Assembly (NCBI GenBank): GCA_035291665.1 | Contig: DATDRP010000006.1 | Location: 145,255 to 209,254 of the forward strand | Origin: Patescibacteria group bacterium | GTDB lineage: Bacteria; Patescibacteriota; Microgenomatia; UBA8517 | Length of the DNA stretch: 64,000 nt | Direction of reading: 5' to 3' | Shown: in pieces, positions 1-64,000 of the stretch | Numbering within the stretch: the stretch's first letter is position 1 | How the letters are laid out: every line of letters begins with the position of its first letter | Program-made: the position numbers and the translations under genes | The notes under the pieces: generated by a model | The model's database searches: none | Seen by the model: the letters and a program-made list of their open reading frames with translations, nothing else | Told to the model about the DNA's origin: nothing

Positions 1-654
1 AAAATTGCTGAAGAATGCGGTGTGTACAATCTCTCACTGGATTTGATCAAACTGATCGGGCGTTACAGATTCAGAACCTCATACGGTCAAAATCTCGGAA
101 TCCATACAATAGAAGAAACAAAAATCGGGGTTGCAGTTGCCCAGGAGCTCGGTGCTAATGTGGATATTGTACGTTTGGGATGTTTACTCCACGATATCGG
201 TAAAGTTGTAACCGACGAAGAAGGAACTCATGTTCAGGCCGGTGTTGCGGCACTAAAGAAATACGGCCTTCCGAAAGAAGTAATCGCAACGGTTGCCGAA
301 CATCATGAAGATAAACCTTTTTCATCAACAGAATCGGTAATTGTTTGGATTGCAGATGCCGTATCCGGATCGCGTCCGGGAGCAAGGTACGAACCGCACG
401 AAGACTATGTTCAGAGAATGGATAAAATTGAAGACCTGGCAACCGGATTTGAGGGTGTTGATGTTGCATACGCTTTTCAGGCCGGTAGGGATGTTCGCGT
501 AATTGTCAAACCTGATGAAATTGACGATGACAAGCTGGTTGTCCTTGCCCATGATATTGCGAAAAAACTTGAAAATGAGGCAGAATATGTCGGGCAGATA
601 AAAGTTACCGTTATCCGGGAAACCAGAGCCACAGAAACCACTTCAGCGAGATAA
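1..654 (+). CDS. rny: Ribonuclease Y, C-terminal part (5' end outside window)
   Basis: Frame is open from base 1. HD-domain motifs LLHDIGK and AEHHED are present, and the C-terminal IKVTVIRETRA tail is typical of RNase Y. Confidence 0.85.
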   Translation, partial: KIAEECGVYNLSLDLIKLIGRYRFRTSYGQNLGIHTIEETKIGVAVAQELGANVDIVRLGCLLHDIGKVVTDEEGTHVQAGVAALKKYGLPKEVIATVAEHHEDKPFSSTESVIVWIADAVSGSRPGARYEPHEDYVQRMDKIEDLATGFEGVDVAYAFQAGRDVRVIVKPDEIDDDKLVVLAHDIAKKLENEAEYVGQIKVTVIRETRATETTSAR

Positions 655-660
655 AATATC

Positions 661-778
661 AGTACAAAGAGAATAGTGAAAAGAAATAAGCAATAAAAAT
701 AGGCAATAAGTTGTGGGATGTGAGTAGTGGGAATTGAGTCTTAAGTATTAAGTTTTAAGTAGTTAGTATTGATATATT
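661..778 (-). repeat. Intergenic mosaic element, inverted copy (C-depleted on + strand)
   Basis: Only 4 C in 118 nt (665, 691, 704, 740). 713-733 is the exact reverse complement of 53106-53126 (21-mer TTCCCACTACTCACATCCCAC). Confidence 0.8.
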
Positions 779-874
779 CCTAATAACTTAATATCGAGTC
801 TCTTATATCCTGCAATCACTTTTTACCATATCCTTGACATTTTTTATTTAATGTATTATCTTTTTGCTCAAGGT

Positions 875-1153
875 ATGACAAAAAAGGATCTTGTTGAAAT
901 CGTTGCACGGAAAGCCCACATGACTTCGAAAGCTGCTGAAGAAGCAATTGATGTATTTCTTGATGAAATCGGAAGATCACTTGGTAAAGGTGTAAAAAGA
1001 GTTGTGCTATCCGGTTTTGGAGTATTTAGGGTAACTTGGATGCAGGGGAAAACGGTTAAGATCCCAAACTCTGAAAAAACAGTATCAATAAAAAGACACC
1101 GGCTTCCACGATTTACTCCGGGCAGCAGGTTTAAAAAACAAGTCCAAAGATAG
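875..1153 (+). CDS. hup: HU/IHF-family DNA-binding protein
   Basis: MTKKDLVEIVA...AAEEAIDVFLDEI...GFGVFRV...RLPRFTPGSRFK matches the HU fold pattern. The ATG at 875 is preferred over the ORF-track start at 851. Confidence 0.8.
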   Translation: MTKKDLVEIVARKAHMTSKAAEEAIDVFLDEIGRSLGKGVKRVVLSGFGVFRVTWMQGKTVKIPNSEKTVSIKRHRLPRFTPGSRFKKQVQR

Positions 1154-1160
1154 ATAAAAG

Positions 1161-1186
1161 AGATATTAAGATATTAGGATATTAAG
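1161..1186 (-). repeat. CTTAATATC-type 26-nt repeat (partner at 11428-11453)
   Basis: The reverse complement CTTAATATCCTAATATCTTAATATCT matches 11428-11453 at 24 of 26 positions. Confidence 0.65.
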
Positions 1187-1230
1187 TGACAGGAAGCAGA
1201 CTTCACTAAATACATTTAATTTTGAAATAA

Positions 1231-2196
1231 ATGAACAGTAAACTTCTGGTGATATGCGGAGCTACCGCAACGGGAAAAACTGAACTCGGATTGAAACTGG
1301 CAAAGAAATTTAATGGTGAAATTGTTTCTGCCGATTCGCGGCAGGTGTATAAACATATGGACATTGGTACAGGTAAAGACATACCGGACAACTTCAAGAG
1401 ACAAAAGTCAGAAATAATATTTAACAATAAATATGTGAATTATTTTACCGATGGCATTATTCGGCTATGGGGTTATGATTTGGCGGACACAAAAGAAGAA
1501 TTCAGTATTAGTCAATATGAAAAAGTTGGTCGGATGATTGTCAACGACATCTTCAAAAGGAATAAATTACCGATTATTATCGGCGGGTCGGGACTGTACA
1601 TTAAATCGCTGGTTGATCATATCGATACACTAAACATCCCCCGAAATGAAATATTACGTAAAAAACTTGAACTCATGGAACCTGACGAGCTCTATTTGGT
1701 TTTGGAAGAATTAGCGCCGGGTGTAGCAAGTTCTCTGAACAATTCTGACAAAAAAAACAAAAGAAGATTGATACGGAAGATTGAAATTGCAAAAAGTAAA
1801 TACCCAGTCGAAAAAAAGTTTGAGAATTATAACCCTTTATTTATTGGTCTAAAAGTTGATAAAAATAAATTAAAGAAAAGAATTGAAAAAAGAGTTTCTA
1901 AGAGACTTGAAATAGGATTTACCGAAGAGGTAAACAAACTTAAAAAAGCTGGATTAAGTCTTAAGGATCAATCAATGCAAACACCCGGCTATCGGCAAAT
2001 GCTACTAGGATTAGATATAAAGAGCACTCAGGCTATTTGGGTGAGCGAAGAAATAAAATATTCAAAAAGACAAATGACCTGGTTTTCAAAAGACAAGAGA
2101 ATAAATTGGTTTAATCCGGTTAATAGGGAAGATTCGGAGAAGCTGGTAAATATGTTAATGAAATGGTATAAAGAAATTGATGTACAAAAAAGTTGA
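1231..2196 (+). CDS. miaA: tRNA dimethylallyltransferase
   Basis: P-loop GATATGKT and the SADSRQVYKHMDIGTGK motif. The 321-aa length is typical. Confidence 0.9.
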   Translation: MNSKLLVICGATATGKTELGLKLAKKFNGEIVSADSRQVYKHMDIGTGKDIPDNFKRQKSEIIFNNKYVNYFTDGIIRLWGYDLADTKEEFSISQYEKVGRMIVNDIFKRNKLPIIIGGSGLYIKSLVDHIDTLNIPRNEILRKKLELMEPDELYLVLEELAPGVASSLNNSDKKNKRRLIRKIEIAKSKYPVEKKFENYNPLFIGLKVDKNKLKKRIEKRVSKRLEIGFTEEVNKLKKAGLSLKDQSMQTPGYRQMLLGLDIKSTQAIWVSEEIKYSKRQMTWFSKDKRINWFNPVNREDSEKLVNMLMKWYKEIDVQKS

Positions 2197-3163
2197 AATT
2201 TCCCACAAAACTATTATTTTTACTGTCTTATTTATACTCCTTCTGTGGTTTTTGTATTATATGAGGGATATTTTGTTTCAGGTGTTTGTGGCACTGATTA
2301 TATCCGCATCGTTTAACCCTTCCGTAACAAGAATTGTACGATTAAAAATTCCAAGGTCGCTGGCTGTAGTTATTGTTTATTTCATTTTCTTAGGAATTAT
2401 TGGCTTTTCCTTATATATTCTGATCCCTACTTTGATTGATCAAAGTACTAATTTTGTAAAAAATCTACCGGTTTATTTAGCGGGTTTAGGGCTGCCGGAT
2501 GTCGTGCGTGATCGAATTCTTTCGGAACTTCTCTTACAGGTAGGTACTATTCCCAGCCAGATAGCAAAAGCAGTCGTTTCTATTTTTTCGAATGTTCTGA
2601 ACTTTGTCGCAGTTTTAATATTCTCTTTTTATTTTCTGGTTTATCGAAACAAATTAATTAGCAATCTGAGGGAATTTGAGGGGCTGAAAAACAAAAAGAA
2701 TATTATCTACGCGATAGAAAACATTGAACACAAAATTGGAAATTGGGCAAGGGGAGAGCTTGCGTTGATGTTTATTGTCGGAACTGCCACTTATATCGGA
2801 CTTTTAATGATGTCAGTCCCATATGCACTTCCATTGGGAATTTTGGCTGGTCTATTTGAAATGGTTCCTCTCATCGGGCCGTTTATCGCCGGAGCTCCGG
2901 CAGTTTTAATAGGATTTGGTACCTCTCCTGTAACCGGAGTTGCAGTTGCAGCGTTGGCATTTTTGATTCAACAGGTTGAAAATTATTTCTTGGTACCAAA
3001 AATTATGCAGAAATCGGTAGGGCTGAATCCTATTGTCACATTATTAACACTTACTGTCGGTTTCCGACTTTTCGGAATAATAGGGGCACTCATTGCAATT
3101 CCGATTGTTTTAACAATACAGGTTATTGTTGTTGAGTATATATCCTTCAAGGATAAGGAATAG
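2180..3163 (+). CDS. AI-2E (PerM/YhhT-like) family transporter
   Basis: Multi-pass membrane protein with the family's C-terminal pattern (GLFEMVPLIGPFIAGAPAVL...QQVENYFLVPKIM). ATG at 2180, overlapping the miaA end. Confidence 0.8.
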   Translation: MYKKVEISHKTIIFTVLFILLLWFLYYMRDILFQVFVALIISASFNPSVTRIVRLKIPRSLAVVIVYFIFLGIIGFSLYILIPTLIDQSTNFVKNLPVYLAGLGLPDVVRDRILSELLLQVGTIPSQIAKAVVSIFSNVLNFVAVLIFSFYFLVYRNKLISNLREFEGLKNKKNIIYAIENIEHKIGNWARGELALMFIVGTATYIGLLMMSVPYALPLGILAGLFEMVPLIGPFIAGAPAVLIGFGTSPVTGVAVAALAFLIQQVENYFLVPKIMQKSVGLNPIVTLLTLTVGFRLFGIIGALIAIPIVLTIQVIVVEYISFKDKE

Positions 3164-3194
3164 GTGTCTTTAAGTATTTATATCCTATATTATT

Positions 3195-3223
3195 TTACTT
3201 CATTTGCTTGGATTTGGTATAAT
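3195..3223 (+). promoter_or_regulatory. Putative rnpB promoter (TTACTT-17 nt-TGgTATAAT)
   Basis: Extended -10 TGGTATAAT at 3215-3223. This places the predicted transcription start about 7 nt downstream, at the first base of the P1 helix (3230). Confidence 0.45.
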
Positions 3224-3229
3224 ATACAT

Positions 3230-3746
3230 GCTTTGGAGAAGGAGTGATCGCCACGTTCAGTTAACATGAACGTGGAGGAAAGTCCAGGCAGCAGTAAGAA
3301 GGGAACGGAGCGTAAGCTCCGACTGGAAGCCAGCTTAGCTGGTGAACAGCTGGTGTCTTTGGTTTGTGAAAATAAACTAAGAACCGAATCTGAATTGACA
3401 GATTTGGAGAGTCACAGAGACGATCCTTCGGTTAAACTTGAGGAATTACGACATTAATCAGCAAGTAACTTTGCGATAGATGACTAATCCTTAGGCACAT
3501 TGAAGGGGTGAAACGCTGATAATCCCACCCGCTGCAACCTCCGACTATCCCACCCTTTTTATTTTTTATAAAGTAAAAAGACAAAGCAGCTTACCTGAAA
3601 TTTATTAGGAATGATAGAAATATCAATTCAATAAAGGCGGGATGAAGCTTGAGGGCAGTCCTGATTAATTCGGGACAACTCCGATTTAATCGGAGTTAGA
3701 CAGATGATCACTTAGAAACAGAACCTGGCTTACTATTCTCCAAAGC
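3230..3746 (+). ncRNA. rnpB: RNase P RNA (bacterial type), unusually long
   Basis: Conserved GGAGGAAAGTCCAGGC (about 3274-3289), GGGGTGAAACGCTG (about 3505) and ACAGAACCTGGCTTAC (3717-3732). The P1 helix pairs CTTTGGAGAA (3231-3240) with TTCTCCAAAG (3736-3745). Confidence 0.88.
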
Positions 3747-3752
3747 CTTAAG

Positions 3753-3780
3753 AAACCCACAAGTATTTGTGGGTTTTTTC
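3753..3780 (+). terminator. Rho-independent terminator after rnpB
   Basis: AAACCCAC - loop - GTGGGTTT stem followed by a T-run. Confidence 0.7.
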
Positions 3781-3821
3781 ATGAATAATGAATAGCAAAG
3801 TTTTCACCGAAGGAGGGGTTT

Positions 3822-3843
3822 TTACTATTCTCCAAAGCCTTAA
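3822..3843 (+). repeat. Duplicate of the rnpB 3' end (copy of 3730-3751)
   Basis: Exact 22-mer TTACTATTCTCCAAAGCCTTAA occurs at 3730-3751 and 3822-3843. Both copies are followed by AAACCC and a hairpin. Confidence 0.85.
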
Positions 3844-3870
3844 AAAACCCCGATGGAGTCGGGGTTTTTT
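3844..3870 (+). terminator. Second Rho-independent terminator
   Basis: CCCCGA - TGGAG - TCGGGG stem-loop followed by TTTTTT. Confidence 0.6.
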
Positions 3871-3900
3871 AGTTGCAAGGAAGGATGTTAAAATTAAGTT

Positions 3901-4095
3901 ATGAATACATTCTTTTTCATGATTTCAATCCTCTGTTTCATGCATGCTTTGAGAGACTATCTTCAAATGAAGGGAATTAACAACTGGTTTACAGAATTCG
4001 GACATATTTGGAAAAAACCGGAATGGGAAAAATATAGTGCAGTATTTTTTTCTATTTTGGGATTGATATTGTTATTTTTCGCAATTAGAAATTAG
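3901..4095 (+). CDS. Small hypothetical membrane protein (64 aa)
   Basis: ORF with two hydrophobic segments. No recognisable family. Confidence 0.35.
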   Translation: MNTFFFMISILCFMHALRDYLQMKGINNWFTEFGHIWKKPEWEKYSAVFFSILGLILLFFAIRN

Positions 4096-4189
4096 ATCAA
4101 TTAGTAATTTTTTAGACTCGTTTATGTAATATAATAAAAACATAGCTTTACCTTTATTTAATATATGAGGTAGAAAGTGGTGCCTGCCT

Positions 4190-5869
4190 ATGTTATTGTC
4201 GAATGACAAACTTAAGAAGATACTTGTCGGGTCCGGATATATTACGGAACCCGATTTTGATAACGCCGTACAAAGTGCCACTGACCTGGGAAAAGACGTC
4301 TCTGACATCCTGATCTTCAGAGGATTAATCAGCGAGGATGCACTGGGTAAACTAATTTCCCAGCACTTCAATATTCCATACGTTGACGTACGGAGAATGT
4401 TTATATCAACAGAAATCCTGAAGCTGATTCCTGAGAAGTTGGCCAGGGTGTATCGAATGATTCCTTTTGAACTTACGGGGAAAAAACTTAAGGTTGCAAT
4501 GGAAAACCCTGAGGATTTTGAGGGTTTGGAATTCGCAAAACGTCAAACTGGTTTTGAGGTTGAACCGTATTTTGCAAGGTCGGAAGATATTTCAAAAGCG
4601 CTTGGACAATACAAAAAGAATCTGAAAAGCGACTTTGAGAAAATTATTTCTGAAAACCTGAAAAAAGCCAGTGTCAGCGGTAATTTGGAAAAAGCGGCAG
4701 AGGATGTTCCCATTGTTAAAATTTTAAACACAATTTTTGAATATGCTGTTGCTGCTAGGGCTTCCGATATACATATTGAAACACAAACAGATGATGTTGT
4801 AGTCAGATTCAGAATAGATGGAGTTTTACGGGACATCATAAAGTTTCAGCGCGGTATTGAAGAAGCAATTATTGCCAGAATCAAGATTCTTTCTAATTTA
4901 AAAATTGACGAACATCGTATTCCTCAGGACGGAAGATATAAATTCAATATTGATGACGAAGTGGTCGCACTTCGTATTTCTATAATCCCCGGATTTGTTG
5001 GGGAAAACGTTGTCATGAGAATTCTTCGCGAGACCAACCGGCCGTTGAGTTTTGAAGAGCTGGGTATAACCGGAAAAGGCTTGAAAATTCTTAGAGATAA
5101 TACTTCAAAACCACACGGAATGATTCTTGTCACGGGTCCGACCGGATCCGGAAAAACTACGACTCTCTACTCCGTTTTGAATGTCTTAAATACAATTGAA
5201 GTTAAGATCTGTACAATTGAAGATCCGATTGAGTACGGAGTTAACCGAGTAACTCAAATTCAGGTAAATCCAAAAACAGGATTAACTTTTGCCTTAGGCC
5301 TTCGGGCTTTAATGAGACACGACCCGGATATTATTATGGTTGGAGAAATCCGCGATCAGGAAACAGCAGAAATAGCAATTCATTCTGCTTTGACGGGACA
5401 TCTGGTATTATCCACCCTGCACACAAATACGGCATCCGGCGCAGTACCCCGGCTTTTGGACATGGGTGCAGAACCGTATCTTTTGGCTTCAACTCTGAAT
5501 CTGATCGTGGCGCAAAGACTGGTTCGGAGGATTTGCCAGACATGCATTACAAAATACCAACCCGATCCGGAAATAATAAAGCGCATCGAGAAGGATCTTG
5601 GAGCAGACTATATAAAAATAAAATTTTATAAAGGCAAAGGTTGCGATGAGTGTAATAATAAGGGCTATTCAGGACGGGTTGGCATATATGAAATACTACC
5701 CGTTACAGAAAAACTACGGGAAGTAATTTCAAAAAAACCATCTTCCGAAATGCTTGAAGATCAGGCATTAAAGGAAGGGATGGTTTCAATGCTTCAGGAC
5801 GGAGTTGATAAGGTTTCAGCAGGACAAACGACTATTGAAGAAGTCTTTAGAGTAGCAAGCGAAGATTAA
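4190..5869 (+). CDS. pilB: Type IV pilus assembly ATPase (GspE/PilB family)
   Basis: N-terminal T2SSE_N-like domain, Walker A GPTGSGKTTTLY, Walker B IIMVGEIRD, His box GHLVLSTLHTN, and the tetracysteine CQTC...CDEC. Confidence 0.9.
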   Translation: MLLSNDKLKKILVGSGYITEPDFDNAVQSATDLGKDVSDILIFRGLISEDALGKLISQHFNIPYVDVRRMFISTEILKLIPEKLARVYRMIPFELTGKKLKVAMENPEDFEGLEFAKRQTGFEVEPYFARSEDISKALGQYKKNLKSDFEKIISENLKKASVSGNLEKAAEDVPIVKILNTIFEYAVAARASDIHIETQTDDVVVRFRIDGVLRDIIKFQRGIEEAIIARIKILSNLKIDEHRIPQDGRYKFNIDDEVVALRISIIPGFVGENVVMRILRETNRPLSFEELGITGKGLKILRDNTSKPHGMILVTGPTGSGKTTTLYSVLNVLNTIEVKICTIEDPIEYGVNRVTQIQVNPKTGLTFALGLRALMRHDPDIIMVGEIRDQETAEIAIHSALTGHLVLSTLHTNTASGAVPRLLDMGAEPYLLASTLNLIVAQRLVRRICQTCITKYQPDPEIIKRIEKDLGADYIKIKFYKGKGCDECNNKGYSGRVGIYEILPVTEKLREVISKKPSSEMLEDQALKEGMVSMLQDGVDKVSAGQTTIEEVFRVASED

Positions 5870-5877
5870 AAAAGCTT

Positions 5878-7086
5878 ATGCCCTTATTTACATACAAAGT
5901 TAAAAATAAAAAAGGAGAATTAATTGAAGATGTCATTCAAGCTGCGGACAGTAAGGATGTCCAGTCTAACCTTCAAGCTGAAGGTTATCAGATTTTGACC
6001 ATCAGAAGGTTGGACTCAAAATTAAGCAGCCTCTCAGCAGGTGGAATTTCAATTTCAGAAAAAGCCGCCTTTTGCAGATTTTTGGCAACCATGTTGCGGG
6101 CGGGTCTTCCGCTTCCTGAAGCAATCGACATCATAAAAGATGATACGAAAAATCGTAAACTTAAAAAAGTACTTTTTGATATCGCATATGAAATTCGAAA
6201 AGGGAAAACCATGTCATCAGTATTGTCAAAGTATAAACGGGATTTTGACCCTGTTTTTCTGACGATGGTTAAGGCAGGAGAAGAATCAGGAACGATTGAT
6301 AAAAGCTTCGATTATCTCGCCAAACAATTATTAATGACATATGAACTAATTCAAAAAGTGAAAGGTGCGATGATGTACCCGATAGTTATAGTTGCTGCTA
6401 TGGGGGCAAATTTTGTTGTCATGCTTGTTTTTGTTTTGCCGAAACTTTCCAATGTTTTTCTTCAATTAAATGTTGAATTGCCTCCTGCCACCCGATTTGT
6501 GATGGAAACCGGCCAATTCATTGGCGACAATACGGTATTAGTTTTGGGAATTTTAATCGGTTTATTGGTTATAGGTTTTGTTCTTTTTACAGTTCAAAAG
6601 ACCCGGGATGCTATAACAGACTTTTTCATGCGCCTTCCTGCAATAAAAGATTTAATTATTCAGATTGACGTTGCCAGGTTTTCAAGAACACTTTCAACAC
6701 TTCTTCGAAGCGGAGTACCGATTATGGTCTGCCTGGAAGTTTGTGCAAATATCATGCGTCAGCCGGCACTCAAGAAACAGGCAAAACTTTTCGGTGAAAA
6801 AGTTGCTGAAGGAAAACAGCTTTCTGAAGTAATTGTAGGAGGTAGTAAAGCGTTTCCGTCAACTGTAATTCAAACAATTAAAGCAGGAGAAAAAAGCGGA
6901 AGTCTGGAAGATGTTCTGGAGGAAATGGCTGAATTTTATGAGAGGGAAGTCGATTACAATCTGAAGAAATTGACGTCTTTACTGGAACCTCTTTTGATGT
7001 TGGTTATCGGGGTAGCGGTGGGTGCGATGGTAATAATTATGATAACACCGATTTATTCTCTGGTCGGCGGGCTTGATAAGTTCTAA
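5878..7086 (+). CDS. pilC: Type IV pilus platform protein (GspF/PilC family)
   Basis: Two T2SSF-type repeats and three TM segments. The 402-aa size and the position directly after pilB fit PilC. Confidence 0.9.
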   Translation: MPLFTYKVKNKKGELIEDVIQAADSKDVQSNLQAEGYQILTIRRLDSKLSSLSAGGISISEKAAFCRFLATMLRAGLPLPEAIDIIKDDTKNRKLKKVLFDIAYEIRKGKTMSSVLSKYKRDFDPVFLTMVKAGEESGTIDKSFDYLAKQLLMTYELIQKVKGAMMYPIVIVAAMGANFVVMLVFVLPKLSNVFLQLNVELPPATRFVMETGQFIGDNTVLVLGILIGLLVIGFVLFTVQKTRDAITDFFMRLPAIKDLIIQIDVARFSRTLSTLLRSGVPIMVCLEVCANIMRQPALKKQAKLFGEKVAEGKQLSEVIVGGSKAFPSTVIQTIKAGEKSGSLEDVLEEMAEFYEREVDYNLKKLTSLLEPLLMLVIGVAVGAMVIIMITPIYSLVGGLDKF

Positions 7087-7136
7087 ACGATTCGGTTCAA
7101 AATTCAATACCCCTCCGAATATATATAAAATTTCTC

Positions 7137-7853
7137 ATGAAGGAAGAAAAAGAAATTGATATCAGAAAATTGTTAAGCAATCCGGTTTATATTGTTTTGA
7201 TTGTAATTGGTTTAATCATAATTATTTTTGTTGTTTATATATTAGTCGGAAGAAATAGGAGTCTTAATGACGCACCGATAAAAGAAGGCCAAATCATGAT
7301 TCAAAAAGGAGACGAAGTTATCACAATTAATAGCAACGGACTTGTGGAGTATAAATCGAAAGACAAAGTCTATTATGAAACCTGGGATACCTCAAGAATA
7401 TCTTCATTTTTTACGCTGATTGAAAATAAAGCCCGTGAATCTTTAAAAAATCCGGATCAGAAAAAATGCGTATATAAAATTTATCTTTTCCTTGACGGAA
7501 AACTGGTTAATTTCTGTACAGATGACGAAGAAATTGCGGATACAGTTGAGGAAATATCTAACAAATATTCGGAAGAAGATCTTAGCGGTTACTTTCAGGA
7601 CGGGGAGGGATCTGGTGGAGACGGTGATGAGGATTTTGATGGTACGATTCATTTTCCTACACCAACACCCACAATTTCATTGATCTCACCTGTCCCGACA
7701 CCGACATCAACTCAATCCTCCGGCGGATCACAAACAAATTATCCGCCAGTGAATGCCGGCTGCGATACATGGAGTGTGAGTATTGTCGGGGGAAGAGCTG
7801 TAATTTCGAATACCTACTGCACAACCCAGCCAACGGCCACCCCGACGCCCTGA
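7137..7853 (+). CDS. Hypothetical membrane-anchored protein with Pro/Thr-rich C-terminus
   Basis: N-terminal TM (VYIVLIVIGLIIIIFVVYILV), an acidic Gly-rich segment, then PTPTPT-type tracts. No family recognised. Confidence 0.6.
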   Translation: MKEEKEIDIRKLLSNPVYIVLIVIGLIIIIFVVYILVGRNRSLNDAPIKEGQIMIQKGDEVITINSNGLVEYKSKDKVYYETWDTSRISSFFTLIENKARESLKNPDQKKCVYKIYLFLDGKLVNFCTDDEEIADTVEEISNKYSEEDLSGYFQDGEGSGGDGDEDFDGTIHFPTPTPTISLISPVPTPTSTQSSGGSQTNYPPVNAGCDTWSVSIVGGRAVISNTYCTTQPTATPTP

Positions 7854-7864
7854 CGTTATTGTTC

Positions 7865-9295
7865 TTACTGGGCTTTTTCTTCAGTCCAGGATATGAATTC
7901 GTACTGACCCGAAGTTGGAAAATAAGGTGGAGGATTGTATAAAACATTTGTATCGTAATTGATCTCCCTCTGACGGAATCCGGACTCCGGACCTTCGCCG
8001 AAATTCCAATAGGACTTGAAATAAGATATGACTGAACCGTTTAATATTAGTTTTTGTTTAACAGCCTCATCCGTTCCCCCGCACCAATTGAAATAACCGT
8101 GACGTATTATTGTTCCCTGTTGTGTTAAAAGTACACCGTCGACCTGAAACTCCTCGGGTACGCTTCTTGTAAAATAAATATCGTTTTGGGATACGATACC
8201 GATAACATCGCTGCCGTCGTAGGCGGTATATTTTATGCTATTTGGTATATATATTACTGAACTGCTCGATTTGAGGGGAAAATCAACTGCAGCTACTGTA
8301 AGTCTTCCCCTGACCGTTCCTTCAATCCACAAGTCATCTTCAGCAAAAATAATCGGGACATCAACTACATTATAAGTACCCAAGAAGGTTTCGGAGCCAA
8401 TAATCTGGTAACTTTTCCGGCATCCTCCTATTCCGAATTCACCCAATCCCTGTCCGGGAACTGAATAAGCTTTCGTATAATCCGTAGAAATAACTTTATT
8501 AATTCTGACCGTTCCGTCACTCAGAAATAGTAAGTGATAGCCATCCGCGTTTGAATTATCAAGGTATAGTCCGTCGGATTTTGCGAAGTTTCTCATGTTT
8601 GAAAAGTCAACCGCAACGCTGTCAAAATCAACAAATGGAACGGGAAATTGCCAAAGTGCCTGGTCCCCGCCGGATCCCCATACACCATCCTTCGGTTCCG
8701 GGGGGTGACAGCCGGTCTCAGACCCGCACATGTATTCAAGCTGGGCACTGGAGACTATGGACGTATTTGTTCCATCCATTCTTATACCGTTGTTTGAATG
8801 TATTTTTCCGTTGACAACTGATCCTGATCCATACCAAGTACTTCCGTTTGACAAGAAAGAATAGATCGCCATTGAGGGAATTCCGTATTGAGCTTTAATT
8901 TTACGTTTTATTTTTGGATATTGATCGCTCCACGCAGTTGATTCGATGGTGACTATGGTTGAACCCTCCTGTGGAGGTGTTATTTCTAGGCTGTAATATC
9001 CCATTAAGGTTCCTTGGGGATCTTTGTATTCATGAACAAACGGGCCGTAGGGTACAGGTGTCACAGGAGTTCCCGTGCCATCGGTAAAATCATCAGGATC
9101 ATGTGCAAGATGCCATTTATAGTAATTTATACCGGCTTCTGAAATATTGAGGGCGCGTTCAGATGCAATTTGCCTGTTTGAGCTGTCGACTTGAACACCC
9201 AAAACGAACAACATGCCATAGATTATTATTATGAACGAGGCCGTAATAATAAGAATGGCCGGTGTTGCAAAACCGTTGTGTGTATTTTTTAACAT
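7865..9295 (-). CDS. Large pilus-associated protein with PilX_N-like N-terminus
   Basis: N-terminal hydrophobic helix followed by RALNISEAGINYY, as in PilX N-terminal domains. It is the last gene of the pseudopilin operon. 476 aa. Confidence 0.6.
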   Translation of the reverse strand: MLKNTHNGFATPAILIITASFIIIIYGMLFVLGVQVDSSNRQIASERALNISEAGINYYKWHLAHDPDDFTDGTGTPVTPVPYGPFVHEYKDPQGTLMGYYSLEITPPQEGSTIVTIESTAWSDQYPKIKRKIKAQYGIPSMAIYSFLSNGSTWYGSGSVVNGKIHSNNGIRMDGTNTSIVSSAQLEYMCGSETGCHPPEPKDGVWGSGGDQALWQFPVPFVDFDSVAVDFSNMRNFAKSDGLYLDNSNADGYHLLFLSDGTVRINKVISTDYTKAYSVPGQGLGEFGIGGCRKSYQIIGSETFLGTYNVVDVPIIFAEDDLWIEGTVRGRLTVAAVDFPLKSSSSVIYIPNSIKYTAYDGSDVIGIVSQNDIYFTRSVPEEFQVDGVLLTQQGTIIRHGYFNWCGGTDEAVKQKLILNGSVISYFKSYWNFGEGPESGFRQREINYDTNVLYNPPPYFPTSGQYEFISWTEEKAQ

Positions 9296-9345
9296 TTTCT
9301 GGTTTACATTAAGTATAAAATAATTGCAAACGTATAGGATGCTAG

Positions 9346-9957
9346 CTAAAGGTTATCTTTTAACATCCTGATGTTTGATATTGATTCAACTTCATAACCA
9401 TTAGCGGTATCACCGTTTTTGACAAGGAGATAAATTTTTACACTTCTGGTATCAGCAAGTCGATTAGTCATCCCGAGGGGGTTATTGATAATATCTTCCG
9501 GCCAATCGGCGTTGTAATAGTAAAAAACGGGAGTTTCGTTATAGATATTTTCGTTAAGCGTAATTACTGTTTCTGTATCCTGGTTATACTGTGCAGGATA
9601 ACCGGAAGGTTCAATAACACCTTTGTATAAATTGTGTTCATTTAAAAAATAACGGACTTTTTCTGTGCTTCCGTCAAGATCGATATCGGAGTAAAAACCG
9701 ATACTTTGGTCATCTACGTTGAACAAAGAATATGCTCCGTTGTCGCTGGTTTTTGCAGCCCGAATCTCTTTTATAAAAGTTGAAATAATCAAGTTTGCCT
9801 CATCAACGGATTTATAGCTTCTGGTTACCAGTATTTGGTTTTGGGTAAGAATATATTGAAGAGATACCAAACCAATTCCGATAAATGACAGGATTGTTAC
9901 GGCAATTAAAACCTCGATTAAAGAAATTCCTTTTTGTTTTGTTTTTATAGACATCAT
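9346..9957 (-). CDS. Minor pilin / pseudopilin (prepilin-type N-terminal methylation domain)
   Basis: KQKG|ISLIEVLIAVTIL class III signal with Glu at +5. Confidence 0.75.
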   Translation of the reverse strand: MMSIKTKQKGISLIEVLIAVTILSFIGIGLVSLQYILTQNQILVTRSYKSVDEANLIISTFIKEIRAAKTSDNGAYSLFNVDDQSIGFYSDIDLDGSTEKVRYFLNEHNLYKGVIEPSGYPAQYNQDTETVITLNENIYNETPVFYYYNADWPEDIINNPLGMTNRLADTRSVKIYLLVKNGDTANGYEVESISNIRMLKDNL

Positions 9958-11297
9958 TAAATTGGACTTAGGACAATAGTTTCATTTTTATACCCGTAGA
10001 CATCAACTGTTCCGTTAAAGTTGAAATATCCTGATTTGGTAGCTTCGATTGAATAAATTTTTTTCTGCAGGTCCGAAAAAAAGACTTGACCAAAATCAAT
10101 ATTATCTTCAAGTCCGCTCGAAGCAGTGGCATTGAAAACTGGTGCCGTATTATATAAACGTGCGGAAACTGAGGCGATCTGGTTTTCAGATGGATCTAGA
10201 AAAGTGATTAACACACTGTCGCTTGTATGATCTGTGACTGCAAAATTAACAGTATTTACGGTATCCGCAAGAACTTTTATCGGCAGGAACGGGTTAATAG
10301 CTTCAATGTCTCCGACGGAAGAATCTATTGTGATATGGTAGTTGTCCCACTCCAAATCCGGTAATTGAAAATGACCGGATGCGTCGGTAGCGAATTGTTC
10401 AGTATATTTATAAATCGGTTGATCGCTAGTATCTGTTCCGATAGTTTTTTCTCCCTGTATGGTGAATTCAACATTGCCTAAGGCTCCAAAACCGCTGACT
10501 GCGTCATCATGGGAAAATACATCTAATGTGCTGGTTTTATCAATGGAGAAAGAAATTTCTGTTAGCTGTCCCTGGAGTACGGTAAGATTAGGTTTGTTGG
10601 GATTTTCAACCTCTGTGGGAGAATAAGTCTGTTCTGAACTGTATCCCGATTTCGAAGTTAAGACTTGATAGCAAGGTGTTGTACAAACTGGAGCACCGGG
10701 TAAAATTACCCGACCGTTATCTGCTGTTAAAAGTGTCACATCTATTTGAGGAGTTGTGGTTGTTGCAATAATGTGTACGCTGGCTTGGTTTACAGGCTGA
10801 GCGTCGGAGTTTATAACGATGATGGATAAAGTTCCTCCGGTAACTGTTGATTCAATACCCGATGGCGATATGTCAGTAACCAACCTGATCGGGTTTCTTT
10901 GAGAGGTGATTTGCCCTTCCCATGAGGCATCAATTGTAATTCTTTTGTAATCAGTTGCCAATAAATCTGCCGGTGCTTGCTGGTCGAACGGATCATCAAT
11001 ATAAAGGATTGTTGTTTTAATATAATAATTTGCACCGTTGATATTTATCGTTTCATTCTGAGGAATATTACCCGGGGGAATTCCTCCGATTGTGCCGATA
11101 GAATCATAAGGGAGATTTCTTATCGTCTCCATCTTTTCTTGAGCGAGGTGTTTTGCATTAATACGGGAACTGTTATAGGTACTCACAGAATAAGAAGTTG
11201 TAACAAGAGTAAAAAGCGCCTGAGCAAGAATCGAAAATAAGGCTAACGAAATCAAAACACTTATCAAAACAGATCCTCTACTGACAATAGATTTCAT
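9957..11297 (-). CDS. Pseudopilin-like protein with beta-sandwich (carboxypeptidase-regulatory-like) repeats
   Basis: MKSIVSRGSVLISVLISLALFSILAQ resembles a PilV-type N-terminus but has Ser instead of Glu at +5. The ATG at 11297 is preferred. The ORF-track start at 11423 adds 42 aa that overlap a repeat and likely promoter DNA. Confidence 0.55.
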   Translation of the reverse strand: MKSIVSRGSVLISVLISLALFSILAQALFTLVTTSYSVSTYNSSRINAKHLAQEKMETIRNLPYDSIGTIGGIPPGNIPQNETININGANYYIKTTILYIDDPFDQQAPADLLATDYKRITIDASWEGQITSQRNPIRLVTDISPSGIESTVTGGTLSIIVINSDAQPVNQASVHIIATTTTPQIDVTLLTADNGRVILPGAPVCTTPCYQVLTSKSGYSSEQTYSPTEVENPNKPNLTVLQGQLTEISFSIDKTSTLDVFSHDDAVSGFGALGNVEFTIQGEKTIGTDTSDQPIYKYTEQFATDASGHFQLPDLEWDNYHITIDSSVGDIEAINPFLPIKVLADTVNTVNFAVTDHTSDSVLITFLDPSENQIASVSARLYNTAPVFNATASSGLEDNIDFGQVFFSDLQKKIYSIEATKSGYFNFNGTVDVYGYKNETIVLSPI

Positions 11298-11427
11298 GGG
11301 CAGGTACATTGATATAAAGTATAGCATTTGGCATAATGGTAGAAAGAAGATGCTCAAAACTATTGTTTTGGACGTTTTGGTTTGGTTAGAAAAAATATAA
11401 TTAGGTAGTATGGTTATTTTCAAATTT

Positions 11428-11453
11428 CTTAATATCTTAGTATCTTAATATCT
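11428..11453 (+). repeat. CTTAATATC-type 26-nt repeat (partner at 1161-1186)
   Basis: CTTAATATCTTAGTATCTTAATATCT lies in the divergent intergenic region of the pilus locus. Confidence 0.65.
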
Positions 11454-11468
11454 AATGCAAGTCCTGCC

Positions 11469-12863
11469 ATGGTAAGAAGATCATTCGTTTCAATATATTT
11501 CTTGAATAGTCAGTTCCAGCTGGTTATTCTTTCCGGATCAAAGAAAAAAGTTCAAAAGTATACAACGATTGATTTACCCGAAGGACTGATTTTGAATCAT
11601 GAAGTTCAAGATCCGAAACTCCTTGGTGAAATTCTTAAGAAAGTTTGGGCTAAATACAAAATCAAAGAAAAAAGTGTGGGAATAGTCGTTCCGGAGTTTT
11701 CCACATTCACAAAAAGCTTTAACCTGCCCGATCTTGCTGAAGACGAACTTGATGAAGCAGTAAGATGGCAATCATTAGACTATATTCCGTTGAATCAAAA
11801 TGAGATGGTGCTGGATTGGAAGGTAATTAAACGTACGGAAGCTTCTGTTCAGGTGTTGGCAGTTGCAATAAAGGACAATATTCTCAAAGGTTATGTTGAT
11901 GCAACAGCCCTAGCCGGTCTTTACCCCTTAGTTGTTGAAACACCTTCAATTTCCCTGACGCGTATTAGCGGTGAGAAGGGTGAAAAAATTATTATATTTT
12001 TCTCATTCGATGAAGTTATTATTGTCTTGGCTGATGGCCAAAGTATAATTTCGAGTTCGGTGCTGCATTCCTCCGCTTCGGCACAGGACATCGTACGGAC
12101 CTCCCAGCGGATGACTGCACACTATCAGGATATTTCCATCAAAGAAGTTTATCTTGGAGGTGTAATTTCATCTCAGGAAATTGTTAATCAAGTGGTAACG
12201 GGCTTAAACCTCAAAGCGGTAAAAATTGGGATTAAGGAAATTTCATTTAATGACTCGGAACTTCAAAAATATCTGATTCCGATTTCGCTTCAATTCAAAG
12301 ATCCTGCTGAACCATCAAGTTCAGAAACAATTAACTTATTGCCGGGCGCCGTTGTTTCAAAATATGAAAAGAAAAGATTAAGTGTTCAACTTTGGAGTTT
12401 GATGATGATTACGACTGTGATAATAGTCGTAAGTTTTTTAGCACTTCTGGGAAGTTATATGTACATTATTCAGAACCAGTCTTTTTACAACAATAAAAAT
12501 GAATCCGAAGTTGCAACGTACGGGAAAAACAAAGACGCATTGGAACAGATAAAAACCATCAATTTATCGTCCGATAGGGTTAAAAGTATTTTTAATCTTA
12601 TGCTGTATCCGCAGGATGTTTTAAACCTTGTAAAGAGTGCTGATCAGGAAGGTATACGTGTGATAAATTATAAAATTGATTTTGAAAAAAGGACAGCGCT
12701 CATACAGGGTGTTGCATCAACCAGAGATAATTTGCTGGATTTTAAAACCAGCCTGGAAAAAATGGAAGGAATTTCCGAAGTAAAGCTTCCCCTTTCAAGT
12801 TTTGAAAAAGAAACGGATTTAGAATTCAATATTTCGTTTACGTTTTTGCGTCAAAAAAAATAA
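11469..12863 (+). CDS. pilM: PilM-like actin-fold protein fused to a PilN-like TM/periplasmic segment
   Basis: N-terminal region typical of PilM (GIVVPEFSTFTKSFNLPDL..DELDEAVRWQSLDYIPL). A TM helix (LWSLMMITTVIIVVSFLALLG) follows INLLP, as in PilN. Confidence 0.7.
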   Translation: MVRRSFVSIYFLNSQFQLVILSGSKKKVQKYTTIDLPEGLILNHEVQDPKLLGEILKKVWAKYKIKEKSVGIVVPEFSTFTKSFNLPDLAEDELDEAVRWQSLDYIPLNQNEMVLDWKVIKRTEASVQVLAVAIKDNILKGYVDATALAGLYPLVVETPSISLTRISGEKGEKIIIFFSFDEVIIVLADGQSIISSSVLHSSASAQDIVRTSQRMTAHYQDISIKEVYLGGVISSQEIVNQVVTGLNLKAVKIGIKEISFNDSELQKYLIPISLQFKDPAEPSSSETINLLPGAVVSKYEKKRLSVQLWSLMMITTVIIVVSFLALLGSYMYIIQNQSFYNNKNESEVATYGKNKDALEQIKTINLSSDRVKSIFNLMLYPQDVLNLVKSADQEGIRVINYKIDFEKRTALIQGVASTRDNLLDFKTSLEKMEGISEVKLPLSSFEKETDLEFNISFTFLRQKK

Positions 12864-12869
12864 ATTAAT

Positions 12870-13487
12870 ATGAATGGAAAAAAGAGTGATGAACAACAAT
12901 TGAAAGCTAATAACAGCGGTGAACGGGATATGAAGCAGGTTAAAGAGAAAGTTCAAAAACCGAAAAAGACGATAAATTTTCTTTTGGTCTTCCTCTTTAT
13001 TAACTTGATTATTTTATTGGGCTCTTTATATCTGATTTATGATCTGCCTCGAAAGGCTGAGGTTTTGAAATCCGCAAAAATCGAAGCATTAAAGATTGAA
13101 GAAAGCAGCAAGGTGGATTTAACAGGTCTAGAGATAATCCAAAATAAAAAAAACTGGGAAATATTAAAAAGCTATTTCCCGGATGAAGTTGGTGTTATCA
13201 AATTTATTACCGATCTGGAAACTTTGAAGAAGAATGAAATTATTAAGGACATGTCATTCGTCAGCCAGGATGCCGTTAGGGATAAAACCGGAGCTTTGGG
13301 AATTCCGTTTATAATGGAAATTGAAGGAAGTTGGGACAAAGTAGACGCAGCTTTAAAGGATTTTTATGATTTACCGTATTTGGTGAGAGTGATTAATGTT
13401 GACGCAACTGTCCTTGAGGATGGGAGTGTAAACTTTAAATTTGGGGGTTTTATATATGTCTCAGAGAGCCTTGACAAAAATAGATAG
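12870..13487 (+). CDS. PilO-like bitopic membrane protein (assigned by position)
   Basis: Single N-terminal TM followed by a soluble domain, located between pilMN and the pilin. No strong motif. Confidence 0.4.
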   Translation: MNGKKSDEQQLKANNSGERDMKQVKEKVQKPKKTINFLLVFLFINLIILLGSLYLIYDLPRKAEVLKSAKIEALKIEESSKVDLTGLEIIQNKKNWEILKSYFPDEVGVIKFITDLETLKKNEIIKDMSFVSQDAVRDKTGALGIPFIMEIEGSWDKVDAALKDFYDLPYLVRVINVDATVLEDGSVNFKFGGFIYVSESLDKNR

Positions 13488-13689
13488 TTTTTTCTTTCTG
13501 TTCATTGGGGTAATGATAGTATTGGCTATCTTTGTTGTTGTGGCTTTCAAGGAAATATTTTCATCCATTCGAACGAGTTCCGATGTGACCGTTTCACTTT
13601 CGGAAAATGAATTGAAAGTTGATAAAAATAAATTACAGGAAGCTGTAAGTTTGATTGAATCTAAGGATGTTGTAGAATTAAAAAAGTAA
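13456..13689 (+). CDS. Small bitopic membrane protein
   Basis: ATG at 13456. TM segment FFFLFIGVMIVLAIFVVVAF. Overlaps the upstream gene end and abuts the pilin start. Confidence 0.4.
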   Translation: MSQRALTKIDSFFFLFIGVMIVLAIFVVVAFKEIFSSIRTSSDVTVSLSENELKVDKNKLQEAVSLIESKDVVELKK

Positions 13690-14147
13690 TGAAAAATAAA
13701 TTTAAAGCCTTTACTTTAATTGAACTTTTGATTGTAATTTCGATTATCGGACTACTGGCAACAACAATGGTCATTGCCATTAACCCTTCAAAACAATTAG
13801 CAAAAGCCAGGGATGGACAGAGAGAAGGTGATGTCTATTCAATTTTTTCCTATGTTCAGCAATACAAATCAGAACACAATGGAACATTACCCGATACTGA
13901 CGGAGATCCGGAAACGAATAATTTTCCCACAAGCTTGACTTGTATTGGATCGTCGGGAGGGTGCTTTAACCTTGCAGGAGCCGGTGACGATGATGAATCA
14001 ATAGTGCCTGACTATGCAGCAGCGCTCCCAACTGATCCGAAGACAGGAAGTGGAGTAAATACAGGTTATTTGATTATGGTTGATGCTTATGGCCACATTA
14101 CCGCATCCGCCTCAGGTGAAACAAAGACAATCAGCATAACGAGGTAG
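13689..14147 (+). CDS. pilA: Type IV pilin (candidate major pilin)
   Basis: MKNKFKA|FTLIELLIVISIIGLLA prepilin signal with Glu at +5, and a C-terminal Cys pair (CIGSSGGC). Confidence 0.85.
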   Translation: MKNKFKAFTLIELLIVISIIGLLATTMVIAINPSKQLAKARDGQREGDVYSIFSYVQQYKSEHNGTLPDTDGDPETNNFPTSLTCIGSSGGCFNLAGAGDDDESIVPDYAAALPTDPKTGSGVNTGYLIMVDAYGHITASASGETKTISITR

Positions 14148-14304
14148 AATAATTTTTACGATTAATTACCTCTCTTTCCGAGTTTACCAAACCGGTATGA
14201 CTTTCATCATATTTACCAAACTACTTCAGGTCAGTGTAATAGTATAAAATAAATTTATATATGCGCTTTGAAATGATTCGTAACTTAAGTATTATTAAAT
14301 AACC

Positions 14305-15165
14305 GTGGGAAATTTCTTTAAACGGGTAATGAATGAATTGGTCTATGGAGGCCATCTGCTGTCTTTAGGGGCTTCCGGTATTGTTTGGTCGGTAATACTT
14401 CTGAACGGATCGGATGGCGGATTCCCAATAGTAGTTTTAGCATATTTGATTTCACAACTGGTTTATAACATTGACCATTTGAAAGAAGAGAAGATTGTTA
14501 GTAGTCAAGGAAACGCCGAGAGGACTTCTTACTTGGAGAAAACAAGAAAAAAACAAGTATTTGCGTTAATGATATATGTCGCTTTATTCATAGCCTTTGG
14601 AGTCTTATCTCCTCTTCCGGTTTTTCTTTTATCATCCTCAATAGTTCTGGGAGGGATCCTTTATACATTGAAACTAAAAAAGATGATGAAAGAAATTGTC
14701 GGTTTAAAAAATATCTATATATCCTTTTTTTGGGGTGTTTTAAGTTTTTTGGTACCTTTGTATTATTTCCTTAATCCGCTGAACCCGGTTTTTATATCGA
14801 TTTCATTATTCATTTTTCTTAGATGGATTGTTAATTCAACCTTTTTTGATTTGAAAGATATTGAAAGCGATAAAAAAATTAACATAAAAACCCTACCAGT
14901 AGTTTTTGGATTTACAAAAACAATAAATTATTTACATCTCTTTAATATATTTTCCGGATTAGCTCTTATATTATTTGTCTATTTTTCTGTTTTACCGACA
15001 TATACCATTGTTTTATTATTTTTATGGATATACAGCATGTTTTATCTTGCCAGAGCTAAGTATTTAACTGATAAAGATTTACGCAGTTTGTCTTATATTG
15101 TTGTTGATGGTGAATATATTTTATGGCCATTCGCCATATTAATTGGGAAGTACCTGTTTGAATAG
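14305..15165 (+). CDS. UbiA-family prenyltransferase
   Basis: Polytopic membrane protein with an N/D-rich first motif (YNIDHLKEE) and a second motif (FFDLKDIESDKK). GTG start. Confidence 0.65.
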   Translation: MGNFFKRVMNELVYGGHLLSLGASGIVWSVILLNGSDGGFPIVVLAYLISQLVYNIDHLKEEKIVSSQGNAERTSYLEKTRKKQVFALMIYVALFIAFGVLSPLPVFLLSSSIVLGGILYTLKLKKMMKEIVGLKNIYISFFWGVLSFLVPLYYFLNPLNPVFISISLFIFLRWIVNSTFFDLKDIESDKKINIKTLPVVFGFTKTINYLHLFNIFSGLALILFVYFSVLPTYTIVLLFLWIYSMFYLARAKYLTDKDLRSLSYIVVDGEYILWPFAILIGKYLFE

Positions 15166-15170
15166 TATTT

Positions 15171-16766
15171 ATGAATACAAATATTTTCGTCCAGATTGTA
15201 CTGGTATCGATTAATGCATTTGGGTTAGTCCTCGCCTGGTGGATTCTTCGTGGCGGAAACTCTAAACAATTGAAATTATGGTTCTCTCTTATGACAATAT
15301 TTATACTTTTGTGGGCTAATTTTTCTTATTTTGGTTCGACCGCCAGGAGTGTGTCTACTGGACTATTGTTTTACAGATTAAATTGGGCGGCGGTTTCGTT
15401 ATTTCTACCGTCATTTTTTTATTTTTTTGTAATTTATTTTCTTCTCAAAAGCCACTTGGCTAGTAAAATCGGAATTATAATATTTATTTTATCAATAATA
15501 TTTTTTATTCTTTCGCTTTTTACAGGATTGATTATTAAAGATGTAGTTCAACAAAGCTGGGGTATGGGGATAGTATTCGGACCCCTTTCTGATTATTTCA
15601 ATATCTTCTCAGCAATAGTTGCCATAATTGTTATTACCTATAGTGTGCAAAGTTATAAATCATTATCTAAAGAAATGAAAGTGAAACTAAATTATTTTCT
15701 GGCTGGTATTTTTGTCTTTATAACTGCAAATTTGGTATTTAATGTTGGCTTACAAGTAATTTTCCAGAGTGTAAGATTTCAAATCTATGGAGATTTTTCT
15801 GCGATATTCTTTTTAGTTTTTACAGCCTATGCGATCGTGAAGTATGAACTTTTTGATATAAAAATTATCGCAACTGAAGGTTTAACAGCAGTATTATGGA
15901 TAGTCTTACTTGCTAAAACGTTTGTATCAGAATCTCCGGTACAACTACTAATAAATATTCTTATATTTCTTTTAACCGTAATTTTCGGAGTGCTTTTAAT
16001 AAAAAGTGTCACGCGTGAGGTTAAACAAAGACAACTTCTCGAAGAACTCAATAAAAAGTTGAAAGAGCTTGACAAACAGAAAGATGAATTTGTGAGTATG
16101 GCGGCTCACGAACTTCGTTCCCCGTTAACCGCCATCAAAGGATATGTTTCGATGATTATGGAAGGCGATACAGGTGATATTCCCGAAAAAGCCAGACAAT
16201 ATCTTGCCGATAGCATGGCGGTTACTGACCGGCTTGTTCGTTTGGTCAATAATATGCTCAATGTTTCAAGAATAGAGGAAGGACGGATTGTTTATCAGAT
16301 GGAAGAGACCCATCTTATACGTGCCGTTCAGGAGGTTTATTATTCGTATCGGATTGAAGCAGAAAGAAAAGGGATTGAAATTGTAATGAATATACCCAAC
16401 GGTTTGGATGATGTTGTGTACGTGGACCCCGACAGAATTCGTGAGGTGATCGGGAATATAGTAAGTAATGCTGTAAAGTTTACGGAAAAAGGGAAAATTG
16501 AAATTTCAATAGGGAATCCCCGGAAGGGTGTGGTCAGGGTGGATGTTTCCGACACAGGTCCCGGAATTACCGAAGAAGAGCAAAAAAAATTATTTGTAAA
16601 GTTTTATCGTGCAGAGTCTACAGCCGGTAAAACTTTCGGTACCGGACTCGGGCTTTATATAACAAAGCTTCTGATTGATAATTTCGGTGGTGTGATCGGA
16701 GTTGAGTCACAAATTGATAAAGGAACAACCTTCTGGTTTGAATTACCTGTCAGAAAGCAGGTATAA
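15171..16766 (+). CDS. Sensor histidine kinase with polytopic N-terminal sensor
   Basis: About 8 TM segments, then H-box SMAAHELRSPLTAI, N-box NAVKFT, G1 DTGPGI and G2 GTGLGLYI. Confidence 0.9.
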   Translation: MNTNIFVQIVLVSINAFGLVLAWWILRGGNSKQLKLWFSLMTIFILLWANFSYFGSTARSVSTGLLFYRLNWAAVSLFLPSFFYFFVIYFLLKSHLASKIGIIIFILSIIFFILSLFTGLIIKDVVQQSWGMGIVFGPLSDYFNIFSAIVAIIVITYSVQSYKSLSKEMKVKLNYFLAGIFVFITANLVFNVGLQVIFQSVRFQIYGDFSAIFFLVFTAYAIVKYELFDIKIIATEGLTAVLWIVLLAKTFVSESPVQLLINILIFLLTVIFGVLLIKSVTREVKQRQLLEELNKKLKELDKQKDEFVSMAAHELRSPLTAIKGYVSMIMEGDTGDIPEKARQYLADSMAVTDRLVRLVNNMLNVSRIEEGRIVYQMEETHLIRAVQEVYYSYRIEAERKGIEIVMNIPNGLDDVVYVDPDRIREVIGNIVSNAVKFTEKGKIEISIGNPRKGVVRVDVSDTGPGITEEEQKKLFVKFYRAESTAGKTFGTGLGLYITKLLIDNFGGVIGVESQIDKGTTFWFELPVRKQV

Positions 16767-16778
16767 TTACAACACAGT

Positions 16779-17207
16779 ATGATGCAGGATGATTCTCAAG
16801 GATTGGGAGCACCCGCGGTTACAATACCGCAGTCGCAGGACCGTAAAAAAATTCTTCTTATCGAAGACGATCCGTTTCTTCTTCAAATGTATAATGACAA
16901 ATTTGTTAATGAGGGATATGAGGTAAATGTTGCCCATGATGGACTCGAAGGGCTAAAAATGCTCAATGAGAAGCAGGTGGACTTGGTACTTTTGGATATT
17001 TTGATACCGAAACTTTCGGGAGTTGATTTATTGACCAAAATAAAAGAAGACCCGAAGTTGCAAAAAATGCCGATTATTGCCCTTACCAATCTTTCAAACG
17101 TAAAAGAGGAACAGGATGTCAAAGCAAAGGGTGTGAATGAATATTTAATAAAATCTGATTATACCCCCACGCAAGTTGTTGAAATTGTGAAGAAATATCT
17201 CCCGTGA
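16779..17207 (+). CDS. Receiver-only response regulator (CheY-like)
   Basis: ILLIEDD...DLVLLDILIPKLSG...ALTNL...KS receiver signature. 142 aa with no output domain. Confidence 0.85.
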   Translation: MMQDDSQGLGAPAVTIPQSQDRKKILLIEDDPFLLQMYNDKFVNEGYEVNVAHDGLEGLKMLNEKQVDLVLLDILIPKLSGVDLLTKIKEDPKLQKMPIIALTNLSNVKEEQDVKAKGVNEYLIKSDYTPTQVVEIVKKYLP

Positions 17208-17242
17208 CAGCCTTTTTTAGAAAGTGAGTCTTAAATGGAAAT

Positions 17243-17848
17243 TTACTTCGGACGCGTGAGAACAAAAACCAAACCAATTATTGCGACGAGAGCAAGACCC
17301 GATGCAAGTCCCGCCCGCTTTAACCCGAGTATAACTTTATCGCGAACTGAGGATTTTTCAGGTGTTGGTGTGGGGGATTCTTGACTTTCTTCACCTGTTG
17401 CTTCGGGATTCTCCGGGAGATTTTCGGTTGGCTTTTCCAAAAACGTAATTGGCTTGACACTCCCTCTCATAACAACTTCACCCGCAGGTAGTTTAGTTTT
17501 TGCATTTTTTTCAGTTGTGATAAAAAGACTTGCAAAAGGAACTTTTGATACGTATTCACCCTTGCCAAGTCCGATTTGCCCAAGTGCGAAGGGATCGCCC
17601 CCGGCTACCGGGTTTGCCCAGAGAATATAGGTGTATATCGATCCATCAACCGGGTAAAGGATGTTTCGGCATGAAACAATTACACGGTATGAACCGGTTT
17701 GCATTTGTAGTGATGCGGCGAAACATTTGTAATCAAGTTCTGTGGTACTGCGAAGTTCAAAAGTGCCATCGGATGCATGAACGACCGTAAACCCTAAGAG
17801 TAAATATATAGAAAAACCAAAAATGAAGGTTTTTAAAATTTTTAACAT
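17243..17848 (-). CDS. Hypothetical secreted protein with C-terminal TM anchor
   Basis: N-terminal signal-like helix and C-terminal TM (LALVAIIGLVFVL). The YILWANPVAGGDPFALGQIG segment is reminiscent of RskA-type anti-sigma C-domains (weak). Confidence 0.5.
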   Translation of the reverse strand: MLKILKTFIFGFSIYLLLGFTVVHASDGTFELRSTTELDYKCFAASLQMQTGSYRVIVSCRNILYPVDGSIYTYILWANPVAGGDPFALGQIGLGKGEYVSKVPFASLFITTEKNAKTKLPAGEVVMRGSVKPITFLEKPTENLPENPEATGEESQESPTPTPEKSSVRDKVILGLKRAGLASGLALVAIIGLVFVLTRPK

Positions 17849-17954
17849 ATTATTAATTTCTTAAGATTTATTTTATCAAAATATATTCCAAAATAACACT
17901 AATTAGTATTAATTGGTAACTCGACCGAGACAGCATTTTCAAATTTTTGTAGAA

Positions 17955-17983
17955 TTGAAAACAAGCACTGGTTGCTTTAAGAT
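17955..17983 (+). promoter_or_regulatory. Putative promoter TTGAAA-17 nt-TAAGAT, 8 nt before the ATG
   Basis: Hexamers at 17955-17960 and 17978-17983, ATG at 17992, no Shine-Dalgarno sequence. Confidence 0.35.
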
Positions 17984-17991
17984 GTACATAT

Positions 17992-18423
17992 ATGCCTGAT
18001 CCTGTCCAACAGACCCCAGCGCCCGTTCCCGGAAAAACTGTAGATGTCAGAAACATCCCCAACCTTCTTCTGGTTGAAGATGATCCTGTGCTTTCGAAAA
18101 TGTACACCGAAAAATTTAAATTCGAAGGTTTTAATGTATTAACCGCCATGAACGGAGAAGACGGATTGAGGCTTGCACTATCAGAAAATATTGACCTTAT
18201 AATATTAGATCTGATGCTTCCCCGGTTGTCAGGAAGTGAACTTTTAGCAAAGTTGCGTCAGGATGCAAAAGGCAGAAATACAAAAGTAATTGCTCTGACA
18301 AACCTGGCCGAACAAGAAGAAAGGCAAAAAGTTATGCAGCTTGGAGTTCTGGATTATCTAATAAAAGCGATGCAAACTCCGGAAGAAGTGGTGGAAAAAG
18401 TAAAAAAGTACCTCAGTACATAA
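17992..18423 (+). CDS. Receiver-only response regulator (paralog of 16779-17207)
   Basis: LLLVEDD...DLIILDLMLPRLSG...ALTNL...KA. 143 aa. Colinear with the other receiver, including the C-terminal VEKVKKYL. Confidence 0.85.
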   Translation: MPDPVQQTPAPVPGKTVDVRNIPNLLLVEDDPVLSKMYTEKFKFEGFNVLTAMNGEDGLRLALSENIDLIILDLMLPRLSGSELLAKLRQDAKGRNTKVIALTNLAEQEERQKVMQLGVLDYLIKAMQTPEEVVEKVKKYLST

Positions 18424-18427
18424 TGAC

Positions 18428-20071
18428 TTAGACTTTCCAAAGCAGTTTTTTGTAATCCTCAATGACTCTTGTCGTAGAGAAATTTGTTGAAGTGTTTATA
18501 GATCTTCTCATACGTTGAATCCATTCCTGCGGAAGACCATTTTTATCTCTTCCAAAGAACATGGGAGCGATGGAATCTTTGAGGGTTGAATATAAGCTTC
18601 CGGATGGGTTACCCGCATCAAGAATCCACCCGATATCTTTCCAGTCAACCTCAGACACCCAACCGTCAGCTACAGTGCAGCTCAAAACACCGTTTGCGAT
18701 AGCTTTCATACCGGATGTTCCGCTTGCTTCCTGATTGCCCTTGGGAGTATTGAGCCAAACGTCTGATCCGGAGACCAAATTATTGGCTAGTGATATATTG
18801 TAGTTTGGTATAAAAATCGCGTTTCCAAAAAGCTCCTTAGAAAAAATTTCAATAATCCTCTCGATTATTGATTTTGCGTTCGGGTCTGCTGAATGCGAGT
18901 TTCCTGCAAAAAGGATCTGAATCGGGTGATTGATATCAGTAATAATAGATTTGAGTGTTTCTATATCCTGAAAAACAGACATCGGTTGTTTATATTCTGC
19001 AAGCCTTCTTGCCCAAGTTACTACCAATTTGTTCGGATCATATCCGATACCGGTTCTTTTTATAACCGTTTCTGCCAATTCGTGTTTTTTTATTATATGA
19101 AGGTCCCAGATTTGTTCGTCGCTCAGTTGGGTATTTCTGAAGTCGCTATCCTGCCACCTTCCCATGTGTACGCCGTTTGTTATATTAACCCACTCGAAGT
19201 CAGGCCACTGTTTTTTGGCGTATGATTCGTGAAGCTTACTCACACTGTTGTGGCGAATGGATACGGATAATGCAAATTTTGTTATATCAAATTTATTGTT
19301 CGCAACCTTTCCCATGGATAGTAGTCCGCCACCCTCGACATTAAAAAGTTTTGAGTACCCGGAAGTATATTTTTCAAACAATTCTATCGGATAAAGCGGG
19401 TTTCCGGCAGAGACCAGGGTATGATTTGTATAAACAATTTTAGATTTCGCAATGTTCCAACTTTCAGTAAAACTTAATTTTTCATTTTCACTGAGAATAT
19501 TTTTTGTTATTTCCAGAACACACATCGTCGGCCGGCCTTCATTAATATGGTAGACGGATGGCTTGATATTTAATTCATTAAGGAGTTTTACCCCTCCGAT
19601 GCCCAATATAAGCATTTGCCGGACCTGGCTTTCTTCGTCACCGTGGTATAAAGCATCCATATCAGAAATCCATTGCTGGGGATTGCCATCCACGTCAGTT
19701 GAAAGAAAATACAAGGTTACTTTTTCTGATAATCTGATTTGATATGGTTTGACGTAAATTTTATCTCCTCCGAACTCCAGAGTTAACTTAAGAGGTTTAC
19801 CATTTTTGTACGTTGGCCGTAAAAAAGAAGTGTCGTGGTCAAATTCAGTATCTCTTTTCTCTTCGTTTCCGGTACCTGTTATGTGCTGCATGAACCATCT
19901 TCCTTTATAAAGAAGACCCACACCGACCATGGGAAAATCCTGGTCGGCTGCTTCTTGTATGATATCTGCCGATAAAATTCCTAAGCCGCCTGAATATGTC
20001 GGGAGATCATTATCAATTCCGAATTCGGCACATAAAAAAGCAACCGGTTTATTGGGGGCAGAGTTTTCCAC
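18428..20071 (-). CDS. glgP: Alpha-glucan (glycogen/maltodextrin) phosphorylase, GT35
   Basis: N-terminal FLCAEFGI..LPTYSGGLGILSAD and the PLP-lysine region EASGTSGMKA. Confidence 0.85.
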   Translation of the reverse strand: MENSAPNKPVAFLCAEFGIDNDLPTYSGGLGILSADIIQEAADQDFPMVGVGLLYKGRWFMQHITGTGNEEKRDTEFDHDTSFLRPTYKNGKPLKLTLEFGGDKIYVKPYQIRLSEKVTLYFLSTDVDGNPQQWISDMDALYHGDEESQVRQMLILGIGGVKLLNELNIKPSVYHINEGRPTMCVLEITKNILSENEKLSFTESWNIAKSKIVYTNHTLVSAGNPLYPIELFEKYTSGYSKLFNVEGGGLLSMGKVANNKFDITKFALSVSIRHNSVSKLHESYAKKQWPDFEWVNITNGVHMGRWQDSDFRNTQLSDEQIWDLHIIKKHELAETVIKRTGIGYDPNKLVVTWARRLAEYKQPMSVFQDIETLKSIITDINHPIQILFAGNSHSADPNAKSIIERIIEIFSKELFGNAIFIPNYNISLANNLVSGSDVWLNTPKGNQEASGTSGMKAIANGVLSCTVADGWVSEVDWKDIGWILDAGNPSGSLYSTLKDSIAPMFFGRDKNGLPQEWIQRMRRSINTSTNFSTTRVIEDYKKLLWKV

Positions 20072-20186
20072 TATCTAAATTTAACATTTTTTCAAGCTTA
20101 AGAATACCTTCATGAAGATTTGCAATAATTTAATGTTGCACCCCAAGTTGAACTATTCTGGCTATGGCTTATAATGCCTTAGATAC

Positions 20187-21839
20187 ATGATTAACAAAGG
20201 ATCAGTCCCCTTGAGTGAGAAAGAAGATTTCCAAATCTCGGATGAAACGGAAAGGTTGATTAATTCGTACAAGGAAGAATGGTTATATATTGATCGAACC
20301 AAATCTGAGGCAAAATTCCATGTCAGTCAGATCCTAAGCCCCTTAGCATTTTTTTATGAACGGATAAGGAATGCTCTGGACTACAAAGGCGACCATTTGA
20401 TGAGGCGGAATGCAATCGAAAGGATCCTCCGACGTCAGATATGGGAAAAAAGGACGGGTAATCCTTCCGTTTTGTCCGAAACACTTCTGAAAGAACTTAT
20501 TTGGGCACGATATGAAAAAAATGATTATGTTCCGAAAAAAAAGATTCAGATTCTTGAGGTTGTTGTAAGAAAATATTTAAAAATATTTCAACGATTGGAA
20601 ACCGTGAAGAGCGAGAAAGGACTGCAGGAATGTAAGGATTGGTTTATGGGAGTATTTTCTTCGGAAGTAGAAGAGCTATTGGAACCGTCAATATTCTTAA
20701 AAGAATCATTGAACTATGAAGTATTTTCTTGGTTTAAGGAAAATTATGATTGGCAAGAGCACAATCTTTCTGATAAAGACCGGGATATTCAAATTTTCAT
20801 AGCAATACACAGAAGTCTGACCAAATCGGATAAGGCCGGTGTGAGATACCGTCTATTAAAGGTTTACTATCCAAATTGGGATGAAATTGACGATATCGAA
20901 ATCATGAAGTCGTTTGCATCTCTCATTAACCTGATTGACGAAATTGAAGAAAAGCTCAATTCCTTGTACCAACCGAGGCTTTTCCGTTTCATACAAAGGC
21001 AACTACCGGCTTTTTTGATATTGAAAGAAATGATAGATGAAGATTTTGAAGAAGCTGAAAAGATTTTCCAGTCCCCGAAAAAACTCGAGAATAAAATCAC
21101 TGAGGTTTGTAATAAAAAATATTCACAAATAGGTACGAGGATCAGGACGGGAATTATCCGGAGTATTATCTATATTTTTATGACCAAAGCCCTTTTGGCT
21201 TTGATGATAGAAATCCCATATGAACTTTTTGTTACCAAGGATTTGAATTTTGCATCACTTTCGATAAATGTACTTTTCCCTCCGACCTTAATGTTTTTGG
21301 TGGGAATGACCATCAGAAAACCGGGTGATGAAAATACACAAAGAATTATCCAAATAATCAAGAGCTTTGTATATGAGCATAAAAAGACGGGAAGGTATGA
21401 GTTTTCTTTGGAACGTAAAAAATTGGGGGGATTAGTGAGTCAAATATTTTTGGTGCTTTATCTTCTTATGTTTTTGATTACATTCGGCGGAATCGGGTTA
21501 ATTCTATTGGATTTGGGCTTCAATCTTTTAAGCGCGGGAATGTTTTTTATTTTTTTATCATTGGTGCTTCTTTTTGTTTACAGGGTCCGGTACACAGCAA
21601 CAGAATTAAATGTTCAGGGTGAACGGGAAGGTTTTTTGAGTCACCTTTTTTCCAATTTTACGATACCGCTTTTGAATCTCGGACAGGTAATTTCAAACGG
21701 GTTCAGGAAACTGAACTTTATTTTATTATTTATGGATTTTCTGATTGAAGTTCCGCTTAAAAGCATTATCGCAATTTTTGAAGAATGGAGCATGTTCATG
21801 AGGGAAAAAAGGGAAGAAGTTATTGAAATTCCGAATTAG
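20187..21839 (+). CDS. Hypothetical protein: large soluble N-domain plus polytopic C-terminal membrane domain
   Basis: 550-aa ORF. About 320 aa of charged helical sequence, then 5 or more TM segments. Family not recognised with confidence. Confidence 0.6.
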   Translation: MINKGSVPLSEKEDFQISDETERLINSYKEEWLYIDRTKSEAKFHVSQILSPLAFFYERIRNALDYKGDHLMRRNAIERILRRQIWEKRTGNPSVLSETLLKELIWARYEKNDYVPKKKIQILEVVVRKYLKIFQRLETVKSEKGLQECKDWFMGVFSSEVEELLEPSIFLKESLNYEVFSWFKENYDWQEHNLSDKDRDIQIFIAIHRSLTKSDKAGVRYRLLKVYYPNWDEIDDIEIMKSFASLINLIDEIEEKLNSLYQPRLFRFIQRQLPAFLILKEMIDEDFEEAEKIFQSPKKLENKITEVCNKKYSQIGTRIRTGIIRSIIYIFMTKALLALMIEIPYELFVTKDLNFASLSINVLFPPTLMFLVGMTIRKPGDENTQRIIQIIKSFVYEHKKTGRYEFSLERKKLGGLVSQIFLVLYLLMFLITFGGIGLILLDLGFNLLSAGMFFIFLSLVLLFVYRVRYTATELNVQGEREGFLSHLFSNFTIPLLNLGQVISNGFRKLNFILLFMDFLIEVPLKSIIAIFEEWSMFMREKREEVIEIPN

Positions 21840-22712
21840 CTATTTTCCATAGTCAAAATAACCGTCCTTGAATCCCTCTATTATTTCTCTTATTAGCTCG
21901 CCTGCTTTTTTGGCTGCAGCCCTCGGTAGGTCGCCTGCGCCCGAGAAAATAGAATCCTTAGGGCAAGCAGTTAAAGAATCATCTTCATCAAGCTTATGCG
22001 ATTCACTGGTTAGAACCGGAATTGTTCCTGCGGATTGTTCAACGAAAACTCTTGTGTTAATAGTTTCGAATCTTTTGTTGATTTCCCAGATGCCGCTAAT
22101 TGCGGGACTTTTATCAGATCCTAATGGACTACCGAGAAGGTCATTTTTTTCCAAATCAGTCAGTTCACAGTTAAAATTCTCAATTAGTCCCAAACCTTTG
22201 GTACCGGTAGGTGTATTTACGCCAAATACTGCGTAAATCGCATCTCCCGTAAACGGGCGGGGGATTTTGACAACATATGTTATGAGTACGTCATTAAGTG
22301 TGATCTGCTCACCGCCGGAGTTTTCTCTGACATCTTTTAGAATTTTATCATCGGGATTCGGCGTTGGAGTTAAAGTGTCAAGGGGAATTGCAGTGGTAGG
22401 TCTTGTCGTTGGTGATTCAACTGTAAATTTTGCAGGAGTTAAGGTTGGTGTAGGTAGAATAACTATTGTCGGTACTTCTTTTTTGGTTTGCAATTCAGAA
22501 ACCTGAGTTTGGAGGGCATTTTGGGTAGCCTGAAGTTTTTGATATTCTTTTAGTAAATCTTTGGGCACTGAAGTTTCCTGAATTTTATTTCCACTTTCTT
22601 CCGCTTCATCCTGGGTAGATGAATTTACCGGTCTGCATGCGGAAACAAACATCGATGCGATAGTTATATACGAACCGGTTCTGATTAACCAATTGGGGTT
22701 ATCTTTCCTCAT
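21840..22712 (-). CDS. Hypothetical lipoprotein
   Basis: Lipobox-like ASMFVSAC, a coiled-coil segment, a Pro/Thr linker and a C-terminal globular domain. Confidence 0.6.
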   Translation of the reverse strand: MRKDNPNWLIRTGSYITIASMFVSACRPVNSSTQDEAEESGNKIQETSVPKDLLKEYQKLQATQNALQTQVSELQTKKEVPTIVILPTPTLTPAKFTVESPTTRPTTAIPLDTLTPTPNPDDKILKDVRENSGGEQITLNDVLITYVVKIPRPFTGDAIYAVFGVNTPTGTKGLGLIENFNCELTDLEKNDLLGSPLGSDKSPAISGIWEINKRFETINTRVFVEQSAGTIPVLTSESHKLDEDDSLTACPKDSIFSGAGDLPRAAAKKAGELIREIIEGFKDGYFDYGK

Positions 22713-22740
22713 GTTGTATTATACCAAGGAAAGTAAATAT

Positions 22741-23334
22741 CTAGCCAAGAAGTTCGGCTATTTTATTCCAATCAACCACGTTCCACCAGGCTTCGATGTA
22801 CTCGGCTCTGCGGTTTTGATATCGAAGATAATAAGCATGTTCCCAGAGATCCAGTCCCAAAAGCACAGTATAAGCTTTACTTACCGGTGAATCCTGATTT
22901 TGTGTTGTTGTTATTTCAAGCGTATTGTTTTTTTGTACAAGCCATGTCCAACCACTGCCAAAAAGGGTTGTTGCCTTGTCCGAAAATATATTTTTAAAAT
23001 TATCGATGCTTCCAAAACCTGTTGAAATAGCTTTTTTGACTTTGTCATCAGGTTCATTTTTCTCAGGCGTCATCATTTGCCAAAAAAGACTGTGATTGAG
23101 ATGGCCGCCGCCGAAATTTATTACTTTCGATCTTATTTCGGAAGGAAGATCTTCAGGGTTTTTCAGAAGCTCCTCGATAGGCTTTTCTTTTAGATTTTCA
23201 AAATCCTTCAACACATCATTAAGCTTGTCCACGTATCCCTGATGGTGTTTGGTATGATGGATTTTCATCGTTTCCTGGTCGATGTAGGGTTCCAGGTCGT
23301 TATATTCGTATGGAAGCGTCGGAAGTTTATACAT
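22741..23334 (-). CDS. sodA: Fe/Mn superoxide dismutase
   Basis: LPYEYNDLEPYID..MKIHHTKHH, and the C-terminal D..WEHAYYL metal-ligand motif. Confidence 0.92.
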   Translation of the reverse strand: MYKLPTLPYEYNDLEPYIDQETMKIHHTKHHQGYVDKLNDVLKDFENLKEKPIEELLKNPEDLPSEIRSKVINFGGGHLNHSLFWQMMTPEKNEPDDKVKKAISTGFGSIDNFKNIFSDKATTLFGSGWTWLVQKNNTLEITTTQNQDSPVSKAYTVLLGLDLWEHAYYLRYQNRRAEYIEAWWNVVDWNKIAELLG

Positions 23335-23340
23335 GTAGAA

Positions 23341-23369
23341 AGGTTATCTTCATGAATATCATTTGTCAA
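23341..23369 (-). promoter_or_regulatory. Putative sodA promoter TTGACA-17 nt-TAACCT, 6 nt before the ATG
   Basis: Minus-strand TTGACA at 23369-23364 and TAACCT at 23346-23341, start codon at 23334. No SD. Confidence 0.35.
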
Positions 23370-23578
23370 GGCTGTTTTACCTCTTGCAATGCGGAAAAAC
23401 GTCTGATAAGATTCAATCCTTCATCGAATAGTTCCATTAATTTTTCTGCCTGAGCGTTGTTTTAATTTATGAATTTAAAAGCCGAGGAAGCATTTTATGT
23501 GGTAGCATTTTTCTCATTTTTAGCCTTCTTTCTGGTGCTTACAGGCATTGTTGGGTTTCTTATTTAAAAATCCAAAAA

Positions 23579-23755
23579 TCACCAGTTGAGGTAGATCATT
23601 ATACTCCCCGCAATCCAAATCACGACGCCAATTGAAGCTAAGGCTTTGTTGAAAAACGAAAGGATTAAAAGGGCGAAAAAGATTATCACGTGAGGTCCGT
23701 ACTTCCGCAGATTTCTGTTGACGTTGTAATTATTGAACAGGTTCTCCAAGTTCAT
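23579..23755 (-). CDS. Possible small membrane protein (58 aa, shorter than any ORF in the track)
   Basis: MNLENLFNNYNVNRNLRKYGPHVIIFFALLILSFFNKALASIGVVIWIAGSIMIYLNW has two hydrophobic helices. Confidence 0.3.
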   Translation of the reverse strand: MNLENLFNNYNVNRNLRKYGPHVIIFFALLILSFFNKALASIGVVIWIAGSIMIYLNW

Positions 23756-23867
23756 GGTTTAATAATATCATGTCTAAAAGATTAGGTGTTATATTCCATT
23801 ATTACAACAACAACAATGGTTACATTGAAGGTTGTTGGCCTTGGTTGACTATGTAATAATACAAAAT

Positions 23868-24119
23868 ATGTCGGACACAAAAATACTACAAGCGATATTG
23901 GATAGTCAAAAGGCAATAAAAGAAGAGCTTAAGGGTGATATTGGTAAGGTTGGAAAAGACATTTTACGTGTTGAGAAAAAGGTTGACCGGAATGGAGAAA
24001 GGATAGATAAACTTGGTTTGCAACTTGCACGACTGGAGGATGATGCTCCAACAGTAGAGGAATTTGATAATTTGGATAAGAGAATGGGGAAATTGGAAAA
24101 GACAGTTGCTTCAATTTAA
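23868..24119 (+). CDS. Hypothetical coiled-coil protein
   Basis: ATG at 23868 (MSDTKILQAIL...). Heptad-like charged sequence, no family. Confidence 0.45.
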   Translation: MSDTKILQAILDSQKAIKEELKGDIGKVGKDILRVEKKVDRNGERIDKLGLQLARLEDDAPTVEEFDNLDKRMGKLEKTVASI

Positions 24120-24229
24120 CTTTTGATAAATTAGGTGAATTTAGGAGTTATCTTTTGAGTTAAGATGCGTAAATCAAAAAAGGTAATTAATCCCTGCATA
24201 CTATATGTCATCTACTATATACTAAATTA

Positions 24230-25762
24230 ATGTTGGCAAAAATTTCTTCCGGGGCAACGGTGGGACTTAATGCAACACTCATTGATGTTGAAGTAGATAT
24301 TGCAAATGGCTTACCGACTTTTACTATAGTTGGGCTTCCTGATAAGGCAGTAGAGGAAAGCCGCGAACGTGTCCGCTCCGCTCTGAAAAATTCCGGCGCA
24401 GACTTTCCGATGAGCAGGATCACAGTCAATCTGGCACCTGCCGATCTTCCGAAAGCCGGTCCTGCATATGACCTTCCGATTGCTTTAGGGATATTGATTG
24501 CGTCTGAGCAAATAAGACCGGATGTCAAGAAATATTTATTTTATGGTGAGCTTTCATTGGACGGCAACCTCCGCCATACAAACGGAATATTACCTTTGGC
24601 GTATTTGGCCAAAGAGAAGAAGTTTGACGGCGTTTTTATACCCAGAATTAATGATCAGGAAGCCTCTGTAGTGAGAGGAATAAAAGTTTATCCCGTAGAA
24701 TCTCTTCTTGAGCTGGTAAGATTTTTCAGCGGAACTGTAAAAATTATACCTTCCAAGCAAATTTCATTATCGAGTCTTCTGAAAACAGTTGAAGCAGAAT
24801 TCGATTTTTCAGAAATTATAGGTCAGGAACAAGCCAAACGGGCAATGGAAATTGCCGCGGCAGGGAACCACAACATCTTTATGAAAGGTTCGCCCGGTTC
24901 CGGAAAAACCATGCTATCCCGGGCGCTTCCGGGAATTTTGCCGGTTCTAACTGAAGACGAAGCCCTGGAAGTAACAAAAATTTATTCGATAACGGGGAAT
25001 CTTCCTCCCGGACAGGCGATCGTTACAACCCGGCCATTCCGTAGCCCTCATCACACCACCAGCAGGATAGGGCTAATTGGAGGAGGAACAAATCCGTCAC
25101 CCGGCGAGGTTTCGCTCGCACATCGAGGAGTTTTATTTTTGGATGAGTTTCCCGAATTCCCAAGGAATGTTTTGGAATCCCTGCGTCAGCCGATGGAGGA
25201 TGGGATTGTGACAATCTCGCGGGCAAAAGGAACAGTTTCATATCCGGCGAAATTTTTACTGGTTGCAGCATCAAATCCATGTCCTTGCGGCTATTTTGGC
25301 GATGCCAAAAGACGCTGTAAATGTCTTCCTGGAACGATTTCCCGATATCAAAAAAGAGTTTCAGGACCGATTCTCGACCGGATCGATATTCATGTTTCGG
25401 TTCCAAGCGTTGATACACAAAAACTTATTGACATCAAGAGTAACAGCAAGAGCAAGAGTTCAAAAGAAATACAAGAAAAAGTTCAGAAAGCAAGAGACAT
25501 TCAGATAAAAAGGTTTAGAGGAACGAGAATAAGATCAAATGCAGAGATGAGTACAAAAAATGTCAAAGAGTTGGCTCCCCTATCTCAAGAATGTCGTACA
25601 ATGATGATATCTGCAACTGCAACAATGGATTTGACCGCAAGATCGTATTTTAAAGTTGTGAAGATTACCCGGACGATCGCCGACTTGGAAGGTGCAACCG
25701 ACATTTCCACAACCCATTTGGCTGAAGCTCTTCAATACCGTCCGATGCAGGACGATTTTTAA
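24230..25762 (+). CDS. comM: YifB/ComM family Mg-chelatase-like ATPase
   Basis: N-terminal Lon-protease-like domain, Walker A GSPGSGKT, Walker B VLFLDEFPEF, and the CxC..C.C cluster (NPCPCGYFGDAKRRCKC). Confidence 0.9.
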   Translation: MLAKISSGATVGLNATLIDVEVDIANGLPTFTIVGLPDKAVEESRERVRSALKNSGADFPMSRITVNLAPADLPKAGPAYDLPIALGILIASEQIRPDVKKYLFYGELSLDGNLRHTNGILPLAYLAKEKKFDGVFIPRINDQEASVVRGIKVYPVESLLELVRFFSGTVKIIPSKQISLSSLLKTVEAEFDFSEIIGQEQAKRAMEIAAAGNHNIFMKGSPGSGKTMLSRALPGILPVLTEDEALEVTKIYSITGNLPPGQAIVTTRPFRSPHHTTSRIGLIGGGTNPSPGEVSLAHRGVLFLDEFPEFPRNVLESLRQPMEDGIVTISRAKGTVSYPAKFLLVAASNPCPCGYFGDAKRRCKCLPGTISRYQKRVSGPILDRIDIHVSVPSVDTQKLIDIKSNSKSKSSKEIQEKVQKARDIQIKRFRGTRIRSNAEMSTKNVKELAPLSQECRTMMISATATMDLTARSYFKVVKITRTIADLEGATDISTTHLAEALQYRPMQDDF

Positions 25763-25854
25763 CAATAAATTCTGAGTTTACCGAAGGACAGTATCGTCCT
25801 AAAGAAAGTGATTTTTGGAAGCAGCGAAATAAAAATTAAGTGAAGTTTAACACT

Positions 25855-26112
25855 TTATTCCTCCCCGATCGGTAGATTTCCTCTTCCACCCCAAAAGCAA
25901 GAATTTGAAACACTCTCCCCTTTTCTGGGACAAAATGTTACAAACGTTCCGTCGGCTTTATTGAAATAGGACACTCTTAATAGTCCGCATACTCCGCAAT
26001 TTCCAAGAATTTTTAATATATTACCTCCGGGAATACTCATAATAATACCCAAGCCATCCGGATTTAATCCCAACCTTGAAAGAAATTCGGGATTGACTTC
26101 ACTTTTTGGCAT
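25855..26112 (-). CDS. Hypothetical small Cys-containing protein
   Basis: 85-aa ORF, no family recognised. Confidence 0.4.
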   Translation of the reverse strand: MPKSEVNPEFLSRLGLNPDGLGIIMSIPGGNILKILGNCGVCGLLRVSYFNKADGTFVTFCPRKGESVSNSCFWGGRGNLPIGEE

Positions 26113-26219
26113 ATGTTGGGCGATTTTAACAAAATTTTAGAAATATTTCACCCATAGTTGTTGAATCATTTAGATGATAGTTTTTTCCAGTAAGGAAGAA
26201 CTTATGGGTAGAATACTAA

Positions 26220-26729
26220 TTAGACAAAGAATTTTATAAAGTCCTCGGTATACGGATATTCATGATCGGATCTCGGTTTGGAAATGATCTTAATACTTGA
26301 ATTTACTTTTTCGATAAGGTTTTTGACGTCGCCGAATTTTGCGTGATTATCATTTTCATTTTGAATAATTAGTACCCGACCGGATTGAATATCGGAAAGG
26401 ACATCAAAGCGTTTTTGATCTGCTTCCAAAAAGTCATTGAGAGGAATCCCGCAAAGTAAAATTTTACCGATTTTGTCGGGTTTGATTTTCAACATTTCCA
26501 TAGCCACCAAGGTTCCAACTGATTTTGCCAGAAGATCAATTTTTTCTTCACTTACCAGATCAAGAATTTTATTTGCCTGACTTTCAATCCACCCGGCTTC
26601 TGATTTACCTGTTTCCCAGTGCGGCCAATAGATAACTCTAGTCGGAACATGTGTTTCCAACTCAGCCTTGATTTGTTCCGCCCAATCTTTATTTTTCAAA
26701 GAGTAGGCCGGAAGAATAACTACGGGCAT
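26220..26729 (-). CDS. Small alpha/beta-hydrolase-fold protein (YdeN/RBBP9-like)
   Basis: 169 aa. Nucleophile-elbow-like AKSVG and a C-terminal D..H (RSDHEY). Confidence 0.55.
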   Translation of the reverse strand: MPVVILPAYSLKNKDWAEQIKAELETHVPTRVIYWPHWETGKSEAGWIESQANKILDLVSEEKIDLLAKSVGTLVAMEMLKIKPDKIGKILLCGIPLNDFLEADQKRFDVLSDIQSGRVLIIQNENDNHAKFGDVKNLIEKVNSSIKIISKPRSDHEYPYTEDFIKFFV

Positions 26730-26822
26730 ATCAGAATCTTAACATAAAGTTATAATTTTTTAACTTTTAGGACACGAATTTTAGCCAATTATTTTAAGAT
26801 ATTAAATCCAAATAAAAAAGAC

Positions 26823-26853
26823 TTGAAACAGGATATATTGGTTAACCTATAAT
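26823..26853 (+). promoter_or_regulatory. Putative promoter TTGAAA-19 nt-TATAAT, 5 nt before the ATG
   Basis: TTGAAA at 26823-26828, TATAAT at 26848-26853, ATG at 26859. Leaderless geometry. Confidence 0.4.
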
Positions 26854-26858
26854 CACTC

Positions 26859-27167
26859 ATGCCGGAAAGAAAAAGGTGCGGAGCGCAGATTCACCACCCC
26901 AATTGTGATGGCTGGGCAAACTCCATTGATCATTTTACCCCGAAGTGCATAGGACAGGCTTTCGGTTTGGAGAAAAAAGAAGTAGCGTCAGAGGAAAATC
27001 TGGTACCGATGAATAAGCTTTGCCACAGACTGAAAGATCAATCAACAACTCAGCGTTATCAATTACTAATGAAACAAAAGAGGGGAAGCAGTATTTCCCT
27101 TGATGATTATAGAAATATGAGAAATAGGTATGATCTTGTTTTTGTAACCGAAGGCTCCAGTGACTAA
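26859..27167 (+). CDS. Stand-alone HNH endonuclease-like protein
   Basis: C..HH..C...IDHFTPK...N..PM...CHRLKD pattern (HNH with flanking Cys/His). Confidence 0.65.
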   Translation: MPERKRCGAQIHHPNCDGWANSIDHFTPKCIGQAFGLEKKEVASEENLVPMNKLCHRLKDQSTTQRYQLLMKQKRGSSISLDDYRNMRNRYDLVFVTEGSSD

Positions 27168-27181
27168 GTGGCTAATACTTT

Positions 27182-27190
27182 TGCTACAAT
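27182..27190 (+). promoter_or_regulatory. Extended -10 (TGcTACAAT), 6 nt before the dtd ATG
   Basis: TGCTACAAT at 27182-27190, ATG at 27197, no SD. Confidence 0.35.
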
Positions 27191-27196
27191 ATTCTC

Positions 27197-27640
27197 ATGC
27201 GAATTGTTGTTCAAAGAGTAAAAAGTTGCAAAGTTTCTGTATCCGAAAAAACTGTCGGGGAAATTGGAAATGGTTTTTTGGTCTTATTGGGGATCAAAAG
27301 GGGTGATTCGGAAAAAGATGTTGAAGAATTGGTTGATAAGCTTTACAAGCTTCGTATAATGTCAGACCAAGAGGATAAAATGAATCTGACAGTTACGGAA
27401 GCTGGAGCCTCGATTTTGGTAGTTTCTCAATTTACTCTTTACGCCAATACGAAAAAAGGAAACAGGCCAAGTTTTATTCAAGCCGAAGATTCAGGAAAAG
27501 CTGAAGTGCTGTATAAAAAATTTGTATCTATTTTGAAAGAAAAGAACGTCCCCGTTCAAACGGGAGAATTCGGTTCATATATGAAAATTGATGCACAACT
27601 TGATGGTCCTGTGACTATAATATTAGAAAGTGGAAAATAA
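27197..27640 (+). CDS. dtd: D-aminoacyl-tRNA deacylase
   Basis: MRIVVQRV..., SQFTLYA...KGNRPSF, and the GPVTI C-terminal motif. Confidence 0.92.
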   Translation: MRIVVQRVKSCKVSVSEKTVGEIGNGFLVLLGIKRGDSEKDVEELVDKLYKLRIMSDQEDKMNLTVTEAGASILVVSQFTLYANTKKGNRPSFIQAEDSGKAEVLYKKFVSILKEKNVPVQTGEFGSYMKIDAQLDGPVTIILESGK

Positions 27641-28322
27641 CATACCTATTACAAATACTCAGGCGGGAAGCGAAAAAGTAAGCCGGGGAAAATTTTGGCT
27701 TTCAGTTGTTAATATTATCTTTAAAGTCTTTTTCCTCTCATCTTCTTTAGTACTATCAGTACTTGTTCTTATTGGAACATTTCACCTTGGGTATCTCAAT
27801 GGATTTGCATCGGGAGAGAAAGCGACCGAAGAATATTTTGTAAAACTTATCGAAGCGGATGGCGGAGAAAGCAGTTTTGTTGTAACTCAAAATCAGGAAA
27901 GCAATCAAAAGTCCATCAACAAACTGGATTTAACATACGGACAAAATGTTACCTGGGGAGGGCCAGAACTTTGGGATTCCGTGAATGCAAAAAGAGTTGA
28001 ATACGGAGTTAACCCTCTTGGTAAGCGTGATGATCTATGCACGATAGCATCAATCCGTTTGAATGAACTTTTGGAGCTTCAAAAATTGGATGGTCATGAG
28101 GGTTTTTCCACCATGACGGAAAAACGTCCAGATCTGAAATGGATTTTTGATAAGTATTCGACAATAGCCGAATTTCTGGCAGTAGGTGGAGAAACGCCCC
28201 AAAAAACCGTCGAGCTTTGGGATAATACGCTTGGGCATAAAAAGCTACTTAATGGTGGGGAATATGTATGGGGATGTATTTATTCCCAAAATACGTTCGC
28301 AGTTGCTATTGCAGCGTATTAA
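27630..28322 (+). CDS. Membrane-anchored protein with CAP/SCP-like C-terminal domain
   Basis: N-terminal TM. The C-terminal region (R..E....L.H.GF.....GENL-like...H...LL......GC) resembles the CAP superfamily. GTG start is uncertain. Confidence 0.45.
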   Translation: MENNIPITNTQAGSEKVSRGKFWLSVVNIIFKVFFLSSSLVLSVLVLIGTFHLGYLNGFASGEKATEEYFVKLIEADGGESSFVVTQNQESNQKSINKLDLTYGQNVTWGGPELWDSVNAKRVEYGVNPLGKRDDLCTIASIRLNELLELQKLDGHEGFSTMTEKRPDLKWIFDKYSTIAEFLAVGGETPQKTVELWDNTLGHKKLLNGGEYVWGCIYSQNTFAVAIAAY

Positions 28323-28333
28323 CTTCATCAGCT

Positions 28334-28543
28334 TCAGTCCCCGGTAAGGTAACAGAAAATTGGCGAAATAAAAAAAGATATAACAAAAAGTATTATAGTA
28401 ACAACTGAAAATAATACTGCATTCCTGAACCTTTTTAGAATTATTTTTCTTTCGACCTTTTTTTTAGCAATTAACCTAAATAGAAAGTAGGTGCCGGAAA
28501 CTAAATTGGATAAAGACAGTAAAAGAAAAATAAATAAAACCAA
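28334..28543 (-). CDS. Small hypothetical membrane protein
   Basis: 69 aa with two TM helices. Confidence 0.35.
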   Translation of the reverse strand: MVLFIFLLLSLSNLVSGTYFLFRLIAKKKVERKIILKRFRNAVLFSVVTIILFVISFFISPIFCYLTGD

Positions 28544-28648
28544 CTTGTAAATATAGCTGAAGTTAATTAGCTATTTAGTAAATTTGTTGAAACAAAAATA
28601 GATCGGATAAGGCGGGTCGATCATGATGTCATCTACCATAAAACTTGC

Positions 28649-29254
28649 TTAATTATACATATTTTTCAAAAACCCTTTCAGTTTCTTTTCTGTATTATAT
28701 TGTCTACCGATAGAGACAAATAGGCGGTTAATGTCGCTCCAGTATTTCTTCGGAAGAATTTTCATAAGTTCAAGCTCTGTTTTTTCCGGAGTTTTTGTCT
28801 TAACCCATCCCAAGAGATTGCTGATTTTGTGAACATGGGTGTCAACTGCGATTGCAGGAATTCCGAACGCCCGATTTAAAACCAAATTGGCGGTTTTTCT
28901 TCCAACTCCGGGAAGTTTCATCAGATCTTCTCTGGTTTGGGGGATTTCCGATTTGAAATCCCTGATAATTAATTCAGAGAGATCAGGAAGTTGGCGCGCT
29001 TTAGTTTTATAAAATCCCACTGGATATATTAGTTTTTGAATTTCCAATTGACCTAATTTACCTAATTTTTTAATGTCAGGCGCATTCGAAAATAATCTTT
29101 TTGAAGCGGTAAGTGTAACATCATCGTTGGTTCTGGAAGACAGTAGTGTTGAAATGAGAGTTTTGTATGGATTATTTCCGAAGGTTTCGAGAGGAACGAG
29201 CCGGTAGTTTCTTTTGAAGACTCTAAAAATTTTTTCGAAGTTATATGATTTCAT
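28649..29254 (-). CDS. nth: Endonuclease III-like HhH-GPD DNA glycosylase (no Fe-S cysteine cluster)
   Basis: HhH motif LMKLPGVGRKTANLVL, then AVDTHVHKISNLLGW. No cysteine anywhere after the HhH motif (the protein has no Cys at all). The ATG at 29254 is preferred, because the ORF-track TTG start at 29272 overlaps a terminator hairpin. Confidence 0.8.
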   Translation of the reverse strand: MKSYNFEKIFRVFKRNYRLVPLETFGNNPYKTLISTLLSSRTNDDVTLTASKRLFSNAPDIKKLGKLGQLEIQKLIYPVGFYKTKARQLPDLSELIIRDFKSEIPQTREDLMKLPGVGRKTANLVLNRAFGIPAIAVDTHVHKISNLLGWVKTKTPEKTELELMKILPKKYWSDINRLFVSIGRQYNTEKKLKGFLKNMYN

Positions 29255-29261
29255 CCTTCTT

Positions 29262-29290
29262 ACAAAAGGCAAAACCCGTAAATTACGGGT
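29262..29290 (-). terminator. Rho-independent terminator of the small zinc-ribbon gene
   Basis: The minus strand reads ACCCGTA-ATT-TACGGGT followed by TTTGCCTTTT. Confidence 0.6.
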
Positions 29291-29329
29291 CTGCCCTTTT
29301 TATAAATATTCAAAAATCTAAAGACTTTA

Positions 29330-29464
29330 TTAGCCTCCGATCTTGAACATGGTTGTGCCGCAAACTTCACACTTACCTTTCTTAGCTTTTTTACCATTTT
29401 TCATCGTTACGTCTTCAATATCTTTACCTTCTCTTTTTGCGCGGCACTTTACACAATACATCAT
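29330..29464 (-). CDS. Small zinc-ribbon protein (44 aa, DUF5679-like), absent from the ORF track
   Basis: MMYCVKCRAKREGKDIEDVTMKNGKKAKKGKCEVCGTTMFKIGG has two CxxC pairs. A strong SD (GAGGAGGTGAGCGAA) precedes the ATG, and a terminator follows downstream. Confidence 0.6.
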   Translation of the reverse strand: MMYCVKCRAKREGKDIEDVTMKNGKKAKKGKCEVCGTTMFKIGG

Positions 29465-29502
29465 TTCGCTCACCTCCTCTCGTAAGGGCAGATCAAAAAC
29501 TG

Positions 29503-29793
29503 TTAGTTACCCTTCCAGGCTAAGTATAGCATCATCTCAGCCACAAATATGGTTACTGCCAAGCCGAGACTTTTGAATAGGTCTTTTTTAATCGAAGCTA
29601 AGTTATACATTTTGCCCGTAAAGCTGGCTTTTTCAATTCTGACGGGAGAAACAATTTTTGATTTTTTATCTTCCTGAAATTGGCTCTTGACAGTTGAAGC
29701 TGATACGTATTTTTTCGTGCCTAAAAGCAGACTTTCCTGATATCTATTTTTTGCTTTAAACTTTTGTTTTCTGGTACGGCGTTTATGACTCAT
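29503..29793 (-). CDS. Hypothetical basic protein with C-terminal TM
   Basis: 96-aa ORF with a Lys/Arg-rich N-terminus and a hydrophobic C-terminus. Confidence 0.4.
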   Translation of the reverse strand: MSHKRRTRKQKFKAKNRYQESLLLGTKKYVSASTVKSQFQEDKKSKIVSPVRIEKASFTGKMYNLASIKKDLFKSLGLAVTIFVAEMMLYLAWKGN

Positions 29794-29935
29794 TTGTAAA
29801 TTATTAAGGTATTTGTTATATGAATAAATAACACAACTTATTTAATTCTGCAACAGTAAATGCCTGAATACATTATATAATTGGATAGCAAACATTAAGA
29901 AAGTAAAGTTAGCGATATATATTTAGTTATAGAAA

Positions 29936-30436
29936 ATGATAACAACAATACTTTTAATTTTGATCATAATTTGGCTGTCAGTTGTGAGCTTTTATTTGTT
30001 TGATGTTTATAAGTCATTACGGAAACTGACAAGGAATGTGAAGGAACGTGATCTTTTGAAAATTCTATCCAAAGTATTCGAAAAAGAGTCGGAAAATTCA
30101 AAGTTAATTATCCAGAATTCAGATAAAATTAAGAAACTTTTTTCTGATGAGAAATTCATGCTCCATAAATTAGGAGTAGTAAGATTCAATCCGTTCTCGG
30201 AAATGGGCGGGGATCACAGTTTTTCAGTTGCTCTTCTGGACGGCAATAACGATGGAATTCTTTTAACAGGCCTCCATACAAGAGAAAGAACGCGAGTCTA
30301 TATGAAAAAAATTAATAAAGGGATTAGTAAGGTAGAACTATCGAAAGAAGAAAGCGAGGCTCTTAAAAAAGCTAAAGTAAATGATACCCTCGCCCAAGCC
30401 AAGTCACACTTGGTTGTCGAGTCAGACTCGATCTGA
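29936..30436 (+). CDS. DUF4446-family protein
   Basis: N-terminal TM, then VVRFNPFSEMGGDHSFSVALLD..GILLTGLHTRE, characteristic of DUF4446. Confidence 0.7.
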   Translation: MITTILLILIIIWLSVVSFYLFDVYKSLRKLTRNVKERDLLKILSKVFEKESENSKLIIQNSDKIKKLFSDEKFMLHKLGVVRFNPFSEMGGDHSFSVALLDGNNDGILLTGLHTRERTRVYMKKINKGISKVELSKEESEALKKAKVNDTLAQAKSHLVVESDSI

Positions 30437-30469
30437 TTCGGTGGTCTTCTTAAACGCTGTTATAAGTCG

Positions 30470-30507
30470 GGGTGACTGCACGATGCACGTGCATTGTACA
30501 GGCACCC
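30470..30507 (+). other. GC-rich imperfect hairpin containing the perfect 12-nt palindrome ATGCACGTGCAT
   Basis: GGGTG...CACCC outer pairs. The palindrome is at 30483-30494. No T-tract follows. Confidence 0.5.
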
Positions 30508-30692
30508 TAACAATAAGATAATTTCATTTAAATTGTGAATAATCCTCTTTAGATTTCTCAAAGATACACCTGATGAGTGAAGGATTTAACCGGTAATACA
30601 TACTCGGACAATTTAATCTTTCAAGGTTTCCCCATTGAAAATTACCGCAACCATCAACTATTATTAAATAGTCGTTTTTTAAGGTGATTCTC

Positions 30693-31880
30693 ATGGCAAA
30701 AATTTCAAAACAATACCTCATTACTTTGGTTATGAGTTTCTTGGGTCTGTATTTGATTTCAGCGGGGGTTTCTTATGCTGTATTTTCTTATATCGGTAAA
30801 GATACTACCCCGGTGGCTCAAAGTGATTTGCCGAAAGATGCTCGGGTTGATTTATCTCAGCCAAAAACTGAGGAATGCGTCATGAACGGTAAATATTACA
30901 CAAAAGATGAAAAAAATATTTGGGAAACCCGCCGGCCAATTGCTGCGATGATTGAAAATCATTTAGATGCCCGACCTCTTTCGGGAATTTCAAAAGCAGA
31001 TATTATTTATGAAGCCGTTGCAGAAGGCGGTATAACACGCATGTTAAATATTTTTTATTGCGGAGCGGCAGCGGAAGATGTTGAAATAGCGCCGGTCAGG
31101 TCGGCAAGAATTTATTTTGTTAATTGGGCGCAAGAGTACGAAGATCCGATATTCATGCACGTTGGCGGCGCAAATGATTATGCAGGTTACGGCGATACCG
31201 CAAAAGATGCAAGAGCACTTGAATATTTGACTACGATTGGATGGAGAGTGGCGGGGGGAAATGATTTTGATACAACATTTGATTCAGGATATCCCGTATT
31301 CTGGCGTAATTACGAAAGACTGGACCATGAGGTGGCAACGGAACACACAATGACGGCATCGTTAGACGAAGCATACAAACAAGCTGAAAAAAGAGGTTTC
31401 GGTCCCGTCAATGAAGATGGAGAGAAATGGAGTGATAATTTTGTTGCCTGGAGATTTGTGGATGATAAAGTGGTTGAAACTCCGGAGTATGAAACCATTA
31501 GTTTTGACTTTTGGGATAATAAACCGGATTATTCCGTATCGTGGAAATATGATAAAAGCAAAAATGCTTATTTACGAAGTAATGGCGGAAAAGAATTTAT
31601 TGATTTGACTACCGGCAGCCAGCTAGAAGCGAAAAATGTAGTTATTCAGTTTGTGAAAGAAAGAGGTCCGGTTGACAGGAATATACATATGTTATATACA
31701 ACTACCGGTGAAGGCAAGGCTACATTTTTTAACCAAGGAACAGTAACCGAAGGGACTTGGGAGAAAATTACTGCCGACTCCAGAACGCGTTTTTATGATG
31801 ATAAAGGTAAGGAAGTTTCATTTGTCAGGGGATTAATTTGGATTGAAGCAATTCCCACTGGAAACGTCATCAATTATTGA
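30693..31880 (+). CDS. DUF3048-domain secreted protein
   Basis: N-terminal TM/signal. RRPIAAMIENHLDARPLSGISKADIIYEAVAEGGITRML matches the DUF3048 core. Confidence 0.75.
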   Translation: MAKISKQYLITLVMSFLGLYLISAGVSYAVFSYIGKDTTPVAQSDLPKDARVDLSQPKTEECVMNGKYYTKDEKNIWETRRPIAAMIENHLDARPLSGISKADIIYEAVAEGGITRMLNIFYCGAAAEDVEIAPVRSARIYFVNWAQEYEDPIFMHVGGANDYAGYGDTAKDARALEYLTTIGWRVAGGNDFDTTFDSGYPVFWRNYERLDHEVATEHTMTASLDEAYKQAEKRGFGPVNEDGEKWSDNFVAWRFVDDKVVETPEYETISFDFWDNKPDYSVSWKYDKSKNAYLRSNGGKEFIDLTTGSQLEAKNVVIQFVKERGPVDRNIHMLYTTTGEGKATFFNQGTVTEGTWEKITADSRTRFYDDKGKEVSFVRGLIWIEAIPTGNVINY

Positions 31881-31930
31881 GTACAATAATTGTACTAGTT
31901 TTCTGCCCCAATTAAATTTAAAGATAAAGT

Positions 31931-32512
31931 ATGGTCAGCCTTGCAGATATTATTACCTCAAAAGTCAGAGTAAAAATTTTGGATCTTTATTTTTCCAATG
32001 TTAAAGAAATGTATCATGTCCGGGGAATTGTACGCGAAATAAAAGAAGAAATTAATGCCGTCAGGCGCGAGCTTGCAAGATTGGAAAAGTGTGATCTTTT
32101 GAAAAGAGAAGCACGGGGTAATAGAGTCTATTATTTTTTGAATAAAGATTATCCTTTTTACGGGGACCTCGTTTCAATGGTCTCAAAAACAACCGGCTTG
32201 GGAGCAGAGATTATCCAGTTAAAAAACAAGATTGGCAAACTCTCAATAGTTATGTTTTCCGGTAAATTTGCAAGAAGGATTGAAAGAAAAAGAGAAGACT
32301 CTGTTGATATTTTACTGGTCGGAGATGTTACGCTCCCCGATCTGGCTTCCGTAATTCGAAAAGAAGAGACAAAACGCGGATCGGAAATTAATTACACCGT
32401 TATGACACGTCAGGAACTCGATTTCAGAAAACGGCGAAGAGATCCCTTCTTACAGGAGATTATGTTGGAGGAAAGAATTATGATTATTGGGGATGAGAGT
32501 GACTTATTGTAG
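31931..32512 (+). CDS. Winged-helix (ArsR-like) transcriptional regulator with extra C-terminal domain
   Basis: N-terminal wHTH pattern (VRVKILDLY...VRGIVREI...INAVRRELARLEKCDLLK). Confidence 0.55.
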   Translation: MVSLADIITSKVRVKILDLYFSNVKEMYHVRGIVREIKEEINAVRRELARLEKCDLLKREARGNRVYYFLNKDYPFYGDLVSMVSKTTGLGAEIIQLKNKIGKLSIVMFSGKFARRIERKREDSVDILLVGDVTLPDLASVIRKEETKRGSEINYTVMTRQELDFRKRRRDPFLQEIMLEERIMIIGDESDLL

Positions 32513-32566
32513 GTATACTAATTGCTCCTATGAATTTTTCCAAAGTCTGTTCTAAAATATTAAAAT

Positions 32567-33901
32567 ATGTTTAAAACTCCTCTTCCTAAAGTGTTGCTGA
32601 TAATATTTCTGACCGTTTTTTCAATATATATTAATCTTCCCGGAAGCTTCACGCTTGATTTAACCCGTTACAAAATAAATTTCAATAAAACGCTTTCGAA
32701 ACCTGATCTAAAAATTGGAAGATTCAATTTGGGGAAAAAGAACGAGCTTATTTTGGGACTCGATCTTCAAGGGGGAAGCCGCTTGGTATTTGAAGCCGAT
32801 ACGGTAAATATAGACAGTTCTGTTTCCGGTGATGCATTGACCGGAACGAAAGATATTATAGAGAAACGGGTAAACCTTTTCGGGGTATCCGAACCCAATG
32901 TTCAGCTTTCCGAATTCGAAGGTAAAAAAAGGATTGTTGTTGAGCTTCCTGGGATAAAAGACATTAAGGAAGCAATAAAAATAATCGGGACTACTGCCCA
33001 GCTTAATTTTGCCGAAGTGAGCGAAGAAGAAGATAAAGGTTTGATTCCGACTGATCTAACCGGAGCGGATCTTGTAAAATCCCAAGTACAATTCGATCAA
33101 AAAACTTCAAAACCGGTTGTCGCCATAGAATTTAATGAAGCGGGCGGCAGTAAGTTTGAAAAATTGACGGAAAAAAATATCGGAAAGCCATTAGTAATCC
33201 TTCTGGATAATAATATTATTTCATATCCCACGGTGCAGGATAAAATTTCGGGCGGATCGGCAGTTATTACCGGAGATTTTACTTTGGACGAGGCAAAAAA
33301 TCTTGCAATTCAGCTTAATGCAGGAGCATTGCCCGTTCCGATCACTTTGGTTGAGCAAAGGACTGTCGGAGCGGCATTAGGTACCGAATCAGTACAAAAA
33401 TCTGTGAATGCGGGAGTAGTCGGCTTAGTTATGGTTATGCTCTTTATGATTCTTTCATATGGACGGATGGGTTTTGTTGCCGATTTAGCGCTCCTCATAT
33501 TCGGAACCATTACACTATCCTTGTATAAATTGATTCCCGTAGTTTTAACTCTTCCGGGAATTGCCGGATTTTTACTTTCGGTTGGTATGGCAGTTGATTC
33601 AAATATTTTGATATTTGAAAGGTTTAAAGAGGAAATAATTAAACGACCTTTTACAGATGCTCTTGAAATATCATTTGGGAAAGCATGGGATTCCATACGT
33701 GACGCCAACATTGCAACCCTGTCAACAGCTTTTATTTTGGCAAATCCTTTTGAATGGAATTTTCTACACACTTCCGGTCCGGTACGCGGTTTTGCTATCA
33801 CACTTGCTTTGGGGATTCTGATCAGTTTATTTACAGGCATTGTCGTTACGAGAAATTTACTAAGGGTTCTGATTCGAAAGAGTGGAAGAGTAAAAGAGTA
33901 G
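32567..33901 (+). CDS. secD: Protein translocase subunit SecD
   Basis: LGLDLQGG, periplasmic domain, and a C-terminal 6-TM block with DSNILIFERFKEE. Confidence 0.9.
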   Translation: MFKTPLPKVLLIIFLTVFSIYINLPGSFTLDLTRYKINFNKTLSKPDLKIGRFNLGKKNELILGLDLQGGSRLVFEADTVNIDSSVSGDALTGTKDIIEKRVNLFGVSEPNVQLSEFEGKKRIVVELPGIKDIKEAIKIIGTTAQLNFAEVSEEEDKGLIPTDLTGADLVKSQVQFDQKTSKPVVAIEFNEAGGSKFEKLTEKNIGKPLVILLDNNIISYPTVQDKISGGSAVITGDFTLDEAKNLAIQLNAGALPVPITLVEQRTVGAALGTESVQKSVNAGVVGLVMVMLFMILSYGRMGFVADLALLIFGTITLSLYKLIPVVLTLPGIAGFLLSVGMAVDSNILIFERFKEEIIKRPFTDALEISFGKAWDSIRDANIATLSTAFILANPFEWNFLHTSGPVRGFAITLALGILISLFTGIVVTRNLLRVLIRKSGRVKE

Positions 33902-33963
33902 AAGAGCTTGAGTATTTTTTTTACTTATACACTTGAACTCTCCTGCTCTTATACACTAATCAT

Positions 33964-34845
33964 ATGAATTGGCTTAAATATAAAAATATCAATTTAACTC
34001 TGTCAGGATTTTTGATTATTATCAGTATAATTTCACTTTTGAAGTGGGGTTTGAAAATAGGTGTTGATTTTACCGGTGGCTCTGTTATCGAATACAAAAT
34101 TGAAGAAAATTTTTCTCATGAGGAGGTTGTTACCCATGCCAAAGACAAAGGTTTCGATATCGTGTCTGTACAAAATGCCGGAAATAAAGTTTATCTTTTC
34201 AAACTGCCGCCGATTTCTGAAGACCAAAAATCTCAACTGACAGGTATTTTAAATGATGATCTAAAACTCAAGGCAACCGAACAAAAATTTGAGTCTGTCG
34301 GACCGGCAATAGGGGTCGAACTGATTAAAAAAACAGTTTATGCAATGATTATTGCGACGGTTATTATTTTATTCTGGATTGCTTATCAATTTAAAAATTT
34401 ACGTTTTGGTTTATCGGCAACAATTGCGACGATACACGACAGTACGATCTTGTTGGGTTCGTTTTCAATACTGGGGAAGTTTTTCGGGGCGGAAGTGGAT
34501 TTTCTTTTCGTTACAGCAATGTTGACAATCCTTTCATTTTCCGTTCACGACACAATTGTTGTTTTCGACCGAATCAGAGAACTTAAGAAAAGATCTTCTG
34601 GGGACGAAACAGATATTATAAATACTGCACTAAGCCAGACTATGGTTCGGTCGCTTAATAACTCCTTTACGATTTTATTCATGCTTTTTGCGTTGGTTCT
34701 TCTTGGAGGCATATCGGTCCGGTGGTTTGCGATTGCACTTTTTATCGGCACAATTCTGGGAACATATTCATCACCCTTCATAGCAGTTCCTTTTTATGTT
34801 GTTCTGGGAAATTTGGGGAGAAAAATTAAAAACCGAAAACCCTGA
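33964..34845 (+). CDS. secF: Protein translocase subunit SecF
   Basis: GVDFTGGS, and a TM block with HDTIVVFDRIRE. Confidence 0.9.
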   Translation: MNWLKYKNINLTLSGFLIIISIISLLKWGLKIGVDFTGGSVIEYKIEENFSHEEVVTHAKDKGFDIVSVQNAGNKVYLFKLPPISEDQKSQLTGILNDDLKLKATEQKFESVGPAIGVELIKKTVYAMIIATVIILFWIAYQFKNLRFGLSATIATIHDSTILLGSFSILGKFFGAEVDFLFVTAMLTILSFSVHDTIVVFDRIRELKKRSSGDETDIINTALSQTMVRSLNNSFTILFMLFALVLLGGISVRWFAIALFIGTILGTYSSPFIAVPFYVVLGNLGRKIKNRKP

Positions 34846-34851
34846 TTGTTA

Positions 34852-35148
34852 TCAGGTATAAAGTATCTCAAAAAATTCAATAAAGAAGAAAAATATATCC
34901 ATTACCAGGAAAAAAATTAAGTAAATAAGAATATAGTGGAGCCGTTTTTTAAAGGGATAAAGTGTCTTCAATACTGCAAAAGGTAAAATTGTTAATAAAA
35001 TATAAAACCCGATTCGTATGGTAAGCGGTATATATTTTGTGAACTGTCCGCCGGAAGCACTAAGATCGTAAGGTACAAGAAGTTTATTTATAAGACCTTG
35101 TATGATCAGATCAAAGTCCCTGAAAATGTGGGCAGTAAATTCAATCAT
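34852..35148 (-). CDS. Small hypothetical membrane protein
   Basis: 98 aa with 2-3 TM helices. Confidence 0.4.
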   Translation of the reverse strand: MIEFTAHIFRDFDLIIQGLINKLLVPYDLSASGGQFTKYIPLTIRIGFYILLTILPFAVLKTLYPFKKRLHYILIYLIFFLVMDIFFFFIEFFEILYT

Positions 35149-35216
35149 TAATATAATTATACCAAGCGGAAGAAAGTCCGGTCATTAAAAATATCTGAAG
35201 TCGGATTTTTTTAGAT

Positions 35217-36644
35217 TTACTTCAGTTTTAAAAGAGCTTCGATGAGCTCATCCGGGTTATTTTTGATTTCTTTAGCAACAACCAAGTCAAATAGCTTTTT
35301 TAAAGCTTCACCGACTTTGGGTCCGGGTTTGAGATTGAGTTTTTTCATAACGGTAACTCCGTTAATCTTCAGATCAGTAACTTTGAATGGCTGCTTTTGA
35401 ACAAGTTTTATCTTCCGTTTGAAATCCTCCAATCTCCAGGAGGTTTCACTAGCACCACCACCGAGTCTGTCAGCAGTTCTTAACGCGAGCATATCGGAGA
35501 CGTTTTCCAGACCAACGTTAGTAATAAACCTTCTCACCGCAGTATCTGTTTGATTTTCGTTGACGCTAAATTGGTGCCAGCGGACAAGTTTTTCCAGTTT
35601 TTCGGACTGTTTTTTTGAAAGCTTAATCCTTTTTGCCAACTTCTTGGCAATATATGTACTTACAACTTCATGATTGTAGAAAGTTATTATCCCGCTGTTC
35701 AATTTTTTATAGGTTGATACTTTTCCCAAATCATGAATTAGTATTGCCAGTTTTGTCACGGGGTCTTCGGTTGGTGCAAATTTCAATGACATAAGAGAGT
35801 GTGTCCCGACGTCGTACACATGGTGTCTCCGGGGAGATTTTTGCTGGATATCGAATGCTTTTTCAAATTCGGGAATAATCTGTTCCATAAGTTTGGTTTT
35901 TTGAAGTAACATTACTCCTTCGTGTGCGTACGGAGACTTCATAATTTTCAGAAGTTCATCTCTCACCCTCTCAGCTGTGATTTTTCGGATCGAGTCAGAA
36001 AGTTCCTTAATCGCAAATAAGGTGTGCTCTTCAATTTGGAAACGGATTTCAGTTGCAATTCTAACCGCACGCATCATCCGAAGGGAATCTTCAGTAAAAC
36101 GTTCGACCGGATTTCCTACTGCCCTAATGAGTTTATTTTCGAGATCTTTTTGACCATCGTAAAGATCAATTAGAGTAAAAGTGCGGGAGAGTGCAAGAGC
36201 CTGAGCAGTTTTTTTCTTATACTCTTTTACTCTTTTACTCTCCTGCTCTATTTTCAACGCCATTGCGTTAATGGTGAAGTCGCGTCTTTTGAGGTCGTCA
36301 GTAAGTGTTTTTCCCCACAAGACTTTGTCTGGTCTTCGCGAATCGCTATAACCGTGTTCAGTTCTGAAAGTCGTAATTTCGTAAGGTCTTTCTCCTTCAA
36401 TTTCGTTTGGGATGCCGACGGTTCCGAATTTGTTATCGTAATAAGCATTTTCAAAAAGAGTAAGGATTTGTTCGGGTACAGCATTAGTTGTGAAATCCCA
36501 ATCATAGACAATTTTTCCCATTAAAATGTCCCTTATAGCCCCGCCTACAATATAAATTTCAAAATCTTTTTTTTCAAAAGCGGATATAATTTTTGCTACC
36601 TGACCGGGAACATCAACTTTCATATTATTTGTAGTAAGCATCAA
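35217..36644 (-). CDS. cca: CCA-adding tRNA nucleotidyltransferase with HD domain
   Basis: IVGGAIRD, RDFTINAMA, and the HD motif LAILIHDLGK. Confidence 0.88.
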   Translation of the reverse strand: MMLTTNNMKVDVPGQVAKIISAFEKKDFEIYIVGGAIRDILMGKIVYDWDFTTNAVPEQILTLFENAYYDNKFGTVGIPNEIEGERPYEITTFRTEHGYSDSRRPDKVLWGKTLTDDLKRRDFTINAMALKIEQESKRVKEYKKKTAQALALSRTFTLIDLYDGQKDLENKLIRAVGNPVERFTEDSLRMMRAVRIATEIRFQIEEHTLFAIKELSDSIRKITAERVRDELLKIMKSPYAHEGVMLLQKTKLMEQIIPEFEKAFDIQQKSPRRHHVYDVGTHSLMSLKFAPTEDPVTKLAILIHDLGKVSTYKKLNSGIITFYNHEVVSTYIAKKLAKRIKLSKKQSEKLEKLVRWHQFSVNENQTDTAVRRFITNVGLENVSDMLALRTADRLGGGASETSWRLEDFKRKIKLVQKQPFKVTDLKINGVTVMKKLNLKPGPKVGEALKKLFDLVVAKEIKNNPDELIEALLKLK

Positions 36645-36737
36645 TAGGTAATTAGTTAATTTCGGAAAAATACTCTTCCGAGTATATCAGATATATTATA
36701 CTTCAAGATTTTGTGAATTTGATTATACTGGTAACAT

Positions 36738-38438
36738 GTGTTGAAATCTGGTATGAAGATCAATATTAAAAAGGAGTTGGTTTGGAAAATTCAATCGGAT
36801 TTAACCGAAGGAGTAAATAGTAACGAAGAAATTATAAATAAGCTTCTGGAGGGAAAAGGATACGGCACAACGTCAAAACGGAATAATTTTTTAAATCCAC
36901 CCCATCCGAAACAGATTAAGCTATCAAAACTTGGGATAAAAGCTCAAGAGATGCAAAAAGCAGTAAAAAGACTTACAACAGCTTTGGAAAAAAAAGAGCG
37001 GATTACTGTATTTGGTGATTATGACGCGGATGGAATCTGCTCAACAGCAATAGTCTGGGAAGCACTAGATGATCTTGGTTTTCTTGCTATGCCTCACATT
37101 CCCAAAAGAGAAGACGGTTACGGTATCAAAAAGGACAGCCTGGACCAGATTATGAAAAAATATCCGGATACAAAAATAATTATTACCGTCGATAATGGGA
37201 TCGTTGCTCACGATGCCGTTTCCTATGCAAATAAATTGGGGATTAACGTAATTGTGTTGGATCACCATGAAGTGTCCGAGAAGTATCCGGATGCATATGC
37301 TCTGATTTATACTAAAAAACTTTGCGGGGCAGCAATATCTTATTTTTTCGCAAGAGAACTCAAAAATAAAATTAAAGGGAAAAAATCAGAATTCCCATAC
37401 CACGATCCTATTGATTTGGCTGCGATTGGAACCGTCGCGGATCAAATGCAGTTAGTTGATGTAAACCGCGCCATTGTAAAATCGGGGCTTTCTGTACTTC
37501 GAAAAACAAATAGGATCGGGCTAACTGAGATGTTCAAAGAAGCCTCTATCGACAAGAGCAAAATCGGTACGTATGAAATAAATTATGTTATAGCTCCAAG
37601 GATTAATGCAATGGGAAGGCTCGATGAGGCAATGGAGTCTTTAAGATTAATTTGTGCACGAAGTTTCGGAAAAGCAAGAAGTCTTTCGGGAATTTTGGGA
37701 GAAACAAACAGGAAACGTCAGTCGGTTGTTGAAAAATCTACAATCATGGCATTTGAGAAACTGGAAAACTATGATTTTTCATCCAGAGTTATAATACTTG
37801 GTGATGAAAGCTTTCATGAAGGAGTCATCGGTCTTATCGCTTCAAAACTGACGGAAAAGTACTATCTGCCATCTATTGTTTTTTCGATAGGAAAAGAAAT
37901 TTCAAAAGCTTCAGCCAGGTCGATAAAAGGTTTCAATATTAATGCAAACATACGCAAATTGTCGAATCTGACTGAAGGAGGCGGCGGGCATGAGATGGCT
38001 GCCGGTTTCAGTATTAAAAATAATAATCTGAAAATATTTGAGAAAGAGTTTAAGAAATTAGCTAAAGTTAAAATAAAACAAAAGATGCTTGAAAAGAGGT
38101 TGCTGGTGAATGCAAGATTAAACTTTAATCAAATAAATTTGGGTTTGGCACAAAAACTACTCGACTTCGAACCGTACGGTATAGGAAATTCCAAACCGGT
38201 ATTTGTTTCCCAAAACGTGACGATACAAAATTCCAAAAAAGTTGGAAGTGCTGCAAATCATATGAAACTTACCCTAAACCAAACTGAGAAATATCTGGAT
38301 GCGATTTATTTTAATTTCGGAAGCGATGGATTTCTGGGAGGAACTAAAGTCAAAGCTGCGTATCAAATTGATATTAACACTTGGGATAACAGAATTAATT
38401 TACAGCTTTTAATTAAGGACATAAAACCAGAAATATAA
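36738..38438 (+). CDS. recJ: Single-stranded-DNA-specific exonuclease RecJ
   Basis: DHH-family motifs DYDADGI, DNG, VLDHHE and GGGHEMAAG. Start uncertain (GTG 36738 or ATG 36753). Confidence 0.88.
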   Translation: MLKSGMKINIKKELVWKIQSDLTEGVNSNEEIINKLLEGKGYGTTSKRNNFLNPPHPKQIKLSKLGIKAQEMQKAVKRLTTALEKKERITVFGDYDADGICSTAIVWEALDDLGFLAMPHIPKREDGYGIKKDSLDQIMKKYPDTKIIITVDNGIVAHDAVSYANKLGINVIVLDHHEVSEKYPDAYALIYTKKLCGAAISYFFARELKNKIKGKKSEFPYHDPIDLAAIGTVADQMQLVDVNRAIVKSGLSVLRKTNRIGLTEMFKEASIDKSKIGTYEINYVIAPRINAMGRLDEAMESLRLICARSFGKARSLSGILGETNRKRQSVVEKSTIMAFEKLENYDFSSRVIILGDESFHEGVIGLIASKLTEKYYLPSIVFSIGKEISKASARSIKGFNINANIRKLSNLTEGGGGHEMAAGFSIKNNNLKIFEKEFKKLAKVKIKQKMLEKRLLVNARLNFNQINLGLAQKLLDFEPYGIGNSKPVFVSQNVTIQNSKKVGSAANHMKLTLNQTEKYLDAIYFNFGSDGFLGGTKVKAAYQIDINTWDNRINLQLLIKDIKPEI

Positions 38439-39940
38439 TGAAAACAAACTATATTAATCCTGAGAAAGAATTCAATCATTTTTTGGAAGGTATAAAAGCA
38501 AGAGGGTTGGATGAGGTTGTTGTGAAAAAAGCATGGGATTTCGCGCTTTTGGCCCATCATGGACAAAAGAGAAAAACCGGGGAACCGTTTGTGGTCCATT
38601 GTTTGGAAGTAGCAAAACAATTGAATGATTGGAAATTGGATCAGGATAGTATTGTAGCCGGACTATTGCATGACACGGTCGAAGATGGCGGCGCAAAATT
38701 TGAGGATATCGAAAAAGAATTTAATGGTGATGTGTCAAAGCTGGTCGCCGGCGTTACGAAAATTTCCGATATCAGACTTCGCGGAAGTCAGAGTGAAGCG
38801 TTTATTGAAAATTTAAGGAAAATGTTTTTGGCAATGGCCAAAGACCTTCGTGTTATTTTGGTAAAACTGGCGGACCGACTTCACAATATGAAAACACTTT
38901 GGGGAGTGGATCCCGAAAAAAGGAAAAGAATAGCCGAGGAAACACTTTCGATATATGCACCGCTTGCCGAAAGATTGGGGATGGGTGAAGTAAAATCACA
39001 AATGGACGATTTAGCATTCCCATATGTATATCCCGAGGAATATGAAAGGGTAAAAAAAGAATCCAAAAAATATTATAAAGACGCGGAAAAACAAGTTGTA
39101 AAAGTTAAAAGAACTATTTTGAAAGCTTTAGCAAATCATGATTTAAGCGTAAAAATCAGCGGGAGAAAAAAACATCTTTATTCCCTATGGAAAAAGCTCA
39201 ACAGACCCGAAATTGAATGGGATTTTGAAAAAATTCAAGACATTGTTGCGCTTCGGATTATTACCAAAAGCATTTCTCAATGTTATACCGCACTCGGAGT
39301 TGTACACCAGCTTTATAAACCGGTTCCCCATTTGGGGATCTCGGATTTTATTGCCCAGCCGAAACCGAATGGCTACCAATCGATTCATACTAAAGTTTTT
39401 GGTGTAAACGGAAGGATTATCGAAATCCAAATCCGGACGGAAGAAATGCACGAACAAGCCGAGCACGGTATTGCAGCTCATTGGTTTTTATCGGACCTGA
39501 AATCCAAGGGGAAGTTTACATCAGAGGACGTGGAGAAAGGGGAATTGGCAATGGTGAAAGGTAATAAATTAACCTGGGTAAGACAGCTTGCCGATTGGCA
39601 GAAAGAAATAAAAGATCAATCGGAATATCTTGAAGCCGTAAAGTTTGATGCTTTGGGAGAAAGGATTTTTGTTTTTTCACCCATGGGAGATGTATATGAT
39701 TTACCGAACGGCGCGACTCCCGTGGATTTTGCATACGCGGTTCATTCAAACCTCGGAAATTTTGTTAAAGCCGCCAAAGTAAACGCAAAGCTGGTACCCC
39801 TCAACCATATACTGAAAAGCGGGGATGTGGTGGAGATAATAAAACAAAAAAACGAAAAAGGTCCGACAAAGGATTGGATCGGTTTTGTTAATACAACCCT
39901 CGCGAAACGCGAGATTAATAAGTATTTGAGAAAAAATTAA
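38438..39940 (+). CDS. rel: Bifunctional (p)ppGpp synthetase/hydrolase (Rel/SpoT homolog)
   Basis: HD hydrolase (HHGQKRKTGEPFVVH..LLHDTVED), synthetase (PKPNGYQSIHT..EIQIRT..MH) and a TGS domain. No ACT domain. Confidence 0.9.
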   Translation: MKTNYINPEKEFNHFLEGIKARGLDEVVVKKAWDFALLAHHGQKRKTGEPFVVHCLEVAKQLNDWKLDQDSIVAGLLHDTVEDGGAKFEDIEKEFNGDVSKLVAGVTKISDIRLRGSQSEAFIENLRKMFLAMAKDLRVILVKLADRLHNMKTLWGVDPEKRKRIAEETLSIYAPLAERLGMGEVKSQMDDLAFPYVYPEEYERVKKESKKYYKDAEKQVVKVKRTILKALANHDLSVKISGRKKHLYSLWKKLNRPEIEWDFEKIQDIVALRIITKSISQCYTALGVVHQLYKPVPHLGISDFIAQPKPNGYQSIHTKVFGVNGRIIEIQIRTEEMHEQAEHGIAAHWFLSDLKSKGKFTSEDVEKGELAMVKGNKLTWVRQLADWQKEIKDQSEYLEAVKFDALGERIFVFSPMGDVYDLPNGATPVDFAYAVHSNLGNFVKAAKVNAKLVPLNHILKSGDVVEIIKQKNEKGPTKDWIGFVNTTLAKREINKYLRKN

Positions 39941-40015
39941 CAAAGGGTACAATACAGATATGCCTAGCTGTATTTACTTGGCATTTGCCCGGGATGAAAT
40001 TGATAGTCAATTATT

Positions 40016-41407
40016 ATGGATAGAACACTAATTTCCCAAGTCACAAGTAAAGTCGGTGAGAAAGTAAAACTTCAAGGATGGGTGGACACAATCCGCGATC
40101 ACGGTAAAATTACCTTTATCGATCTTCGGGACAGGTCAAGCTTAGTTCAATGTGTCGGATCAGATTTGGATCCTGTCACACCGGAAAGCGTTGTAGAAAT
40201 TATAGGTACAATTGCAAATCGACCTGAAAAACTCATTAATAAAAATATCGAGACAGGTACGGTTGAAATCCAGATAGAAACATTGCGGATAATCTCAAAA
40301 GCTTTAGAGTTGCCAATCCCTATTGAAGGAGACGGTTGGGATATCGATGAAAAGGTAAGGTTAAAATACAGGTATTTGGATCTGAGAAGGTCCCGGATGG
40401 CAAAAAATATTCGGACGCGATCTAAGGTGGCCAATTTCATGAGGAAGTGGTTGATTGATCGCGATTTTGTTGAAGTAGAAACACCGATTTTGACAAAAAC
40501 CACGCCTGAAGGTGCCAGGGATTTTCTGGTTCCGTCAAGACTTCAGAAGGGTAAATTTTATGCCCTGCCTCAATCCCCGCAGCAATATAAACAAATGCTC
40601 ATGGTTGCCGGATTTGAAAGGTATTTCCAGATTGCCCGTTGTTTTCGGGATGAAGATCCGAGAGCTGACCGGGCATATGGTGAGTTTACCCAGCTTGATA
40701 TTGAAATGAGCTTTGTGGAACAGGAAGACATCCTGAAAATGACGGAGGAATTATTTACTCAACTGGTCAAGGAAGTATTTCCGGAAAAGAAGTTTACTCA
40801 ACTGCCATGGCCAAGGATTCCGCATAAAGTTGCGATGGAGAAATACGGTTCGGACAAGCCGGATATTCGAAAAAATAAAAATGATCCGGATGAGCTGGCT
40901 TTTTGTTGGGTAGTTGATTTTCCCTTATTTACAGAGCAATCAGAAAAGGATTATTTTCATGGATCAGGCAGTGCAAAATTTGCCCCATCGCATCATATGT
41001 TTACGGCACCCCACCCTGAAGATATAAAACTTTTGGATTCCGATCCGACAAAAGTACGCGGGCTTCAGCACGATATGGTTTTGAACGGTTTTGAGGTGGG
41101 AGGAGGAAGTATCAGAATTCACCAGCCCGAAGTACAACAGAAAGTATTTGATCTTATTGGATTTTCTAAAGAACAAAAGAAAGAGTTTGAACACATGCTG
41201 ACAGCCTTCAAATATGGTGTCCCGCCCCATGGAGGAATAGCTCCGGGAGTTGATCGTTTTACCTATGTTGTTTTAGGTGAACAAAGTATACGGGAAGTTA
41301 TGGCCTTCCCTACTTCGGCTTCGGGAATGACATCGGTCATGGATGCGCCAAGTAGCGCAACTGACGACCAGCTAAAAGAACTTTCCATAAGGGTTGTTAA
41401 GAAATAA
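40016..41407 (+). CDS. aspS: Aspartate--tRNA ligase, bacterial-type core without the GAD insertion
   Basis: OB-fold N-domain, QSPQQYKQMLMVAGFERYFQIARCFRDEDPRADR, and motif 3 GGIAPGVDR. Only about 12 aa lie between GSDKPDIR and WVVDFPLF. Confidence 0.92.
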   Translation: MDRTLISQVTSKVGEKVKLQGWVDTIRDHGKITFIDLRDRSSLVQCVGSDLDPVTPESVVEIIGTIANRPEKLINKNIETGTVEIQIETLRIISKALELPIPIEGDGWDIDEKVRLKYRYLDLRRSRMAKNIRTRSKVANFMRKWLIDRDFVEVETPILTKTTPEGARDFLVPSRLQKGKFYALPQSPQQYKQMLMVAGFERYFQIARCFRDEDPRADRAYGEFTQLDIEMSFVEQEDILKMTEELFTQLVKEVFPEKKFTQLPWPRIPHKVAMEKYGSDKPDIRKNKNDPDELAFCWVVDFPLFTEQSEKDYFHGSGSAKFAPSHHMFTAPHPEDIKLLDSDPTKVRGLQHDMVLNGFEVGGGSIRIHQPEVQQKVFDLIGFSKEQKKEFEHMLTAFKYGVPPHGGIAPGVDRFTYVVLGEQSIREVMAFPTSASGMTSVMDAPSSATDDQLKELSIRVVKK

Positions 41408-41522
41408 TTTTCTTGATTGGAGAGTAAGCTTTTTTCCAAGATGTCATTGAAAGTATCTTCAATTTGATTTAATCTGGATTCTAGAATCTTTTTTCCAAAT
41501 TTTTTTAATCCAATAGAATGTC

Positions 41523-42473
41523 ATGAATAAATATCCCCCCGGAAATAAAATAAATATCTTTTTCCCCACGCTTGTTTTTTGTTTTCTTTACATATCTTTT
41601 GCAACATTTCTTGTAAGTTACTACTACAGTACTCCCAAGCCGGAACAGGTAGTTTTTGCGCAGGATGAAAAAACATTAGGATTGTCAACAGCGGTTACTG
41701 AATCAAAACCGCTGCAACCGCAAATTGTCAGCGGCATACCGATACCTGATATATCTGCATGGTCAGCTTATGCAATTGAGGCAAAAAGCCATTATGTTTT
41801 ATACGAGAAGAATGAATCGGAACAGGTTTTTCCCGCATCTACTGCAAAGATAGTAACGGCGCTTGTTAGTCTTGACTATTACGATCTTCAAAGCGTAGTG
41901 AGCGTCGGAAAATTAAACGTGGAAGGTCAAAAGATGGGATTGGTTGGGGGAGAACAAATTACAGTTGAAAATCTTCTTTCGGGTTTGCTTGTTTTGAGTG
42001 CGAATGATGCGGCTGAAGTACTGGCTTCAAACTATCCCGGGGGACGGGATATTTTTATTGCACAGATGAATGTGAAAGCAAAAGAACTTGGCATGGTTAG
42101 TACAATTTTTACAAATCCATCCGGATTGGATTCTTCAAACCAAACAACAACAGCAAAAGATTTGATCAAAGCCTCTGAAGTTGCAATGGAAAATGATACT
42201 TTTTCAAAGCTGGTCGCCACAAAAGATATAACTGTTTCAAGCATTGACGGAGCATACAAGCACCGCCTTTACAACATAAATAGGTTATTGTGGGAAGTGG
42301 ATGGAGTCAAAGGTGTTAAAACGGGAAAAACTGATGGAGCTCAGGAAAATTTGATTACTTATATTGAACGCGATGGAGTGGGAGTGTATATTGCTGTTTT
42401 GGGAAGTAATGACAGATTTAATGATTCAAAAAAATTAATTGATTACATCTTCGCCAAATATTCATTTGAGTAA
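41523..42473 (+). CDS. D-alanyl-D-alanine carboxypeptidase (S11, PBP5-like)
   Basis: SxxK (ASTAKI), SxN (SANDAA) and KTG (KTGKTDGA) motifs. N-terminal TM. Confidence 0.85.
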   Translation: MNKYPPGNKINIFFPTLVFCFLYISFATFLVSYYYSTPKPEQVVFAQDEKTLGLSTAVTESKPLQPQIVSGIPIPDISAWSAYAIEAKSHYVLYEKNESEQVFPASTAKIVTALVSLDYYDLQSVVSVGKLNVEGQKMGLVGGEQITVENLLSGLLVLSANDAAEVLASNYPGGRDIFIAQMNVKAKELGMVSTIFTNPSGLDSSNQTTTAKDLIKASEVAMENDTFSKLVATKDITVSSIDGAYKHRLYNINRLLWEVDGVKGVKTGKTDGAQENLITYIERDGVGVYIAVLGSNDRFNDSKKLIDYIFAKYSFE

Positions 42474-42501
42474 GAATTAGCTCTGAATCTTAAACTTTTA
42501 G

Positions 42502-42523
42502 ACCTGCCTACCGGCAGGCAGGT
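42502..42523. terminator. Hairpin between convergent genes (possible bidirectional terminator)
   Basis: ACCTGCCT-ACCGGC-AGGCAGGT, an 8-bp GC-rich stem. The flanks are only weakly T-rich. Confidence 0.45.
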
Positions 42524-42565
42524 TTAAACTTACACTTTTGGACGGGACTTAGAACATACGTTTGA

Positions 42566-43615
42566 CTATTCGGAGCGAACGTATTCGTTGATTACCGCCG
42601 GGATGTAGGCAACAAAATTGTTATCCCCTTCAAAAACAACAACAGGTTGGAAATATTCCGTATATTGTCCGGGGTCATAATATGCCAGATAAACTTTTCT
42701 TATTGTAATCGTTCCTTTGGAATTGTCTCCCAAATCGGCAATATACCCTTTTCCGGATTTCAATTCTTCCCAGGCCTCTTCAGAGGTTTTTATCGGGTAT
42801 GTACCGTTTTTATTTTCGTCGAGGGCAAAGTGATGATATTCGGCTGCAACCACCTGGTCGCCGCCTGCTCTTGCGCCGGAGAACATGAACCAAACATTTG
42901 CCTGCCCCCTGACGCTGGTGACATTCGGAAGATCATTGTAAGTTTTTCGATATAGATTAATTTTGATAAGGTTGGCGTCCGATAAAGAATTGGCTTCGAC
43001 AAAGTTTCCGTTGTTAATTTTAACGAAACTGTGAGTAATTTCACCGCTTAAATCCTCAGGAAGCGACCTTGCTCGGGAAAGATAAGTTTTTGCCAAAGCT
43101 GTAGCCTGTTCGGGGGTTGGCGGAACATTTTCAATTGCAGTCGGTTTTGAATTCAAATCATAGCTAATGGAAAAAATTCCTGTGACAATGTTCAGGTTTA
43201 ATGACGCCGGCGAGGTTGGGTGAGTAAAAAGATAAACCGTCTCTACCAACTCCCGTCCATCAGGACTGAATCCCAAACTGGCCGCTTTTTGTTTCGCCAG
43301 ATCAAGAGATTTGATTGTTGAAATCGGTTTGGGCATAAAATAAACAGTCAGCTGTTTTGGAAATTTGGGTAATTTCAAATCGGCCGTTTCCAGGGTAAAA
43401 ACAAGATCTACGGTGTTGGTCTTACTCGGAAAAGGAATTGGCGATAATTTGTCAAATGACAAAGTCGGAGGAGGGGGAGGCTCCGGAAAATATTTTCTGT
43501 ATAAACCCAGGCCGATTTTGTACGAATATCTGACAATGACTAAAAAAACTGCAAAATAAATTGAATACCTGATTATTTTTCTTGAAGTGATGGCAACTTG
43601 TGTCAATGAGCTCAT
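42566..43615 (-). CDS. Hypothetical membrane-anchored extracytoplasmic protein
   Basis: 349-aa ORF with an N-terminal TM followed by PEPPPPPT. No family recognised. Confidence 0.6.
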   Translation of the reverse strand: MSSLTQVAITSRKIIRYSIYFAVFLVIVRYSYKIGLGLYRKYFPEPPPPPTLSFDKLSPIPFPSKTNTVDLVFTLETADLKLPKFPKQLTVYFMPKPISTIKSLDLAKQKAASLGFSPDGRELVETVYLFTHPTSPASLNLNIVTGIFSISYDLNSKPTAIENVPPTPEQATALAKTYLSRARSLPEDLSGEITHSFVKINNGNFVEANSLSDANLIKINLYRKTYNDLPNVTSVRGQANVWFMFSGARAGGDQVVAAEYHHFALDENKNGTYPIKTSEEAWEELKSGKGYIADLGDNSKGTITIRKVYLAYYDPGQYTEYFQPVVVFEGDNNFVAYIPAVINEYVRSE

Positions 43616-43781
43616 ACAACAATCATTTTAGATGATTAATGGTAAATTTCAAATGACGTAAACCGAAGTGGAGAACAATTCATGAGATATTTAACCGCAA
43701 CAAAATATACACAGCGTTTTTTTAAAATTATGAAATTGTGTGGATAATATGAGCCAAAAACGCTAGAATTCAGTTGTAAGT

Positions 43782-45143
43782 ATGTCGGGAACATTTAAAA
43801 CAAAAAGTAAAAAAGTTCGGACAAGATTTGCTCCAAGTCCTACAGGAACTCTGCATGTCGGAGGTCTTCGGACGGCAGTTTATGCATATGCATTAGCCAA
43901 AAGATACAAAGGAGATTTTATTTTACGTATTGAAGACACCGACCAAAAAAGGCTTGTCCCCCAAGCGAAAGAAAAACTGGAAGAAATTTTAAAACAATTT
44001 TCTCTAACCTGGGATGAATATTATGTTCAAAGCGAGCGTGTAAAATCAGGGATTTACGCAAAAGCCGCTGAGAAACTGGTAAGGGATGGGCATGCTTTTT
44101 ACTGTCAATGTCTACCAAGGAATGCAAAAACCGAGGGGTTCTCAAAAATCTTACGGGATCCCTGCCGTGATAAAAATTTAAGAACAGGCGCGATAAAGCT
44201 AAAAGTTCCTGAAAACAAGAAAGTAAGTTATAGAGATTTTGTTATCCAAAAAGAAATAATCTGGGATAGTGGCGTGGTTGATGATGCAACGCTTCTAAAA
44301 TCCGACGGATTTCCGACATACCATTTGGCGGTTGTTGTGGATGACCACGATATGAATATCTCACATGTACTTCGCGGACATGATTGGTTGCCATCTACAC
44401 CAATCCACCTTTTGGTTTATGAATACTTGGAGTATGACCGTCCTGAAATTGGTCATTTAACGGATATTTTGGATCCTGAGGGAGGCAAACTGTCAAAGCG
44501 CAAAGGGAGTGTCTCTTGTGAGGCAATCCTTGCGGAAGGGTATCTGCCTGAGGCAATCTTAAATTTTGTTATGCTTCTCGGATGGGCGCCAAAAGATGAC
44601 CGTGAGATATTTACTCTTGAAGAATTTGTGAAGGCTTTTGACGAAAATGGTTTTCAAAAGTCAAACCCGATTTATAACCGGGATAAATTAAATTGGTTTA
44701 ATGGTGAATATATAAGAAATTCAAAAAACTCAATACTAATGACCAAATTAGTTGATTTTTTTAATAGGAAATACGCTGAAGAAAAGCTTGAAAAAATAAT
44801 CCCCCTCGTCAGGGAGAGGTTGAATACACTTTCAGAATTTGAAAGTTTGGCGGGATTCTTTTTCGAATTACCCAAGGCGGACAAAAAACTTCTCGGTGAA
44901 AATTTTAAGGAACATTTATCGGGTGCAATCACAGTTTTGGAGGGAGTTAATATATGGAATCTTGAAAATATTAACAAAGCTTTGATGGATCTGATCCAAA
45001 GCAAAAACTTCAAAACCGGAAAATTTTTTATGGATATACGGATTGCGATTACAGGCAGTTCGGTAACTCCACCGATAAACGAATCGATGGAAATTCTCGG
45101 AAAGGATGAAAGCATAAAAAGGCTAAGCGGTATTTTAAACTGA
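43782..45143 (+). CDS. gltX: Glutamate--tRNA ligase
   Basis: HIGH-type RFAPSPTGTLHVGG and KMSKS-type KLSKRKG. Confidence 0.92.
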   Translation: MSGTFKTKSKKVRTRFAPSPTGTLHVGGLRTAVYAYALAKRYKGDFILRIEDTDQKRLVPQAKEKLEEILKQFSLTWDEYYVQSERVKSGIYAKAAEKLVRDGHAFYCQCLPRNAKTEGFSKILRDPCRDKNLRTGAIKLKVPENKKVSYRDFVIQKEIIWDSGVVDDATLLKSDGFPTYHLAVVVDDHDMNISHVLRGHDWLPSTPIHLLVYEYLEYDRPEIGHLTDILDPEGGKLSKRKGSVSCEAILAEGYLPEAILNFVMLLGWAPKDDREIFTLEEFVKAFDENGFQKSNPIYNRDKLNWFNGEYIRNSKNSILMTKLVDFFNRKYAEEKLEKIIPLVRERLNTLSEFESLAGFFFELPKADKKLLGENFKEHLSGAITVLEGVNIWNLENINKALMDLIQSKNFKTGKFFMDIRIAITGSSVTPPINESMEILGKDESIKRLSGILN

Positions 45144-45158
45144 ATCCCATCGTTCGCA

Positions 45159-45164
45159 TATAAT
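45159..45164 (+). promoter_or_regulatory. TATAAT hexamer 6 nt before the ATG at 45171
   Basis: CATATAAT-AAGATT-ATG, no SD. Same geometry as at dtd, the HNH gene and sodA. Confidence 0.3.
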
Positions 45165-45170
45165 AAGATT

Positions 45171-46121
45171 ATGAAGAAAAAATCTGCCCAATTTGGATTT
45201 GACGATATCCGGTCAAAATTAAAACTCAAAAACCTTGAACAGCGTCAGAAGATATTAAAAAAATACCCGAGCGTTGATAAAATATTTTCTGAAAGAGGAA
45301 TAGATATCGGCCGGATTCGGGAACATTCTGCAAGACTATTAGGTGCAGGAATTATAAGCGGAACTCTTCTTTTGGGACAACCCGATACAGCCCATACTCT
45401 CCCGGCTCCTGATTATACCGATCCAAAAGAGATTGAAAACGCCCTGGCGAGAATGAAAACAAAAAAAGAAGGCTTGGTCGAAACTTTGACAGCAATACTC
45501 CCGGCAACAGCAAGACCTTTAAACCGCAACGAAGAAAAAATGCTGGAAGGGGTATTTAAAAATTATATCGGAGTGGATGCAAGAGCCGGCCTTGAAGGCG
45601 AACATTTAAATCAAACCTATGGTTATATCGGCGCAGAACAGCATCTGATCCGATATCCGGGTGATTCAATTGTTAGTCACGGTGATCCGCAAATTCAGAG
45701 ATCCGGGATGGCTCCCGGTAAAGGCGCGTGGGGTTATTTTGCAAATTCAGCCTCGGTACTGACGGACAATCTATCCGAAACAGAGAAATGGTACGCTGTT
45801 GTACAAACTTTATATCTTCCGGACTGGGGAACAAGACAGCCATACTTGAAAAACTGGTACAAATACCGCAAAGTTTTAATCGTAAATACAAAAAACGGAA
45901 ATGCGGTTGTTGCAGCAATTGCTGATTCAGGCCCCGCCGCTTGGACAGGGAAACACTATGGGGGAAGTCCTGAAGTAATGTATCATCTTGGCGGACAAAA
46001 GTATAAAAAAGGTGCGGTAATTGTTTTTTTTGTTAACGATCCGGATAATAAAGTACCACTAGGCCCGGTTGAATATGAGGAAATTAATTTGAATTTGGTT
46101 GAAACAGAAATTGCAACATAA
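45171..46121 (+). CDS. Hypothetical secreted protein, possible RlpA-like double-psi beta-barrel C-domain
   Basis: C-terminal VLIVNTKNGNAVVAAIADSGPAAW..GGSPEVMYHLG resembles the DPBB pattern (weak, by eye). Confidence 0.5.
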   Translation: MKKKSAQFGFDDIRSKLKLKNLEQRQKILKKYPSVDKIFSERGIDIGRIREHSARLLGAGIISGTLLLGQPDTAHTLPAPDYTDPKEIENALARMKTKKEGLVETLTAILPATARPLNRNEEKMLEGVFKNYIGVDARAGLEGEHLNQTYGYIGAEQHLIRYPGDSIVSHGDPQIQRSGMAPGKGAWGYFANSASVLTDNLSETEKWYAVVQTLYLPDWGTRQPYLKNWYKYRKVLIVNTKNGNAVVAAIADSGPAAWTGKHYGGSPEVMYHLGGQKYKKGAVIVFFVNDPDNKVPLGPVEYEEINLNLVETEIAT

Positions 46122-46178
46122 GTTTATAAGCAGAATTTTTTACAATCGAGTATTAATGAGAGTGCCAAAGAATTTTAT

Positions 46179-46565
46179 ATGAGTAAAATTTTTTATGATG
46201 AATTTATTGATTTAGGAGACTTTCATATGCATCTAAAAAGTATGGTTCAGGATGATAATGAAAAAGAAGATTTATGGCATCTGGTGGATGAATTCATACA
46301 TCTTAGGATGATAGAAATTATTCTTGATAATTTACATGAAGATTTGCACGAAGAATTTCTGAGAATGTTTGGTGAGCGACCTTATGATGAATCATTGGTG
46401 ACATATCTTGACCAAAACATGGCTATCAAGTTTCCGATCCTTGTTGAGAACGAAATGGAATATCTCCAAAACGAATTATATGAGCATTTCGGAATTCAAA
46501 AGCCGGTTAAACTTCCGGTGAAAAAGAAGAAAAAGAAAACGTCGAAAACTACTTCGAAAGCTTGA
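46179..46565 (+). CDS. Hypothetical acidic protein with Lys-rich tail
   Basis: 128-aa ORF, no family. Confidence 0.5.
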   Translation: MSKIFYDEFIDLGDFHMHLKSMVQDDNEKEDLWHLVDEFIHLRMIEIILDNLHEDLHEEFLRMFGERPYDESLVTYLDQNMAIKFPILVENEMEYLQNELYEHFGIQKPVKLPVKKKKKKTSKTTSKA

Positions 46566-47193
46566 TGAAGTGTTCTTTTTTAAGTTCTTCGTTGTGGTTT
46601 TTCAGATATTTTTCTCCATCGAACATTTGGCTTTTGTGCGCCATAATTGTCTGTTTTTTCTTCTCATAATAATCACTGATATCAACAGTGTAATTGATTT
46701 CGTGAAGTCCGTATCCGGGAGGGAAATAAATAAAATATTTTCCTTCGAGAGCTCTTTGAGCTTTATTCAGACAAAAGTAGAGCAGAGTCTTCAGTCTTCT
46801 GCTGCGTTCGAAAACAAATGTTGAAACCATACTGACTGCAATGTGGTCAATGTGACCCGATACCCCCCTGGGTTCGAAAGTGATAAGGGTATCAGATTTC
46901 GTTACATTAACTTTTTCCTGAATTTTGGCCGCTAATTTATGATAGTTTTTATTGCACAAACAGCCGTCCTCAAAATTGAAAAAGAAAACTTTTTTTACTC
47001 CCATTATCCTTGCTGAATTCCGGAGTTCTGCGGATCTTCTTTTCCGTAAGTTTTTGTATTTTGATTGTTGACCTCCGCCCCGTGTCACACAAACAAGATA
47101 GACATCATTAATTTTGCTTAATTTTGACAAAGTTCCGGATGGGCCAAAAGCCTCATCATCGGGGTGAGCAAATACGGCTAAAATATTTCCCAT
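46549..47193 (-). CDS. PIG-L/LmbE-family deacetylase
   Basis: N-terminal ILAVFAHPDDEAFG, and a later HIDH motif. Confidence 0.85.
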   Translation of the reverse strand: MGNILAVFAHPDDEAFGPSGTLSKLSKINDVYLVCVTRGGGQQSKYKNLRKRRSAELRNSARIMGVKKVFFFNFEDGCLCNKNYHKLAAKIQEKVNVTKSDTLITFEPRGVSGHIDHIAVSMVSTFVFERSRRLKTLLYFCLNKAQRALEGKYFIYFPPGYGLHEINYTVDISDYYEKKKQTIMAHKSQMFDGEKYLKNHNEELKKEHFIKLSK

Positions 47194-47229
47194 TTTTTAA
47201 AAGAGGTTATTATTTTAATGCAAAACGGA

Positions 47230-47709
47230 TTATTTTTGAAGCGGGACTTCGGAAATGTTGATCTGGTAAGTTTTCACATCCTGGGGTGAAATGTTGGTCT
47301 CCCACGGTTTTTTGTATTCAAAACGGATTTCTGATTTTCCGCTTTTAAGAATTTCGAATTCAAAGTACTGGGTACCGCCGGAGCCCACCAGCTTTTCATT
47401 ACCTTTTGCTAAATAAGTATTATTAAGAAGCTTAAAATAACTTTTATCAAAATTAACCTGCCATTGATATCCCGTTGAAGGATCAGTATAAAGTGCAAGT
47501 TTTAGTGGTTTTCCGAACTCAACAAAAACAGGGATCTCGGATGAAGCAGCCGGAGTTGGGGTTATTTCGATCCGGTTGGCAGTTGACACAGATTCCCGTG
47601 GCTGAGTTTTTTTTGAAACCGCGGCCTGGTAAACAATTAAAGTAAGTATAAGGAGTACAATAATTCCCCCAGGAATGGCAAAGATCAGGATGTGTTTTTT
47701 CTGCAGCAT
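47230..47709 (-). CDS. Chagasin-like (I42) cysteine-peptidase inhibitor, membrane anchored
   Basis: N-terminal TM. Motifs DPSTGYQW, GSGGTQYFEF and KKPWE match the three chagasin-family loops. Confidence 0.7.
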   Translation of the reverse strand: MLQKKHILIFAIPGGIIVLLILTLIVYQAAVSKKTQPRESVSTANRIEITPTPAASSEIPVFVEFGKPLKLALYTDPSTGYQWQVNFDKSYFKLLNNTYLAKGNEKLVGSGGTQYFEFEILKSGKSEIRFEYKKPWETNISPQDVKTYQINISEVPLQK

Positions 47710-47765
47710 ATTCCATTATACAAACGGATTACAAATTTTGTAAATGAAGGAACCTAATTTAGTTT

Positions 47766-48446
47766 TCAAAAAGGTATTTCCCCTTGTTTGACTGAATCCT
47801 CATGAGTCAACTCTTCCCCAATATGACGATAGTTGCACCATTTACAGTTGTTACTTTCTTTGGGGGGAGGCTCTTTTAAAAGCTGGTCGATTTCTTTCAT
47901 GAATCCATGAAATTGATCCATATCCGGTTTGATTTCCAACCAGGTGGGTGGAAAGTCCAGTTTTGCAATTCCGTTTTCAAAACTTACGCTTTCGGGGTAA
48001 AAAATCAAAAGTGCCGTTTTGGAAATCGTTATTGCTGATCCCCGTCTTGGATTTTCGAGAGCAAATTTATATGCCGAGAGCTGGGTTTTGTATTTTTCTG
48101 CTTTTCCGTCATCAGGGGTGCTGATTTTCAGATCTATCAATGAATAGGTTTTATCCGGGTTTTCCAAAAGAAGGTCATACTTGCCTTTGATGTAGACACT
48201 TGTTTGGGGAACAACAATTGACTCGACCCAACCCTCCTGAGATACTATATTTCCTTCCGGAAGCGTATCTGATAGGGATTTAAGGTTTTTTCCCACCAGA
48301 CTTCCCTGAATCTGAGTGTTAATAGCGGAAAATACTCCCGGCATCGGCATTGAAGGCTGATAAATATTGTGGACGACTTTCAGGTAGTAGCAAAGTTTAC
48401 ATTCCTCATATAAGTAAGCGAAATCGGAAGGCGATAGTTTATACAT
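47766..48446 (-). CDS. PD-(D/E)XK nuclease-fold protein (Cas4/RecB-like), with Cys pairs at both ends
   Basis: N-terminal CKLC, core YDLL...IDLKIS, C-terminal CKWC. No CRISPR array or cas genes in the window. Confidence 0.6.
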   Translation of the reverse strand: MYKLSPSDFAYLYEECKLCYYLKVVHNIYQPSMPMPGVFSAINTQIQGSLVGKNLKSLSDTLPEGNIVSQEGWVESIVVPQTSVYIKGKYDLLLENPDKTYSLIDLKISTPDDGKAEKYKTQLSAYKFALENPRRGSAITISKTALLIFYPESVSFENGIAKLDFPPTWLEIKPDMDQFHGFMKEIDQLLKEPPPKESNNCKWCNYRHIGEELTHEDSVKQGEIPF

Positions 48447-48507
48447 TACATCTCACATTATACAGCTTTAATAAAATATACATCCCACAAGTAAATTATA
48501 TGAAGGC

Positions 48508-49272
48508 TCACTTTAAGTCACTAAGTTTGGATCTTAACTTGGGAGGCAGCTTTCTGGATCCTTCCCGAAAAGACAATCCTGACATTTTATTTTTGTTGTT
48601 TTTTAAGAAATTGTAAACAGTTTCGGGAGATTTTGCGGACATATCCCGAAGGGTCCAGCCGATTGCTTTTCTGATAAAAAATTTGGCTCTTTTATTAACT
48701 AAAGTACCCTTATAAATCTTATCAATCCACAATTCATCAAATTGTGATTGTGCCATTTGAAAAAATAAATCCTTCCTTCCTCCTTTTCCGCTTCTGAAAA
48801 GAAGGAGTTGGGAAAGAAGTGCGCTTCGCCTGACCCAATAATCATCATCTTTGATCCATTTTAGTAAATATTCATAAACCGATTTATGTTTTTGTAATAT
48901 ACCGGGCATTAAAGGAATAATGAGACTATCCAGGAGCGCCCAACCCCGCGATTGCCTCATCATTTTTTCAATTAACGGTAAATCACTTTTATTCAGTTCG
49001 TTTGAATGAAGTTCAAGTATTTCAAGAGCGAGTGTTTTTTCTTCAAATGAAGGTTGGTTCCATAAATATTTTACAAATACAATAGCTTCTTTTTTATTCA
49101 GAGATAATAGAAAATCTTTATGCTTCAAGTAATATTCATGCCTTTTATTTGAACCCACCCCGTAATGTTTCAAATCCGAGTAAAGATATGCTTTTTCCTT
49201 GACAGCTCTTTCGGAATTAAAATTATCATTAAGAAACTTTTTGTATATTTTATGGAATTCATTCTTGTTCAT
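48508..49272 (-). CDS. DNA alkylation repair protein (AlkD-like HEAT repeat)
   Basis: Size and helical-repeat pattern, ending in RKAIGWTLRD..., typical of this family. Confidence 0.7.
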   Translation of the reverse strand: MNKNEFHKIYKKFLNDNFNSERAVKEKAYLYSDLKHYGVGSNKRHEYYLKHKDFLLSLNKKEAIVFVKYLWNQPSFEEKTLALEILELHSNELNKSDLPLIEKMMRQSRGWALLDSLIIPLMPGILQKHKSVYEYLLKWIKDDDYWVRRSALLSQLLLFRSGKGGRKDLFFQMAQSQFDELWIDKIYKGTLVNKRAKFFIRKAIGWTLRDMSAKSPETVYNFLKNNKNKMSGLSFREGSRKLPPKLRSKLSDLK

Positions 49273-49351
49273 GCTTACCTATTTTACCTTTCCTGAATTG
49301 ATTGTAAACAATAATATAGTAATAATAATTATAGTGTCATATAATGTCTGA

Positions 49352-50494
49352 GTGAAAAAAGATCTTGCCGGAAAAACACTTCTCCTACACGCAAAGTTTG
49401 CAGGTAAACTCGGAACTCAAGTTTTGACGCCCATCAGAACAAAAGACGATTTGAGTTTGGTGTATACACCCGGTGTTGCGTCAGTTTCTTCCGAAATCGC
49501 GAAGCATCCGGAAAAAATATATAAATATACGATAAAAAGCCACACAGTTGCTGTTGTCAGTGATGGATCGGCCGTCTTGGGGTTGGGCGATATTGGAGCC
49601 GCTGCGGCGATACCTGTAATGGAAGGCAAGTGCGCCCTTTTTAAGACTTTTGCAGGACTTGATGCGTTTCCGATTTGTTTGACTACACAAAATCCAAAGG
49701 AGATTATAAGTATTGTAAAAAATATTTCTCCCGTTTTCGGAGCAATTAATTTGGAGGACATTTCTGCTCCCCGTTGTTTTGAGATTGAGGAAGCTCTTCA
49801 GAATATCGGGATTCCTGTTATGCATGACGATCAGCATGGGACTGCGGTTGTTGTTCTTGCTGGACTTATAAATGCATTAAAAGTCGCAGGTAAAAAGATG
49901 AATCAGATAAAAGTGGTTCTTCTCGGGGCGGGAGCTGCAGGAAATGCGATTGCGAATTTTTTGTCCGATAAGGTGAAGGAGTTGGTTGTTGTTGACAGCC
50001 GGGGGATTATCTCAAAAAAAAGAAGCGATCTGGATAAATATAAAAAAAGACTACTAAGGTTTTCTAACAGGAAAAATGTTTCAGGAAGCCTGGCTGATGC
50101 TTTGCCTGGAGCTGATGTTTTTATCGGTGTTTCAAGAGGAGGGCTTTTTGAGCCCGGTTTTGTGAAGTTGATGAATGAAAAATCAATAATTTTTGCTCTT
50201 GCCAATCCTACCCCTGAAATTATGCCGGAAATTGCACATAAAGCCGGTGCATTTATTGTTGCCAGCGGCCGGAGCGACTACCCAAACCAAATTAACAATT
50301 CACTCGCTTTTCCGGGGATTTTTAAAGGGACATTAATTTCCGGTGCTTCAAGAATCACGCGGGAAATGAAAGAAAGCGCAGCAGTCGCTTTATCCCGGTT
50401 GGTTAAAAATCCTACAAGAGAAAAAATAATTCCCGGACCTTTTGATAAAGGTGTGGTGGAAGTAGTTTCCAGGGCAGTTATAAACGCATCCTAG
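49352..50494 (+). CDS. NAD(P)-dependent malic enzyme (short form)
   Basis: VYTPGVA, DGSAVLGLGDIG, FGAINLEDI and the Rossmann GAGAAG. GTG start. Confidence 0.88.
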   Translation: MKKDLAGKTLLLHAKFAGKLGTQVLTPIRTKDDLSLVYTPGVASVSSEIAKHPEKIYKYTIKSHTVAVVSDGSAVLGLGDIGAAAAIPVMEGKCALFKTFAGLDAFPICLTTQNPKEIISIVKNISPVFGAINLEDISAPRCFEIEEALQNIGIPVMHDDQHGTAVVVLAGLINALKVAGKKMNQIKVVLLGAGAAGNAIANFLSDKVKELVVVDSRGIISKKRSDLDKYKKRLLRFSNRKNVSGSLADALPGADVFIGVSRGGLFEPGFVKLMNEKSIIFALANPTPEIMPEIAHKAGAFIVASGRSDYPNQINNSLAFPGIFKGTLISGASRITREMKESAAVALSRLVKNPTREKIIPGPFDKGVVEVVSRAVINAS

Positions 50495-50524
50495 GCGACT
50501 TTATTATTAAAAGACTTTTTGTTT

Positions 50525-50800
50525 TCAACTTGTTATGTTTTTTTGAACCCGTAGGATTTTTTTGCGGGTAATAATAATGTTGGTAAGAACTATTGCTGAG
50601 TAAACTACTCCGGAAATGCAGACTTTTACTATGTTTGCATGTGTTGTTATTGTCAGGAGAGCACCGCTTGCAAGAGTAGCCAAAAAAGCAATCCCGGTAA
50701 CAAAAACCTTTCTATTTGATGGTGTTATCGATGTGTAAAACGAATACAAAACACTGGTCAATGCCAAAAAGATATGAATGATTAACATGCACCAAAACAA
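50525..50800 (-). CDS. Small hypothetical membrane protein
   Basis: 91 aa with three TM helices. Confidence 0.4.
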   Translation of the reverse strand: MFWCMLIIHIFLALTSVLYSFYTSITPSNRKVFVTGIAFLATLASGALLTITTHANIVKVCISGVVYSAIVLTNIIITRKKILRVQKNITS

Positions 50801-50874
50801 ACCTTCAGATTAACGTTATATATTCTATCATTTTTCTTATATTTCGATACAATATATCTACATTTTTAACTCAT

Positions 50875-51258
50875 ATGCAAACAGGATCTGAACTTTGTAA
50901 AATATGCCCTATTAATGAGAGCTGCAGTTCAGATCTTAACCCTGAAAGTGCAACAAAAAGGAGGCTTGTCATTAATAATCCCTGGAACTGCCGGCATCTG
51001 ACGTGTCCTGCAGGCGTTGAAGAAGCCAAAAAGGAAAAGTCGCGTTTAAGATCTAAAAATATATTTTTTGGTTATGCCTACTTTTCGTCAAAGGACAAAC
51101 CAAGTGTCAGAAGATTTGATATGAAGTTGGGTATTATCGAATCATTTCAGGATGGACAGTGGCATTCAACAGGTCAGTCAATCTATAAAAATTATATTGT
51201 TGATAGAAAAAACTATCCATATAAAAGAATCAGGAATTTCAGTGTGAAGAAAACTTAA
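50875..51258 (+). CDS. Hypothetical Cys-containing basic protein
   Basis: 127-aa ORF. N-terminal CKIC...C...C..C cysteines. No family. Confidence 0.45.
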   Translation: MQTGSELCKICPINESCSSDLNPESATKRRLVINNPWNCRHLTCPAGVEEAKKEKSRLRSKNIFFGYAYFSSKDKPSVRRFDMKLGIIESFQDGQWHSTGQSIYKNYIVDRKNYPYKRIRNFSVKKT

Positions 51259-51323
51259 AACTAAATACCCACTTCCCACAACTCATTTCCTATTTCTTTC
51301 CCCTTTTCTCTATTAGCTAATTT
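51259..51323 (+). repeat. G-depleted intergenic mosaic element (short copy)
   Basis: 1 G in 65 nt. 51278-51314 matches 59601-59637 at 33 of 37 positions. Confidence 0.8.
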
Positions 51324-51776
51324 TTAATCCCTGACTTTTGTCTTTTCTATATCTTCTTCGCTCATGCCGAAATGGTGGGCGATTTCGTGAATAACGGTAT
51401 TTTTGATATTAACAACTGCGTTTTCATAACTATTAGAAATCCGAAGAAGGGGAATTTTAAAGATTGTGATCTTATCAGGGAGCGGTCCGCCGATGCCATA
51501 GTTTCTTCTTTTTGTCTGGGGTATTCCTTCATACAAACCAAGAAGTAATCCTCTGCCTTGGTTTCTCCCGACAAGGTTCATTTGCGATACCGTCGGCCAG
51601 TCAGCAATTACAATTGCCACATTTTCCATTTTGTCTTTGAACTCCTGAGGAAGTTCTTTCAGCGCCTGATCGATAATTTTCCCAAACTCCTGATCATCCA
51701 TGAAGGAAATTATATTTAATCCCAAGCTTAACGGCAAGGAAGGTTCATCGCTGAAGACCAATTCGGCGGCTTTCAT
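51324..51776 (-). CDS. Small zinc metallopeptidase-like protein (HExxH, DUF1025-like)
   Basis: HEIAHHFG motif near the C-terminus. The true start may be the internal Met (MDDQEFGKII). Confidence 0.65.
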   Translation of the reverse strand: MKAAELVFSDEPSLPLSLGLNIISFMDDQEFGKIIDQALKELPQEFKDKMENVAIVIADWPTVSQMNLVGRNQGRGLLLGLYEGIPQTKRRNYGIGGPLPDKITIFKIPLLRISNSYENAVVNIKNTVIHEIAHHFGMSEEDIEKTKVRD

Positions 51777-51826
51777 AAATTTCCTATATTTGATTCTGCG
51801 AAGGAGGTTGTGGATAATGAAGTATT

Positions 51827-53065
51827 ATGGACGAAGCCGGGGATAACATTACTGGAAGTCATATCTCAAGAAGAGATTTTTTGAATATGGGAGTATTGGG
51901 TTTGGCATCAATTGCTACTGGTAAAAAATTGGTGAATACCATTAATTATCTCGCTGACGCATTAGGTGATAAAGTTGAAGAATCGGGAATTAATAACAAG
52001 CTCCATGAAGTTTTGAAAATTGTTCAGGAAAATTCAAAGATGATTGTTAATTTTTCTGACAAATATGGTATCCCACCGGAAGTTTTGGCGACAGTTGTGT
52101 CTATGGAACATTTGATTATTTTAACCGGTAAAACGAAAAAAGATGGATATGCGATAGGTATTTCGGAATCAGATTCCATAAAAGGATTTACTGATTTAAT
52201 CGAGAAAGAAATTCACCCCGATAAAGCCAATATAGGATTGTGTCAAGTAAATCTTCAGGATGCAATCAATTTTGAAGACCGATTGGTTGGAAAAGATGCG
52301 TTTCCTGATGCGGATAAGCAAAAAAGAGAACAAACGACTTATGAGAGGCTGGAATCTCCTTGGTGGAACATGGTGTATTTTTCAGAAATGCTTAAAAAAG
52401 AGGCCGCTGATACCGGAAAAACTATTACAGACAAACAAGCAGCAACCCAGTTTATCAGAGAAAAATACAATGACGACTCTCATAAGTTAAAAATATTTAA
52501 TGAACTACTGGATGTATATTCAAACTTTTTTCAGGATAAGAAACCGGATGAAAAATTTAAGAGGTGTTCACTCGAAGAAGCGATAAGTGTTTGGAATGAA
52601 TACCCAGAGTATTCACATTTATTCCGAAGTGTTTGGCCTGTTGAATACTTTGTAGTTCATCATACTGCAGGTAAATATCACACTGAGTCGATAATCACAG
52701 CGGAACACATTGCCAAAGGTTTTGGTGACATTGGTTATAACGGAATTATCGGGAATGGCGAACTTACAAGCGACGGTAAATTTTATCCTGGGAGAAGTAC
52801 AAAAAAAGAAGGTGCGCATACTTTGAGCTACAACAAAAAGTCCATCGGTGTTGCTTTGGTCGGGGATTTCAATATAACTGAACCCACAACGCTACAACTG
52901 GATTCATTAAGGAAAGCCATTATTGCCAGTTCTGCAATTTATGAGATTGATCCTTTCAAAGTAGTTGGCCACAGAGAACTAAATGATACGCAGTGTCCGG
53001 GAAATAATTTTACAACTGATAAATTCAAAAGACCGGTAGATGTGGCCGCAGGGAAAATAGTATAG
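51827..53065 (+). CDS. Secreted N-acetylmuramoyl-L-alanine amidase (Amidase_2/PGRP fold) with additional N-terminal domain
   Basis: Tat-like SRRDFLNMGVLGLAS. The C-terminal FVVHHTAG...GYNGIIG...AHTLSYNKKSIGVALVGDF...GHRELNDTQCPG is amidase_2. The N-domain contains GLCQVN (SLT-like, weak). Confidence 0.8.
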   Translation: MDEAGDNITGSHISRRDFLNMGVLGLASIATGKKLVNTINYLADALGDKVEESGINNKLHEVLKIVQENSKMIVNFSDKYGIPPEVLATVVSMEHLIILTGKTKKDGYAIGISESDSIKGFTDLIEKEIHPDKANIGLCQVNLQDAINFEDRLVGKDAFPDADKQKREQTTYERLESPWWNMVYFSEMLKKEAADTGKTITDKQAATQFIREKYNDDSHKLKIFNELLDVYSNFFQDKKPDEKFKRCSLEEAISVWNEYPEYSHLFRSVWPVEYFVVHHTAGKYHTESIITAEHIAKGFGDIGYNGIIGNGELTSDGKFYPGRSTKKEGAHTLSYNKKSIGVALVGDFNITEPTTLQLDSLRKAIIASSAIYEIDPFKVVGHRELNDTQCPGNNFTTDKFKRPVDVAAGKIV

Positions 53066-53200
53066 AAAAACTTAACTCCAAATAACTTAATTTCTATTTT
53101 TCCCTTTCCCACTACTCACATCCCACTTCCCATCACCTACCCCCTACAACCTATCTCCTACCGCTTACAATCCACTTTTTATCTCCATTCATCTATATTT
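53066..53200 (+). repeat. G-depleted intergenic mosaic element
   Basis: 1 G (53163) in 135 nt. Contains the 21-mer 53106-53126 shared, inverted, with 713-733. Confidence 0.85.
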
Positions 53201-53205
53201 GTAGC

Positions 53206-53243
53206 TTTCGGATGGCGTACAATACCAGCATTATGCAGGAAAA
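53206..53243 (+). promoter_or_regulatory. 38-bp conserved 5' module, copy 1 (contains TACAAT 53218-53223 and ATG 53233)
   Basis: Identical to 53517-53554 at 34 of 38 positions. Confidence 0.6.
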
Positions 53244-53526
53244 TGAAAAACCATCAATTTGTCAACGGAACTTTATGCTGGATTGCAAGCCCGGCTGTCC
53301 TCTTTATGCTTATTCCAAGAATTCCGTTCAAACTTTGGCGGATCAACACGGAGTGACTTTTGATGAAGCAATAAAAAAGATCCGAAGTATGCGCTTTGAT
53401 CAACAAGTGCAGATTCTGGCTTTAATAAAGGGTGGTTTACAATCCGTAAAAGAGAAGAGGGGGATTGTTTTGGAATGCGATAATGAGAAAAATGGGTTAA
53501 TTTCGGACCATTTTGGTTTCGGATAG
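53233..53526 (+). CDS. Hypothetical small protein (97 aa from ATG 53233, or 104 aa from 53212)
   Basis: ORF with CQRNFMLDCKPGC. The start is chosen by analogy with the duplicated module. No family. Confidence 0.45.
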   Translation: MQENEKPSICQRNFMLDCKPGCPLYAYSKNSVQTLADQHGVTFDEAIKKIRSMRFDQQVQILALIKGGLQSVKEKRGIVLECDNEKNGLISDHFGFG

Positions 53527-53554
53527 CGTACAATACCATCATCATGCCGGAAAA
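53517..53554 (+). promoter_or_regulatory. 38-bp conserved 5' module, copy 2 (TACAAT 53529-53534, ATG 53544)
   Basis: Same TACAAT-to-ATG spacing as copy 1. Overlaps the stop codon of the upstream ORF. Confidence 0.6.
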
Positions 53555-53786
53555 GTGGTTTCGAAGGGTAGAAAATTTGGCAATTATTCCAGTAATAGGT
53601 GGTGATTTACCGGGTATGTATAGGGAGTTTCCACCTGAACTTCATGATGCTTTTGAGGAAGGTAAAAAAGCACTGGTTCCCGGTGAACAGTCTTATATAT
53701 CTATGAGGGGTCCTGTAAAGTATGGTGGTTTTGAAAGCAAAGTATTCATCGTTTCGAAGATCACTCTCGTAAAAGTTGCAGGGTGA
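53544..53786 (+). CDS. Hypothetical small protein (80 aa)
   Basis: ORF immediately after module copy 2. No family, and no similarity to the neighbouring small ORF. Confidence 0.45.
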   Translation: MPEKWFRRVENLAIIPVIGGDLPGMYREFPPELHDAFEEGKKALVPGEQSYISMRGPVKYGGFESKVFIVSKITLVKVAG

Positions 53787-53787
53787 G

Positions 53788-54029
53788 AAACTACTAAAAA
53801 CTTAAAACTGAATACTAAATACTCACAACTCACTTCCCACATCTCACTTCCCATTTCTTTTCGCTTTTCTCTATTCTCTTAATTCCTTAATTCCTATATT
53901 CCTAATTTCTTATCTTCATTTCCCACAACTCACTTCTCACTACTCATTTCCTACTTCCTACCTCCTACAACCTATAACCATTGCCCCTCTCATTTCTCAC
54001 ATCCCACATCCCATCTCTTACAACCTACC
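53788..54029 (+). repeat. G-depleted intergenic mosaic element (long copy)
   Basis: 3 G (53810, 53863, 53983) in 242 nt. 53849-53906 matches 59611-59668 at 54 of 58 positions. Confidence 0.9.
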
Positions 54030-54056
54030 GATCAGTGTTAATATACCAATATAAGT

Positions 54057-55028
54057 ATGAAGAAAATAATTGCCGCTATTTTACTATTATTAACAGCCGC
54101 ATTTGTGTTTTTCGGTTGGCAATATTTTGCTCCGGTTGGTTCATCCGAAGATCTTGTGGTTTTTGTCGTTCCGGAAAAAATGCCGGATTTTAATGTACCC
54201 GAAGAACTGTATAAGCAAAAATATATTAAAAGTTCCAAGGCCTTCCGGTTCCTTCTTGAAAATTTTGCACCGGGAGTAGAGATAAAACCCGGCGGATATA
54301 AAATAAGTCAAAACATGAATGCTTGGCAGGTTATGAAAAAGATTACAGGACAAGAGGATTTGAAATGGGTAACAATTTCTTATTGCCCCCGGAAAGAACA
54401 GGTTGGCGAGAAGCTTGCAGAAGTCTTGGGGTGGAACGACCTGAATCTAAGTGATTGGAATTCGCTCTATAAAAATACCAAACAGGAGTATTTTGAAGGA
54501 GTCTATTATCCGGATACATATCTGATTCCGGTTGACGAATCCCCATCACAAGTTGCCGGAAGATTTATAAACCGTTTCAATGAAAAGTTCGCACCTTTAT
54601 CGGAAAAGTTTATAGAAAAAAATATCAAATGGACGACAGGTCTCAAGATTGCCTCACTTATAGCCCGCGAAGCAGGAGGAACAGAGGATATGAATATAAT
54701 ATCTGCCGTAATCTGGAACCGTTTGGACGGGGGAATGCCGCTTCAGATTGATGCAACGATGCAATACACTCTCGGAAAAAATGAGGATGGCAGCTGGTGG
54801 GGAAATATTGATCTTTCAGAAAAAGATAAAGACTCGCCCTATAATAGCTATATGTATAAAGGACTTCCTCCCACTCCTATTTGCAGTCCGAATGTTAGTG
54901 CCATTGAAGCTGTTATTAACCCCGAAGAAACCGATTGTCTATTTTATCTGCATGACAAGAATAAAAATATTCATTGCGCGGTTTCCTACAAAGACCATCT
55001 GAAGAATATCCAAAAATATTTGAAGTAA
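54057..55028 (+). CDS. mltG: Endolytic murein transglycosylase MltG (YceG-like)
   Basis: N-terminal TM. YFEGVYYPDTY, ASLIAREA, VIWNRL, QIDATMQY, YNSYMYKGLPPTPICSP. Confidence 0.88.
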   Translation: MKKIIAAILLLLTAAFVFFGWQYFAPVGSSEDLVVFVVPEKMPDFNVPEELYKQKYIKSSKAFRFLLENFAPGVEIKPGGYKISQNMNAWQVMKKITGQEDLKWVTISYCPRKEQVGEKLAEVLGWNDLNLSDWNSLYKNTKQEYFEGVYYPDTYLIPVDESPSQVAGRFINRFNEKFAPLSEKFIEKNIKWTTGLKIASLIAREAGGTEDMNIISAVIWNRLDGGMPLQIDATMQYTLGKNEDGSWWGNIDLSEKDKDSPYNSYMYKGLPPTPICSPNVSAIEAVINPEETDCLFYLHDKNKNIHCAVSYKDHLKNIQKYLK

Positions 55029-55166
55029 ACATTAAAAATATACTATAAGAATATTCAGGAAAAGCCATCGAGTCTAATTGGATCTACCTCGACATCCAAG
55101 CTTGACTTGACTCGGGGGGGGATGTCATAGTCATTGACTTATGGGATAGTTTGATGCAATAATCAC

Positions 55167-58100
55167 TTGAGAATGCGGACGTTTTCAAGAAAGCTATCAT
55201 ATCTTCTTTGTTTTACTCTTCTTTTTTACCAACTCTCCCTTTTTTTATTCAACGATGCAAAAACCGCACAAGCAACTACGGCATCATATCAAGTGTCAAC
55301 TTCTACTGATGATGTAAACGAAGACGGCGGGACAATGAATTCAACAAGTACCAGTATTTGGGTGGGAACGGGCGGATCCACAAGCCAAAGTTACACCGGT
55401 TTCCGATTTACCAACGTAAGTATTCCCCAAGGATCAACTATTACATCTGCTTATATAGAGCTTTGGTCTATCCAAGATTCATGGATTGATACCGGTTATC
55501 AAATCGGGGCAGAAAATGTCGGCAATAGTACAACTTTCACAAGTACAACAAAGCCGTCACAACGGGCTCTGACAACCGCCGTGGTCAACTATTCATCAAG
55601 CTCCCATTGGTTAATCAACACTTGGTATCAGGATGCAAACATACCCTCAGTTATTCAGGAAGTTGTTAACCGTACTGATTGGACAAGCGGTAATGCGTTG
55701 TCGATTATTTACAAGGGAACTTCCGCAGCATGGGGTAGAAAGTATGCATCAAGCTATAACGGGAACCCATCCTATGCTCCGCGTTTAGTTGTTGCATTTG
55801 AAGCCGCAACCACGCCTAGTCCGACGCCGCCGCCGACGCCCACTCCCACTGAAACTCCGACTCCTACACCAACAGAAACACCAACTCCTACTCCTACCGA
55901 ATCTCTAACTCCGACTCCCACGGAAATCCCCACTCCCACTCCGACCGAGACGCCAACGCCAATGCCTACCCCAACAGCCTCGGTTACCCCGACACCTCAG
56001 CCACCTTCGGAATGGACGCAGCTCGGACATGACGCACAGCATTCATCGTACACGGAACAATTTGTCCCAACCCCATGGAAGTGGAAATGGTCATGGAACG
56101 GACCCGACGCAGCAGGAAATGTACGTGCGGATAAACTGAATTATCCCGGAAGCAGTGATTTTACAACTCCGGGTATCCCTCGGAATATTCAACCGGTGAC
56201 CGGTGGGGGTAAAGTATATATTGCTGCCGGAAATTTCGGTGTTTACGCCCTTAATGAGGAAGACGTAAATACTGACAGTTTTGCAGATGTTTTGTGGAAC
56301 GTAAATCCGGTTGCTGGTGGTGGAGTTAAGTCAACTCCCGCATACGATAGCGAAACTGGAGCATTATTTGTTCTTGGAACAAATGGCGTTGTTTACAAAT
56401 TGGATACCCTTAACAGCGGGATCGTGATTGGAGAATTTAATACAAATCAAAGTTATGCACCATATACAACAAGTGCTGACCGATACAATCGGGTAGCGTT
56501 GCCGACATCCCCCACACTTTCGGGAAACCGGTTATTTGTATCGATGGGACAGAAAGTTTTTGCACTGGACAAAAACAATCTTAGTAATCTTATATGGGAG
56601 TACGATGCGGGAGCAGAAGTTTATACACCGCCTGCATACTCAACTGTCAGGGATATGGTCTTTGTTGCATCTCAGGATTTGACACCCGGTCCGGATGGAA
56701 AACTTCATATTTATACGCATGCAATATCAAATTCTAATGGACTGGAATTGTGGAAGACTAGCATCACTAATATCACCGGTGTTGAAGCGGGAGACCCCAA
56801 CCCGCCTCCAAATTACACCAGCCAGGTAAGAGCGGAAGTACTTAACGGTTGGCCGGTTATTGCTGAAGAACATGGTCTGGTTTTTATCAAATTAAGACTT
56901 AATTGGAATACGATGTGGACTTGGAGTCCCTGGTCAACGAGCAATGAGACGAACCGGACGAGGCTTCTTTCCAATCCAACACAACAAGCTCTGATTGCTC
57001 TTTCAATGGATAGCGGGAGCCAACCGTTTGTTGTCAATATCGGTCACGGAGGCTATGGAGATGGATTCATCCCGATGGGACCCCAACCGGTTGTAAAGAG
57101 GTTTGCCGATGGGAGTGAAGTTGTCTATACGATGGTAAGGGGAGACAGTCAATCCGGTGTTGACGGTCGTTCGGATACCCACTTTGGGGAGTTGGTTTTG
57201 GATTCAACAACAGCAACCGGATTTGAACCGGGCTATGTCAGATGGATTGAATACGGTAATTATGGTTGGCCGGCAAATTCAAATAATGATACTCCGCCGA
57301 CAGATGAGCAGCCGAATGTATCAATGTCAGGAAACTATCTTTTCGGAGGCCACTGGGCTGTTGGGAATGCGATGGAAATCGTTGATAGGAATGCAAATTT
57401 GGGAGGCTATTCAAACCCCATCACAACAGAACCGATTCCGAATATCGCTTTAATGACAAATTCGTCAACTGTTCCGGAAGGATTTGACTCTTCACACTAT
57501 GTTTCACACAATTTTGGCATGGCAACGAATGGGGAATGGAGGGCGTTGCCTCCCGGATTTTACGTATATTGGAATCAAGGGCATCTTTATGATCAATACT
57601 GGAGCGACTACTCTACCTGGACAGTTAGTAATAATACCGTTTACTATTTGACGAATGATGGTGCACTTGTTGCTTTAGATCACAATAGTGGCAGTCCTAC
57701 ACCTACACCAACACCCAGTCCAACTGCCACGCCTACTCCCACTGAAACTCCGACTCCGATACCGACCGAGATACCAACACCTACGCCAACTGAGATTCCT
57801 ACCCCGACACCGACTGACATTCCGGCTCCGACTCCAACAGAAATACCTACTCCGACACCTACGGATTCTCCCACTCCAACGCCGACTGATACGCCCACTC
57901 CCACGGACACACCCACTCCGACACCTCCGCTAGTGATTAATATGGCTGTCATGAGCGACAGCTCTTCTGATGAGTATCGTGCAGACGACAATCGTGCCGG
58001 AGGAACTCAATGGGAGTTAACAACGCTGGCCTGGACCGAGTTATTGGAAAAATATCGCGGATTTAATTTGGGGTCTTGGGGAACGCGTGGGGAGCCAAGA

Positions 58101-59597
58101 CGGACCGGTTATGAATACAATTGGGCAAGGACAGGTGCCGAAGCAGCAGATGTAGTTTTTGCCGGCCAACATACAGGCGTTGCTTCCCAGGCACAGTCGG
58201 GTTTAGTCAATATTGTTTATTTCCAGATAGGAAACAACGATTTTGCATATTACCGAGACGGTGCAGATATATATAACGGTGCTCTTTCAGGACAGGCTTT
58301 AACCGATAAAATTAATGCAATAATTTCAAATATCTCAACTTCTCTCGATACTGTTTTGGATGCAGATCCAAACGTAAAGGTAATTCTTGGAAATATTGCA
58401 GATCCTGGACTATCACCTTATTGGGCAGCACAATTCCCTGATCCGGTAAAAAGGCAGTTGGTTACCGATGCAATAAACCAAACTAATGCGGGTATAACAA
58501 ACCTGCTTCTTACCCGGAGCAGAGTTACTTTATTTGATCAAATGGCTTTTGCAAACGAGCTTATGTCTAAGGTTGTTAATGGTAATTTGGTGATAGGCGG
58601 AGAAAATATCAGCTTAACTCAAAATGGCGATGAACCCCACCATGCAATTTTGGGAGATAATATCCATGGCGGGACAGTAATGGAAGGCTTAGTTGCCAAC
58701 GGTTTGATTCCTCTGGTAAATCAGACAACCGGATCGCAGATTCAATTATTTTCTGAAACCGAAATTTTGAATAATTCTGGTATCTTTCCCAGTCCGACTC
58801 CGACTCCCACGGTGATTCCTACTCCGACACCTACTCCGGTGTTTGAAACTCACTATATATCGGTAAATCCGGACGGAGTTATCGGAGGGGTAGCTGTTGC
58901 CGGAGAAGATATTCTCAAATTCAATACCGTAACTGGTTTGTATGAAACATACTTCGACGGTTCGGATGTTGAGCTTTCGGGAACATCGATTGATGCGTTT
59001 ACCTTTCTTCCCGGAGGCGACATGATTCTGTCTTTTTCCGGAAGCGTTTCAATAACTGGGTTGGGGACAGTCGCTTCGCAGGACTTGGTCAGGTTTACTC
59101 CGCTTTCGACAGGTAATAGTACAAGCGGATCTTTTAGTTTATATTTTGACGGATCAGATGTTGCCTTAAGCAATTCGTCGGAAAATATAGATTCAGTATC
59201 GGTTTTGGAAAATGGGGATATTCTCTTATCAACAAATGGCAGTATTTCCGTAACCGGAGTTTCAGCAAACGATGAAGATATTATCGAATTTACTCCGACT
59301 TCACTCGGTCCGGCAACTTCGGGAAGCTGGTCACTTTATTTTGATGCATCTGATGTTGGATTATCAAGTACGAGCGAAGATATCGATGCTTTGAGTATCG
59401 CGTCATCGGGAGATTTTTATCTTTCAACAAGCGGCAGCTTCAGTGTTACGGGTGTCTCCGGTCAAAATAATGATGTCTTTATCTTTGATCCGTTAACTTT
59501 GGGAGGGGATTCGTCAGGAACTTTTTCCCAGCCGATTTATTTGGACGGAAGCGCTTTCGGATTATCGGGTTTCAACGTTACGGGATACTACAAATAA
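55167..59597 (+). CDS. 1476-aa secreted multidomain protein: unassigned N-domain, PT linker, PQQ-like beta-propeller, PT linker, SGNH/GDSL-like hydrolase, PT linker, four novel ~64-aa repeats
   Basis: Signal/TM at the N-terminus (start TTG 55167 or ATG 55173). Propeller-type repeats ([62 protein letters not shown]). SGNH blocks ([22 protein letters not shown]). Confidence 0.85.
55811..56005 (+). repeat. Coding Pro/Thr linker 1 (degenerate TPTPTE codon repeats)
   Basis: [56 protein letters not shown]... Confidence 0.85.
57694..57930 (+). repeat. Coding Pro/Thr linker 2 (degenerate TPTPTE/D codon repeats)
   Basis: [79 protein letters not shown]. Confidence 0.85.
58878..59594 (+). repeat. Four tandem ~64-aa protein repeats at the C-terminus of the 1476-aa protein
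   Basis: Units begin near 58878, 59073, 59265 and 59460. Consensus: [ED]D[IL]..F.P...[22 protein letters not shown]....GD..LST.GS.SVTGVS. Confidence 0.75.
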
Positions 59598-59825
59598 CTT
59601 ACAACTCATTTCCCATTTATTTTCCCTTTTCTCTAGTCTCTTAGTTCCTTAATTCCTATATTCCTAATATCCTACCCCCTATCTCTAATAACCAATTATC
59701 AAATTCCAAATACCAAACAATAAATTTCTAATATCTAATTTCCAATAAATTTTCTCTTAGTTCCTTAATTCCTTTATTCCTGATATCCTACCTCCTATAA
59801 CCTGCAACCTATAACCATTATACCC
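59598..59825 (+). repeat. G-depleted intergenic mosaic element (long copy with internal 46-nt duplication)
   Basis: 5 G in 228 nt. 59637-59682 and 59753-59798 are identical at 43 of 46 positions. Colinear with 53849-53906 and 53957-53982. Confidence 0.9.
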
Positions 59826-60551
59826 TCACATTCTGTAGCTTAACGCTGAAGTGTTGGCTTTTGTGATATTAACACTTAGGATTTCACCATCATAATTGAA
59901 TACGAATGAAACACGAGCATCAAGATTGTTTGTGATGTATAGATTTTGTCTTGCACTTTTATCAAATCCGCCGGGAAGATAAAAAATTGAAACTCCGTAT
60001 TCCTTCGGAACTTCATTAATAACAGCAAAATTGTGATTTGAAGGATCATATGCAGTCAGTCCTGCATCTTTTGCCGCCCAGTATAAAATTGATGCCAAAT
60101 GGCAGACACCGTCTCCCATAAGATAACCATCGGACTTGAACCCATCCTGATAGTTGAAGCGGGCATTAGTCGTTTTAACTACATTTTTATTAAACTTATC
60201 CAGTATCTGGCTATGAAAAGCAAAGCTTTCTCCCGGGTTCAAATCAAACTTATAGTCCCTGGGTTTTTCAATATTCTCCCAGACGATTTCTGATTTATTT
60301 TTAACTGTCCCGTCCATATAGTTTAAAGTCAGAAGGATATTATCTTTGAATACATCATTTACAAATTTATTGGGATATCTCTCCTCCAAAGATATGGATT
60401 TTGAAGAAAGGGTAGAGTATCCTTCTTCTTCTACGGAATTATTATTTGCCACATTGACCACCTCCGCCGGGGACGACGGGAATAAAATTATCAGTAATAT
60501 AAAAAGATAAAGTAATTTTTTATACATAGGACTCACTTTTTTTTCAGACAT
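59826..60551 (-). CDS. VanW-like protein
   Basis: N-terminal signal/TM. The GDGVCHLASILYWAAKDAGL motif resembles the VanW-domain GGGVCQ.S.TLY core. Confidence 0.6.
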   Translation of the reverse strand: MSEKKVSPMYKKLLYLFILLIILFPSSPAEVVNVANNNSVEEEGYSTLSSKSISLEERYPNKFVNDVFKDNILLTLNYMDGTVKNKSEIVWENIEKPRDYKFDLNPGESFAFHSQILDKFNKNVVKTTNARFNYQDGFKSDGYLMGDGVCHLASILYWAAKDAGLTAYDPSNHNFAVINEVPKEYGVSIFYLPGGFDKSARQNLYITNNLDARVSFVFNYDGEILSVNITKANTSALSYRM

Positions 60552-60655
60552 AAAAAAAGTTCCCGAACGGGAACTATAGTGTGTATATTACCACATTATA
60601 GGTCTTTTTTCAACCTAACTGATGAAAATATGTTTATTTTTTGATAGTCTGAAAT

Positions 60656-61351
60656 ATGGCAAAATATCGGAAAAACAATTTCCCCTATCTGATAACCGTA
60701 CTTTCCGTAGTTCTTATTAGCCTTGGAATTTTTATATCAAAAAGGAATGTTTCCTATTCCAAGTGTGCAAACACTTTGAGCTGTGAAGAAAGTCTTAACT
60801 TTTCCATAAACAATGATGAAACAGCCGTTTTTAATGGTGAAATCATTAAGCCGCCGGAAATAGATCTTGCGCAAATTATTGACGAACCGAAAGTATTGGG
60901 TGAAGAAACCGCAGTTTCGGACAAACGTATTGAAGTTGACTTGACTACGCAAACCCTCAAAGCATATGAAGGAGAGAAGCTTTATATGGAAAGTAAAATA
61001 TCATCCGGAAAAATGTTTCCTACGCCAAACGGGGAATTTACCATATGGAGAAAAATAAGAGCCACCAAGATGTCGGGCGGGACGGGTAATGGATATTATT
61101 ACCTTCCGAATGTGCCGTATGTTATGTTTTTTTCCGGTTCCAAATTATCAGCCGGACTCGGGTTTAGCCTTCACGGTACATATTGGCATGACAATTTTGG
61201 CCACCCCATGAGTCACGGCTGTGTGAACATGAAGACGCGGGATGCAAAGAAACTTTTCGAATGGGTGGATCCTCCAATGACTCCCGAACAAAAACAATCC
61301 GAACCGGGTGAAACCGGAACAAAAATAATCATATATGGAAAAGCACCATAA
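60656..61351 (+). CDS. L,D-transpeptidase (YkuD domain)
   Basis: N-terminal TM. Catalytic HG...SHGCVNM motif. Confidence 0.85.
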   Translation: MAKYRKNNFPYLITVLSVVLISLGIFISKRNVSYSKCANTLSCEESLNFSINNDETAVFNGEIIKPPEIDLAQIIDEPKVLGEETAVSDKRIEVDLTTQTLKAYEGEKLYMESKISSGKMFPTPNGEFTIWRKIRATKMSGGTGNGYYYLPNVPYVMFFSGSKLSAGLGFSLHGTYWHDNFGHPMSHGCVNMKTRDAKKLFEWVDPPMTPEQKQSEPGETGTKIIIYGKAP

Positions 61352-61964
61352 TAAATATTATTTAATTTTGACCTTATCCGGAATATTTCTTACTACCGGA
61401 CTTGTACTTATGGCCGCATCCGGACTGAAGAAAGATGTGTCTGTGACTACCGATTTGGCGTATGACGCCAAAACTGAAATCCCATTCAAAGAAGAAGAGG
61501 CGGACATTATTTCCCCCGACGGCAAATATACTCTAACCGTTAAAAAAGGAATGGAATTGAATGGATTGGTTCCCCAATCATTTTATATATCATCGGAAAA
61601 GGACTCATCCCCGATAAAAATATTTGAAAAAAATTCAAAACCCGAAAATATGATATCAGTCCCGGAAAACACTTTTTCTCCGGATAATAAATATATTTTT
61701 CTGAAATACGACGAACAGGGTAAATCCCGATATCTTGTTTTACGGACAAACGGGGAAGAAATAAGGAATGGAGTTCCGACCGTGGAATTTGAGGGTCTTT
61801 TCAGCGAGAAATATCCTGAATTTGTTATTACTGATGTAACCGGATGGGGTAGCTATAGTTTAATTGTTATAAATACTGACACAATAGACGGAAAAACAGG
61901 TCCATCCTGGTGGTTTGACCTATCCAGCCTTACATTTATCCGTTTATCATCGAGATTTAATTGA
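61335..61964 (+). CDS. Hypothetical membrane-anchored protein
   Basis: 209-aa ORF with an N-terminal TM. Overlaps the ldt end by 17 nt. Confidence 0.5.
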   Translation: MEKHHNKYYLILTLSGIFLTTGLVLMAASGLKKDVSVTTDLAYDAKTEIPFKEEEADIISPDGKYTLTVKKGMELNGLVPQSFYISSEKDSSPIKIFEKNSKPENMISVPENTFSPDNKYIFLKYDEQGKSRYLVLRTNGEEIRNGVPTVEFEGLFSEKYPEFVITDVTGWGSYSLIVINTDTIDGKTGPSWWFDLSSLTFIRLSSRFN

Positions 61965-62059
61965 TACATAATTTCTTCAAAGGATAAAAGCCCGTATTGA
62001 AATATTGATATAGTATGTAAGCTGTGTTACAGACTTATGAGTTCAATTGCGTAAAATGA

Positions 62060-62716
62060 ATGAAGTATATGAATAATAAAGTTATAGTTGCTGCAGTCGT
62101 TCTGATATTGCTGCTTGTTGGCGGAGGAGCATATTTGATGATGTCCAAGAAGTCTGGCGTAACTACCCCAACAAGTGTTAATAATTCACAAGGAAGCGCT
62201 GTCCAAGAAACGACCGGATCGGGTCAAAAGTCGCTTAAGGATTTACTTTTGGCGGGAGTCCCGCAAAAATGCAGCTTTAGCGATGTAAGTAGCGGTGTGG
62301 AGATGGACGGAACATCATATATTGCCGGTGGAAAAGTCCGTGCCGATTTTAATTCAAAAACAGAAGGAAAGGCAACTTCCGGTCATACAATTGTTGACGG
62401 AAACACAAGTTACATTTGGATGGACGGATCGCAAACGGGATTTAAGATGGAAGTTAATGAAACCGAAAGCGACACGTCTTCAAATACAAATCAGGAAGGA
62501 TTGGATTTGAATAAATCGATTGACTATAAGTGCAGTACCTGGCTTCCTGATCAATCACTATTTAACCCACCGAGTGATGTTTCATTTACACAATTTTCTG
62601 CACCGCCAACCCAGGCAGCAGGTTCTAATACTCAATTGAACAATTTATGCAGCAGCTGTGATGCACTTACCGGTGATCAAAAAACCCAATGTCTATCTGC
62701 TTTGAACTGCAATTAA
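62060..62716 (+). CDS. Hypothetical membrane-anchored protein with C-terminal Cys motif
   Basis: 218-aa ORF with an N-terminal TM. C-terminal CSSCDAL..QKTQCLSALNC. Confidence 0.5.
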   Translation: MKYMNNKVIVAAVVLILLLVGGGAYLMMSKKSGVTTPTSVNNSQGSAVQETTGSGQKSLKDLLLAGVPQKCSFSDVSSGVEMDGTSYIAGGKVRADFNSKTEGKATSGHTIVDGNTSYIWMDGSQTGFKMEVNETESDTSSNTNQEGLDLNKSIDYKCSTWLPDQSLFNPPSDVSFTQFSAPPTQAAGSNTQLNNLCSSCDALTGDQKTQCLSALNCN

Positions 62717-62777
62717 TACATCTGACAGATTGGATTTTATCCCTTTTTAATTCTAAATTGAAGCTAAAAAATTATAT

Positions 62778-62942
62778 ATGTTAATCGGAGGAGCACAAAG
62801 TATTACATCATCAGCTCTCATTGCAGTACCCTTTTTCGGGTTTATCAGTAGTGGACTTTTATTAACCATAACAAAATTTCTGGGAGGTGTTGTTTTACTA
62901 AGCTTCAGCACGACTAGAATACTTAGGGTTTTCATCAGATAG
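62778..62942 (+). CDS. Possible small two-TM protein (54 aa), not in the ORF track
   Basis: MLIGGAQSITSSALIAVPFFGFISSGLLLTITKFLGGVVLLSFSTTRILRVFIR. It ends 14 nt before the GT2 start. No SD. Confidence 0.25.
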   Translation: MLIGGAQSITSSALIAVPFFGFISSGLLLTITKFLGGVVLLSFSTTRILRVFIR

Positions 62943-62956
62943 CAGACAAATTGAAT

Positions 62957-64000
62957 ATGGATGTATTTACGCTCTTCACTTTAATAATAGTTGTTTTGGG
63001 GACTTTAAATCTTTTCAGACTGACTTTTTTTATGGTGGGATCGGATATTTATGGTTTAAAAAATCATATACGCAAACGGAAAAAGTCAACATATGAACCG
63101 AATGTCATTGTTGTTATTCCGGCATACAACGAAGAGATAAGTATTACCTCATGTGTTACTTCCGTTCTACGAAGCAATTACCCCCGGGAAAAACTGGAAG
63201 TGATAGTGATCAATGATGGTTCAACCGACAAAACCAAAGAAATACTTGAAGAATATCAGCTAAAATCCAATGCCAGAAATCTAAAGATTGTCACTCAGGA
63301 AAATTCCGGAAAAGCTCATTCGTTGAATAACGGAATTCGCAATTATTCACACGGGGAACTGGTGATGTGTCTCGATGGGGATTCCATTCTATCGGAAAAT
63401 GCAATCAAAAATGCCGTTTTATATTTTGAAAAAGAAAATGTGATGGCGCTTGCATCAAATTTAAAAATTCAAAAAGGTAAGGGGATCTTAAATCTGATTC
63501 AAAGGTTTGAATATGCGGTTTCATACCAAATGAAAAAAGCCCAGACGGTTTTTAATATCGAATACATTATCGGGGGTGTGGGATCTATTTTCAGGCGTTC
63601 AATTCTGGAAAAAGTGCGCTTTTATGACACAAATACAGTGACAGAGGATATCGATTTGACTATGAAAATCATTAATAACGGCAATAAAGAATTCCGCGTG
63701 ATTTATGGTTCGGATGTTGTTGCATATACCCAAAGCGCGCTGACTATTAAAGATCTGATAAAACAGCGCTACCGCTGGAAATGGGGAAGATATCAAACTT
63801 TTTTGAAAAATAAGAAATTATTTTTTTCATTTGACAAAAAATATACAAAAGGGCTTTCTTGGTTTTATTTGCCTTTTGCACTTTTCACCGACATTACATT
63901 TTTCCTGGAGCCATTGATGCTGACTTATATCTGGCTTGTGATTTTGGGCCATCGGGATTACGGGAGTTTTTTGGTAATGATAGCAATCGTAACTTATTAC
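62957..64000 (+). CDS. Processive family-2 glycosyltransferase (PgaC/NodC/cellulose-synthase-like), 3' end outside window
   Basis: Open frame from ATG 62957 to the window end. VVIPAYNEE, INDGSTD, DGD, TEDIDL and the QRYRW (QxxRW) motif. Confidence 0.85.
   Translation, partial: MDVFTLFTLIIVVLGTLNLFRLTFFMVGSDIYGLKNHIRKRKKSTYEPNVIVVIPAYNEEISITSCVTSVLRSNYPREKLEVIVINDGSTDKTKEILEEYQLKSNARNLKIVTQENSGKAHSLNNGIRNYSHGELVMCLDGDSILSENAIKNAVLYFEKENVMALASNLKIQKGKGILNLIQRFEYAVSYQMKKAQTVFNIEYIIGGVGSIFRRSILEKVRFYDTNTVTEDIDLTMKIINNGNKEFRVIYGSDVVAYTQSALTIKDLIKQRYRWKWGRYQTFLKNKKLFFSFDKKYTKGLSWFYLPFALFTDITFFLEPLMLTYIWLVILGHRDYGSFLVMIAIVTYY

Follow-up and report, generated by a model that had tools for sequence, protein, structure and literature searches.

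A probable core assembly locus of a secretin-less type IVa-like pilus, with a predicted ComZ-like minor pilin, in a Woesebacteria-like member of the Patescibacteria

CPR bacteria have few conserved surface machines; type IV pili (T4P) belong to these, and in the cultivated Saccharibacteria they are essential. The gene cluster at positions 4190-14147 of the window (the whole 64-kb stretch of DNA that was analyzed) raises the question of which pilus it builds and what its largest gene of no assigned family contributes. The first-pass annotation had read it as a compact secretin-less T4P locus with a divergent pseudopilin operon. Our analysis makes it very probable that the cluster encodes the core assembly apparatus of a type IVa-like pilus of the monoderm, secretin-less type, with a trio of minor pilins as priming and tip module. 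The labels of its homologues confirm a CPR origin; the organism, an ultrasmall groundwater bacterium, belongs to the Patescibacteria (CPR) and is Woesebacteria-like.

Organization and conservation of the locus

The locus contains ten closely spaced genes in three transcription units, and all ten ORFs were found at the coordinates listed in Table 1. The first unit (plus strand) carries pilB, pilC and a gene of no known family, the second (minus strand) three pilin-like genes, and the third (plus strand) the pilM-pilN fusion, the pilO-like gene, the gene of a small membrane protein and the major pilin gene. HMM, PDB-sequence and fold evidence supported, or did not contradict, the earlier calls of pilB, pilC, PilV-like, PilX-like, pilMN, pilO-like and pilin genes; the GspJ/PilW-like call, which agrees with the position and N_methyl match of mp203, and the small TM call were likewise not contradicted.

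Table 1. Features of the pilus locus and the evidence for their assignment
Feature	Position	Strand	Length (aa)	Evidence
CCTGCC box	4183..4188	+		abuts pilB start codon
pilB, extension ATPase	4190..5869	+	559	Pfam T2SSE E 9.5e-132; MshEN N-domain E 6e-16
pilC, polytopic platform protein	5878..7086	+	402	two T2SSF repeats, Pfam E 1.6e-55
U238, accessory protein	7137..7853	+		no family in Pfam, NCBIfam or PDB
X476, predicted ComZ/PilX/GspK-like tip minor pilin	7865..9295	-	476	structure prediction
mp203, minor pilin in GspJ/PilW position	9346..9957	-	203	N_methyl E 1.9e-6
V446, predicted GspI/PilV-like minor pilin	9957..11297	-	446	structure prediction
divergent control region, minor-pilin unit / pilMN	11298..11468	.		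upstream-region alignment, window and 9 Woesebacteria-type loci
CCTGCC box	11299-11304	-		before ATG of V446 gene
CCTGCC box	11463-11468	+		before pilMN ATG
pilM-pilN fusion	11469..12863	+	464	PilM_2 E 5e-17
pilO-like bitopic protein	12870..13487	+	205	Pfam PilO E 0.036
small single-pass membrane protein, between pilO-like and pilin genes	13456..13689	+	77	
major pilin	13689..14147	+	152	N_methyl E 3.6e-7

Comparison with related loci, which had been proposed as a check, showed that the whole cluster, including the inverted minor-pilin unit, is also present in 10 other Woesebacteria-type loci. The minor-pilin trio was found with identical gene order in 10 more distant CPR loci, so that the V446-mp203-X476 order, which is the I-J-K order, is kept in 20/20 related loci. 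Four other CPR loci have the cluster in collinear order, and by this comparison the divergent unit is an inversion of the Woesebacteria lineage. Apart from the ComZ-like fold predicted for X476, it is a standard pilus-building locus, ordinary for the CPR group.

Core assembly machinery

PilB shows a Walker A motif at 316, an Asp box at 344, a Walker B motif at 381 and a His box at 403, as well as a tetracysteine motif with CxxC at 449 and 485. It scored 561 bits against TIGR02538, under the equivalog cut-off of 676 bits; PilC matched the NCBIfam GspF and PilC models, both under their equivalog cut-offs, and PilM also scored below its NCBIfam equivalog cut-off. The PilM part of the 464-aa protein matched the PDB PilM chains 3jc8, 2ych and 5eou at E 1e-10 to 1e-12. 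On the basis of these matches, together with the PilN signature INLLP at residue 288 and a TM helix at 310-328, the protein was identified as a PilM-PilN fusion. Three other CPR loci encode PilM and PilN separately. The PilO identity of the 205-aa protein is supported at the family level: eight of its 12 relatives matched Pfam PilO (best 8e-5), and its family profile matched Myxococcus xanthus PilO at E 0.0045. Of the type IVa assembly machinery, a PilB-type ATPase, a PilC with two T2SSF repeats, and PilM with INLLP and PilO were found.

The window had been described as lacking the PilQ secretin, PilP, PilD and PilT, and both Pfam scans and a BLASTP search with PilB agree. None of the non-nested ORFs of at least 110 aa in the 64 kb showed a Secretin-family match to Pfam, and no PilP is encoded in the window. 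The same scan found no Peptidase_A24 (PilD) protein in the window, nor was one found in about 2 kb upstream, and the window contains no otherwise unexplained multi-TM protein of PilD size. No prepilin peptidase was noticed in the BLAST and ORF listing of 20 related loci, a listing distinct from a Peptidase_A24 model scan. No second T2SSE protein was found in the window by Pfam, and a BLASTP search with PilB as query gave no paralogue among all ORFs of the window; PilT is absent from the window and from within 10 kb in 20/20 related loci. Only recA, recX and rny lie in the 2.1 kb that precede the window, where an adjacent secretin would have contradicted the earlier description. The absence of a secretin from the window fits a monoderm-type system.

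Pilins and accessory proteins

Four proteins of the locus, and none elsewhere in the window, show class-III-type N-termini. The major pilin has the class III signal, with a short leader (MKNKFKA↓FTLIE), Ala at -1 and Glu5; its relatives have G or A at -1. It contains one Cys pair and shows weak N-terminal matches to GspG, ComGC and PilA. The prepilin signal of mp203 is also canonical (G↓ISLIE) and N_methyl is present in 15/15 members of its family, while its globular part matches nothing; N_methyl and gene position make it a candidate GspJ/PilW-type pilin.

The N-terminus of V446 is predicted to adopt the GspI-type pilin fold, extended by three CnaB/transthyretin-like (Ig-like) beta-sandwich domains. 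Its N-terminal helix is pilin-like and lacks Glu5, and in this genome Ser is found at both +1 and +5, which makes its processing by PilD uncertain.

X476 is predicted to consist of a pilin helix without Glu5, a four-stranded GspK-like pilin sheet and a large triangular beta-solenoid of the ice-binding-protein (DUF3494) type, an architecture known from ComZ of Thermus and from the PilX of cyanobacteria. Sequence similarity between X476 and ComZ was undetectable, and structural alignments gave 12-14% identity and global TM-scores of about 0.3, low because domain orientation and loops differ. Its sequence identity is 55-70% across Woesebacteria, compared with 54-74% for PilC, so that it is almost as conserved as PilC, and 29-37% in ten more distant CPR loci. 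The tip-type family comprises 787 clusters at 50% identity from several CPR lineages; it is acidic, with a median pI of 5.3, 82% of members below 6 and only seven columns that are mostly Lys/Arg. The first-pass annotation had called this gene PilX-like and, together with 7137-7853 and 13456-13689, without an assignable family. Both statements hold for X476 by sequence, and HMMs did not change this; the predicted structure nevertheless places it at the fold level with the ComZ/GspK type, so that the assignment to a T4P or Com family that would have counted against the earlier description holds in part, through structure and not through HMMs. The lack of a family stands for the other two genes. 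The secondary-structure elements of X476 follow the order sheet (83-138), beta-rich region (145-446) and final strand (466-473); this order is compatible with a solenoid that would be inserted ahead of the final strand of the pilin fold.

In U238, an N-terminal TM helix precedes a conserved domain (about 95 aa); two linkers follow, the first acidic and the second rich in Pro and Thr, and the C-terminal motif is bounded by Cys residues. The protein possibly spans the cell wall. Its homologues were found only in Woesebacteria-type loci, adjoining pilC in seven of 10. The 77-aa protein, which matched no family in Pfam or NCBIfam, has detectable homologues in 7/10 of these loci, and two Parcubacteria-type loci show TM proteins of 90-98 aa in its position, with only 13-15% identity. 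The position of both genes is conserved in most Woesebacteria-type loci.

Proposed assembly and comparison with known systems

In the proposed mechanism, a prepilin peptidase encoded elsewhere would cleave the leaders of the major pilin and mp203, and probably also those of the two Glu5-less pilins. A PilB hexamer would then drive the PilC platform, with the PilM-PilN fusion, the PilO-like protein and the 77-aa membrane protein as alignment or stator ring. Priming would be carried out by the divergently transcribed GspI-J-K-type trio, i.e., the GspI-like pilin with its three-Ig stalk, the 203-aa pilin in the GspJ position and the Glu5-less GspK/ComZ-like solenoid cap. The trio would end up at the pilus tip, where the solenoid would act as tip plug and, with the Ig stalk, as ligand-binding end. 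The most likely role of the trio is that of priming and tip complex, because structure prediction gives V446 as GspI/PilV-like and X476 as ComZ/PilX-type; its tip location and priming role are inferred by analogy with GspIJK, ComZ-PilA2 and cyanobacterial PilX. It may bind a conserved surface polymer or, like ComZ, extracellular DNA.

The closest likeness is with ComZ/PilA2 of Thermus thermophilus (PDB 6qvi, 6qvf; Salleh et al. 2019, PMC6561018), where ComZ, which has no Glu5, binds PilA2, a GspI-like pilin, and has been argued to be at the tip. ComZ and, by prediction, X476 are bimodular tip pilins with a Glu5-less hydrophobic helix, a GspK-like sheet and a triangular ice-binding-protein-type solenoid, and both gene clusters encode a GspI-like pilin. 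However, the host of X476 is apparently monoderm, without the PilQ secretin that ComZ must traverse, X476 belongs to an acidic family, and V446 has three Ig-like domains more than PilA2. Cyanobacterial PilX, for which priming and a "tip plug" role have been proposed where PilY1 is absent (bioRxiv 10.64898/2026.02.12.705559), also combines a canonical pilin fold with a bulky ice-binding-protein-like solenoid insertion and co-occurs with a PilV-family partner. It belongs to another phylum, of diderms with a secretin, and the likeness is one of architecture. Together, these systems suggest a solenoid-capped priming complex common to Deinococcota, Cyanobacteria and CPR.

The T4P-1 loci of Saccharibacteria (N. 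lyticus TM7x; S. epibionticum T4P1; PMC11623550, PMC10633639) share pilB, pilC, pilM/N/O, a small major pilin and PilV/W/X-type minor pilins, of which the largest lacks a canonical PilD signal. In contrast, the TM7x locus also encodes PilT and PilD, which are absent from the window, its PilX1 has been described as beta-jelly-roll-like and not as a solenoid, and in our locus pilM-pilN is fused and the minor-pilin unit inverted. The GspI-GspJ-GspK tip complex of the T2SS (PDB 3ci0) has the same I-J-K order and a cap subunit without Glu5. Where X476 has a solenoid, GspK carries an alpha-domain; GspI, with about 80 residues, is a minimal pilin compared with the 446 of V446, and the other T2SS parts are absent here. 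The monoderm T4P of Clostridia and Streptococcus sanguinis are likewise secretin-less and T4aP-like, with PilB, PilC and PilM/N/O; their loci normally contain pilD and often pilT, and their grafted modules are different ones (vWA, lectin).

CPR tip proteins have been thought poorly conserved, and their fold was unknown; the X476 family is large, spans several lineages and has a predicted ComZ/PilX architecture. It thus offers a concrete candidate for the CPR pilus-tip role: the tip would prime and plug the pilus and might also capture DNA.

Alternative functions

Roles of the pilus in DNA uptake and host attachment are both inferences. That it is mainly a DNA-uptake (competence) pilus, whose ComZ-like tip takes extracellular DNA and passes it to ComEC for transformation or nucleotide scavenging, is less likely than not. 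ComZ, the best structural match of X476, binds dsDNA in Thermus and is required for transformation, and the conservation of X476 within Woesebacteria and in distant CPR loci is easier to reconcile with a universal ligand than with a host-specific receptor. Many CPR bacteria carry Com genes and T4P, and natural competence is known from Saccharibacteria (PMC10633639). The recA-recX genes lie 5-6 kb upstream of the locus and a ComM-type gene 10 kb downstream; however, the synteny from recA to pilB takes in unrelated housekeeping genes. The acidity of the X476 family and its few mostly-Lys/Arg columns also argue against DNA binding, and solenoid-bearing PilX occurs in competence and motility pili of cyanobacteria alike, so that the fold does not specify it. 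In S. epibionticum, the T4P genes are essential but comEC is dispensable (PMC10633639), and the essential role there is therefore not competence.

It is likewise less likely than not that the pilus serves mainly for host attachment and twitching of an episymbiont, with the beta-solenoid and Ig-like stalk as an adhesin for host-surface glycans. In Saccharibacteria, T4P drive host binding and twitching (PMC11623550), and CnaB-like stalk domains are typical of Gram-positive pilus adhesins. Against this stand the lack of PilT in the window and the related loci described above, and a tip protein far more conserved than expected of a host-range determinant. Furthermore, Woesebacteria have no known host, and neither orthology nor homology of X476 with TM7x PilX1 or PilX2 is established.

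A type II secretion-like or ComG-like pseudopilus kept within the envelope, without a surface pilus, is highly improbable: the GspE and GspF models score nearly as high as those of PilB and PilC, the minor pilins are GspI- and GspK-like and the PilM-PilN fusion shares what we take to be the domain order of GspL, but the GspC, GspD, GspL and GspM families are absent, there is no outer-membrane sign, the PilM_2, INLLP and PilO signatures are of T4aP type, pili have been observed on CPR cells in the literature, and the Firmicute ComG version (a ComGA-GG operon, which lacks PilMNO) is disfavored by the presence of PilM/N/O and by ComGA, ComGB and ComGC matches below cut-offs.

Control regions

The divergent control region contains an extended -10 box, TGCTATACT, for the minus-strand unit, conserved across Woesebacteria-type loci. 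The pattern CTGCC-N0-2-ATG marks 12 candidate starts among the 203 ORFs of the window and eight related loci, and 12/12 belong to T4P genes. A broader reading would combine three proposals: that the trio is the tip module across the sampled CPR lineages, that its ComZ-like cap is the long-sought receptor for extracellular DNA or another universal ligand, and that the three T4P units of Woesebacteria are co-regulated by the start-codon CCTGCC box. We consider it unlikely as a whole; if true, it would tie the near-universal T4P of nucleotide-auxotrophic CPR bacteria to DNA capture.

The longest ORF of V446 (9957-11423) was rejected, as it would start inside its own conserved promoter; the true start is at 11297 (JGI call, 446 aa) or at the in-frame ATG at 11309.

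Organization of the type IV pilus locus

The locus contains ten ORFs within positions 4190-14147 (9,958 bp), distributed in three transcription units with intergenic gaps of -32 to +171 bp. ORF calls and Pfam scans of the window confirmed the genes, the layout and the absences described for this region in the first-pass annotation. PilB shows the Walker A, Asp box, Walker B and His box motifs, as well as two CxxC motifs. In the PilM-PilN fusion, the PilN signature INLLP is found at residue 288 and is followed by a transmembrane (TM) helix. The PilO assignment, weak for the single protein, holds at the family level: 8 of 12 relatives match Pfam PilO, and the family profile matches M. xanthus PilO with an E value of 0.0045. 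Pilin-type N-termini were found in only four proteins across the whole window, all of them encoded in the pilus locus.

The PilV-like gene, which encodes the 446-aa protein V446, exists as previously described; however, the start of its longest ORF at 11423 was rejected because this ORF traverses its own conserved extended -10 promoter; the gene actually starts at 11297 or 11309. Scans of the locus with promoter and terminator consensus sequences gave a number of sites not above that of shuffled sequence.

Features of the pilus locus and its surroundings (window positions)
Feature	Position	Strand	Remarks
RNase P RNA	3232-3748	+	divergent bacterial class A; upstream of pilB
CCTGCC box	4183-4188	+	boxes also in L002-L008 and L011
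pilB	4190-5869	+	T2SSE, E 9.5e-132; MshEN N-domain
pilC	5878-7086	+	two T2SSF repeats (Pfam)
U238 gene	7137-7853	+	238 aa; third gene of the pilB-pilC unit
X476 gene	7865-9295	-	476 aa, pilin-like; minor-pilin unit
mp203 gene	9346-9957	-	203 aa, pilin-like; minor-pilin unit
V446 gene	9957-11297	-	446 aa, pilin-like; minor-pilin unit
CCTGCC box	11299-11304	-	
CCTGCC box	11463-11468	+	
pilM-pilN fusion	11469-12863	+	464 aa; matches PilM_2 and solved PilM structures
pilO-like gene	12870-13487	+	Pfam PilO, E 0.036 for the single protein (weak)
membrane protein gene	13456-13689	+	77 aa; between pilO-like and pilin genes
pilin gene	13689-14147	+	152 aa; last gene of the pilM-pilN unit
UbiA-family gene	14305-15165		prenyltransferase
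201-aa protein gene	17243-17848		
ComM-type gene	24230-25762		Mg-chelatase-like
recJ	36738-38438		
1,476-aa protein gene	55167-59597	+	secreted

In each of the three units, CCTGCC lies right next to the ATG of the leading gene (pilB, V446 and pilM-pilN). When the 203 ORFs of the window and eight Woesebacteria loci are taken together, CTGCC-N0-2-ATG is found at 12 candidate starts, each of which belongs to a pilus gene. Variants are CTTGCCC|ATG at pilB and ATG-CTG-CCC at the V446 homologues. CCTGCC is possibly a shared regulatory box.

Components absent from the window

Every non-nested ORF of at least 110 aa in the 64-kb window was scanned with Pfam, and among these neither Secretin, nor Peptidase_A24 (the PilD family), nor a second T2SSE protein was found. 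BLASTP among all window ORFs gave no PilB paralogue, and none of the unassigned multi-TM proteins of the window is PilD-like. These searches bear out the earlier statement that secretin, PilD and PilT are missing from the window. The UbiA gene was discarded as a disguised PilD, since it encodes a clear UbiA prenyltransferase. In the 2 kb that precede the window are recA, recX and the RNase Y gene.

Conservation among CPR loci

Exact and near matches carry the labels Patescibacteria or Candidatus Woesebacteria. Species-representative genomes were scanned with the 476-aa protein X476, which gave 20 related loci. The ten Woesebacteria-type loci share a backbone of pilB-pilC, the pilin trio (V446, mp203 and X476) on the opposite strand, and pilMN-pilO with a pilin; the genes for the 238-aa protein U238 and for the small TM protein are each detectable in seven of the ten. 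The same order of the trio is kept in ten more distant CPR loci, with record titles such as Paceibacterota and Magasanikbacteria. In four of these the trio is encoded on the pilB-pilC strand, immediately after these two genes, pilM follows the trio in four, pilM and pilN can be told apart as two genes in three, and a small TM protein follows pilO in two.

Since the trio is collinear with pilB-pilC in four distant CPR loci, what had been described as a divergent pseudopilin operon is the inverted form, specific to one lineage, of a cluster that is widespread in CPR. Both the pilM-pilN fusion and the U238 gene characterize the Woesebacteria-type loci. Secretin-less type IV pilus (T4P) loci are already well known in CPR, with experimental work on the Saccharibacteria system, therefore the locus is not new in kind; recognition of the Woesebacteria layout as an inversion plus a pilM-pilN fusion is one of the two points added here.

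Titles of several third-party MAG records look unreliable and are no basis for taxonomy. L002 and L003 are titled "uncultured Gammaproteobacteria" despite pilus proteins 68-79% identical to those of the window, and L013 and L015, with the same title, contain the CPR pilin genes with identities of about 35%. "Saccharibacteria" titles may likewise be wrong, as homologues of the L014 protein are labelled Portnoybacteria or generic Patescibacteria.

X476 and the minor-pilin trio

X476 shows no match in Pfam, NCBIfam or PDB sequences, and with X476, U238 and mp203 as queries, PDB sequence and profile searches matched the pilin helix at most. The X476 family is nevertheless large and well conserved. 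The word index gave 2,769 matches to X476, the best 120 of which show 57-80% identity, and the family comprises 787 clusters at 50% identity. Near-invariant motifs of the family are AEAGINYYKWHLAH and HSNGGIRMDG. The AlphaFold2 model of X476, from 121 sequences, is very confident (pLDDT 94.5, pTM 0.88); it combines a long helix at the N terminus with a sheet of four strands and a large domain rich in beta structure. Foldseek independently gave ComZ, a Thermus competence pilin, as the sole strong match, with an E value of 9e-11 and a full-length alignment. The first-pass descriptions of this gene as PilX-like and as without assignable family are both valid at the sequence level; its predicted fold is ComZ-like.

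In ComZ, a GspK-like pilin without Glu5, a solenoid of ice-binding-protein type is inserted; ComZ binds DNA and the GspI-like PilA2, and its position at the pilus tip has been argued (PMC6561018). According to a 2026 preprint, every cyanobacterial PilX has this architecture and may act as a "tip plug" (bioRxiv 10.64898/2026.02.12.705559). In the literature searched, no relevant paper connects ComZ with Patescibacteria, joint mentions being unrelated microbiome papers. The fold-level identification of the trio across the sampled CPR loci, above all of the ComZ-like cap, is the other point added here. Orthology of X476 with PilX1 of the Saccharibacteria strain TM7x is not claimed, because an X476 homologue from a "Saccharibacteria"-titled locus gave labelled matches to Portnoybacteria or generic Patescibacteria and none to Nanosynbacter, and the titles of these records look unreliable.

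For the 203-aa protein mp203, each of 15 relatives carries a prepilin signal of canonical form; the globular part is unassigned, and a Pfam scan of the family found no domain in it. The alignment for the structure prediction of V446 consisted of database homologues only. The assignments and their conservation come from the present analysis, and the position at the tip and the role in priming are inferred from homologous systems. A priming and tip complex of GspI-J-K type agrees with the predicted fold of two members, with the order of the genes and with the Glu5 pattern. In the most likely mechanism, PilD encoded elsewhere would process the pilins, and the filament would be assembled by PilB, PilC, PilM-N and PilO, perhaps together with the 77-aa protein. 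The trio would prime assembly and end at the tip, with the solenoid as a cap and the Ig-like stalk extending the tip; the lack of a secretin would follow from a monoderm envelope.

DNA is a possible ligand of the tip protein, given the ComZ precedent and the unusual conservation of X476 across Woesebacteria (55-70% identity, a level similar to that of PilC and higher than those of PilM-N and PilO). However, the X476 family is acidic (median pI 5.3), and what makes T4P essential in Saccharibacteria does not depend on comEC (PMC10633639). A function of the tip protein in host adhesion is equally possible. A general role as DNA or host receptor, if true, would raise the interest of this protein.

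Two Glu/His/Asp-rich stretches of X476, residues 52-69 (AEAGINYYKWHLAHxPxD) and 166-175, are near-invariant and the family has a single conserved Cys pair (190/196); together they could form a putative metal- or ligand-binding site.

U238 and the 77-aa protein

U238 combines a TM helix with a conserved domain of 95 aa. Its linkers are acidic and Pro/Thr-rich, and a motif at its C terminus is bounded by Cys. PDB and Pfam searches agree with the initial view that it has no assignable family, and a Pfam scan of its relatives found no domain. Among the loci compared, its homologues are found only in those of Woesebacteria type. The same holds for sequence homologues of the 77-aa protein, which has positional analogues elsewhere.

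Genes surrounding the locus

The RNase P RNA was matched by the full-length model with three large insertions (76.7 bits, E 3e-23); a default scan missed it because this score is below the Rfam gathering score of 100. A near-exact copy of its last ~30 nt and of its terminator is found at about 3824-3871. An ORF at 3266-3457 (63 aa) lies inside this RNA and was discarded as spurious.

The block of recA, recX, RNase Y, HU, miaA, AI-2E transporter, rnpB and pilB (L001 1-1468 and window 1-3163) is wholly or largely kept in five Woesebacteria-type loci (L002, L003, L005, L009 and L011), and a ComM-type gene and recJ lie downstream of the pilus locus. The recA-pilB order and the proximity of ComM and recJ probably reflect plain synteny and not a link to competence; the recA/recX neighbourhood was rejected as evidence of competence, as it belongs to an extended block of syntenic housekeeping genes.

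Between the pilin gene and position 18423, the UbiA gene is accompanied by a histidine kinase gene (7TM-HisKA) and by two genes for stand-alone receivers, and the same genes trail several Woesebacteria-type loci. The kinase homologue adjoins the pilus cluster in four of them (L003 and L006-L008), two of which also have the receiver genes, while the distant CPR locus L014 has a kinase and two receivers upstream of pilB. PilG and PilH are single-domain regulators that control pili elsewhere, and the kinase and receiver genes might control the pilus in a similar way.

The secreted 1,476-aa protein shows a weak beta-propeller match, a C-terminal repeat region and several long Pro/Thr-rich linkers, which account for a local GC peak of about 47%. 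Linkers akin to these are also found in U238 and in the 201-aa protein.

Follow-up and report, generated by a model that had tools for sequence, protein, structure and literature searches.

In the 64-kb stretch of DNA analyzed here (the window), five intergenic elements whose one strand is almost devoid of guanine very probably constitute a lineage-specific and locally dispersed family of degenerate heptanucleotide tandem arrays, accompanied by one 8-nt module, that belongs to a widespread class of intergenic 7-nt repeats. A Rho-type function for these elements is possible, if on the doubtful side, and the two propositions taken together, heptamer-array identity with Rho-type function, make a reading that I would place a little below an even chance. 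Since about 1990 heptameric repeats have been noted to be over-represented in bacterial intergenic DNA, an excess for which there is as yet no explanation. The present locus adds long (CACTTCY)n arrays lying beside stop codons on contigs of 26-70% GC from many habitats, a CPR example in which the arrays have diversified yet strictly exclude one base, and a concrete hypothesis, namely that such arrays may be factor loading zones for termination; should this hypothesis be wrong, the elements would provide a clean case of repeat expansion filling dispensable 3' intergenic space.

Composition and placement of the elements

The original prediction had singled out four G-less elements (E1 to E4), and both their coordinates and their base composition hold: on the + strand, the intergenic gaps at 51259-51323, 53066-53200, 53787-54029 and 59598-59825 contain G at 1-2% and C at 29-36%, with G counts of 1 in 65 nt, 1 in 135, 4 in 243 and 5 in 228, respectively, while G makes up 8-21% of the other intergenic gaps of the window. 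Seven of 127,516 windows of 243 nt, taken on both strands, have four or fewer G, and according to the G-poor scan E3 is the only place where they can lie. The oppositely oriented copy reported at 661-778 (E5) was found again by the G-poor scan as well as by the repeat comparison. All five copies, the number counted in 74 kb of genome, are confined to intergenic gaps, and they are arranged as follows, together with the one junction that matters for comparison.

E1, 51249-51323, + strand: fills the gap that separates the 127-aa gene from Zincin_1 (a minus-strand gene, stop 51324-26); a 'AAAACTTAAAACT' head, then 4 heptads (51268-51295), then the CTTTTCTCTA module; lag-7 identity 0.55
E2, 53066-53200, + strand: between the Amidase_2 gene and the first small ORF; at least 8 unbroken heptads at 53108-53165 (CCCACTA CTCACAT CCCACTT CCCATCA CCTACCC CCTACAA CCTATCT CCTACCG); C/G reaches 38; MFE 0.0
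E3, 53787-54029, + strand: the largest of the five, flanked by the second small ORF and mltG (ATG 54057); 14 heptads in a row at 53787-53884, further heptads at 53915-53982 and 53989-54029 and, at 53873-53912, an 8-nt array; lag-7 identity 0.62; MFE 0.0
E4, 59598-59825, + strand: fills the gap that separates the gene of the 1476-aa surface protein from VanW (a minus-strand gene, stop 59826-28); two TTCCTTAATTCCT octamer modules
E5, 661-778, minus strand: reversed and most decayed copy, whose minus strand is the G-free one, flanked by the + strand genes for RNase Y (rny; stop 652-654) and HU (851-1153); lag-7 identity 0.59
Element-free junction, 55029-55166, + strand: mltG to the giant gene, of ordinary composition

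As had been proposed, each of E1-E4 begins at, or one base past, a + strand stop codon, these being TAA at 51256-58, TAG at 53063-65, TGA at 53784-86 and TAA at 59595-97, with E3 starting one base later relative to its stop codon than the other three. E1 and E4 occupy convergent gaps and run precisely up to the stop codons of two minus-strand genes (51324-51776 and 59826-60551, respectively), so their orientation cannot be assigned to the + strand gene alone; E2 and E3 leave about 10-30 nt up to the start of the following gene. The idea that the elements form a regulatory architecture specific to envelope genes is not supported, because E5 lies between the RNase Y and HU genes.

Several other classes of element were considered. 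There is no terminator-like site inside E1-E5, which agrees with their earlier description as something other than GC hairpins followed by a U-tract and rules out their identity as intrinsic terminators, and G-C pairs are impossible within them because the strand is G-free. Terminator-like sites rise above shuffled sequence nowhere in the whole window, in line with the scarcity of intrinsic terminators remarked upon before, and no hairpin terminators were found at the E1-E4 gene ends, nor any sigma-70-like promoters within E1-E4. A G-quadruplex heptamer repeat was rejected since neither strand of the whole window has a (G3+N1-7)x3 G3+ motif, and a MITE- or REP-type repeat since the repeat search gave no inverted pair with both arms inside one element. 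Rfam 15 had no matches at gathering score in the window, and the single match at E up to 1 within 50500-60500 was a chance-level RgsA inside the amidase gene.

Repeat architecture and the wider class

The elements are built as mosaics from degenerate tandem units of 7 nt, CYYAYHH (e.g., CTCACTT CCCACAT), and the 8-nt module TTCCTTAA, in which the CYYAYHH register is kept through 3-14 consecutive units, lag-7 self-identity amounts to 0.49-0.62 against 0.33 expected, and identity peaks at lag 7 and lag 14 are seen in five of five copies. The original prediction had missed this strict 7-nt periodicity. Tandem Repeats Finder (TRF) recognizes period-7 and period-8 arrays with 68-100% matches and just 2-5 units per stretch; with so many unit variants per array, evident both from TRF and from listing the units, a strict simple-sequence repeat of near-identical units can be discarded, and E1-E5 are decayed or diversified arrays. 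Longer pieces recur as well: E3 53839-53912 is 89% identical to E4 59601-59674 over 74 nt, E1 51249-51323 is 79% identical to E3 53810-53884 over 75 nt (a similarity that starts at 51249, within the final codons of the gene upstream of E1), E5 700-733 and E2 53106-53139 form an inverted pair at 82%, and E4 contains an internal duplication (59601-59674 vs. 59717-59790, 68% over 74 nt, 116-nt offset). The units may have originated by slippage-type amplification, and the similarities suggest that composite pieces of ~75 nt were copied between nearby gaps and that the arrays expanded as far as the adjoining stop codons.

One strand stays without G while the units diversify, and that strand is wholly structure-free, with an MFE of 0.0 kcal/mol over 65-243 nt compared to a background of -0.169 +/- 0.058 per nt. 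The 331 mismatches between adjacent heptads comprise 134 C/T, 128 A/T, 41 A/C and 9 A/G, with 28 involving any G, and diversification under such strict exclusion of one base suggests that a strand-specific property is being maintained, as opposed to plain slippage. G purging is not instantaneous, since in the youngest pair of paralogs three of the eight differing sites involve G.

The core unit TTCCCACWWCTCAYWTCCYA has matches in at least 118 metagenome loci or contigs spanning 26-70% GC, many of which are near-perfect (CACTTCY)n arrays of 80-280 nt, and outside those arrays the same loci are dominated by periods of 7, 14 and 21 with 45 different units; the elements therefore fall into the intergenic heptanucleotide-repeat class. 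No description of the (CACTTCY)n unit was found in the searchable literature. Genes neighboring the long arrays in other organisms lie on the opposite vs. the same strand in 15 vs. 6 cases on each side, the opposite-strand neighbors almost throughout on low-GC contigs, and the G-rich sense array there begins 5-25 nt past the stop codon. The source of the present DNA is a groundwater CPR bacterium, Woesebacteria-like. Three Woesebacteria relatives have no such elements around mltG, and these junctions are therefore not bound to a conserved function; in one of them (L132) the orthologous mltG/VanW gap holds a heptamer array of another unit, relative to which genome the giant gene and E4 are an insertion. 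E1-E5 thus appear, from these sequence comparisons, to turn over rapidly between related genomes.

Among known systems, the cyanobacterial STRR heptanucleotides, reportedly described by Mazel et al. in 1990, are tandemly amplified and dispersed in non-coding DNA and have no known function; their units are different from the present ones and near-perfect, their lineage is cyanobacterial, and strand-specific base exclusion is not known to have been reported in them. The GGGAATC / GGGGA(C/T)T repeats of Xanthomonas and Nostoc (Rehm et al., 2015, PMC4692102) are, like E1-E5, strongly intergenic 7-nt tandem units, and they share with the present elements a preference for gaps between co-directional ORFs and proximity to the stop codon, from which they lie 0-50 bp or which they overlap; their length and sequence vary widely from one related genome to the next, transcripts can come from either strand and they have no established function. 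However, they form G-quadruplexes and prefer four units, whereas the present elements contain no three-tetrad motif of this type and instead have degenerate units of many types, one G-free strand and 75-nt composites common to several loci. The TAACTGA repeats of Beggiatoaceae, Cyanobacteria and Bacteroidetes (MacGregor, 2015, PMC4679880) are likewise intergenic heptamer arrays with one unit across distant phyla, and were proposed to be RNA-binding-protein sites. They differ in lying mostly a few nt upstream of start codons, in having another unit, with G, and in forming short sets of 2-6 copies.

A possible role in termination and competing explanations

Judged by sequence, the + strand of the elements would have every property of a Rho loading (rut) site. 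C-rich, G-free, ribosome-free RNA is the textbook loading substrate for Rho. In the RUT step of RhoTermPredict, whose criteria are a length of at least 70-80 nt, C exceeding G and regularly spaced C (PMC6407284), E1, E2, E3 and E5 pass with a C/G of 11-38 and E4 passes at its 5' end only; the same ratio of 11-38, measured in 78-nt windows of the elements, compares to a 99th percentile of 3.8 for the whole window. ATG, GTG and TTG are absent from E1, E2 and E4 and occur once in E3. Experimentally mapped Rut sites are also G-poor, pyrimidine-rich and without structure (PMC12350095), and the likeness extends to being C-rich, untranslated, at least 70-80 nt long, regularly spaced in C and situated after stop codons (PMC6407284, PMC12350095), a likeness of composition, predicted structure and position; natural rut sites, however, are not repeat families and have a C/G near 1.6 in E. 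coli predictions vs. 11-38 here, and one of the present copies is reversed. Transcription of the upstream + strand genes would thus present each element as a C-rich, G-free, start-codon-poor and ribosome-free 3' tail or intercistronic spacer onto which Rho, or another single-strand RNA-binding factor, would load, and the fit of such a tail to the Rho substrate would make factor-dependent termination, or insulation of adjacent units that have no hairpin terminators, the likeliest function.

The suggestion that the elements mark transcript ends, through Rho or as 3' UTRs, is therefore favored by composition, structure and position, but the evidence from orientation is weak. Although E1-E4 follow + strand stops with an MFE of 0.0, only E2 and E3 are unambiguous cases with the G-less strand in sense, E1 and E4 being equally 3' of minus-strand genes and the reversed E5 being antisense, with its G-rich strand in sense; the reading as a Rho site or 3' tail loses strength from the convergent gaps around two of four copies, from the reversal of E5 and from the G-rich strand being mostly sense elsewhere. 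The short distance from E2 and E3 to the following gene also leaves a release zone little space, a point against release by Rho. A tblastn search with E. coli Rho had no match in 74 kb of the genome and 63 kb of L130-L132, a sample far too small to inform either way.

It is doubtful, in my estimate, that the arrays are functionless by-products, generated through unequal recombination and polymerase slippage, disseminated by gene conversion and growing into dispensable space until they meet a coding sequence or promoter, with G-freeness reflecting nothing other than the persistence of hairpin-free arrays. Gaps filled exactly from stop to stop, arrays that halt 11-27 nt before downstream start codons, the variable orientation relative to genes, relatives without the elements (or, in the orthologous L132 gap, with another unit), the many unrelated heptamer units in host loci and the G in three of eight differences between the youngest paralogs would all be expected of such by-products, and the class has no function in the literature, where a polymerase-footprint slippage origin was proposed (PMC4692102). 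What this explanation handles poorly is the strong strand-specific avoidance of G over many unit types, with A/G transitions numbering 9 vs. 128 A/T transversions, and the zero predicted structure across 243 nt, which looks like a maintained property. Moreover, many heptamer arrays of the wider class hold both G and C, and an array can thus persist without being G-free.

It is improbable that the arrays serve as docking sites for a protein that binds single-stranded nucleic acid and contacts ~7 nt per domain (cold-shock, S1/OB or RRM), many copies of which would be recruited to 3' UTR or intercistronic RNA, or to ssDNA, and would control mRNA stability, antitermination or translation. Pyrimidine-rich heptanucleotides are targets of cold-shock proteins, and the strict 7-nt register, the conserved C-Y-Y-A-Y core with variable spacer positions, and the RNA predicted to be completely single-stranded would suit such a protein, as would the recurrence of TTCCCACWWCTCAYWTCCYA across phyla, which agrees with a conserved reader; one relative encodes an RRM_1 protein, and MacGregor proposed S1, Csp or CsrA as readers of the TAACTGA arrays (PMC4679880). 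However, a scan of 30 window proteins gave no candidate binder, the degeneracy of the units is too great for them to have a single sequence-specific reader, the orientation varies and relatives do not conserve the elements. A broader version of the termination reading is equally far from probable: G-free heptad arrays would form a dedicated cis-element class read by a conserved trans-acting factor (Rho, or a cold-shock/RRM/OB-fold protein at ~7 nt per site) whose loading defines transcript ends or insulates genes in CPR and other hairpin-terminator-poor bacteria, and the cross-phylum (CACTTCY)n arrays beside stop codons would reflect this shared reader and not slippage alone.

It is very unlikely that the G-rich complement is the functional strand, as in most (GTGRGAA)n arrays elsewhere, acting in the 3' UTRs of Zincin_1, VanW and rny through G-quadruplex or GGA-motif (CsrA-like) contacts. 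E1, E4 and E5 do each adjoin the stop codon of a gene that has the G-rich strand as sense, a polarity shared by the wider class and the GGGNATC repeats (PMC4692102), and the complement strands carry 2-13 GGA motifs, but E2 and E3 have no minus-strand gene (Pfam confirms the amidase and mltG on the + strand), the window is without any three-tetrad G4 motif and the predicted folding of the complement is no more than weak (-0.002 to -0.087 kcal/mol/nt). That the elements are MITE, REP or BIME-like miniature mobile elements inserted after genes is extremely improbable: five dispersed copies with common ordered modules of ~75 nt and the insertion of the giant gene with E4 relative to L132 could be so explained, but a strand free of G cannot hold terminal inverted repeats or palindromes, the copies have ragged boundaries and no evident target-site duplications, and there is no transposase in the vicinity.

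The mltG-giant gene junction is, as originally described, the single + strand junction without an element, and it holds the region's best promoter-like site (TTGACT-18-AATAAT with an upstream TG, 55134-55163).

Five low-G elements and their heptad register

The window, part of a metagenome contig from the Rifle aquifer, has 38.6% GC, with G exceeding C on the + strand, and the crude gene map drawn on it contains four low-G gaps, at 51259-51323, 53066-53211, 53787-54056 and 59598-59825, each with 2-3% G and 29-35% C on the + strand; the remaining gaps of at least 40 nt hold 4-24% G, or 8-24% with one exception. The elements occupying these gaps, and a reversed copy near the left end, are as follows.

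Low-G elements of the window (coordinates, G-free strand, description)
51259-51323, + strand: E1, 65 nt with 1 G
53066-53200, + strand: E2, 135 nt with 1 G
53787-54029, + strand: E3, 243 nt with 4 G
59598-59825, + strand: E4, 228 nt with 5 G
661-778, minus strand: E5, between the RNase Y gene (rny) and the HU gene (hup)

The observation holds up and is statistically striking: when both strands were scanned, just 7 of 127,516 windows, each 243 nt long, contained four G or fewer, and according to a separate G-poor scan these can only lie in E3. The original prediction placed four G-poor elements after + strand stop codons, and this is correct, since composition, stop positions (immediately 5' of E1, E2 and E4, with a 1-base spacing for E3) and similarity between copies all agree. 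E3 and E4 are 89% identical across 74 nt, E1 and E3 are 79% identical across 75 nt, and E5 matches E2 over 34 nt in inverted orientation; the opposite orientation of the 661-778 copy after rny was likewise confirmed, its G-free strand being the minus strand. The ~10 kb of flanking sequence (2.1 kb on the left and 8 kb on the right) held no additional copies, giving a density of five copies per 74 kb, four of them inside 8.6 kb.

Unseen in that earlier reading is the internal order of the elements, which, read in register, are arrays of 7-nt units of the form C-Y-Y-A-Y-H-H (for example CTCACTT CCCACAT CTCACTT CCCATTT, or TTCCTAC CTCCTAC AACCTAT). Self-identity peaks at lag 7 (0.49-0.62, where composition predicts 0.33) and also at lag 14 in all five copies; the longest runs without a register break span at least 8 units in E2 and 14 units at the start of E3, and an 8-nt module, TTCCTTAA TTCCTATA TTCCTAAT, occurs three times. 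When neighbouring heptads were compared, the 331 mismatches comprised 134 C/T, 128 A/T and 41 A/C pairs, with a G involved in only 28, nine of these being A/G. A/G transitions would ordinarily equal or outnumber A/T transversions, the opposite of the 9 versus 128 counted here, which argues that G was excluded during unit diversification and that G-freeness is not just inheritance from a single G-free unit. The predicted folding energy of the G-free strand is 0.0 kcal/mol over lengths of 65-243 nt, a value that none of 391 random 100-nt windows equalled in weakness (background -0.169 +/- 0.058 kcal/mol per nt), and ATG, GTG and TTG are entirely absent from the G-free strand of E1, E2 and E4, with almost no start codons overall.

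Several familiar identities were tried and rejected. The elements gave no Rfam match at gathering score and no tRNA, contain no sigma-70-like promoter, lack the inverted repeats of a MITE or REP mobile element, and have no three-tetrad G-quadruplex motif on the complement or on either strand; start codons are few, and the ORFs across E2 and E3, the elements checked for coding sequence, are short and unconvincing. No hairpin terminator was found within them, in agreement with the earlier statement that they are not GC hairpins followed by U-tracts. A replichore effect does not account for the reversal of E5, as GC skew is positive nearly window-wide and does not switch in a replichore-like manner between E5 and E1-E4. 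No candidate RNA-binding proteins were found among 30 window proteins.

CACTTCY arrays and the heptamer-repeat class

Searched against genome contigs, the 21-mer TTCCTTAATTCCTWTATTCCT returned unrelated low-complexity matches (Prevotella hairpins and coding KELRNKG repeats). The core TTCCCACWWCTCAYWTCCYA, present in four of the five window copies, was found in a metagenome scan at no fewer than 118 loci at 26-70% GC, and many of the matches listed consist of (CACTTCC/CACTTCT)n repeated almost perfectly over 80-280 nt, on contigs that, among those matches, come from soil, sludge, freshwater and groundwater.

Example near-perfect (CACTTCC/CACTTCT)n arrays (metagenome locus, coordinates)
L023: 7452-7599
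L054: 782-924, minus orientation
L071: 11229-11449

No description of the CACTTCY unit was found in the literature, where matches to the unit sequence were primers and unrelated items. A period census over 750 kb of the matches listed, taking tandem repeats >150 nt from the matched arrays, gave 76 arrays of period 7, 40 of period 14 and 15 of period 21, with three each of periods 6 and 8. The period-7 arrays comprise 45 different units, such as GATTTCT, GCTTTTG and AATTCCC (L012-L129; L054, L119, L006), and CACTTCY loci are therefore rich in diverse heptamer repeats: the repeats at these loci are a general heptamer-repeat phenomenon. Certain arrays are paired as inverted copies and would form hairpins.

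The elements belong to a heptamer class already known from cyanobacteria, Xanthomonas, Beggiatoaceae and Bacteroidetes. The heptamer repeats described by Rehm et al. are intergenic and favoured between co-directional ORFs, lie 0-50 bp from a stop codon or overlap it, differ between related strains, are transcribed and have no known function; the same paper cites the suggestion that a 7-nt unit corresponds to the polymerase footprint in slippage (PMC4692102). MacGregor reported TAACTGA arrays recurring across phyla and proposed them as sites for RNA-binding proteins (PMC4679880). The window elements are a diversified, G-excluding variant of this known yet unexplained repeat class.

On the IMG/VR viral contig UViG_3300033153_015561 (L141:4752, L142:3122), a heptad arm rich in G (GTGGGAAGTGGAAAGTG...) precedes one rich in C (CACTTCCCACTTCTCAC...), and the pair would fold into a long hairpin made of heptad arrays. 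The octamer module TTCCTTAATTCCTATATTCCT is also present in Prevotella MAGs (L009:5295-5315, L011:4787-4807, L010:2696-2883), where it pairs with an inverted copy upstream (CTAAGGAATTAAGGAATATAGGA) in long AT-rich hairpins 3' of stop codons and, in L010, alternates with TCGGCCGTTAGGCCGA hairpins.

The MltG of the window shares 60-73% identity with proteins from Woesebacteria and Microgenomates, which places the host among the CPR bacteria. Three 21-kb loci around the mltG orthologues of related Woesebacteria of this identity class contain no G-free elements. In one of these relatives, L132, the order is mltG, VanW (minus strand) and YkuD; because mltG there lies next to VanW, the giant 1476-aa gene and E4 are read as an insertion in the window genome, and the giant gene, absent between mltG and VanW in L132, was probably inserted recently. 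The convergent mltG/VanW gap of L132 (10993-11060) carries, at the position where the window genome has the giant gene and E4, a distinct 7-nt array of ~8 units (GAATTAT/GTATTAT/ATTACGA), so that the two genomes have periodicity in common, while sequence and G-freeness differ. The giant gene itself (55167-59597) has 44-45% GC, versus 38% for the window, and three Pro/Thr-rich linker arrays of 24-nt period at 55788-55990, 57680-57930 and 58790-58834.

Orientation and possible function

The proposal that the elements follow stop codons on the sense strand stands for E2 (after a Pfam-confirmed amidase) and E3 (before a Pfam-confirmed mltG), the only unambiguous G-free-sense cases in the window. 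E1 and E4 are ambiguous, since each occupies a convergent gap and its end coincides with the stop codon of the Zincin_1 or VanW gene, respectively, whose sense strand is the G-rich one; in the reversed E5, the sense strand after rny is G-rich. Elsewhere the G-rich strand is mostly sense: around arrays of 80 nt or more from other organisms, among the matches listed, neighbouring genes on each side lie opposite to the G-free strand in 15 cases versus 6 on the same strand, nearly all neighbours being opposite in low-GC contigs, and the gene-sense (GTGRGAA)n begins 5-25 nt past the stop codon. Arrays adjoin stop codons in either polarity, as would be expected if they expand until constrained sequence is met, and their placement is not specific evidence for a sense-strand signal.

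What function, then, might the elements have? The RUT step of RhoTermPredict takes 78 nt with C/G > 1 and a C every 11-13 nt (PMC6407284), and the elements pass it on the + strand with C/G of 11-38, where the 99th percentile of the window is 3.8. Experimentally mapped Rut sites are pyrimidine-rich, G-poor and unstructured (PMC12350095), features that the elements share, and by sequence the + strand elements resemble extreme Rho loading sites. Hairpin terminators are not enriched in the window (64 versus ~52 expected from shuffles), and the element-free + junction, from mltG to the giant gene, has a good promoter. Factor-dependent termination or insulation is therefore the best functional guess, wholly inferred, in which a G-free tail would load Rho or another single-strand binder; the Rho or 3'-tail reading is plausible, only partly supported and unproven. 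A rho gene was not found in the DNA searched, a sample uninformative on its presence, and the literature on Rho in CPR yielded nothing usable.

The main rival to termination or insulation holds that the arrays do nothing except persist, and stop-codon adjacency in both polarities fits such expansion up to constrained sequence. Further rivals are a protein-binding platform reading the 7-nt register, and a function residing in the G-rich strand. A shared regulatory architecture specific to the envelope, as first proposed, is unsupported, because E5 lies beside rny and hup, no such elements are present in the relatives, and local copying from one gap to the next explains the grouping of copies equally well.

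Other features of the window

A 38-nt direct repeat, TTTCGGATRGCGTACAATACCAKCATYATGCMGGAAAA, stands with 89% identity at the starts of both small ORFs between E2 and E3 (53206-53243 and 53517-53554), with a TACAAT box ~10 nt 5' of a conserved ATG, which points to a pair of small paralogs that are nearly leaderless and transcribed from separate promoters; no Pfam match was obtained for either. At 3232-3748 (+) lies a divergent bacterial RNase P RNA (RF00010, 76.7 bits against a gathering score of 100, E = 3e-23), 517 nt long versus a 367-position model and ending in a hairpin/T-run terminator; the 49-nt terminator-bearing segment (3730-3778) has a second copy, 82% identical, 92 nt downstream at 3822-3870. 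A second small repeat family with an 8-nt period, AAGAGTAG / TCTTTTAC, has inverted copies 2.3 kb apart at 33878-33906 (+) and 36215-36249 (+), one just past the stop of the gene at 32567-33901 and the other at the 5' end of the ORF at 35217-36644 (minus), the G-rich strand being sense in both. The left third of the window (4190-16766) carries a type IV pilus / type II secretion cluster with a T2SSE ATPase, T2SSF, PilM_2 and several N_methyl prepilins.

Follow-up and report, generated by a model that had tools for sequence, protein, structure and literature searches.

Heptamer Repeats in Bacteria

In many bacteria, heptanucleotides are the most abundant class of long simple-sequence repeats (SSRs), and they have been proposed to arise by slippage, according to the summaries of Mrazek, Guo & Shah (2007) given in PMC4679880 and PMC4692102. 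In the account of PMC4692102, long SSRs have been reported mainly in large, high-GC genomes, and its authors state that no function has been established for the heptamer repeats of bacteria.

The STRR heptamers of heterocystous cyanobacteria form compound non-coding arrays of several heptamers (Mazel 1990; Vioque 1997, both as cited in PMC2858038) and, according to the citing paper, also occur inside RNase P RNA. The GGGNATC/GGGGAYT repeats of Xanthomonas and Nostoc (Rehm et al. 2015, PMC4692102) are strand-asymmetric, with a G-rich and a C-rich strand; they favour spacers between co-oriented or convergent ORFs, are rare in divergent ones and abut stop or start codons, and syntenic spacers keep an array whose sequence varies. 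The TAACTGA repeats of marine Beggiatoaceae, cyanobacteria and some Bacteroidetes (MacGregor 2015, PMC4679880) are intergenic heptamers located by start codons in distant phyla, sometimes gathered in larger assemblages of mixed heptamers and tied to local gene rearrangement.

The tract described here lies in a window of 64 kb (by window is meant the whole stretch of DNA that was analysed, 64,000 nucleotides) and is of a kind already known, that of bacterial intergenic heptamer repeats without established function. Like the long heptanucleotide SSRs, it consists of intergenic 7-nt units arranged head to tail, is sporadic over lineages, has been assigned no function so far and has slippage as a proposed origin. 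Unlike them, its arrays are short (2-5 units), degenerate and joined into colinear multi-module tracts, and its host has a small CPR genome of 38% GC. The compound arrays of several heptamers are shared with STRR, as is the presence of a heptamer hairpin in an RNase P RNA (locus L114, see below); however, the units and the phylum differ, and STRR arrays are near-perfect. The strand asymmetry and placement of the GGGNATC repeats are also found here, although the units are others, the arrays are degenerate and none of the copies has canonical G-quadruplex (G4) potential. Similarity to the TAACTGA repeats extends to the mixed assemblages and the rearrangements; the unit is different, and TAACTGA is mostly found 'forward' upstream of starts, whereas most copies here begin at stops. 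The new features are the degenerate, colinear multi-module build, the complete absence of G over up to 250 nt, and the host, a small, low-GC, reduced CPR genome in which every spacer is costly.

The G-Less Tract Downstream of an Amidase Gene

The tract and the gene that precedes it are located as follows.

51827-53065 (+): gene for an N-acetylmuramoyl-L-alanine amidase (Amidase_2), whose TAG stop abuts the element.
53066-53200 (+): G-less element, characterised by base composition, lag-7 autocorrelation, TRF and RNA minimum free energy (MFE).

The initial annotation had drawn attention to a stretch almost devoid of G after the amidase gene, and the base count bears this out: 37 A, 49 C, 48 T and one G, at position 53163, in 135 nt of the plus strand (C 36%, G 0.7%). 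At the G frequency of the window, 0.21, the calculated probability of finding at most one G in 135 nt is about 1e-12 per position. YC dinucleotides occur at 34 of 134 positions, and the 78-nt segment with the highest excess of C over G on either strand of the 64 kb is inside this tract (38 C and one G, +5 sd). Its first base lies directly 3' of the amidase stop, and its last base 12-75 nt 5' of the first of two small ORFs.

The key to what the element is lies in its 7-nt periodicity, a feature that the initial annotation had overlooked. The tract can be read as a mosaic of heptamers (TTCCCAC, TACTCAC, ATCCCAC, TTCCCAT, CACCTAC, CCCCTAC, AACCTAT, CTCCTAC and so on) with a lag-7 autocorrelation of 0.49 (z 3.8) and a lag-14 z of 3.7, and TRF detects a period of 7/14 at 53134-53162. 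The RNA of the G-free strand has an MFE of 0 kcal/mol over 135-145 nt. Taking into account that this strand can form neither G-C nor G-U pairs, the hairpins of REP or MITE elements and terminal inverted repeats are absent from it.

Some other identities were considered and rejected. A coding function is incompatible with a 7-nt period, and the G-free strand of all copies carries only 0-1 start codons, as well as 0-1 SD tetramers, per copy. Known structured RNAs (Rfam 15) gave no match in the whole window at the gathering threshold; with the cutoff relaxed to E<=5 (50.8-60.7 kb), the elements were still without one; no tRNAs were found in the window. An orientation set by the replication strand was discarded, as GC skew is positive through 1-50 kb with no switch between inverted and direct copies, and a TIGR-Tas array was set aside with no Tas-like (Nop-domain) gene among the Pfam-scanned neighbours.

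Six Tracts in One Window

Tracts of this kind number six in the window, and not three as first annotated. In addition to 53066-53200, they are:

655-790 (G-free strand, -): e655, with the RNase Y stop (654) on one side and the conserved HU promoter on the other; lag-7 z 5.2.
1146-1196 (G-free strand, -): e1154, a short copy with 8-nt units of TAATATCT type that overlaps the HU stop codon; lag-8 z 2.3.
51247-51332 (+): e51259, filling the spacer in which a 127-aa ORF and a zincin-like gene converge; lag-7 z 4.6.
53788-54034 (+): e53787, called the longest and most periodic copy; lag-7 0.62, z 10.5, with TRF arrays.
59584-59834 (+): e59598, filling the convergent spacer between a 1476-aa gene and VanW; lag-7 z 6.0, lag-8 z 3.3, with TRF arrays.

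A sliding detector of period 7 run over the 64 kb returned exactly these six tracts, and none in shuffled sequence. The 7-base periodicity is significant in five of the six (lag-7 identity 0.49-0.62, z 3.8-10.5), the sixth being 8-periodic. All are intergenic, none lies in a divergent spacer, and each takes up the spacer that separates a stop codon from the following or a convergent gene; they measure between about 50 and 250 nt, and modules are present in some copies and absent in others. Four are sense to an upstream gene, e655 and e1154, which flank the HU gene, are antisense to both of their neighbours, and only two stand in sense orientation upstream of a start codon. One of these spacers, occupied by e53787, separates the stop of the second small ORF from MltG, the 3' end of the element being located 23 nt before the MltG ATG. 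No further copies were found in the 2.1 kb to the left and 8 kb to the right of the window, so that about 74 kb of the genome were covered.

When TRF is applied at a low threshold, the tracts are resolved into concatenated micro-arrays of 2-5 copies with a period of 7, 8 or 14 and 68-100% matches, all but one of them scoring below the default of 50. The units include ACTAAAA, CACAACTCACTTCC, TCTTTTC, ATTCCTTA, CTCACTT, TTCCTAC, CACATCC, CACCTAC, ACCAAAT and CCTATAA, none of which contains G, and the unit types encountered across tracts are CTTAAAA, YTCYCAC, TTCCTTAA and CCTAYAA. Thus, the tracts lack G because every unit is made of A, C and T only. STRR units contain G.

The usual definition of an SSR asks for perfect or near-perfect repeats, and these tracts fall short of it, while showing head-to-tail iteration of 7-nt units, non-coding placement and rarity in divergent spacers. 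They have therefore been filed as a variant of the heptanucleotide SSR class.

Modules Shared between Copies

Two of the copies, in opposite orientation and 52 kb apart, have an exact string in common.

53106-53126 (+): 21-mer TTCCCACTACTCACATCCCAC, composed of three heptamer units.
713-733 (-): exact inverted copy of this 21-mer, inside e655.

This identity, which had been claimed from the start together with its improbability, is exact, and the improbability stands as well. In shuffles of the window 0.01 such matches are expected, and two stricter null models, chosen to respect the low-complexity vocabulary, also gave low values: when the 7-mer units of the distal copy were shuffled, a shared string of at least 21 nt appeared in 0.26% of trials (P=0.0026), and under a third-order Markov model trained on all elements the probability was 0.0003 (0.03%). 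A match so improbable under low-complexity nulls argues for copying and against chance.

The resemblance noted between 3' modules was confirmed as well: identity is 73% between 53115-53154 and 53943-53982, and 83% between the latter and 59780-59819. Furthermore, e59598 and e53787 share 74 nt with 89% identity (the match being at 53839-53912). Four copies are colinear over about 90-130 nt, running from a head ACTTAAAACTnAATAC through CAC-type heptamers to TTTCTTTTCnCTTTTCTCTA and TTCCTTAATTCC, an order that can also be read as head, CAC units, T-rich module and TTCCTTAA units. The same order of modules in four copies identifies a true dispersed family. Neither the 21-mer TTCCCACTACTCACATCCCAC nor the TTCCTTAA module had a match in viral contigs.

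The Host and Its Relatives

By MltG and its neighbours, the host is a Woesebacteria-like member of the Patescibacteria/CPR with a small genome of 38% GC, known from aquifer metagenomes, in which the longest contig with these genes measures 606 kb. In its closest relatives, protein identity is 66-73% for MltG and about 50% for MiaA.

Two of these relatives (L137 and L138) keep the order RecA-RecX-RNase Y-HU-(three ABC genes)-MiaA. Their RNase Y|HU spacer measures 40-47 nt, against about 200 nt in the window, where it includes e655, which is thus an insertion of about 150 nt relative to them. In turn, e1154 sits where the three ABC-transporter genes (3386-6000 in L137, 2467-6000 in L138) are missing, the gap between HU and MiaA in the window being a 77-nt spacer (1154-1230) that holds this copy. 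On the side of MltG, the lineage resembling RIFCSPLOWO2_01_FULL_39_23 (L123) has MltG directly convergent with VanW, and the 113-nt spacer between both genes carries a different heptamer array, TAYGNAT, of 94 nt. The same two genes are separated in the window by e59598 and a 1476-aa gene that L123 lacks. The MltG flanks of four other relatives (L120, L121, L131 and L135) have no arrays.

The reading first given to the tract had been made to depend on further copies and on conservation of the element at syntenic positions. The outcome was divided: the window has six tracts, and relatives are devoid of the element both at the RNase Y|HU spacer and at the MltG flanks. According to these comparisons, the family is lineage-specific and was gained at stop codons and rearrangement junctions. 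'An array' can persist in a spacer even as the array's own sequence turns over. The assemblies of the host species that were retrieved are identical to the window at every overlapping base, and for this reason no length polymorphism was seen.

L137 has other small arrays of 7/8 nt elsewhere (TAACTATC). Three octamers of TAACTATC type stand directly before the MiaA ATG of this relative (5975-6000), and an inverted heptamer run (CAAACTC..., then ...GGATTTA) is found at 6148-6219, inside the called MiaA ORF.

The Same Vocabulary in Other Phyla

A degenerate pattern of three heptamer units was searched in species-representative genomes. Among the matches listed, at least 118 loci in many phyla use the same vocabulary, including Bacteroidota, Pelotomaculum and other Firmicutes, Gemmatimonadota, Acidobacteriota, Planctomycetota, Chloroflexota and Syntrophobacteria, and nearly all of these matches are inside tandem (NTCYCAC)n arrays, often beside other heptamer arrays. 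According to rough gene calls on the matches listed, the C-rich strand is sense in 17 and antisense in 22 tandem gene pairs, 12 array spacers are convergent and 4 divergent, and the median distance from the 3' side of the C-rich strand to the ORF end is about 0 nt. The proportion of 17 to 22 means that these cross-phylum arrays have no sense-strand bias. Their placement reproduces the rule of Rehm et al. for GGGNATC heptamers, and the ORF-proximal rule of Xanthomonas and Nostoc thus extends to the loci listed, beyond the cases published. Taken with the presence of a colinear, G-free family in a reduced CPR genome, this spread and the placement rule suggest a general mechanism or selective constraint and not lineage-specific accidents.

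The search of metagenome contigs with the family pattern (head plus heptamers) matched only two foreign loci, and the source sample was not among its matches. One of them, Bacteroidota-like (L125), has six arrays in 7.9 kb, and one of its operons contains four sense and one antisense; in the other (L126), an array ends at a start codon. The arrays of both stop 0-5 nt before start codons without SD. When the tandem contexts of the window, L125 and L126 are added together, the sense:antisense ratio is 7:3, which is not significant.

Other observations were made at these and other loci. In L125, inverted CTTAAMA arrays (3277-3344 and 3657-3740) flank a gene for a 23S-rRNA-intervening-sequence protein (PF05635), and a gene judged similar by eye lies directly upstream of an array in L126. 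L114 has, at 4915-5345, an RNase P RNA of bacterial class A (297 bits) that holds an inverted heptamer pair around 5148-5167, made up of a GTGGGAA-type run, a loop and a TTCCCAC-type run. In Pelotomaculum (L002, 414-697), a match to the c-di-AMP riboswitch spans 284 nt, against 134 nt of the model, the surplus falling at an inverted pair of heptamer runs. Finally, in a Gemmatimonadales MAG (L046, 4507-4640), a tRNA-Thr gene is followed, about 8 nt beyond its 3' end, by a (CTTCCCA)n array, with a short GTGGCTCT linker.

Origin and Possible Roles of the Tracts

The tracts are probably a compound heptamer simple-sequence family, generated by slippage and recombination and acting as inert spacer. 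Units would grow locally by slipped-strand mispairing or unequal recombination and later decay by point mutation. Copying between spacers, in either orientation and by recombination or template switching, would involve whole tracts or only portions, the 21-mer for example. They would accumulate in harmless places, namely rearrangement junctions, convergent spacers and the sequence just 3' of a stop codon, while sparing the divergent spacers that bear promoters. Once transcribed, the G-free strand would provide an unstructured stretch almost without starts or SD sequences, and thus behave as inert filler within polycistronic or 3'-UTR transcripts.

What the sequences themselves show is the composition, the periodicity and mosaic build, the colinearity of the family, the lack of structure and of orientation bias, and the restriction to one lineage; the mechanism of slippage plus copying and the lack of a sequence-specific function we infer. 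Recent slippage is hypothetical, because the arrays are far from perfect and most TRF scores are below the default of 50. Moreover, streamlined CPR genomes are not expected to keep neutral spacers of 65-250 nt, which hints at selection, and that G is completely missing from units of different types may likewise point to selection for a G-free sequence as such.

As the main functional alternative, the tracts, when transcribed from the upstream gene, would constitute a Rho-loading (rut-like) terminator or polarity module, in which YC dinucleotides recruit Rho hexamers and read-through is ended or attenuated, a proposal that we regard as unlikely. A textbook rut site is a C-rich, G-poor, unstructured RNA of about 80 nt. 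The tract corresponds to this description in composition (38 C and one G in 78 nt, the most C-over-G segment of that length in the 64 kb), in structure (MFE 0) and in its 34 YC dinucleotides in 134 positions; it begins at the base after the stop, four of the six copies are sense to the upstream gene, and no intrinsic terminators were predicted at the elements or after their upstream genes (a second scan was too strict to inform, with almost no matches anywhere). However, rut sites depend on orientation and do not form repeat families, whereas two of the six copies here, e655 and e1154, are inverted and antisense to both neighbours, the 7:3 ratio of the window, L125 and L126 is not significant, and the cross-phylum matches listed are sense in 17 cases and antisense in 22. 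In addition, MltG (54057-55028) starts 23 nt 3' of e53787 with no promoter predicted between element and gene, so a strong terminator at this site would silence it, and the corresponding spacers of relatives do without the element. A literature search on Rho in this host returned nothing relevant. Whatever their role, the G-free tracts offer a clean, naturally occurring substrate on which Rho loading could be tested in uncultivated bacteria.

A discrete non-autonomous mobile element similar to a SINE or MITE, of about 90-250 nt, could have been mobilised in trans and inserted at gene ends in either orientation. The colinear multi-module build of four copies in both orientations suits such an element at least as well as it does recombination between arrays, and the exact 21-mer common to copies in opposite orientation 52 kb apart, the insertion of about 150 nt that e655 represents between the RNase Y stop and the HU promoter with respect to L137 and L138, and the location of copies at synteny breakpoints would also be accounted for. 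This origin is nonetheless quite unlikely, taking into account that the copies have neither terminal inverted repeats nor hairpins (the repeat search shows no local inverted arms), that no target-site duplication or sharp termini can be recognised and lengths vary from about 50 to 250 nt, that no transposase, integrase or reverse transcriptase is encoded among the Pfam-scanned neighbours, that no copies turned up in viral contigs, and that an internal periodicity of 7 nt is typical of SSR growth and not of transposons.

A wider proposal would unite the strand-asymmetric heptamers (YTCYCAC, CTTAAMA) in one cross-phylum class made by an active mechanism of repeat addition or copying, the G-free version of CPR having been co-opted as a transcription-insulating module through Rho loading or nuclease resistance. 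ORF-end placement with fixed polarity, the inverted pairs flanking small genes (the IVP gene of L125) and the arrays inside helices of RNase P RNA and the c-di-AMP riboswitch were counted as consistent with it; even so, we consider it very unlikely as a whole.

A role for the tracts as platforms for a single-strand or nucleoid protein (S1, cold-shock, KH or RRM proteins on RNA, HU-type on DNA), tuning the translation or stability of neighbouring genes as proposed for the TAACTGA repeats, seems highly improbable. Evenly spaced short units suit multi-domain single-strand binders, S1, Csp or CsrA have been proposed for TAACTGA heptamers by start codons (MacGregor 2015, PMC4679880), the arrays of L125 and L126 end 0-5 nt before SD-less start codons, and the HU gene has a copy on each side. 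Nevertheless, no candidate protein is linked to the arrays, the units vary between modules and genomes, both orientations occur, and only two of the six window copies are sense upstream of a start codon. A G4 or i-motif element on the G-rich minus strand, of the GGGNATC sort, is hardly credible: the minus strand of 53108-53144 has tracts of G5, G3, G3 and G3 (one of the two relaxed-loop motifs in the 64 kb), related (GTGGGAA)n arrays of other phyla are perfect G3N4 repeats and heptamers whose G4 has been verified by experiment follow the same placement rules (PMC4692102), but 53108-53144 qualifies only when loops of up to 12 nt are allowed, a canonical motif (loops of up to 7 nt) is absent from all six copies and from the rest of the window, and most units are of CTCAC, CCTAC or CTTAA type without a C3 tract, the inverted 21-mer having two G3 tracts only, so that G4 potential is not a family trait.

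As matters stand, the heptamer family of this window exemplifies a class already known, and no function has been demonstrated for it.

The Surroundings of the Tracts

The segment between the amidase and MltG genes (53233-53786) contains two small orphan ORFs.

53233/53275-53526 (+): first small ORF (ORF1).
53544-53786 (+): second small ORF (ORF2).

As had been proposed, both are bracketed by the copies at 53066-53200 and 53788-54034, which is evident from the positions; however, the elements are not special to this cassette, since four other spacers are also filled. ORF1 has a weak coding signal, ORF2 found no homologue but itself among 5.8 billion proteins, and neither has a match in NCBIfam or Pfam; none of the relatives keeps this gene order. 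Each of the ORFs is preceded by a 38-nt direct repeat, TTTCGGATRGCGTACAATACCAKCATYATGCMGGAAAA (53206-53243 and 53517-53554, 89% identical), which contains a TACAAT hexamer similar to a -10 box; the stop codon of the first ORF is inside the second repeat.

The 1476-aa gene (55167-59597) includes C-rich repeats coding for Thr and Pro, with a period of 24/48 nt, at 55839-55957 and 57692-57928. These are the other strong C-over-G windows of the region, and a JGI contig of the same organism breaks there.

In the divergent spacer that lies 5' of the VanW start, the minus strand presents a terminator-like hairpin AGTTCCCGTTCGGGAACT followed by T7 (60558-60575), which may be a leader or attenuator; a weak Rfam match to Phe_leader (25 bits, E 0.96) overlaps it. 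At the other end of the window, a gene-poor stretch of about 1 kb (3164-4189), for which there were no Rfam or tRNA matches and JGI calls two tiny ORFs only, carries two 49-nt repeats (3730-3778 and 3822-3870) that are 82% identical and both end in a GC-rich hairpin and a T-run. Lastly, an inverted match of 27-28 nt, AGAGTGGAAGAGTAAAAGAGTAGAAGAG, with 86-89% complementarity, joins 33879-33906 and 36215-36249, which are 2.3 kb apart and at or near gene ends; its apparent unit is CTCTTTTA.

Follow-up and report, generated by a model that had tools for sequence, protein, structure and literature searches.

A 38-bp direct repeat before two unrelated small genes of a Woesebacteria-like genome: probable relic of a gene duplication and putative leaderless start region

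The main finding is a direct repeat of 38 bp, here called the module, which precedes two small unrelated genes (ORF1 and ORF2) in the window, that is, in the whole analysed stretch of 64,000 nt, which comes from an uncultured groundwater bacterium. Probably the repeat is at once a pair of leaderless promoter and start regions and the relic of a tandem duplication of ORF1, from which ORF2 would have captured its promoter and its start codon. The elements of the locus are the following.

53206..53243, plus strand: module copy 1, located between the G-less element E2 and ORF1; it contains TTTCGGATGG, a -10 hexamer, 9 nt of spacer and the ATG with the 8 coding nt that follow it.
53218..53223, plus strand: putative -10 box of ORF1, TACAAT, 9 nt before ATG 53233.
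53233..53526, plus strand: ORF1, 97 aa, from a small family with conserved Cys residues and a C-terminal FGxG.
53517..53554, plus strand: module copy 2, overlapping the 3' end of ORF1 and the start of ORF2; it contains TTC GGA TAG (the end of ORF1), a -10 hexamer, 9 nt of spacer and the start of ORF2 (ATG plus 8 coding nt).
53529..53534, plus strand: putative -10 box of ORF2, TACAAT, 9 nt before ATG 53544.
53544..53786, plus strand: ORF2, 80 aa, with typical codon usage and no homologue found.
54057..55028, plus strand: YceG/MltG gene, a conserved neighbour located downstream of the G-less element E3.

Read directly from the window, the two 38-mers are identical at 34 of 38 positions, as the preliminary description had reported, the mismatches being at module positions 9, 23, 27 and 32. 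Both copies are on the plus strand and present TACAAT, 9 nt and ATG in the same order, with the hexamer starting 15 nt before the start codon; this arrangement and the position of the ORF1 stop codon inside copy 2 (TAG, 53524-53526) had also been described correctly. A pair with this identity is expected about 9e-7 times by chance anywhere in 64 kb, and a scan of the window allowing up to 3 mismatches identified two copies only, with none in 100 shuffles. The edges of the module are sharp and the surroundings of the two copies share no further similarity, the layout around ORF1 being direct repeat, 273 bp of unique sequence, direct repeat. The two genes are small, co-oriented and separated by 17 nt, and the distance from one ATG to the other is 311 bp, equivalent to 97 codons, the stop codon and the 17-nt spacer, in other words to one ORF1 gene unit.

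The search for the module elsewhere, which had been proposed earlier as a check, returned only these two copies. No other was identified in the window and about 10 kb of added flank (in all some 74 kb of a contig of about 606 kb). An exact-pattern scan of genome contigs gave no match and a scan of metagenome contigs gave 10, all at the chance level of 25-28 of 38 positions, in both cases from a collection that does not hold this genome and did not return its own copies; the scan of a viral contig collection was empty.

The reading of the repeat as a gene junction comes from its two parts. Module positions 1-10 in copy 2 (T TTC GGA TAG) correspond to the last two codons and the stop of ORF1. 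The 3' end of ORF1 is collinear with that of its homologue at locus L025 (window TTTGGTTTCGGATAG, L025 TTTGGTGCGGGATAG) and the protein end FGxG-stop was identified in three of the four family members, so these positions are considered native to the 3' end of ORF1. The same 10 nt also stand in front of ORF1, as non-coding sequence of copy 1 with TGG in place of TAG; TTTCGGATGG in this copy would be what is left of an ORF1-type 3' end after the change of TAG to TGG. The second part has the form of an ORF1-type start: TAnAATAC, 6-10 nt and ATG were identified at all four loci of the ORF1 family. Locus L027 presents ATG-TATAATACC-(6 nt)-ATG against ATGGCG-TACAATACC-(6 nt)-ATG in the window, a likeness of the 28-nt module part that is short and was spotted after the fact. 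Since TTTCGGATAG is the end of ORF1 and the remaining 28 nt resemble an ORF1-type start, the repeat would be the junction between ORF1 copies placed head to tail. The module, described earlier as a 5' module heading each ORF, would thus not be free-standing, since its own 5' end is the 3' end of ORF1.

According to this reading, the ORF1 unit would have been tandemly duplicated, head to tail. The upstream copy would then have been lost down to its final 10 nt, which now abut the G-less element E2, and the downstream copy would have been reduced to its promoter, its ATG and 8 nt, fused to the unrelated body of ORF2, which would run on a captured promoter and start of the ORF1 type. The length of 38 bp would correspond to the overlap of the remnants surviving on either side. 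We infer this duplication history of the ORF1 unit from the sequence; it requires an array of three units and two later deletions or replacements, and no trace of the lost ORF1 copies was identified beyond the 38 bp. ORF2 as a diverged or frameshifted copy of ORF1 was considered and rejected, since no frame of it shows any residual likeness to the ORF1 family. A close parallel is offered by chimeric genes and by the capture of promoters following tandem or segmental duplication: here too the repeat joins the 3' end of a gene to its own 5' region, the period is one gene unit and the downstream gene carries a "foreign" promoter, start and first 3-4 codons. In contrast to duplication chimeras, the present locus retains just 38 bp per junction and no second ORF1 body, and it is represented by one clonal genome.

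The layout of the second part of the module agrees with the way in which genes start in this genome. Of 54 genes, 17 have a -10-like hexamer TA[ATC]A[AC]T at 4-12 nt upstream of the start codon, compared with 6 (2%) among 287 internal in-frame ATGs, and a Shine-Dalgarno-like 4-mer was identified upstream of only one of the 54 confident genes in the window. Since the hexamer precedes 17 of 54 starts and Shine-Dalgarno sequences are essentially absent, the module fits the usual leaderless layout, and its gap of 9 nt in both copies falls within the genome's own distribution of distances from hexamer to start. Leaderless-mRNA promoters are well studied in Mycobacterium, Deinococcus and Streptomyces. 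Like them, the module presents a Pribnow-type hexamer 5-11 nt before AUG and no Shine-Dalgarno sequence, the same layout being found at about one third of the genes in the window. It differs from them in the absence of a -35 or TG element, in the host, which is a Woesebacteria-like member of the CPR, and in the fact that 34 of 38 nt are shared through copying and not through convergence. In published work (GeneMarkS-2 group C; PMC6028130), leaderless transcription is recognised by a Pribnow box located 6-10 nt ahead of the start codon.

TACAAT conforms in both copies to the TAnnnT type of -10 box. Against a promoter, neither copy has a TTGACA-like hexamer 16-18 nt upstream of TACAAT or a TGn preceding it as in extended -10 promoters, and neither module site was listed by a generic consensus promoter scan. 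The repeat would be a duplicated promoter of the sigma-70 type together with the start region of leaderless or nearly leaderless mRNAs, and the predicted transcripts would have their 5' ends no more than about 3 nt from the start codons 53233 (ORF1) and 53544 (ORF2). Promoter activity and the transcription start sites of both copies are predictions. The former proposal of a duplicated promoter plus a very short leader is the best available account of the module and receives indirect support from the habit of 17 in 54 genes and from the hexamer at the four loci of the ORF1 family. ORF2 could equally be translated from a read-through transcript of ORF1; copy 2 would then have no promoter function and be a mere relic.

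ORF1 measures 97 aa from ATG 53233 and 104 aa from 53212, and public annotations give it three different starts (83, 97 and 104 aa), the NCBI version being that of 104 aa from 53212. A word-seeded search of 5.8 billion protein clusters returned only self-hits for ORF1 and ORF2, from a Patescibacteria MAG and from groundwater samples of the Rifle aquifer. An exhaustive HMMER search of 1.84 billion representative proteins identified two distant homologues of ORF1, P0005 and P0006, both with E about 4e-5. A third, P0007, came from a subsequent search with a profile. The homologues share 36-41% identity and the four members measure 88-102 aa as called; C10, C18, C22, RN, F43, E45, A46, R51, M53, L64 and I65 are invariant in all four, and a fourth Cys near residue 82 and the C-terminal FGxG are present in three. 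The four proteins align when they are begun 6-9 residues ahead of the first Cys, and the family aligns best with 53233 taken as the start of ORF1 (97 aa) and the second ATG as that of P0007. Because the three distant homologues are of the same size and conserve the cysteines, ORF1 is judged to be a real gene and, from this alignment, its start is the downstream ATG. The two proteins had been described as unlike each other and unlike any family recognised at that stage: no mutual similarity was identified in any frame, but ORF1 does have three distant homologues.

Codon usage was scored with a model trained on the genes of the window, in which real segments of 90 codons have a mean of 0.174 (sd 0.067). 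ORF1 scored 0.00, below the 5th percentile and yet the best of its six frames, and is thus atypical for the genome. ORF2, with 0.18, is typical; the word-seeded search of the 5.8 billion protein clusters gave no homologue of it apart from itself.

The function of the two proteins was searched for without success in Pfam, PHROG, PADLOC and NCBIfam, where neither ORF had a match, and the suggestion of a toxin/immunity pair or of small secreted effectors found nothing in its favour there. Sequence searches against the PDB gave nothing significant for either ORF: a UbiX-like match (E 0.064) and a YebC-like match (E 0.16) were rejected as not significant, and matches of the profile to designed repeat proteins as being at chance level. 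Structure prediction and fold search, formerly suggested as a test of function, were equally uninformative, the single-sequence AlphaFold models being poor (pLDDT 51 for ORF1 and 60 for ORF2) and the Foldseek matches of these low-confidence models (E of at least 0.07, TM about 0.3) meaningless. Searches of phages by tblastn and scans of viral loci were empty for the proteins of the locus. As in toxin-antitoxin systems, two small, adjacent and co-oriented genes are present; no homology to toxins, antitoxins, immunity or defence proteins was identified in Pfam, PHROGs, PADLOC, NCBIfam or the PDB (sequence and fold), and the pair is not kept together at the three loci with ORF1 homologues (L025, L026 and L027).

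The neighbouring genes encode a malic enzyme, a zincin-like peptidase, an amidase, YceG, VanW and YkuD, and no tRNA was found in the window. The identity of YceG to its nearest loci (55-69%) places the genome near Woesebacteria. In those nearest loci the amidase, ORF1 and ORF2 are all absent upstream of YceG, and in the closest relative VanW follows YceG directly, the gene of 1476 aa being absent. Every public contig that carries the locus has the same sequence (100% identity), which leaves no population variation for a dN/dS estimate. Among the three loci with ORF1 homologues, L025 comprises the homologue, a C-rich and G-poor spacer, an unrelated ORF of 66 aa, TAGAAAAACTTAAAAAC and then YceG; as this YceG is only 32% identical to that of the window, ORF1 and YceG are neighbours in a distant lineage as well. 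At L026, AAAAACTTAAAAC follows the stop of the homologue, and an ORF that begins farther on is cut by the end of the contig. In L027 a convergent gene follows the homologue.

The G-less elements said to bracket the two ORFs are real, with zero G in 53066-53162 and only two in 53811-54029, and they belong to a wider set.

51250..51316, plus strand: G-less element E1; its head AAAACTTAAAAC overlaps the stop of an ORF of 127 aa.
53063..53205, plus strand: G-less element E2, directly after the stop of the amidase gene; head TAGAAAAACTTAA.
53787..54030, plus strand: G-less element E3, between the stop of ORF2 and the promoter of YceG; head AAAACTTAAAAC at 53797-53808.
59595..59825, plus strand: G-less element E4, after the gene of 1476 aa.
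About 700..770, minus strand: inverted G-less copy, G-poor on the minus strand, with no co-oriented gene upstream.

E1-E4 form one dispersed family of repeats with a periodicity of 7 nt. Identity amounts to 92% between E3 and E4 (64 nt) and to 89% between E1 and E3 (45 nt); further fragments of the family were identified near 1171 and 11427. The elements are patchworks of heptamer arrays, with an autocorrelation of 0.46-0.58 at lag 7 against about 0.3 at other lags. Their G content is 1-4% and their C content 28-35%, their plus strand is almost without start codons, and they begin at or just after stop codons. E2 has stops in all three frames within 25 nt in addition to its 7-nt periodicity, and E3 starts with stop codons in three frames and contains heptamer sub-arrays. 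The four copies E1-E4 follow co-oriented genes; the inverted copy at 700-770 does not.

Heptanucleotide intergenic repeats of the STRR type occur in cyanobacteria, and Rho-utilisation (rut) regions are C-rich and G-poor. The G-less elements resemble the former in being intergenic and 7-nt-periodic and the latter in being C-rich (29-35% on the plus strand), nearly free of G and without G-C stems. In contrast to both, they occur at only a few places: four regions between genes, the inverted copy and some fragments. The stretch expected of a rut site, at least 60-80 nt of C-rich, G-poor and unstructured RNA after a stop codon, is present in E1-E4, and a role as an insulator of translation or transcription or as a Rho-loading region would be plausible. 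No Rho gene was found in the 64-kb window. Their use as the general terminators of the genome was rejected, because most other 3' flanks in the window are not depleted in G.

The head of these elements has a distribution of its own. The exact 12-mer AAAACTTAAAAC occurs three times in the window, against 0.035 expected. Exact matches of 13-14 nt to the head were identified right after the stop codons beside the ORF1 homologues of two other organisms (L025 and L026), one of them the locus whose YceG is 32% identical; at L027 the motif was not found. Its presence at L025 and L026 is the sole observation that a purely local duplication leaves unexplained.

Other explanations of the repeat were weighed, two of them concerning the nature of the module itself. 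It might be coding, in which case both proteins would start upstream (ORF1 at ATG 53212) and share an N-terminal peptide M-A-Y-N-T-x-I-M-x-E, for example as a leader or targeting signal. The module is indeed in frame with both ORFs, the NCBI version of ORF1 has 104 aa from 53212 and the gene call of P0007 starts MYNTYNM. However, ATA replaces the upstream ATG in copy 2, and from the previous stop of the frame (53484) to 53544 there is no other ATG, GTG or TTG; P0005 and P0006 lack the extension, all four proteins aligning from 6-9 residues before the first Cys, and "YN" is the mere translation of TAYAAT. Also against a coding module, the upstream ATG of L027 has no usable -10 box, whereas its second ATG is preceded by TATAAT at a distance of 9 nt, the two copies differ at three of four sites in a way that alters a residue or the start codon, and the identity reaches 6 nt upstream of the ATG/ATA codon, all of which makes this explanation very unlikely. 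Less credible still, indeed hardly to be entertained, is a structured regulatory RNA or a binding site for an sRNA or protein in both mRNAs. The module does span both translation start regions, but its folding energy is no better than that of shuffled sequences (38-mers and 68-nt contexts, z +0.2 to +0.67) and the candidate stem of 6 bp in copy 2 could not form in copy 1 because of an A/C difference; nor did the window have any Rfam match, and with transcription starting near the ATG most of the module would not be transcribed. The conserved RNA suggested in the preliminary description was therefore not borne out.

The other two concern the origin of the repeat. A single ectopic event of gene conversion or repair could have copied a patch of 38 bp without any tandem array, perhaps kept by selection for a shared regulator, possibly ORF1 itself, a small helical protein rich in Cys. 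The sharp boundaries with nothing alike around them, the -10 box and ATG identical in both copies and the adjacency and co-orientation of the two genes agree with such a patch. It is nevertheless unlikely: neither site is native for the full 38 bp, positions 1-10 being the 3' end of ORF1 and 11-38 an ORF1-type 5' region, and one patch transfer fails to explain both parts because the halves of the module are native to different ends of ORF1. The lack of substitutions in the 9 functional nt (-10 box and ATG) is not significant (P = 0.32), and for a regulator nothing points to DNA binding in ORF1, whose model is of low confidence and whose fold matches have no meaning. The module could also be a recombination site, site-specific or of the Campbell type, at which ORF1 would have entered as a small cassette and left direct repeats on its two sides; the G-less elements and the head motif would then mark the borders of a series of small genes open to exchange. 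Direct repeats do flank 273 bp of unique sequence, and the small ORFs that occupy the interval from the ORF1 homologue to YceG are unrelated (80 aa in the window, 66 aa in L025). The ORF of 127 aa, the amidase, ORF2 and the gene of 1476 aa are each followed by the G-less repeat family and have no counterpart in the related YceG loci examined. At L025 and L026, both distant, the head motif likewise comes after a stop codon. Against exchange by recombination stand the absence of an integrase or transposase among the neighbouring genes, the presence of two module copies only (in about 74 kb of the genome, the genome and metagenome collections scanned being without it), the absence of a hairpin or meaningful dyad in the module and the simpler account offered by a junction of ORF1 3' end and 5' start. 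The exchangeable cassettes proposed earlier are thus quite improbable. Integron cassettes are promoterless ORFs bounded by attC sites. The locus resembles them in its small, unrelated and co-oriented ORFs with repeated non-coding elements between them; it differs in having no integrase and no attC-like imperfect inverted repeat, in G-less elements that can form no G-C stems, in ORFs with their own putative promoters and in a repeat located at the 5' end and overlapping the previous stop. A broader proposal, that small lineage-specific genes of some CPR bacteria are self-contained expression units with a leaderless 5' start and, at the other end, a AAAAACTTAAAAC head and G-less heptamer arrays free of start codons that would stop translation and insulate transcription at once, duplicated or exchanged at these borders independently of integrases, is a long shot.

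If the repeat is the relic of an ORF1 duplication, its mechanism is ordinary and no major question is altered by it, unless the cassette-like explanation were true. The by-products of the analysis (the leaderless habit, the rare Cys family and the G-less repeats) are more useful than the repeat itself, and follow-up work would be best spent on the G-less heptamer family and on the head motif. The ORF1 family comprises very rare small proteins containing Cys, with four members found across about 15 billion proteins, and is located near yceG/mltG in two loci whose YceGs are 32% identical. The wide use of leaderless starts in a Woesebacteria-like genome, suggested here by sequence evidence, bears on the annotation of start codons. 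As for the repeat, it would be a small example of a ready-made promoter and start codon gained through local duplication in a host without ribosome-binding sites.

The head motif of the G-less elements, (A)AAAACTTAA(A)AC, occurs at stop codons of this genome or immediately downstream of them, with three exact 12-mers in the window against 0.035 expected. It also adjoins the distant homologues of ORF1, the first gene of the small-gene pair, in two loci from other organisms, L025 and L026. The YceG of the former shares only 32% identity with that of the window, and the latter lacks YceG. The copies of the motif are:

Window 51250-51261, head motif
Window 53067-53078, head motif
Window 53797-53808, head motif
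L025 744-760, head motif
L026 923-936, head motif

In L025, a spacer rich in C and poor in G (positions 405-530; 36 C and 16 G in 126 nt) comes after the stop codon of the ORF1 homologue and includes repeats of CTCACAAC, CCCAC and ATCACT. The spacer is reminiscent of the G-less elements of the window, although its 7-nt periodicity is weak.

The G-less family extends outside the 51-60 kb region and has no strict tie to gene orientation, as indicated by one inverted copy and short fragments, with blocks such as CTCACATCCCA and TCCTAATATC, identified in other intergenic regions:

700-770, minus strand, inverted copy, intergenic
1160-1195, short fragment, intergenic
11427-11452, short fragment, intergenic

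Directly upstream of the ORF1/ORF2 pair is the gene of a 412-aa protein (51827-53065) with a twin-arginine-like N-terminus (SRRDFL) and a C-terminal Amidase_2 (N-acetylmuramoyl-L-alanine amidase) domain, the latter resembling phage endolysins (PHROG amidase, E 2e-20). Other cell-wall genes nearby are YceG, VanW and YkuD. Between YceG and VanW lies a gene of 1476 aa (55167-59597), followed at its 3' side by the G-less element E4 and containing long Pro/Thr-rich tandem repeats with periods of 24 and 48 nt at 55839-55957 and 57732-57901. This gene was either inserted in the window genome or lost in the closest relative (locus L006), since there VanW directly follows YceG and the 1476-aa gene is absent.

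Two stretches of about 0.9-1.0 kb each, 3164-4189 and 23335-24229, contain no ORF of at least 100 aa, and neither tRNA nor Rfam family was identified in the whole 64-kb window. The JGI gene calls place genes of 63 and 51 aa in the first gap, upstream of the type IV pilus/T2SS ATPase genes.

The start of ORF1 differs among public gene calls, which give products of 83, 97 and 104 aa. Its frame is free of stops over the 147 nt preceding the start (53086-53232), running through the G-less element E2; the start codons ATG, GTG and TTG and the stop codons TAG and TGA all contain G and are therefore excluded from G-free DNA. Among the gene starts of the window, a Shine-Dalgarno motif is essentially absent (1 of 54 genes) and a TAnAAT box is found 5-11 nt upstream of the start codon in about one third of the genes. 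These two features of the gene starts suggest that leaderless mRNAs are widespread in this Woesebacteria-like CPR bacterium.
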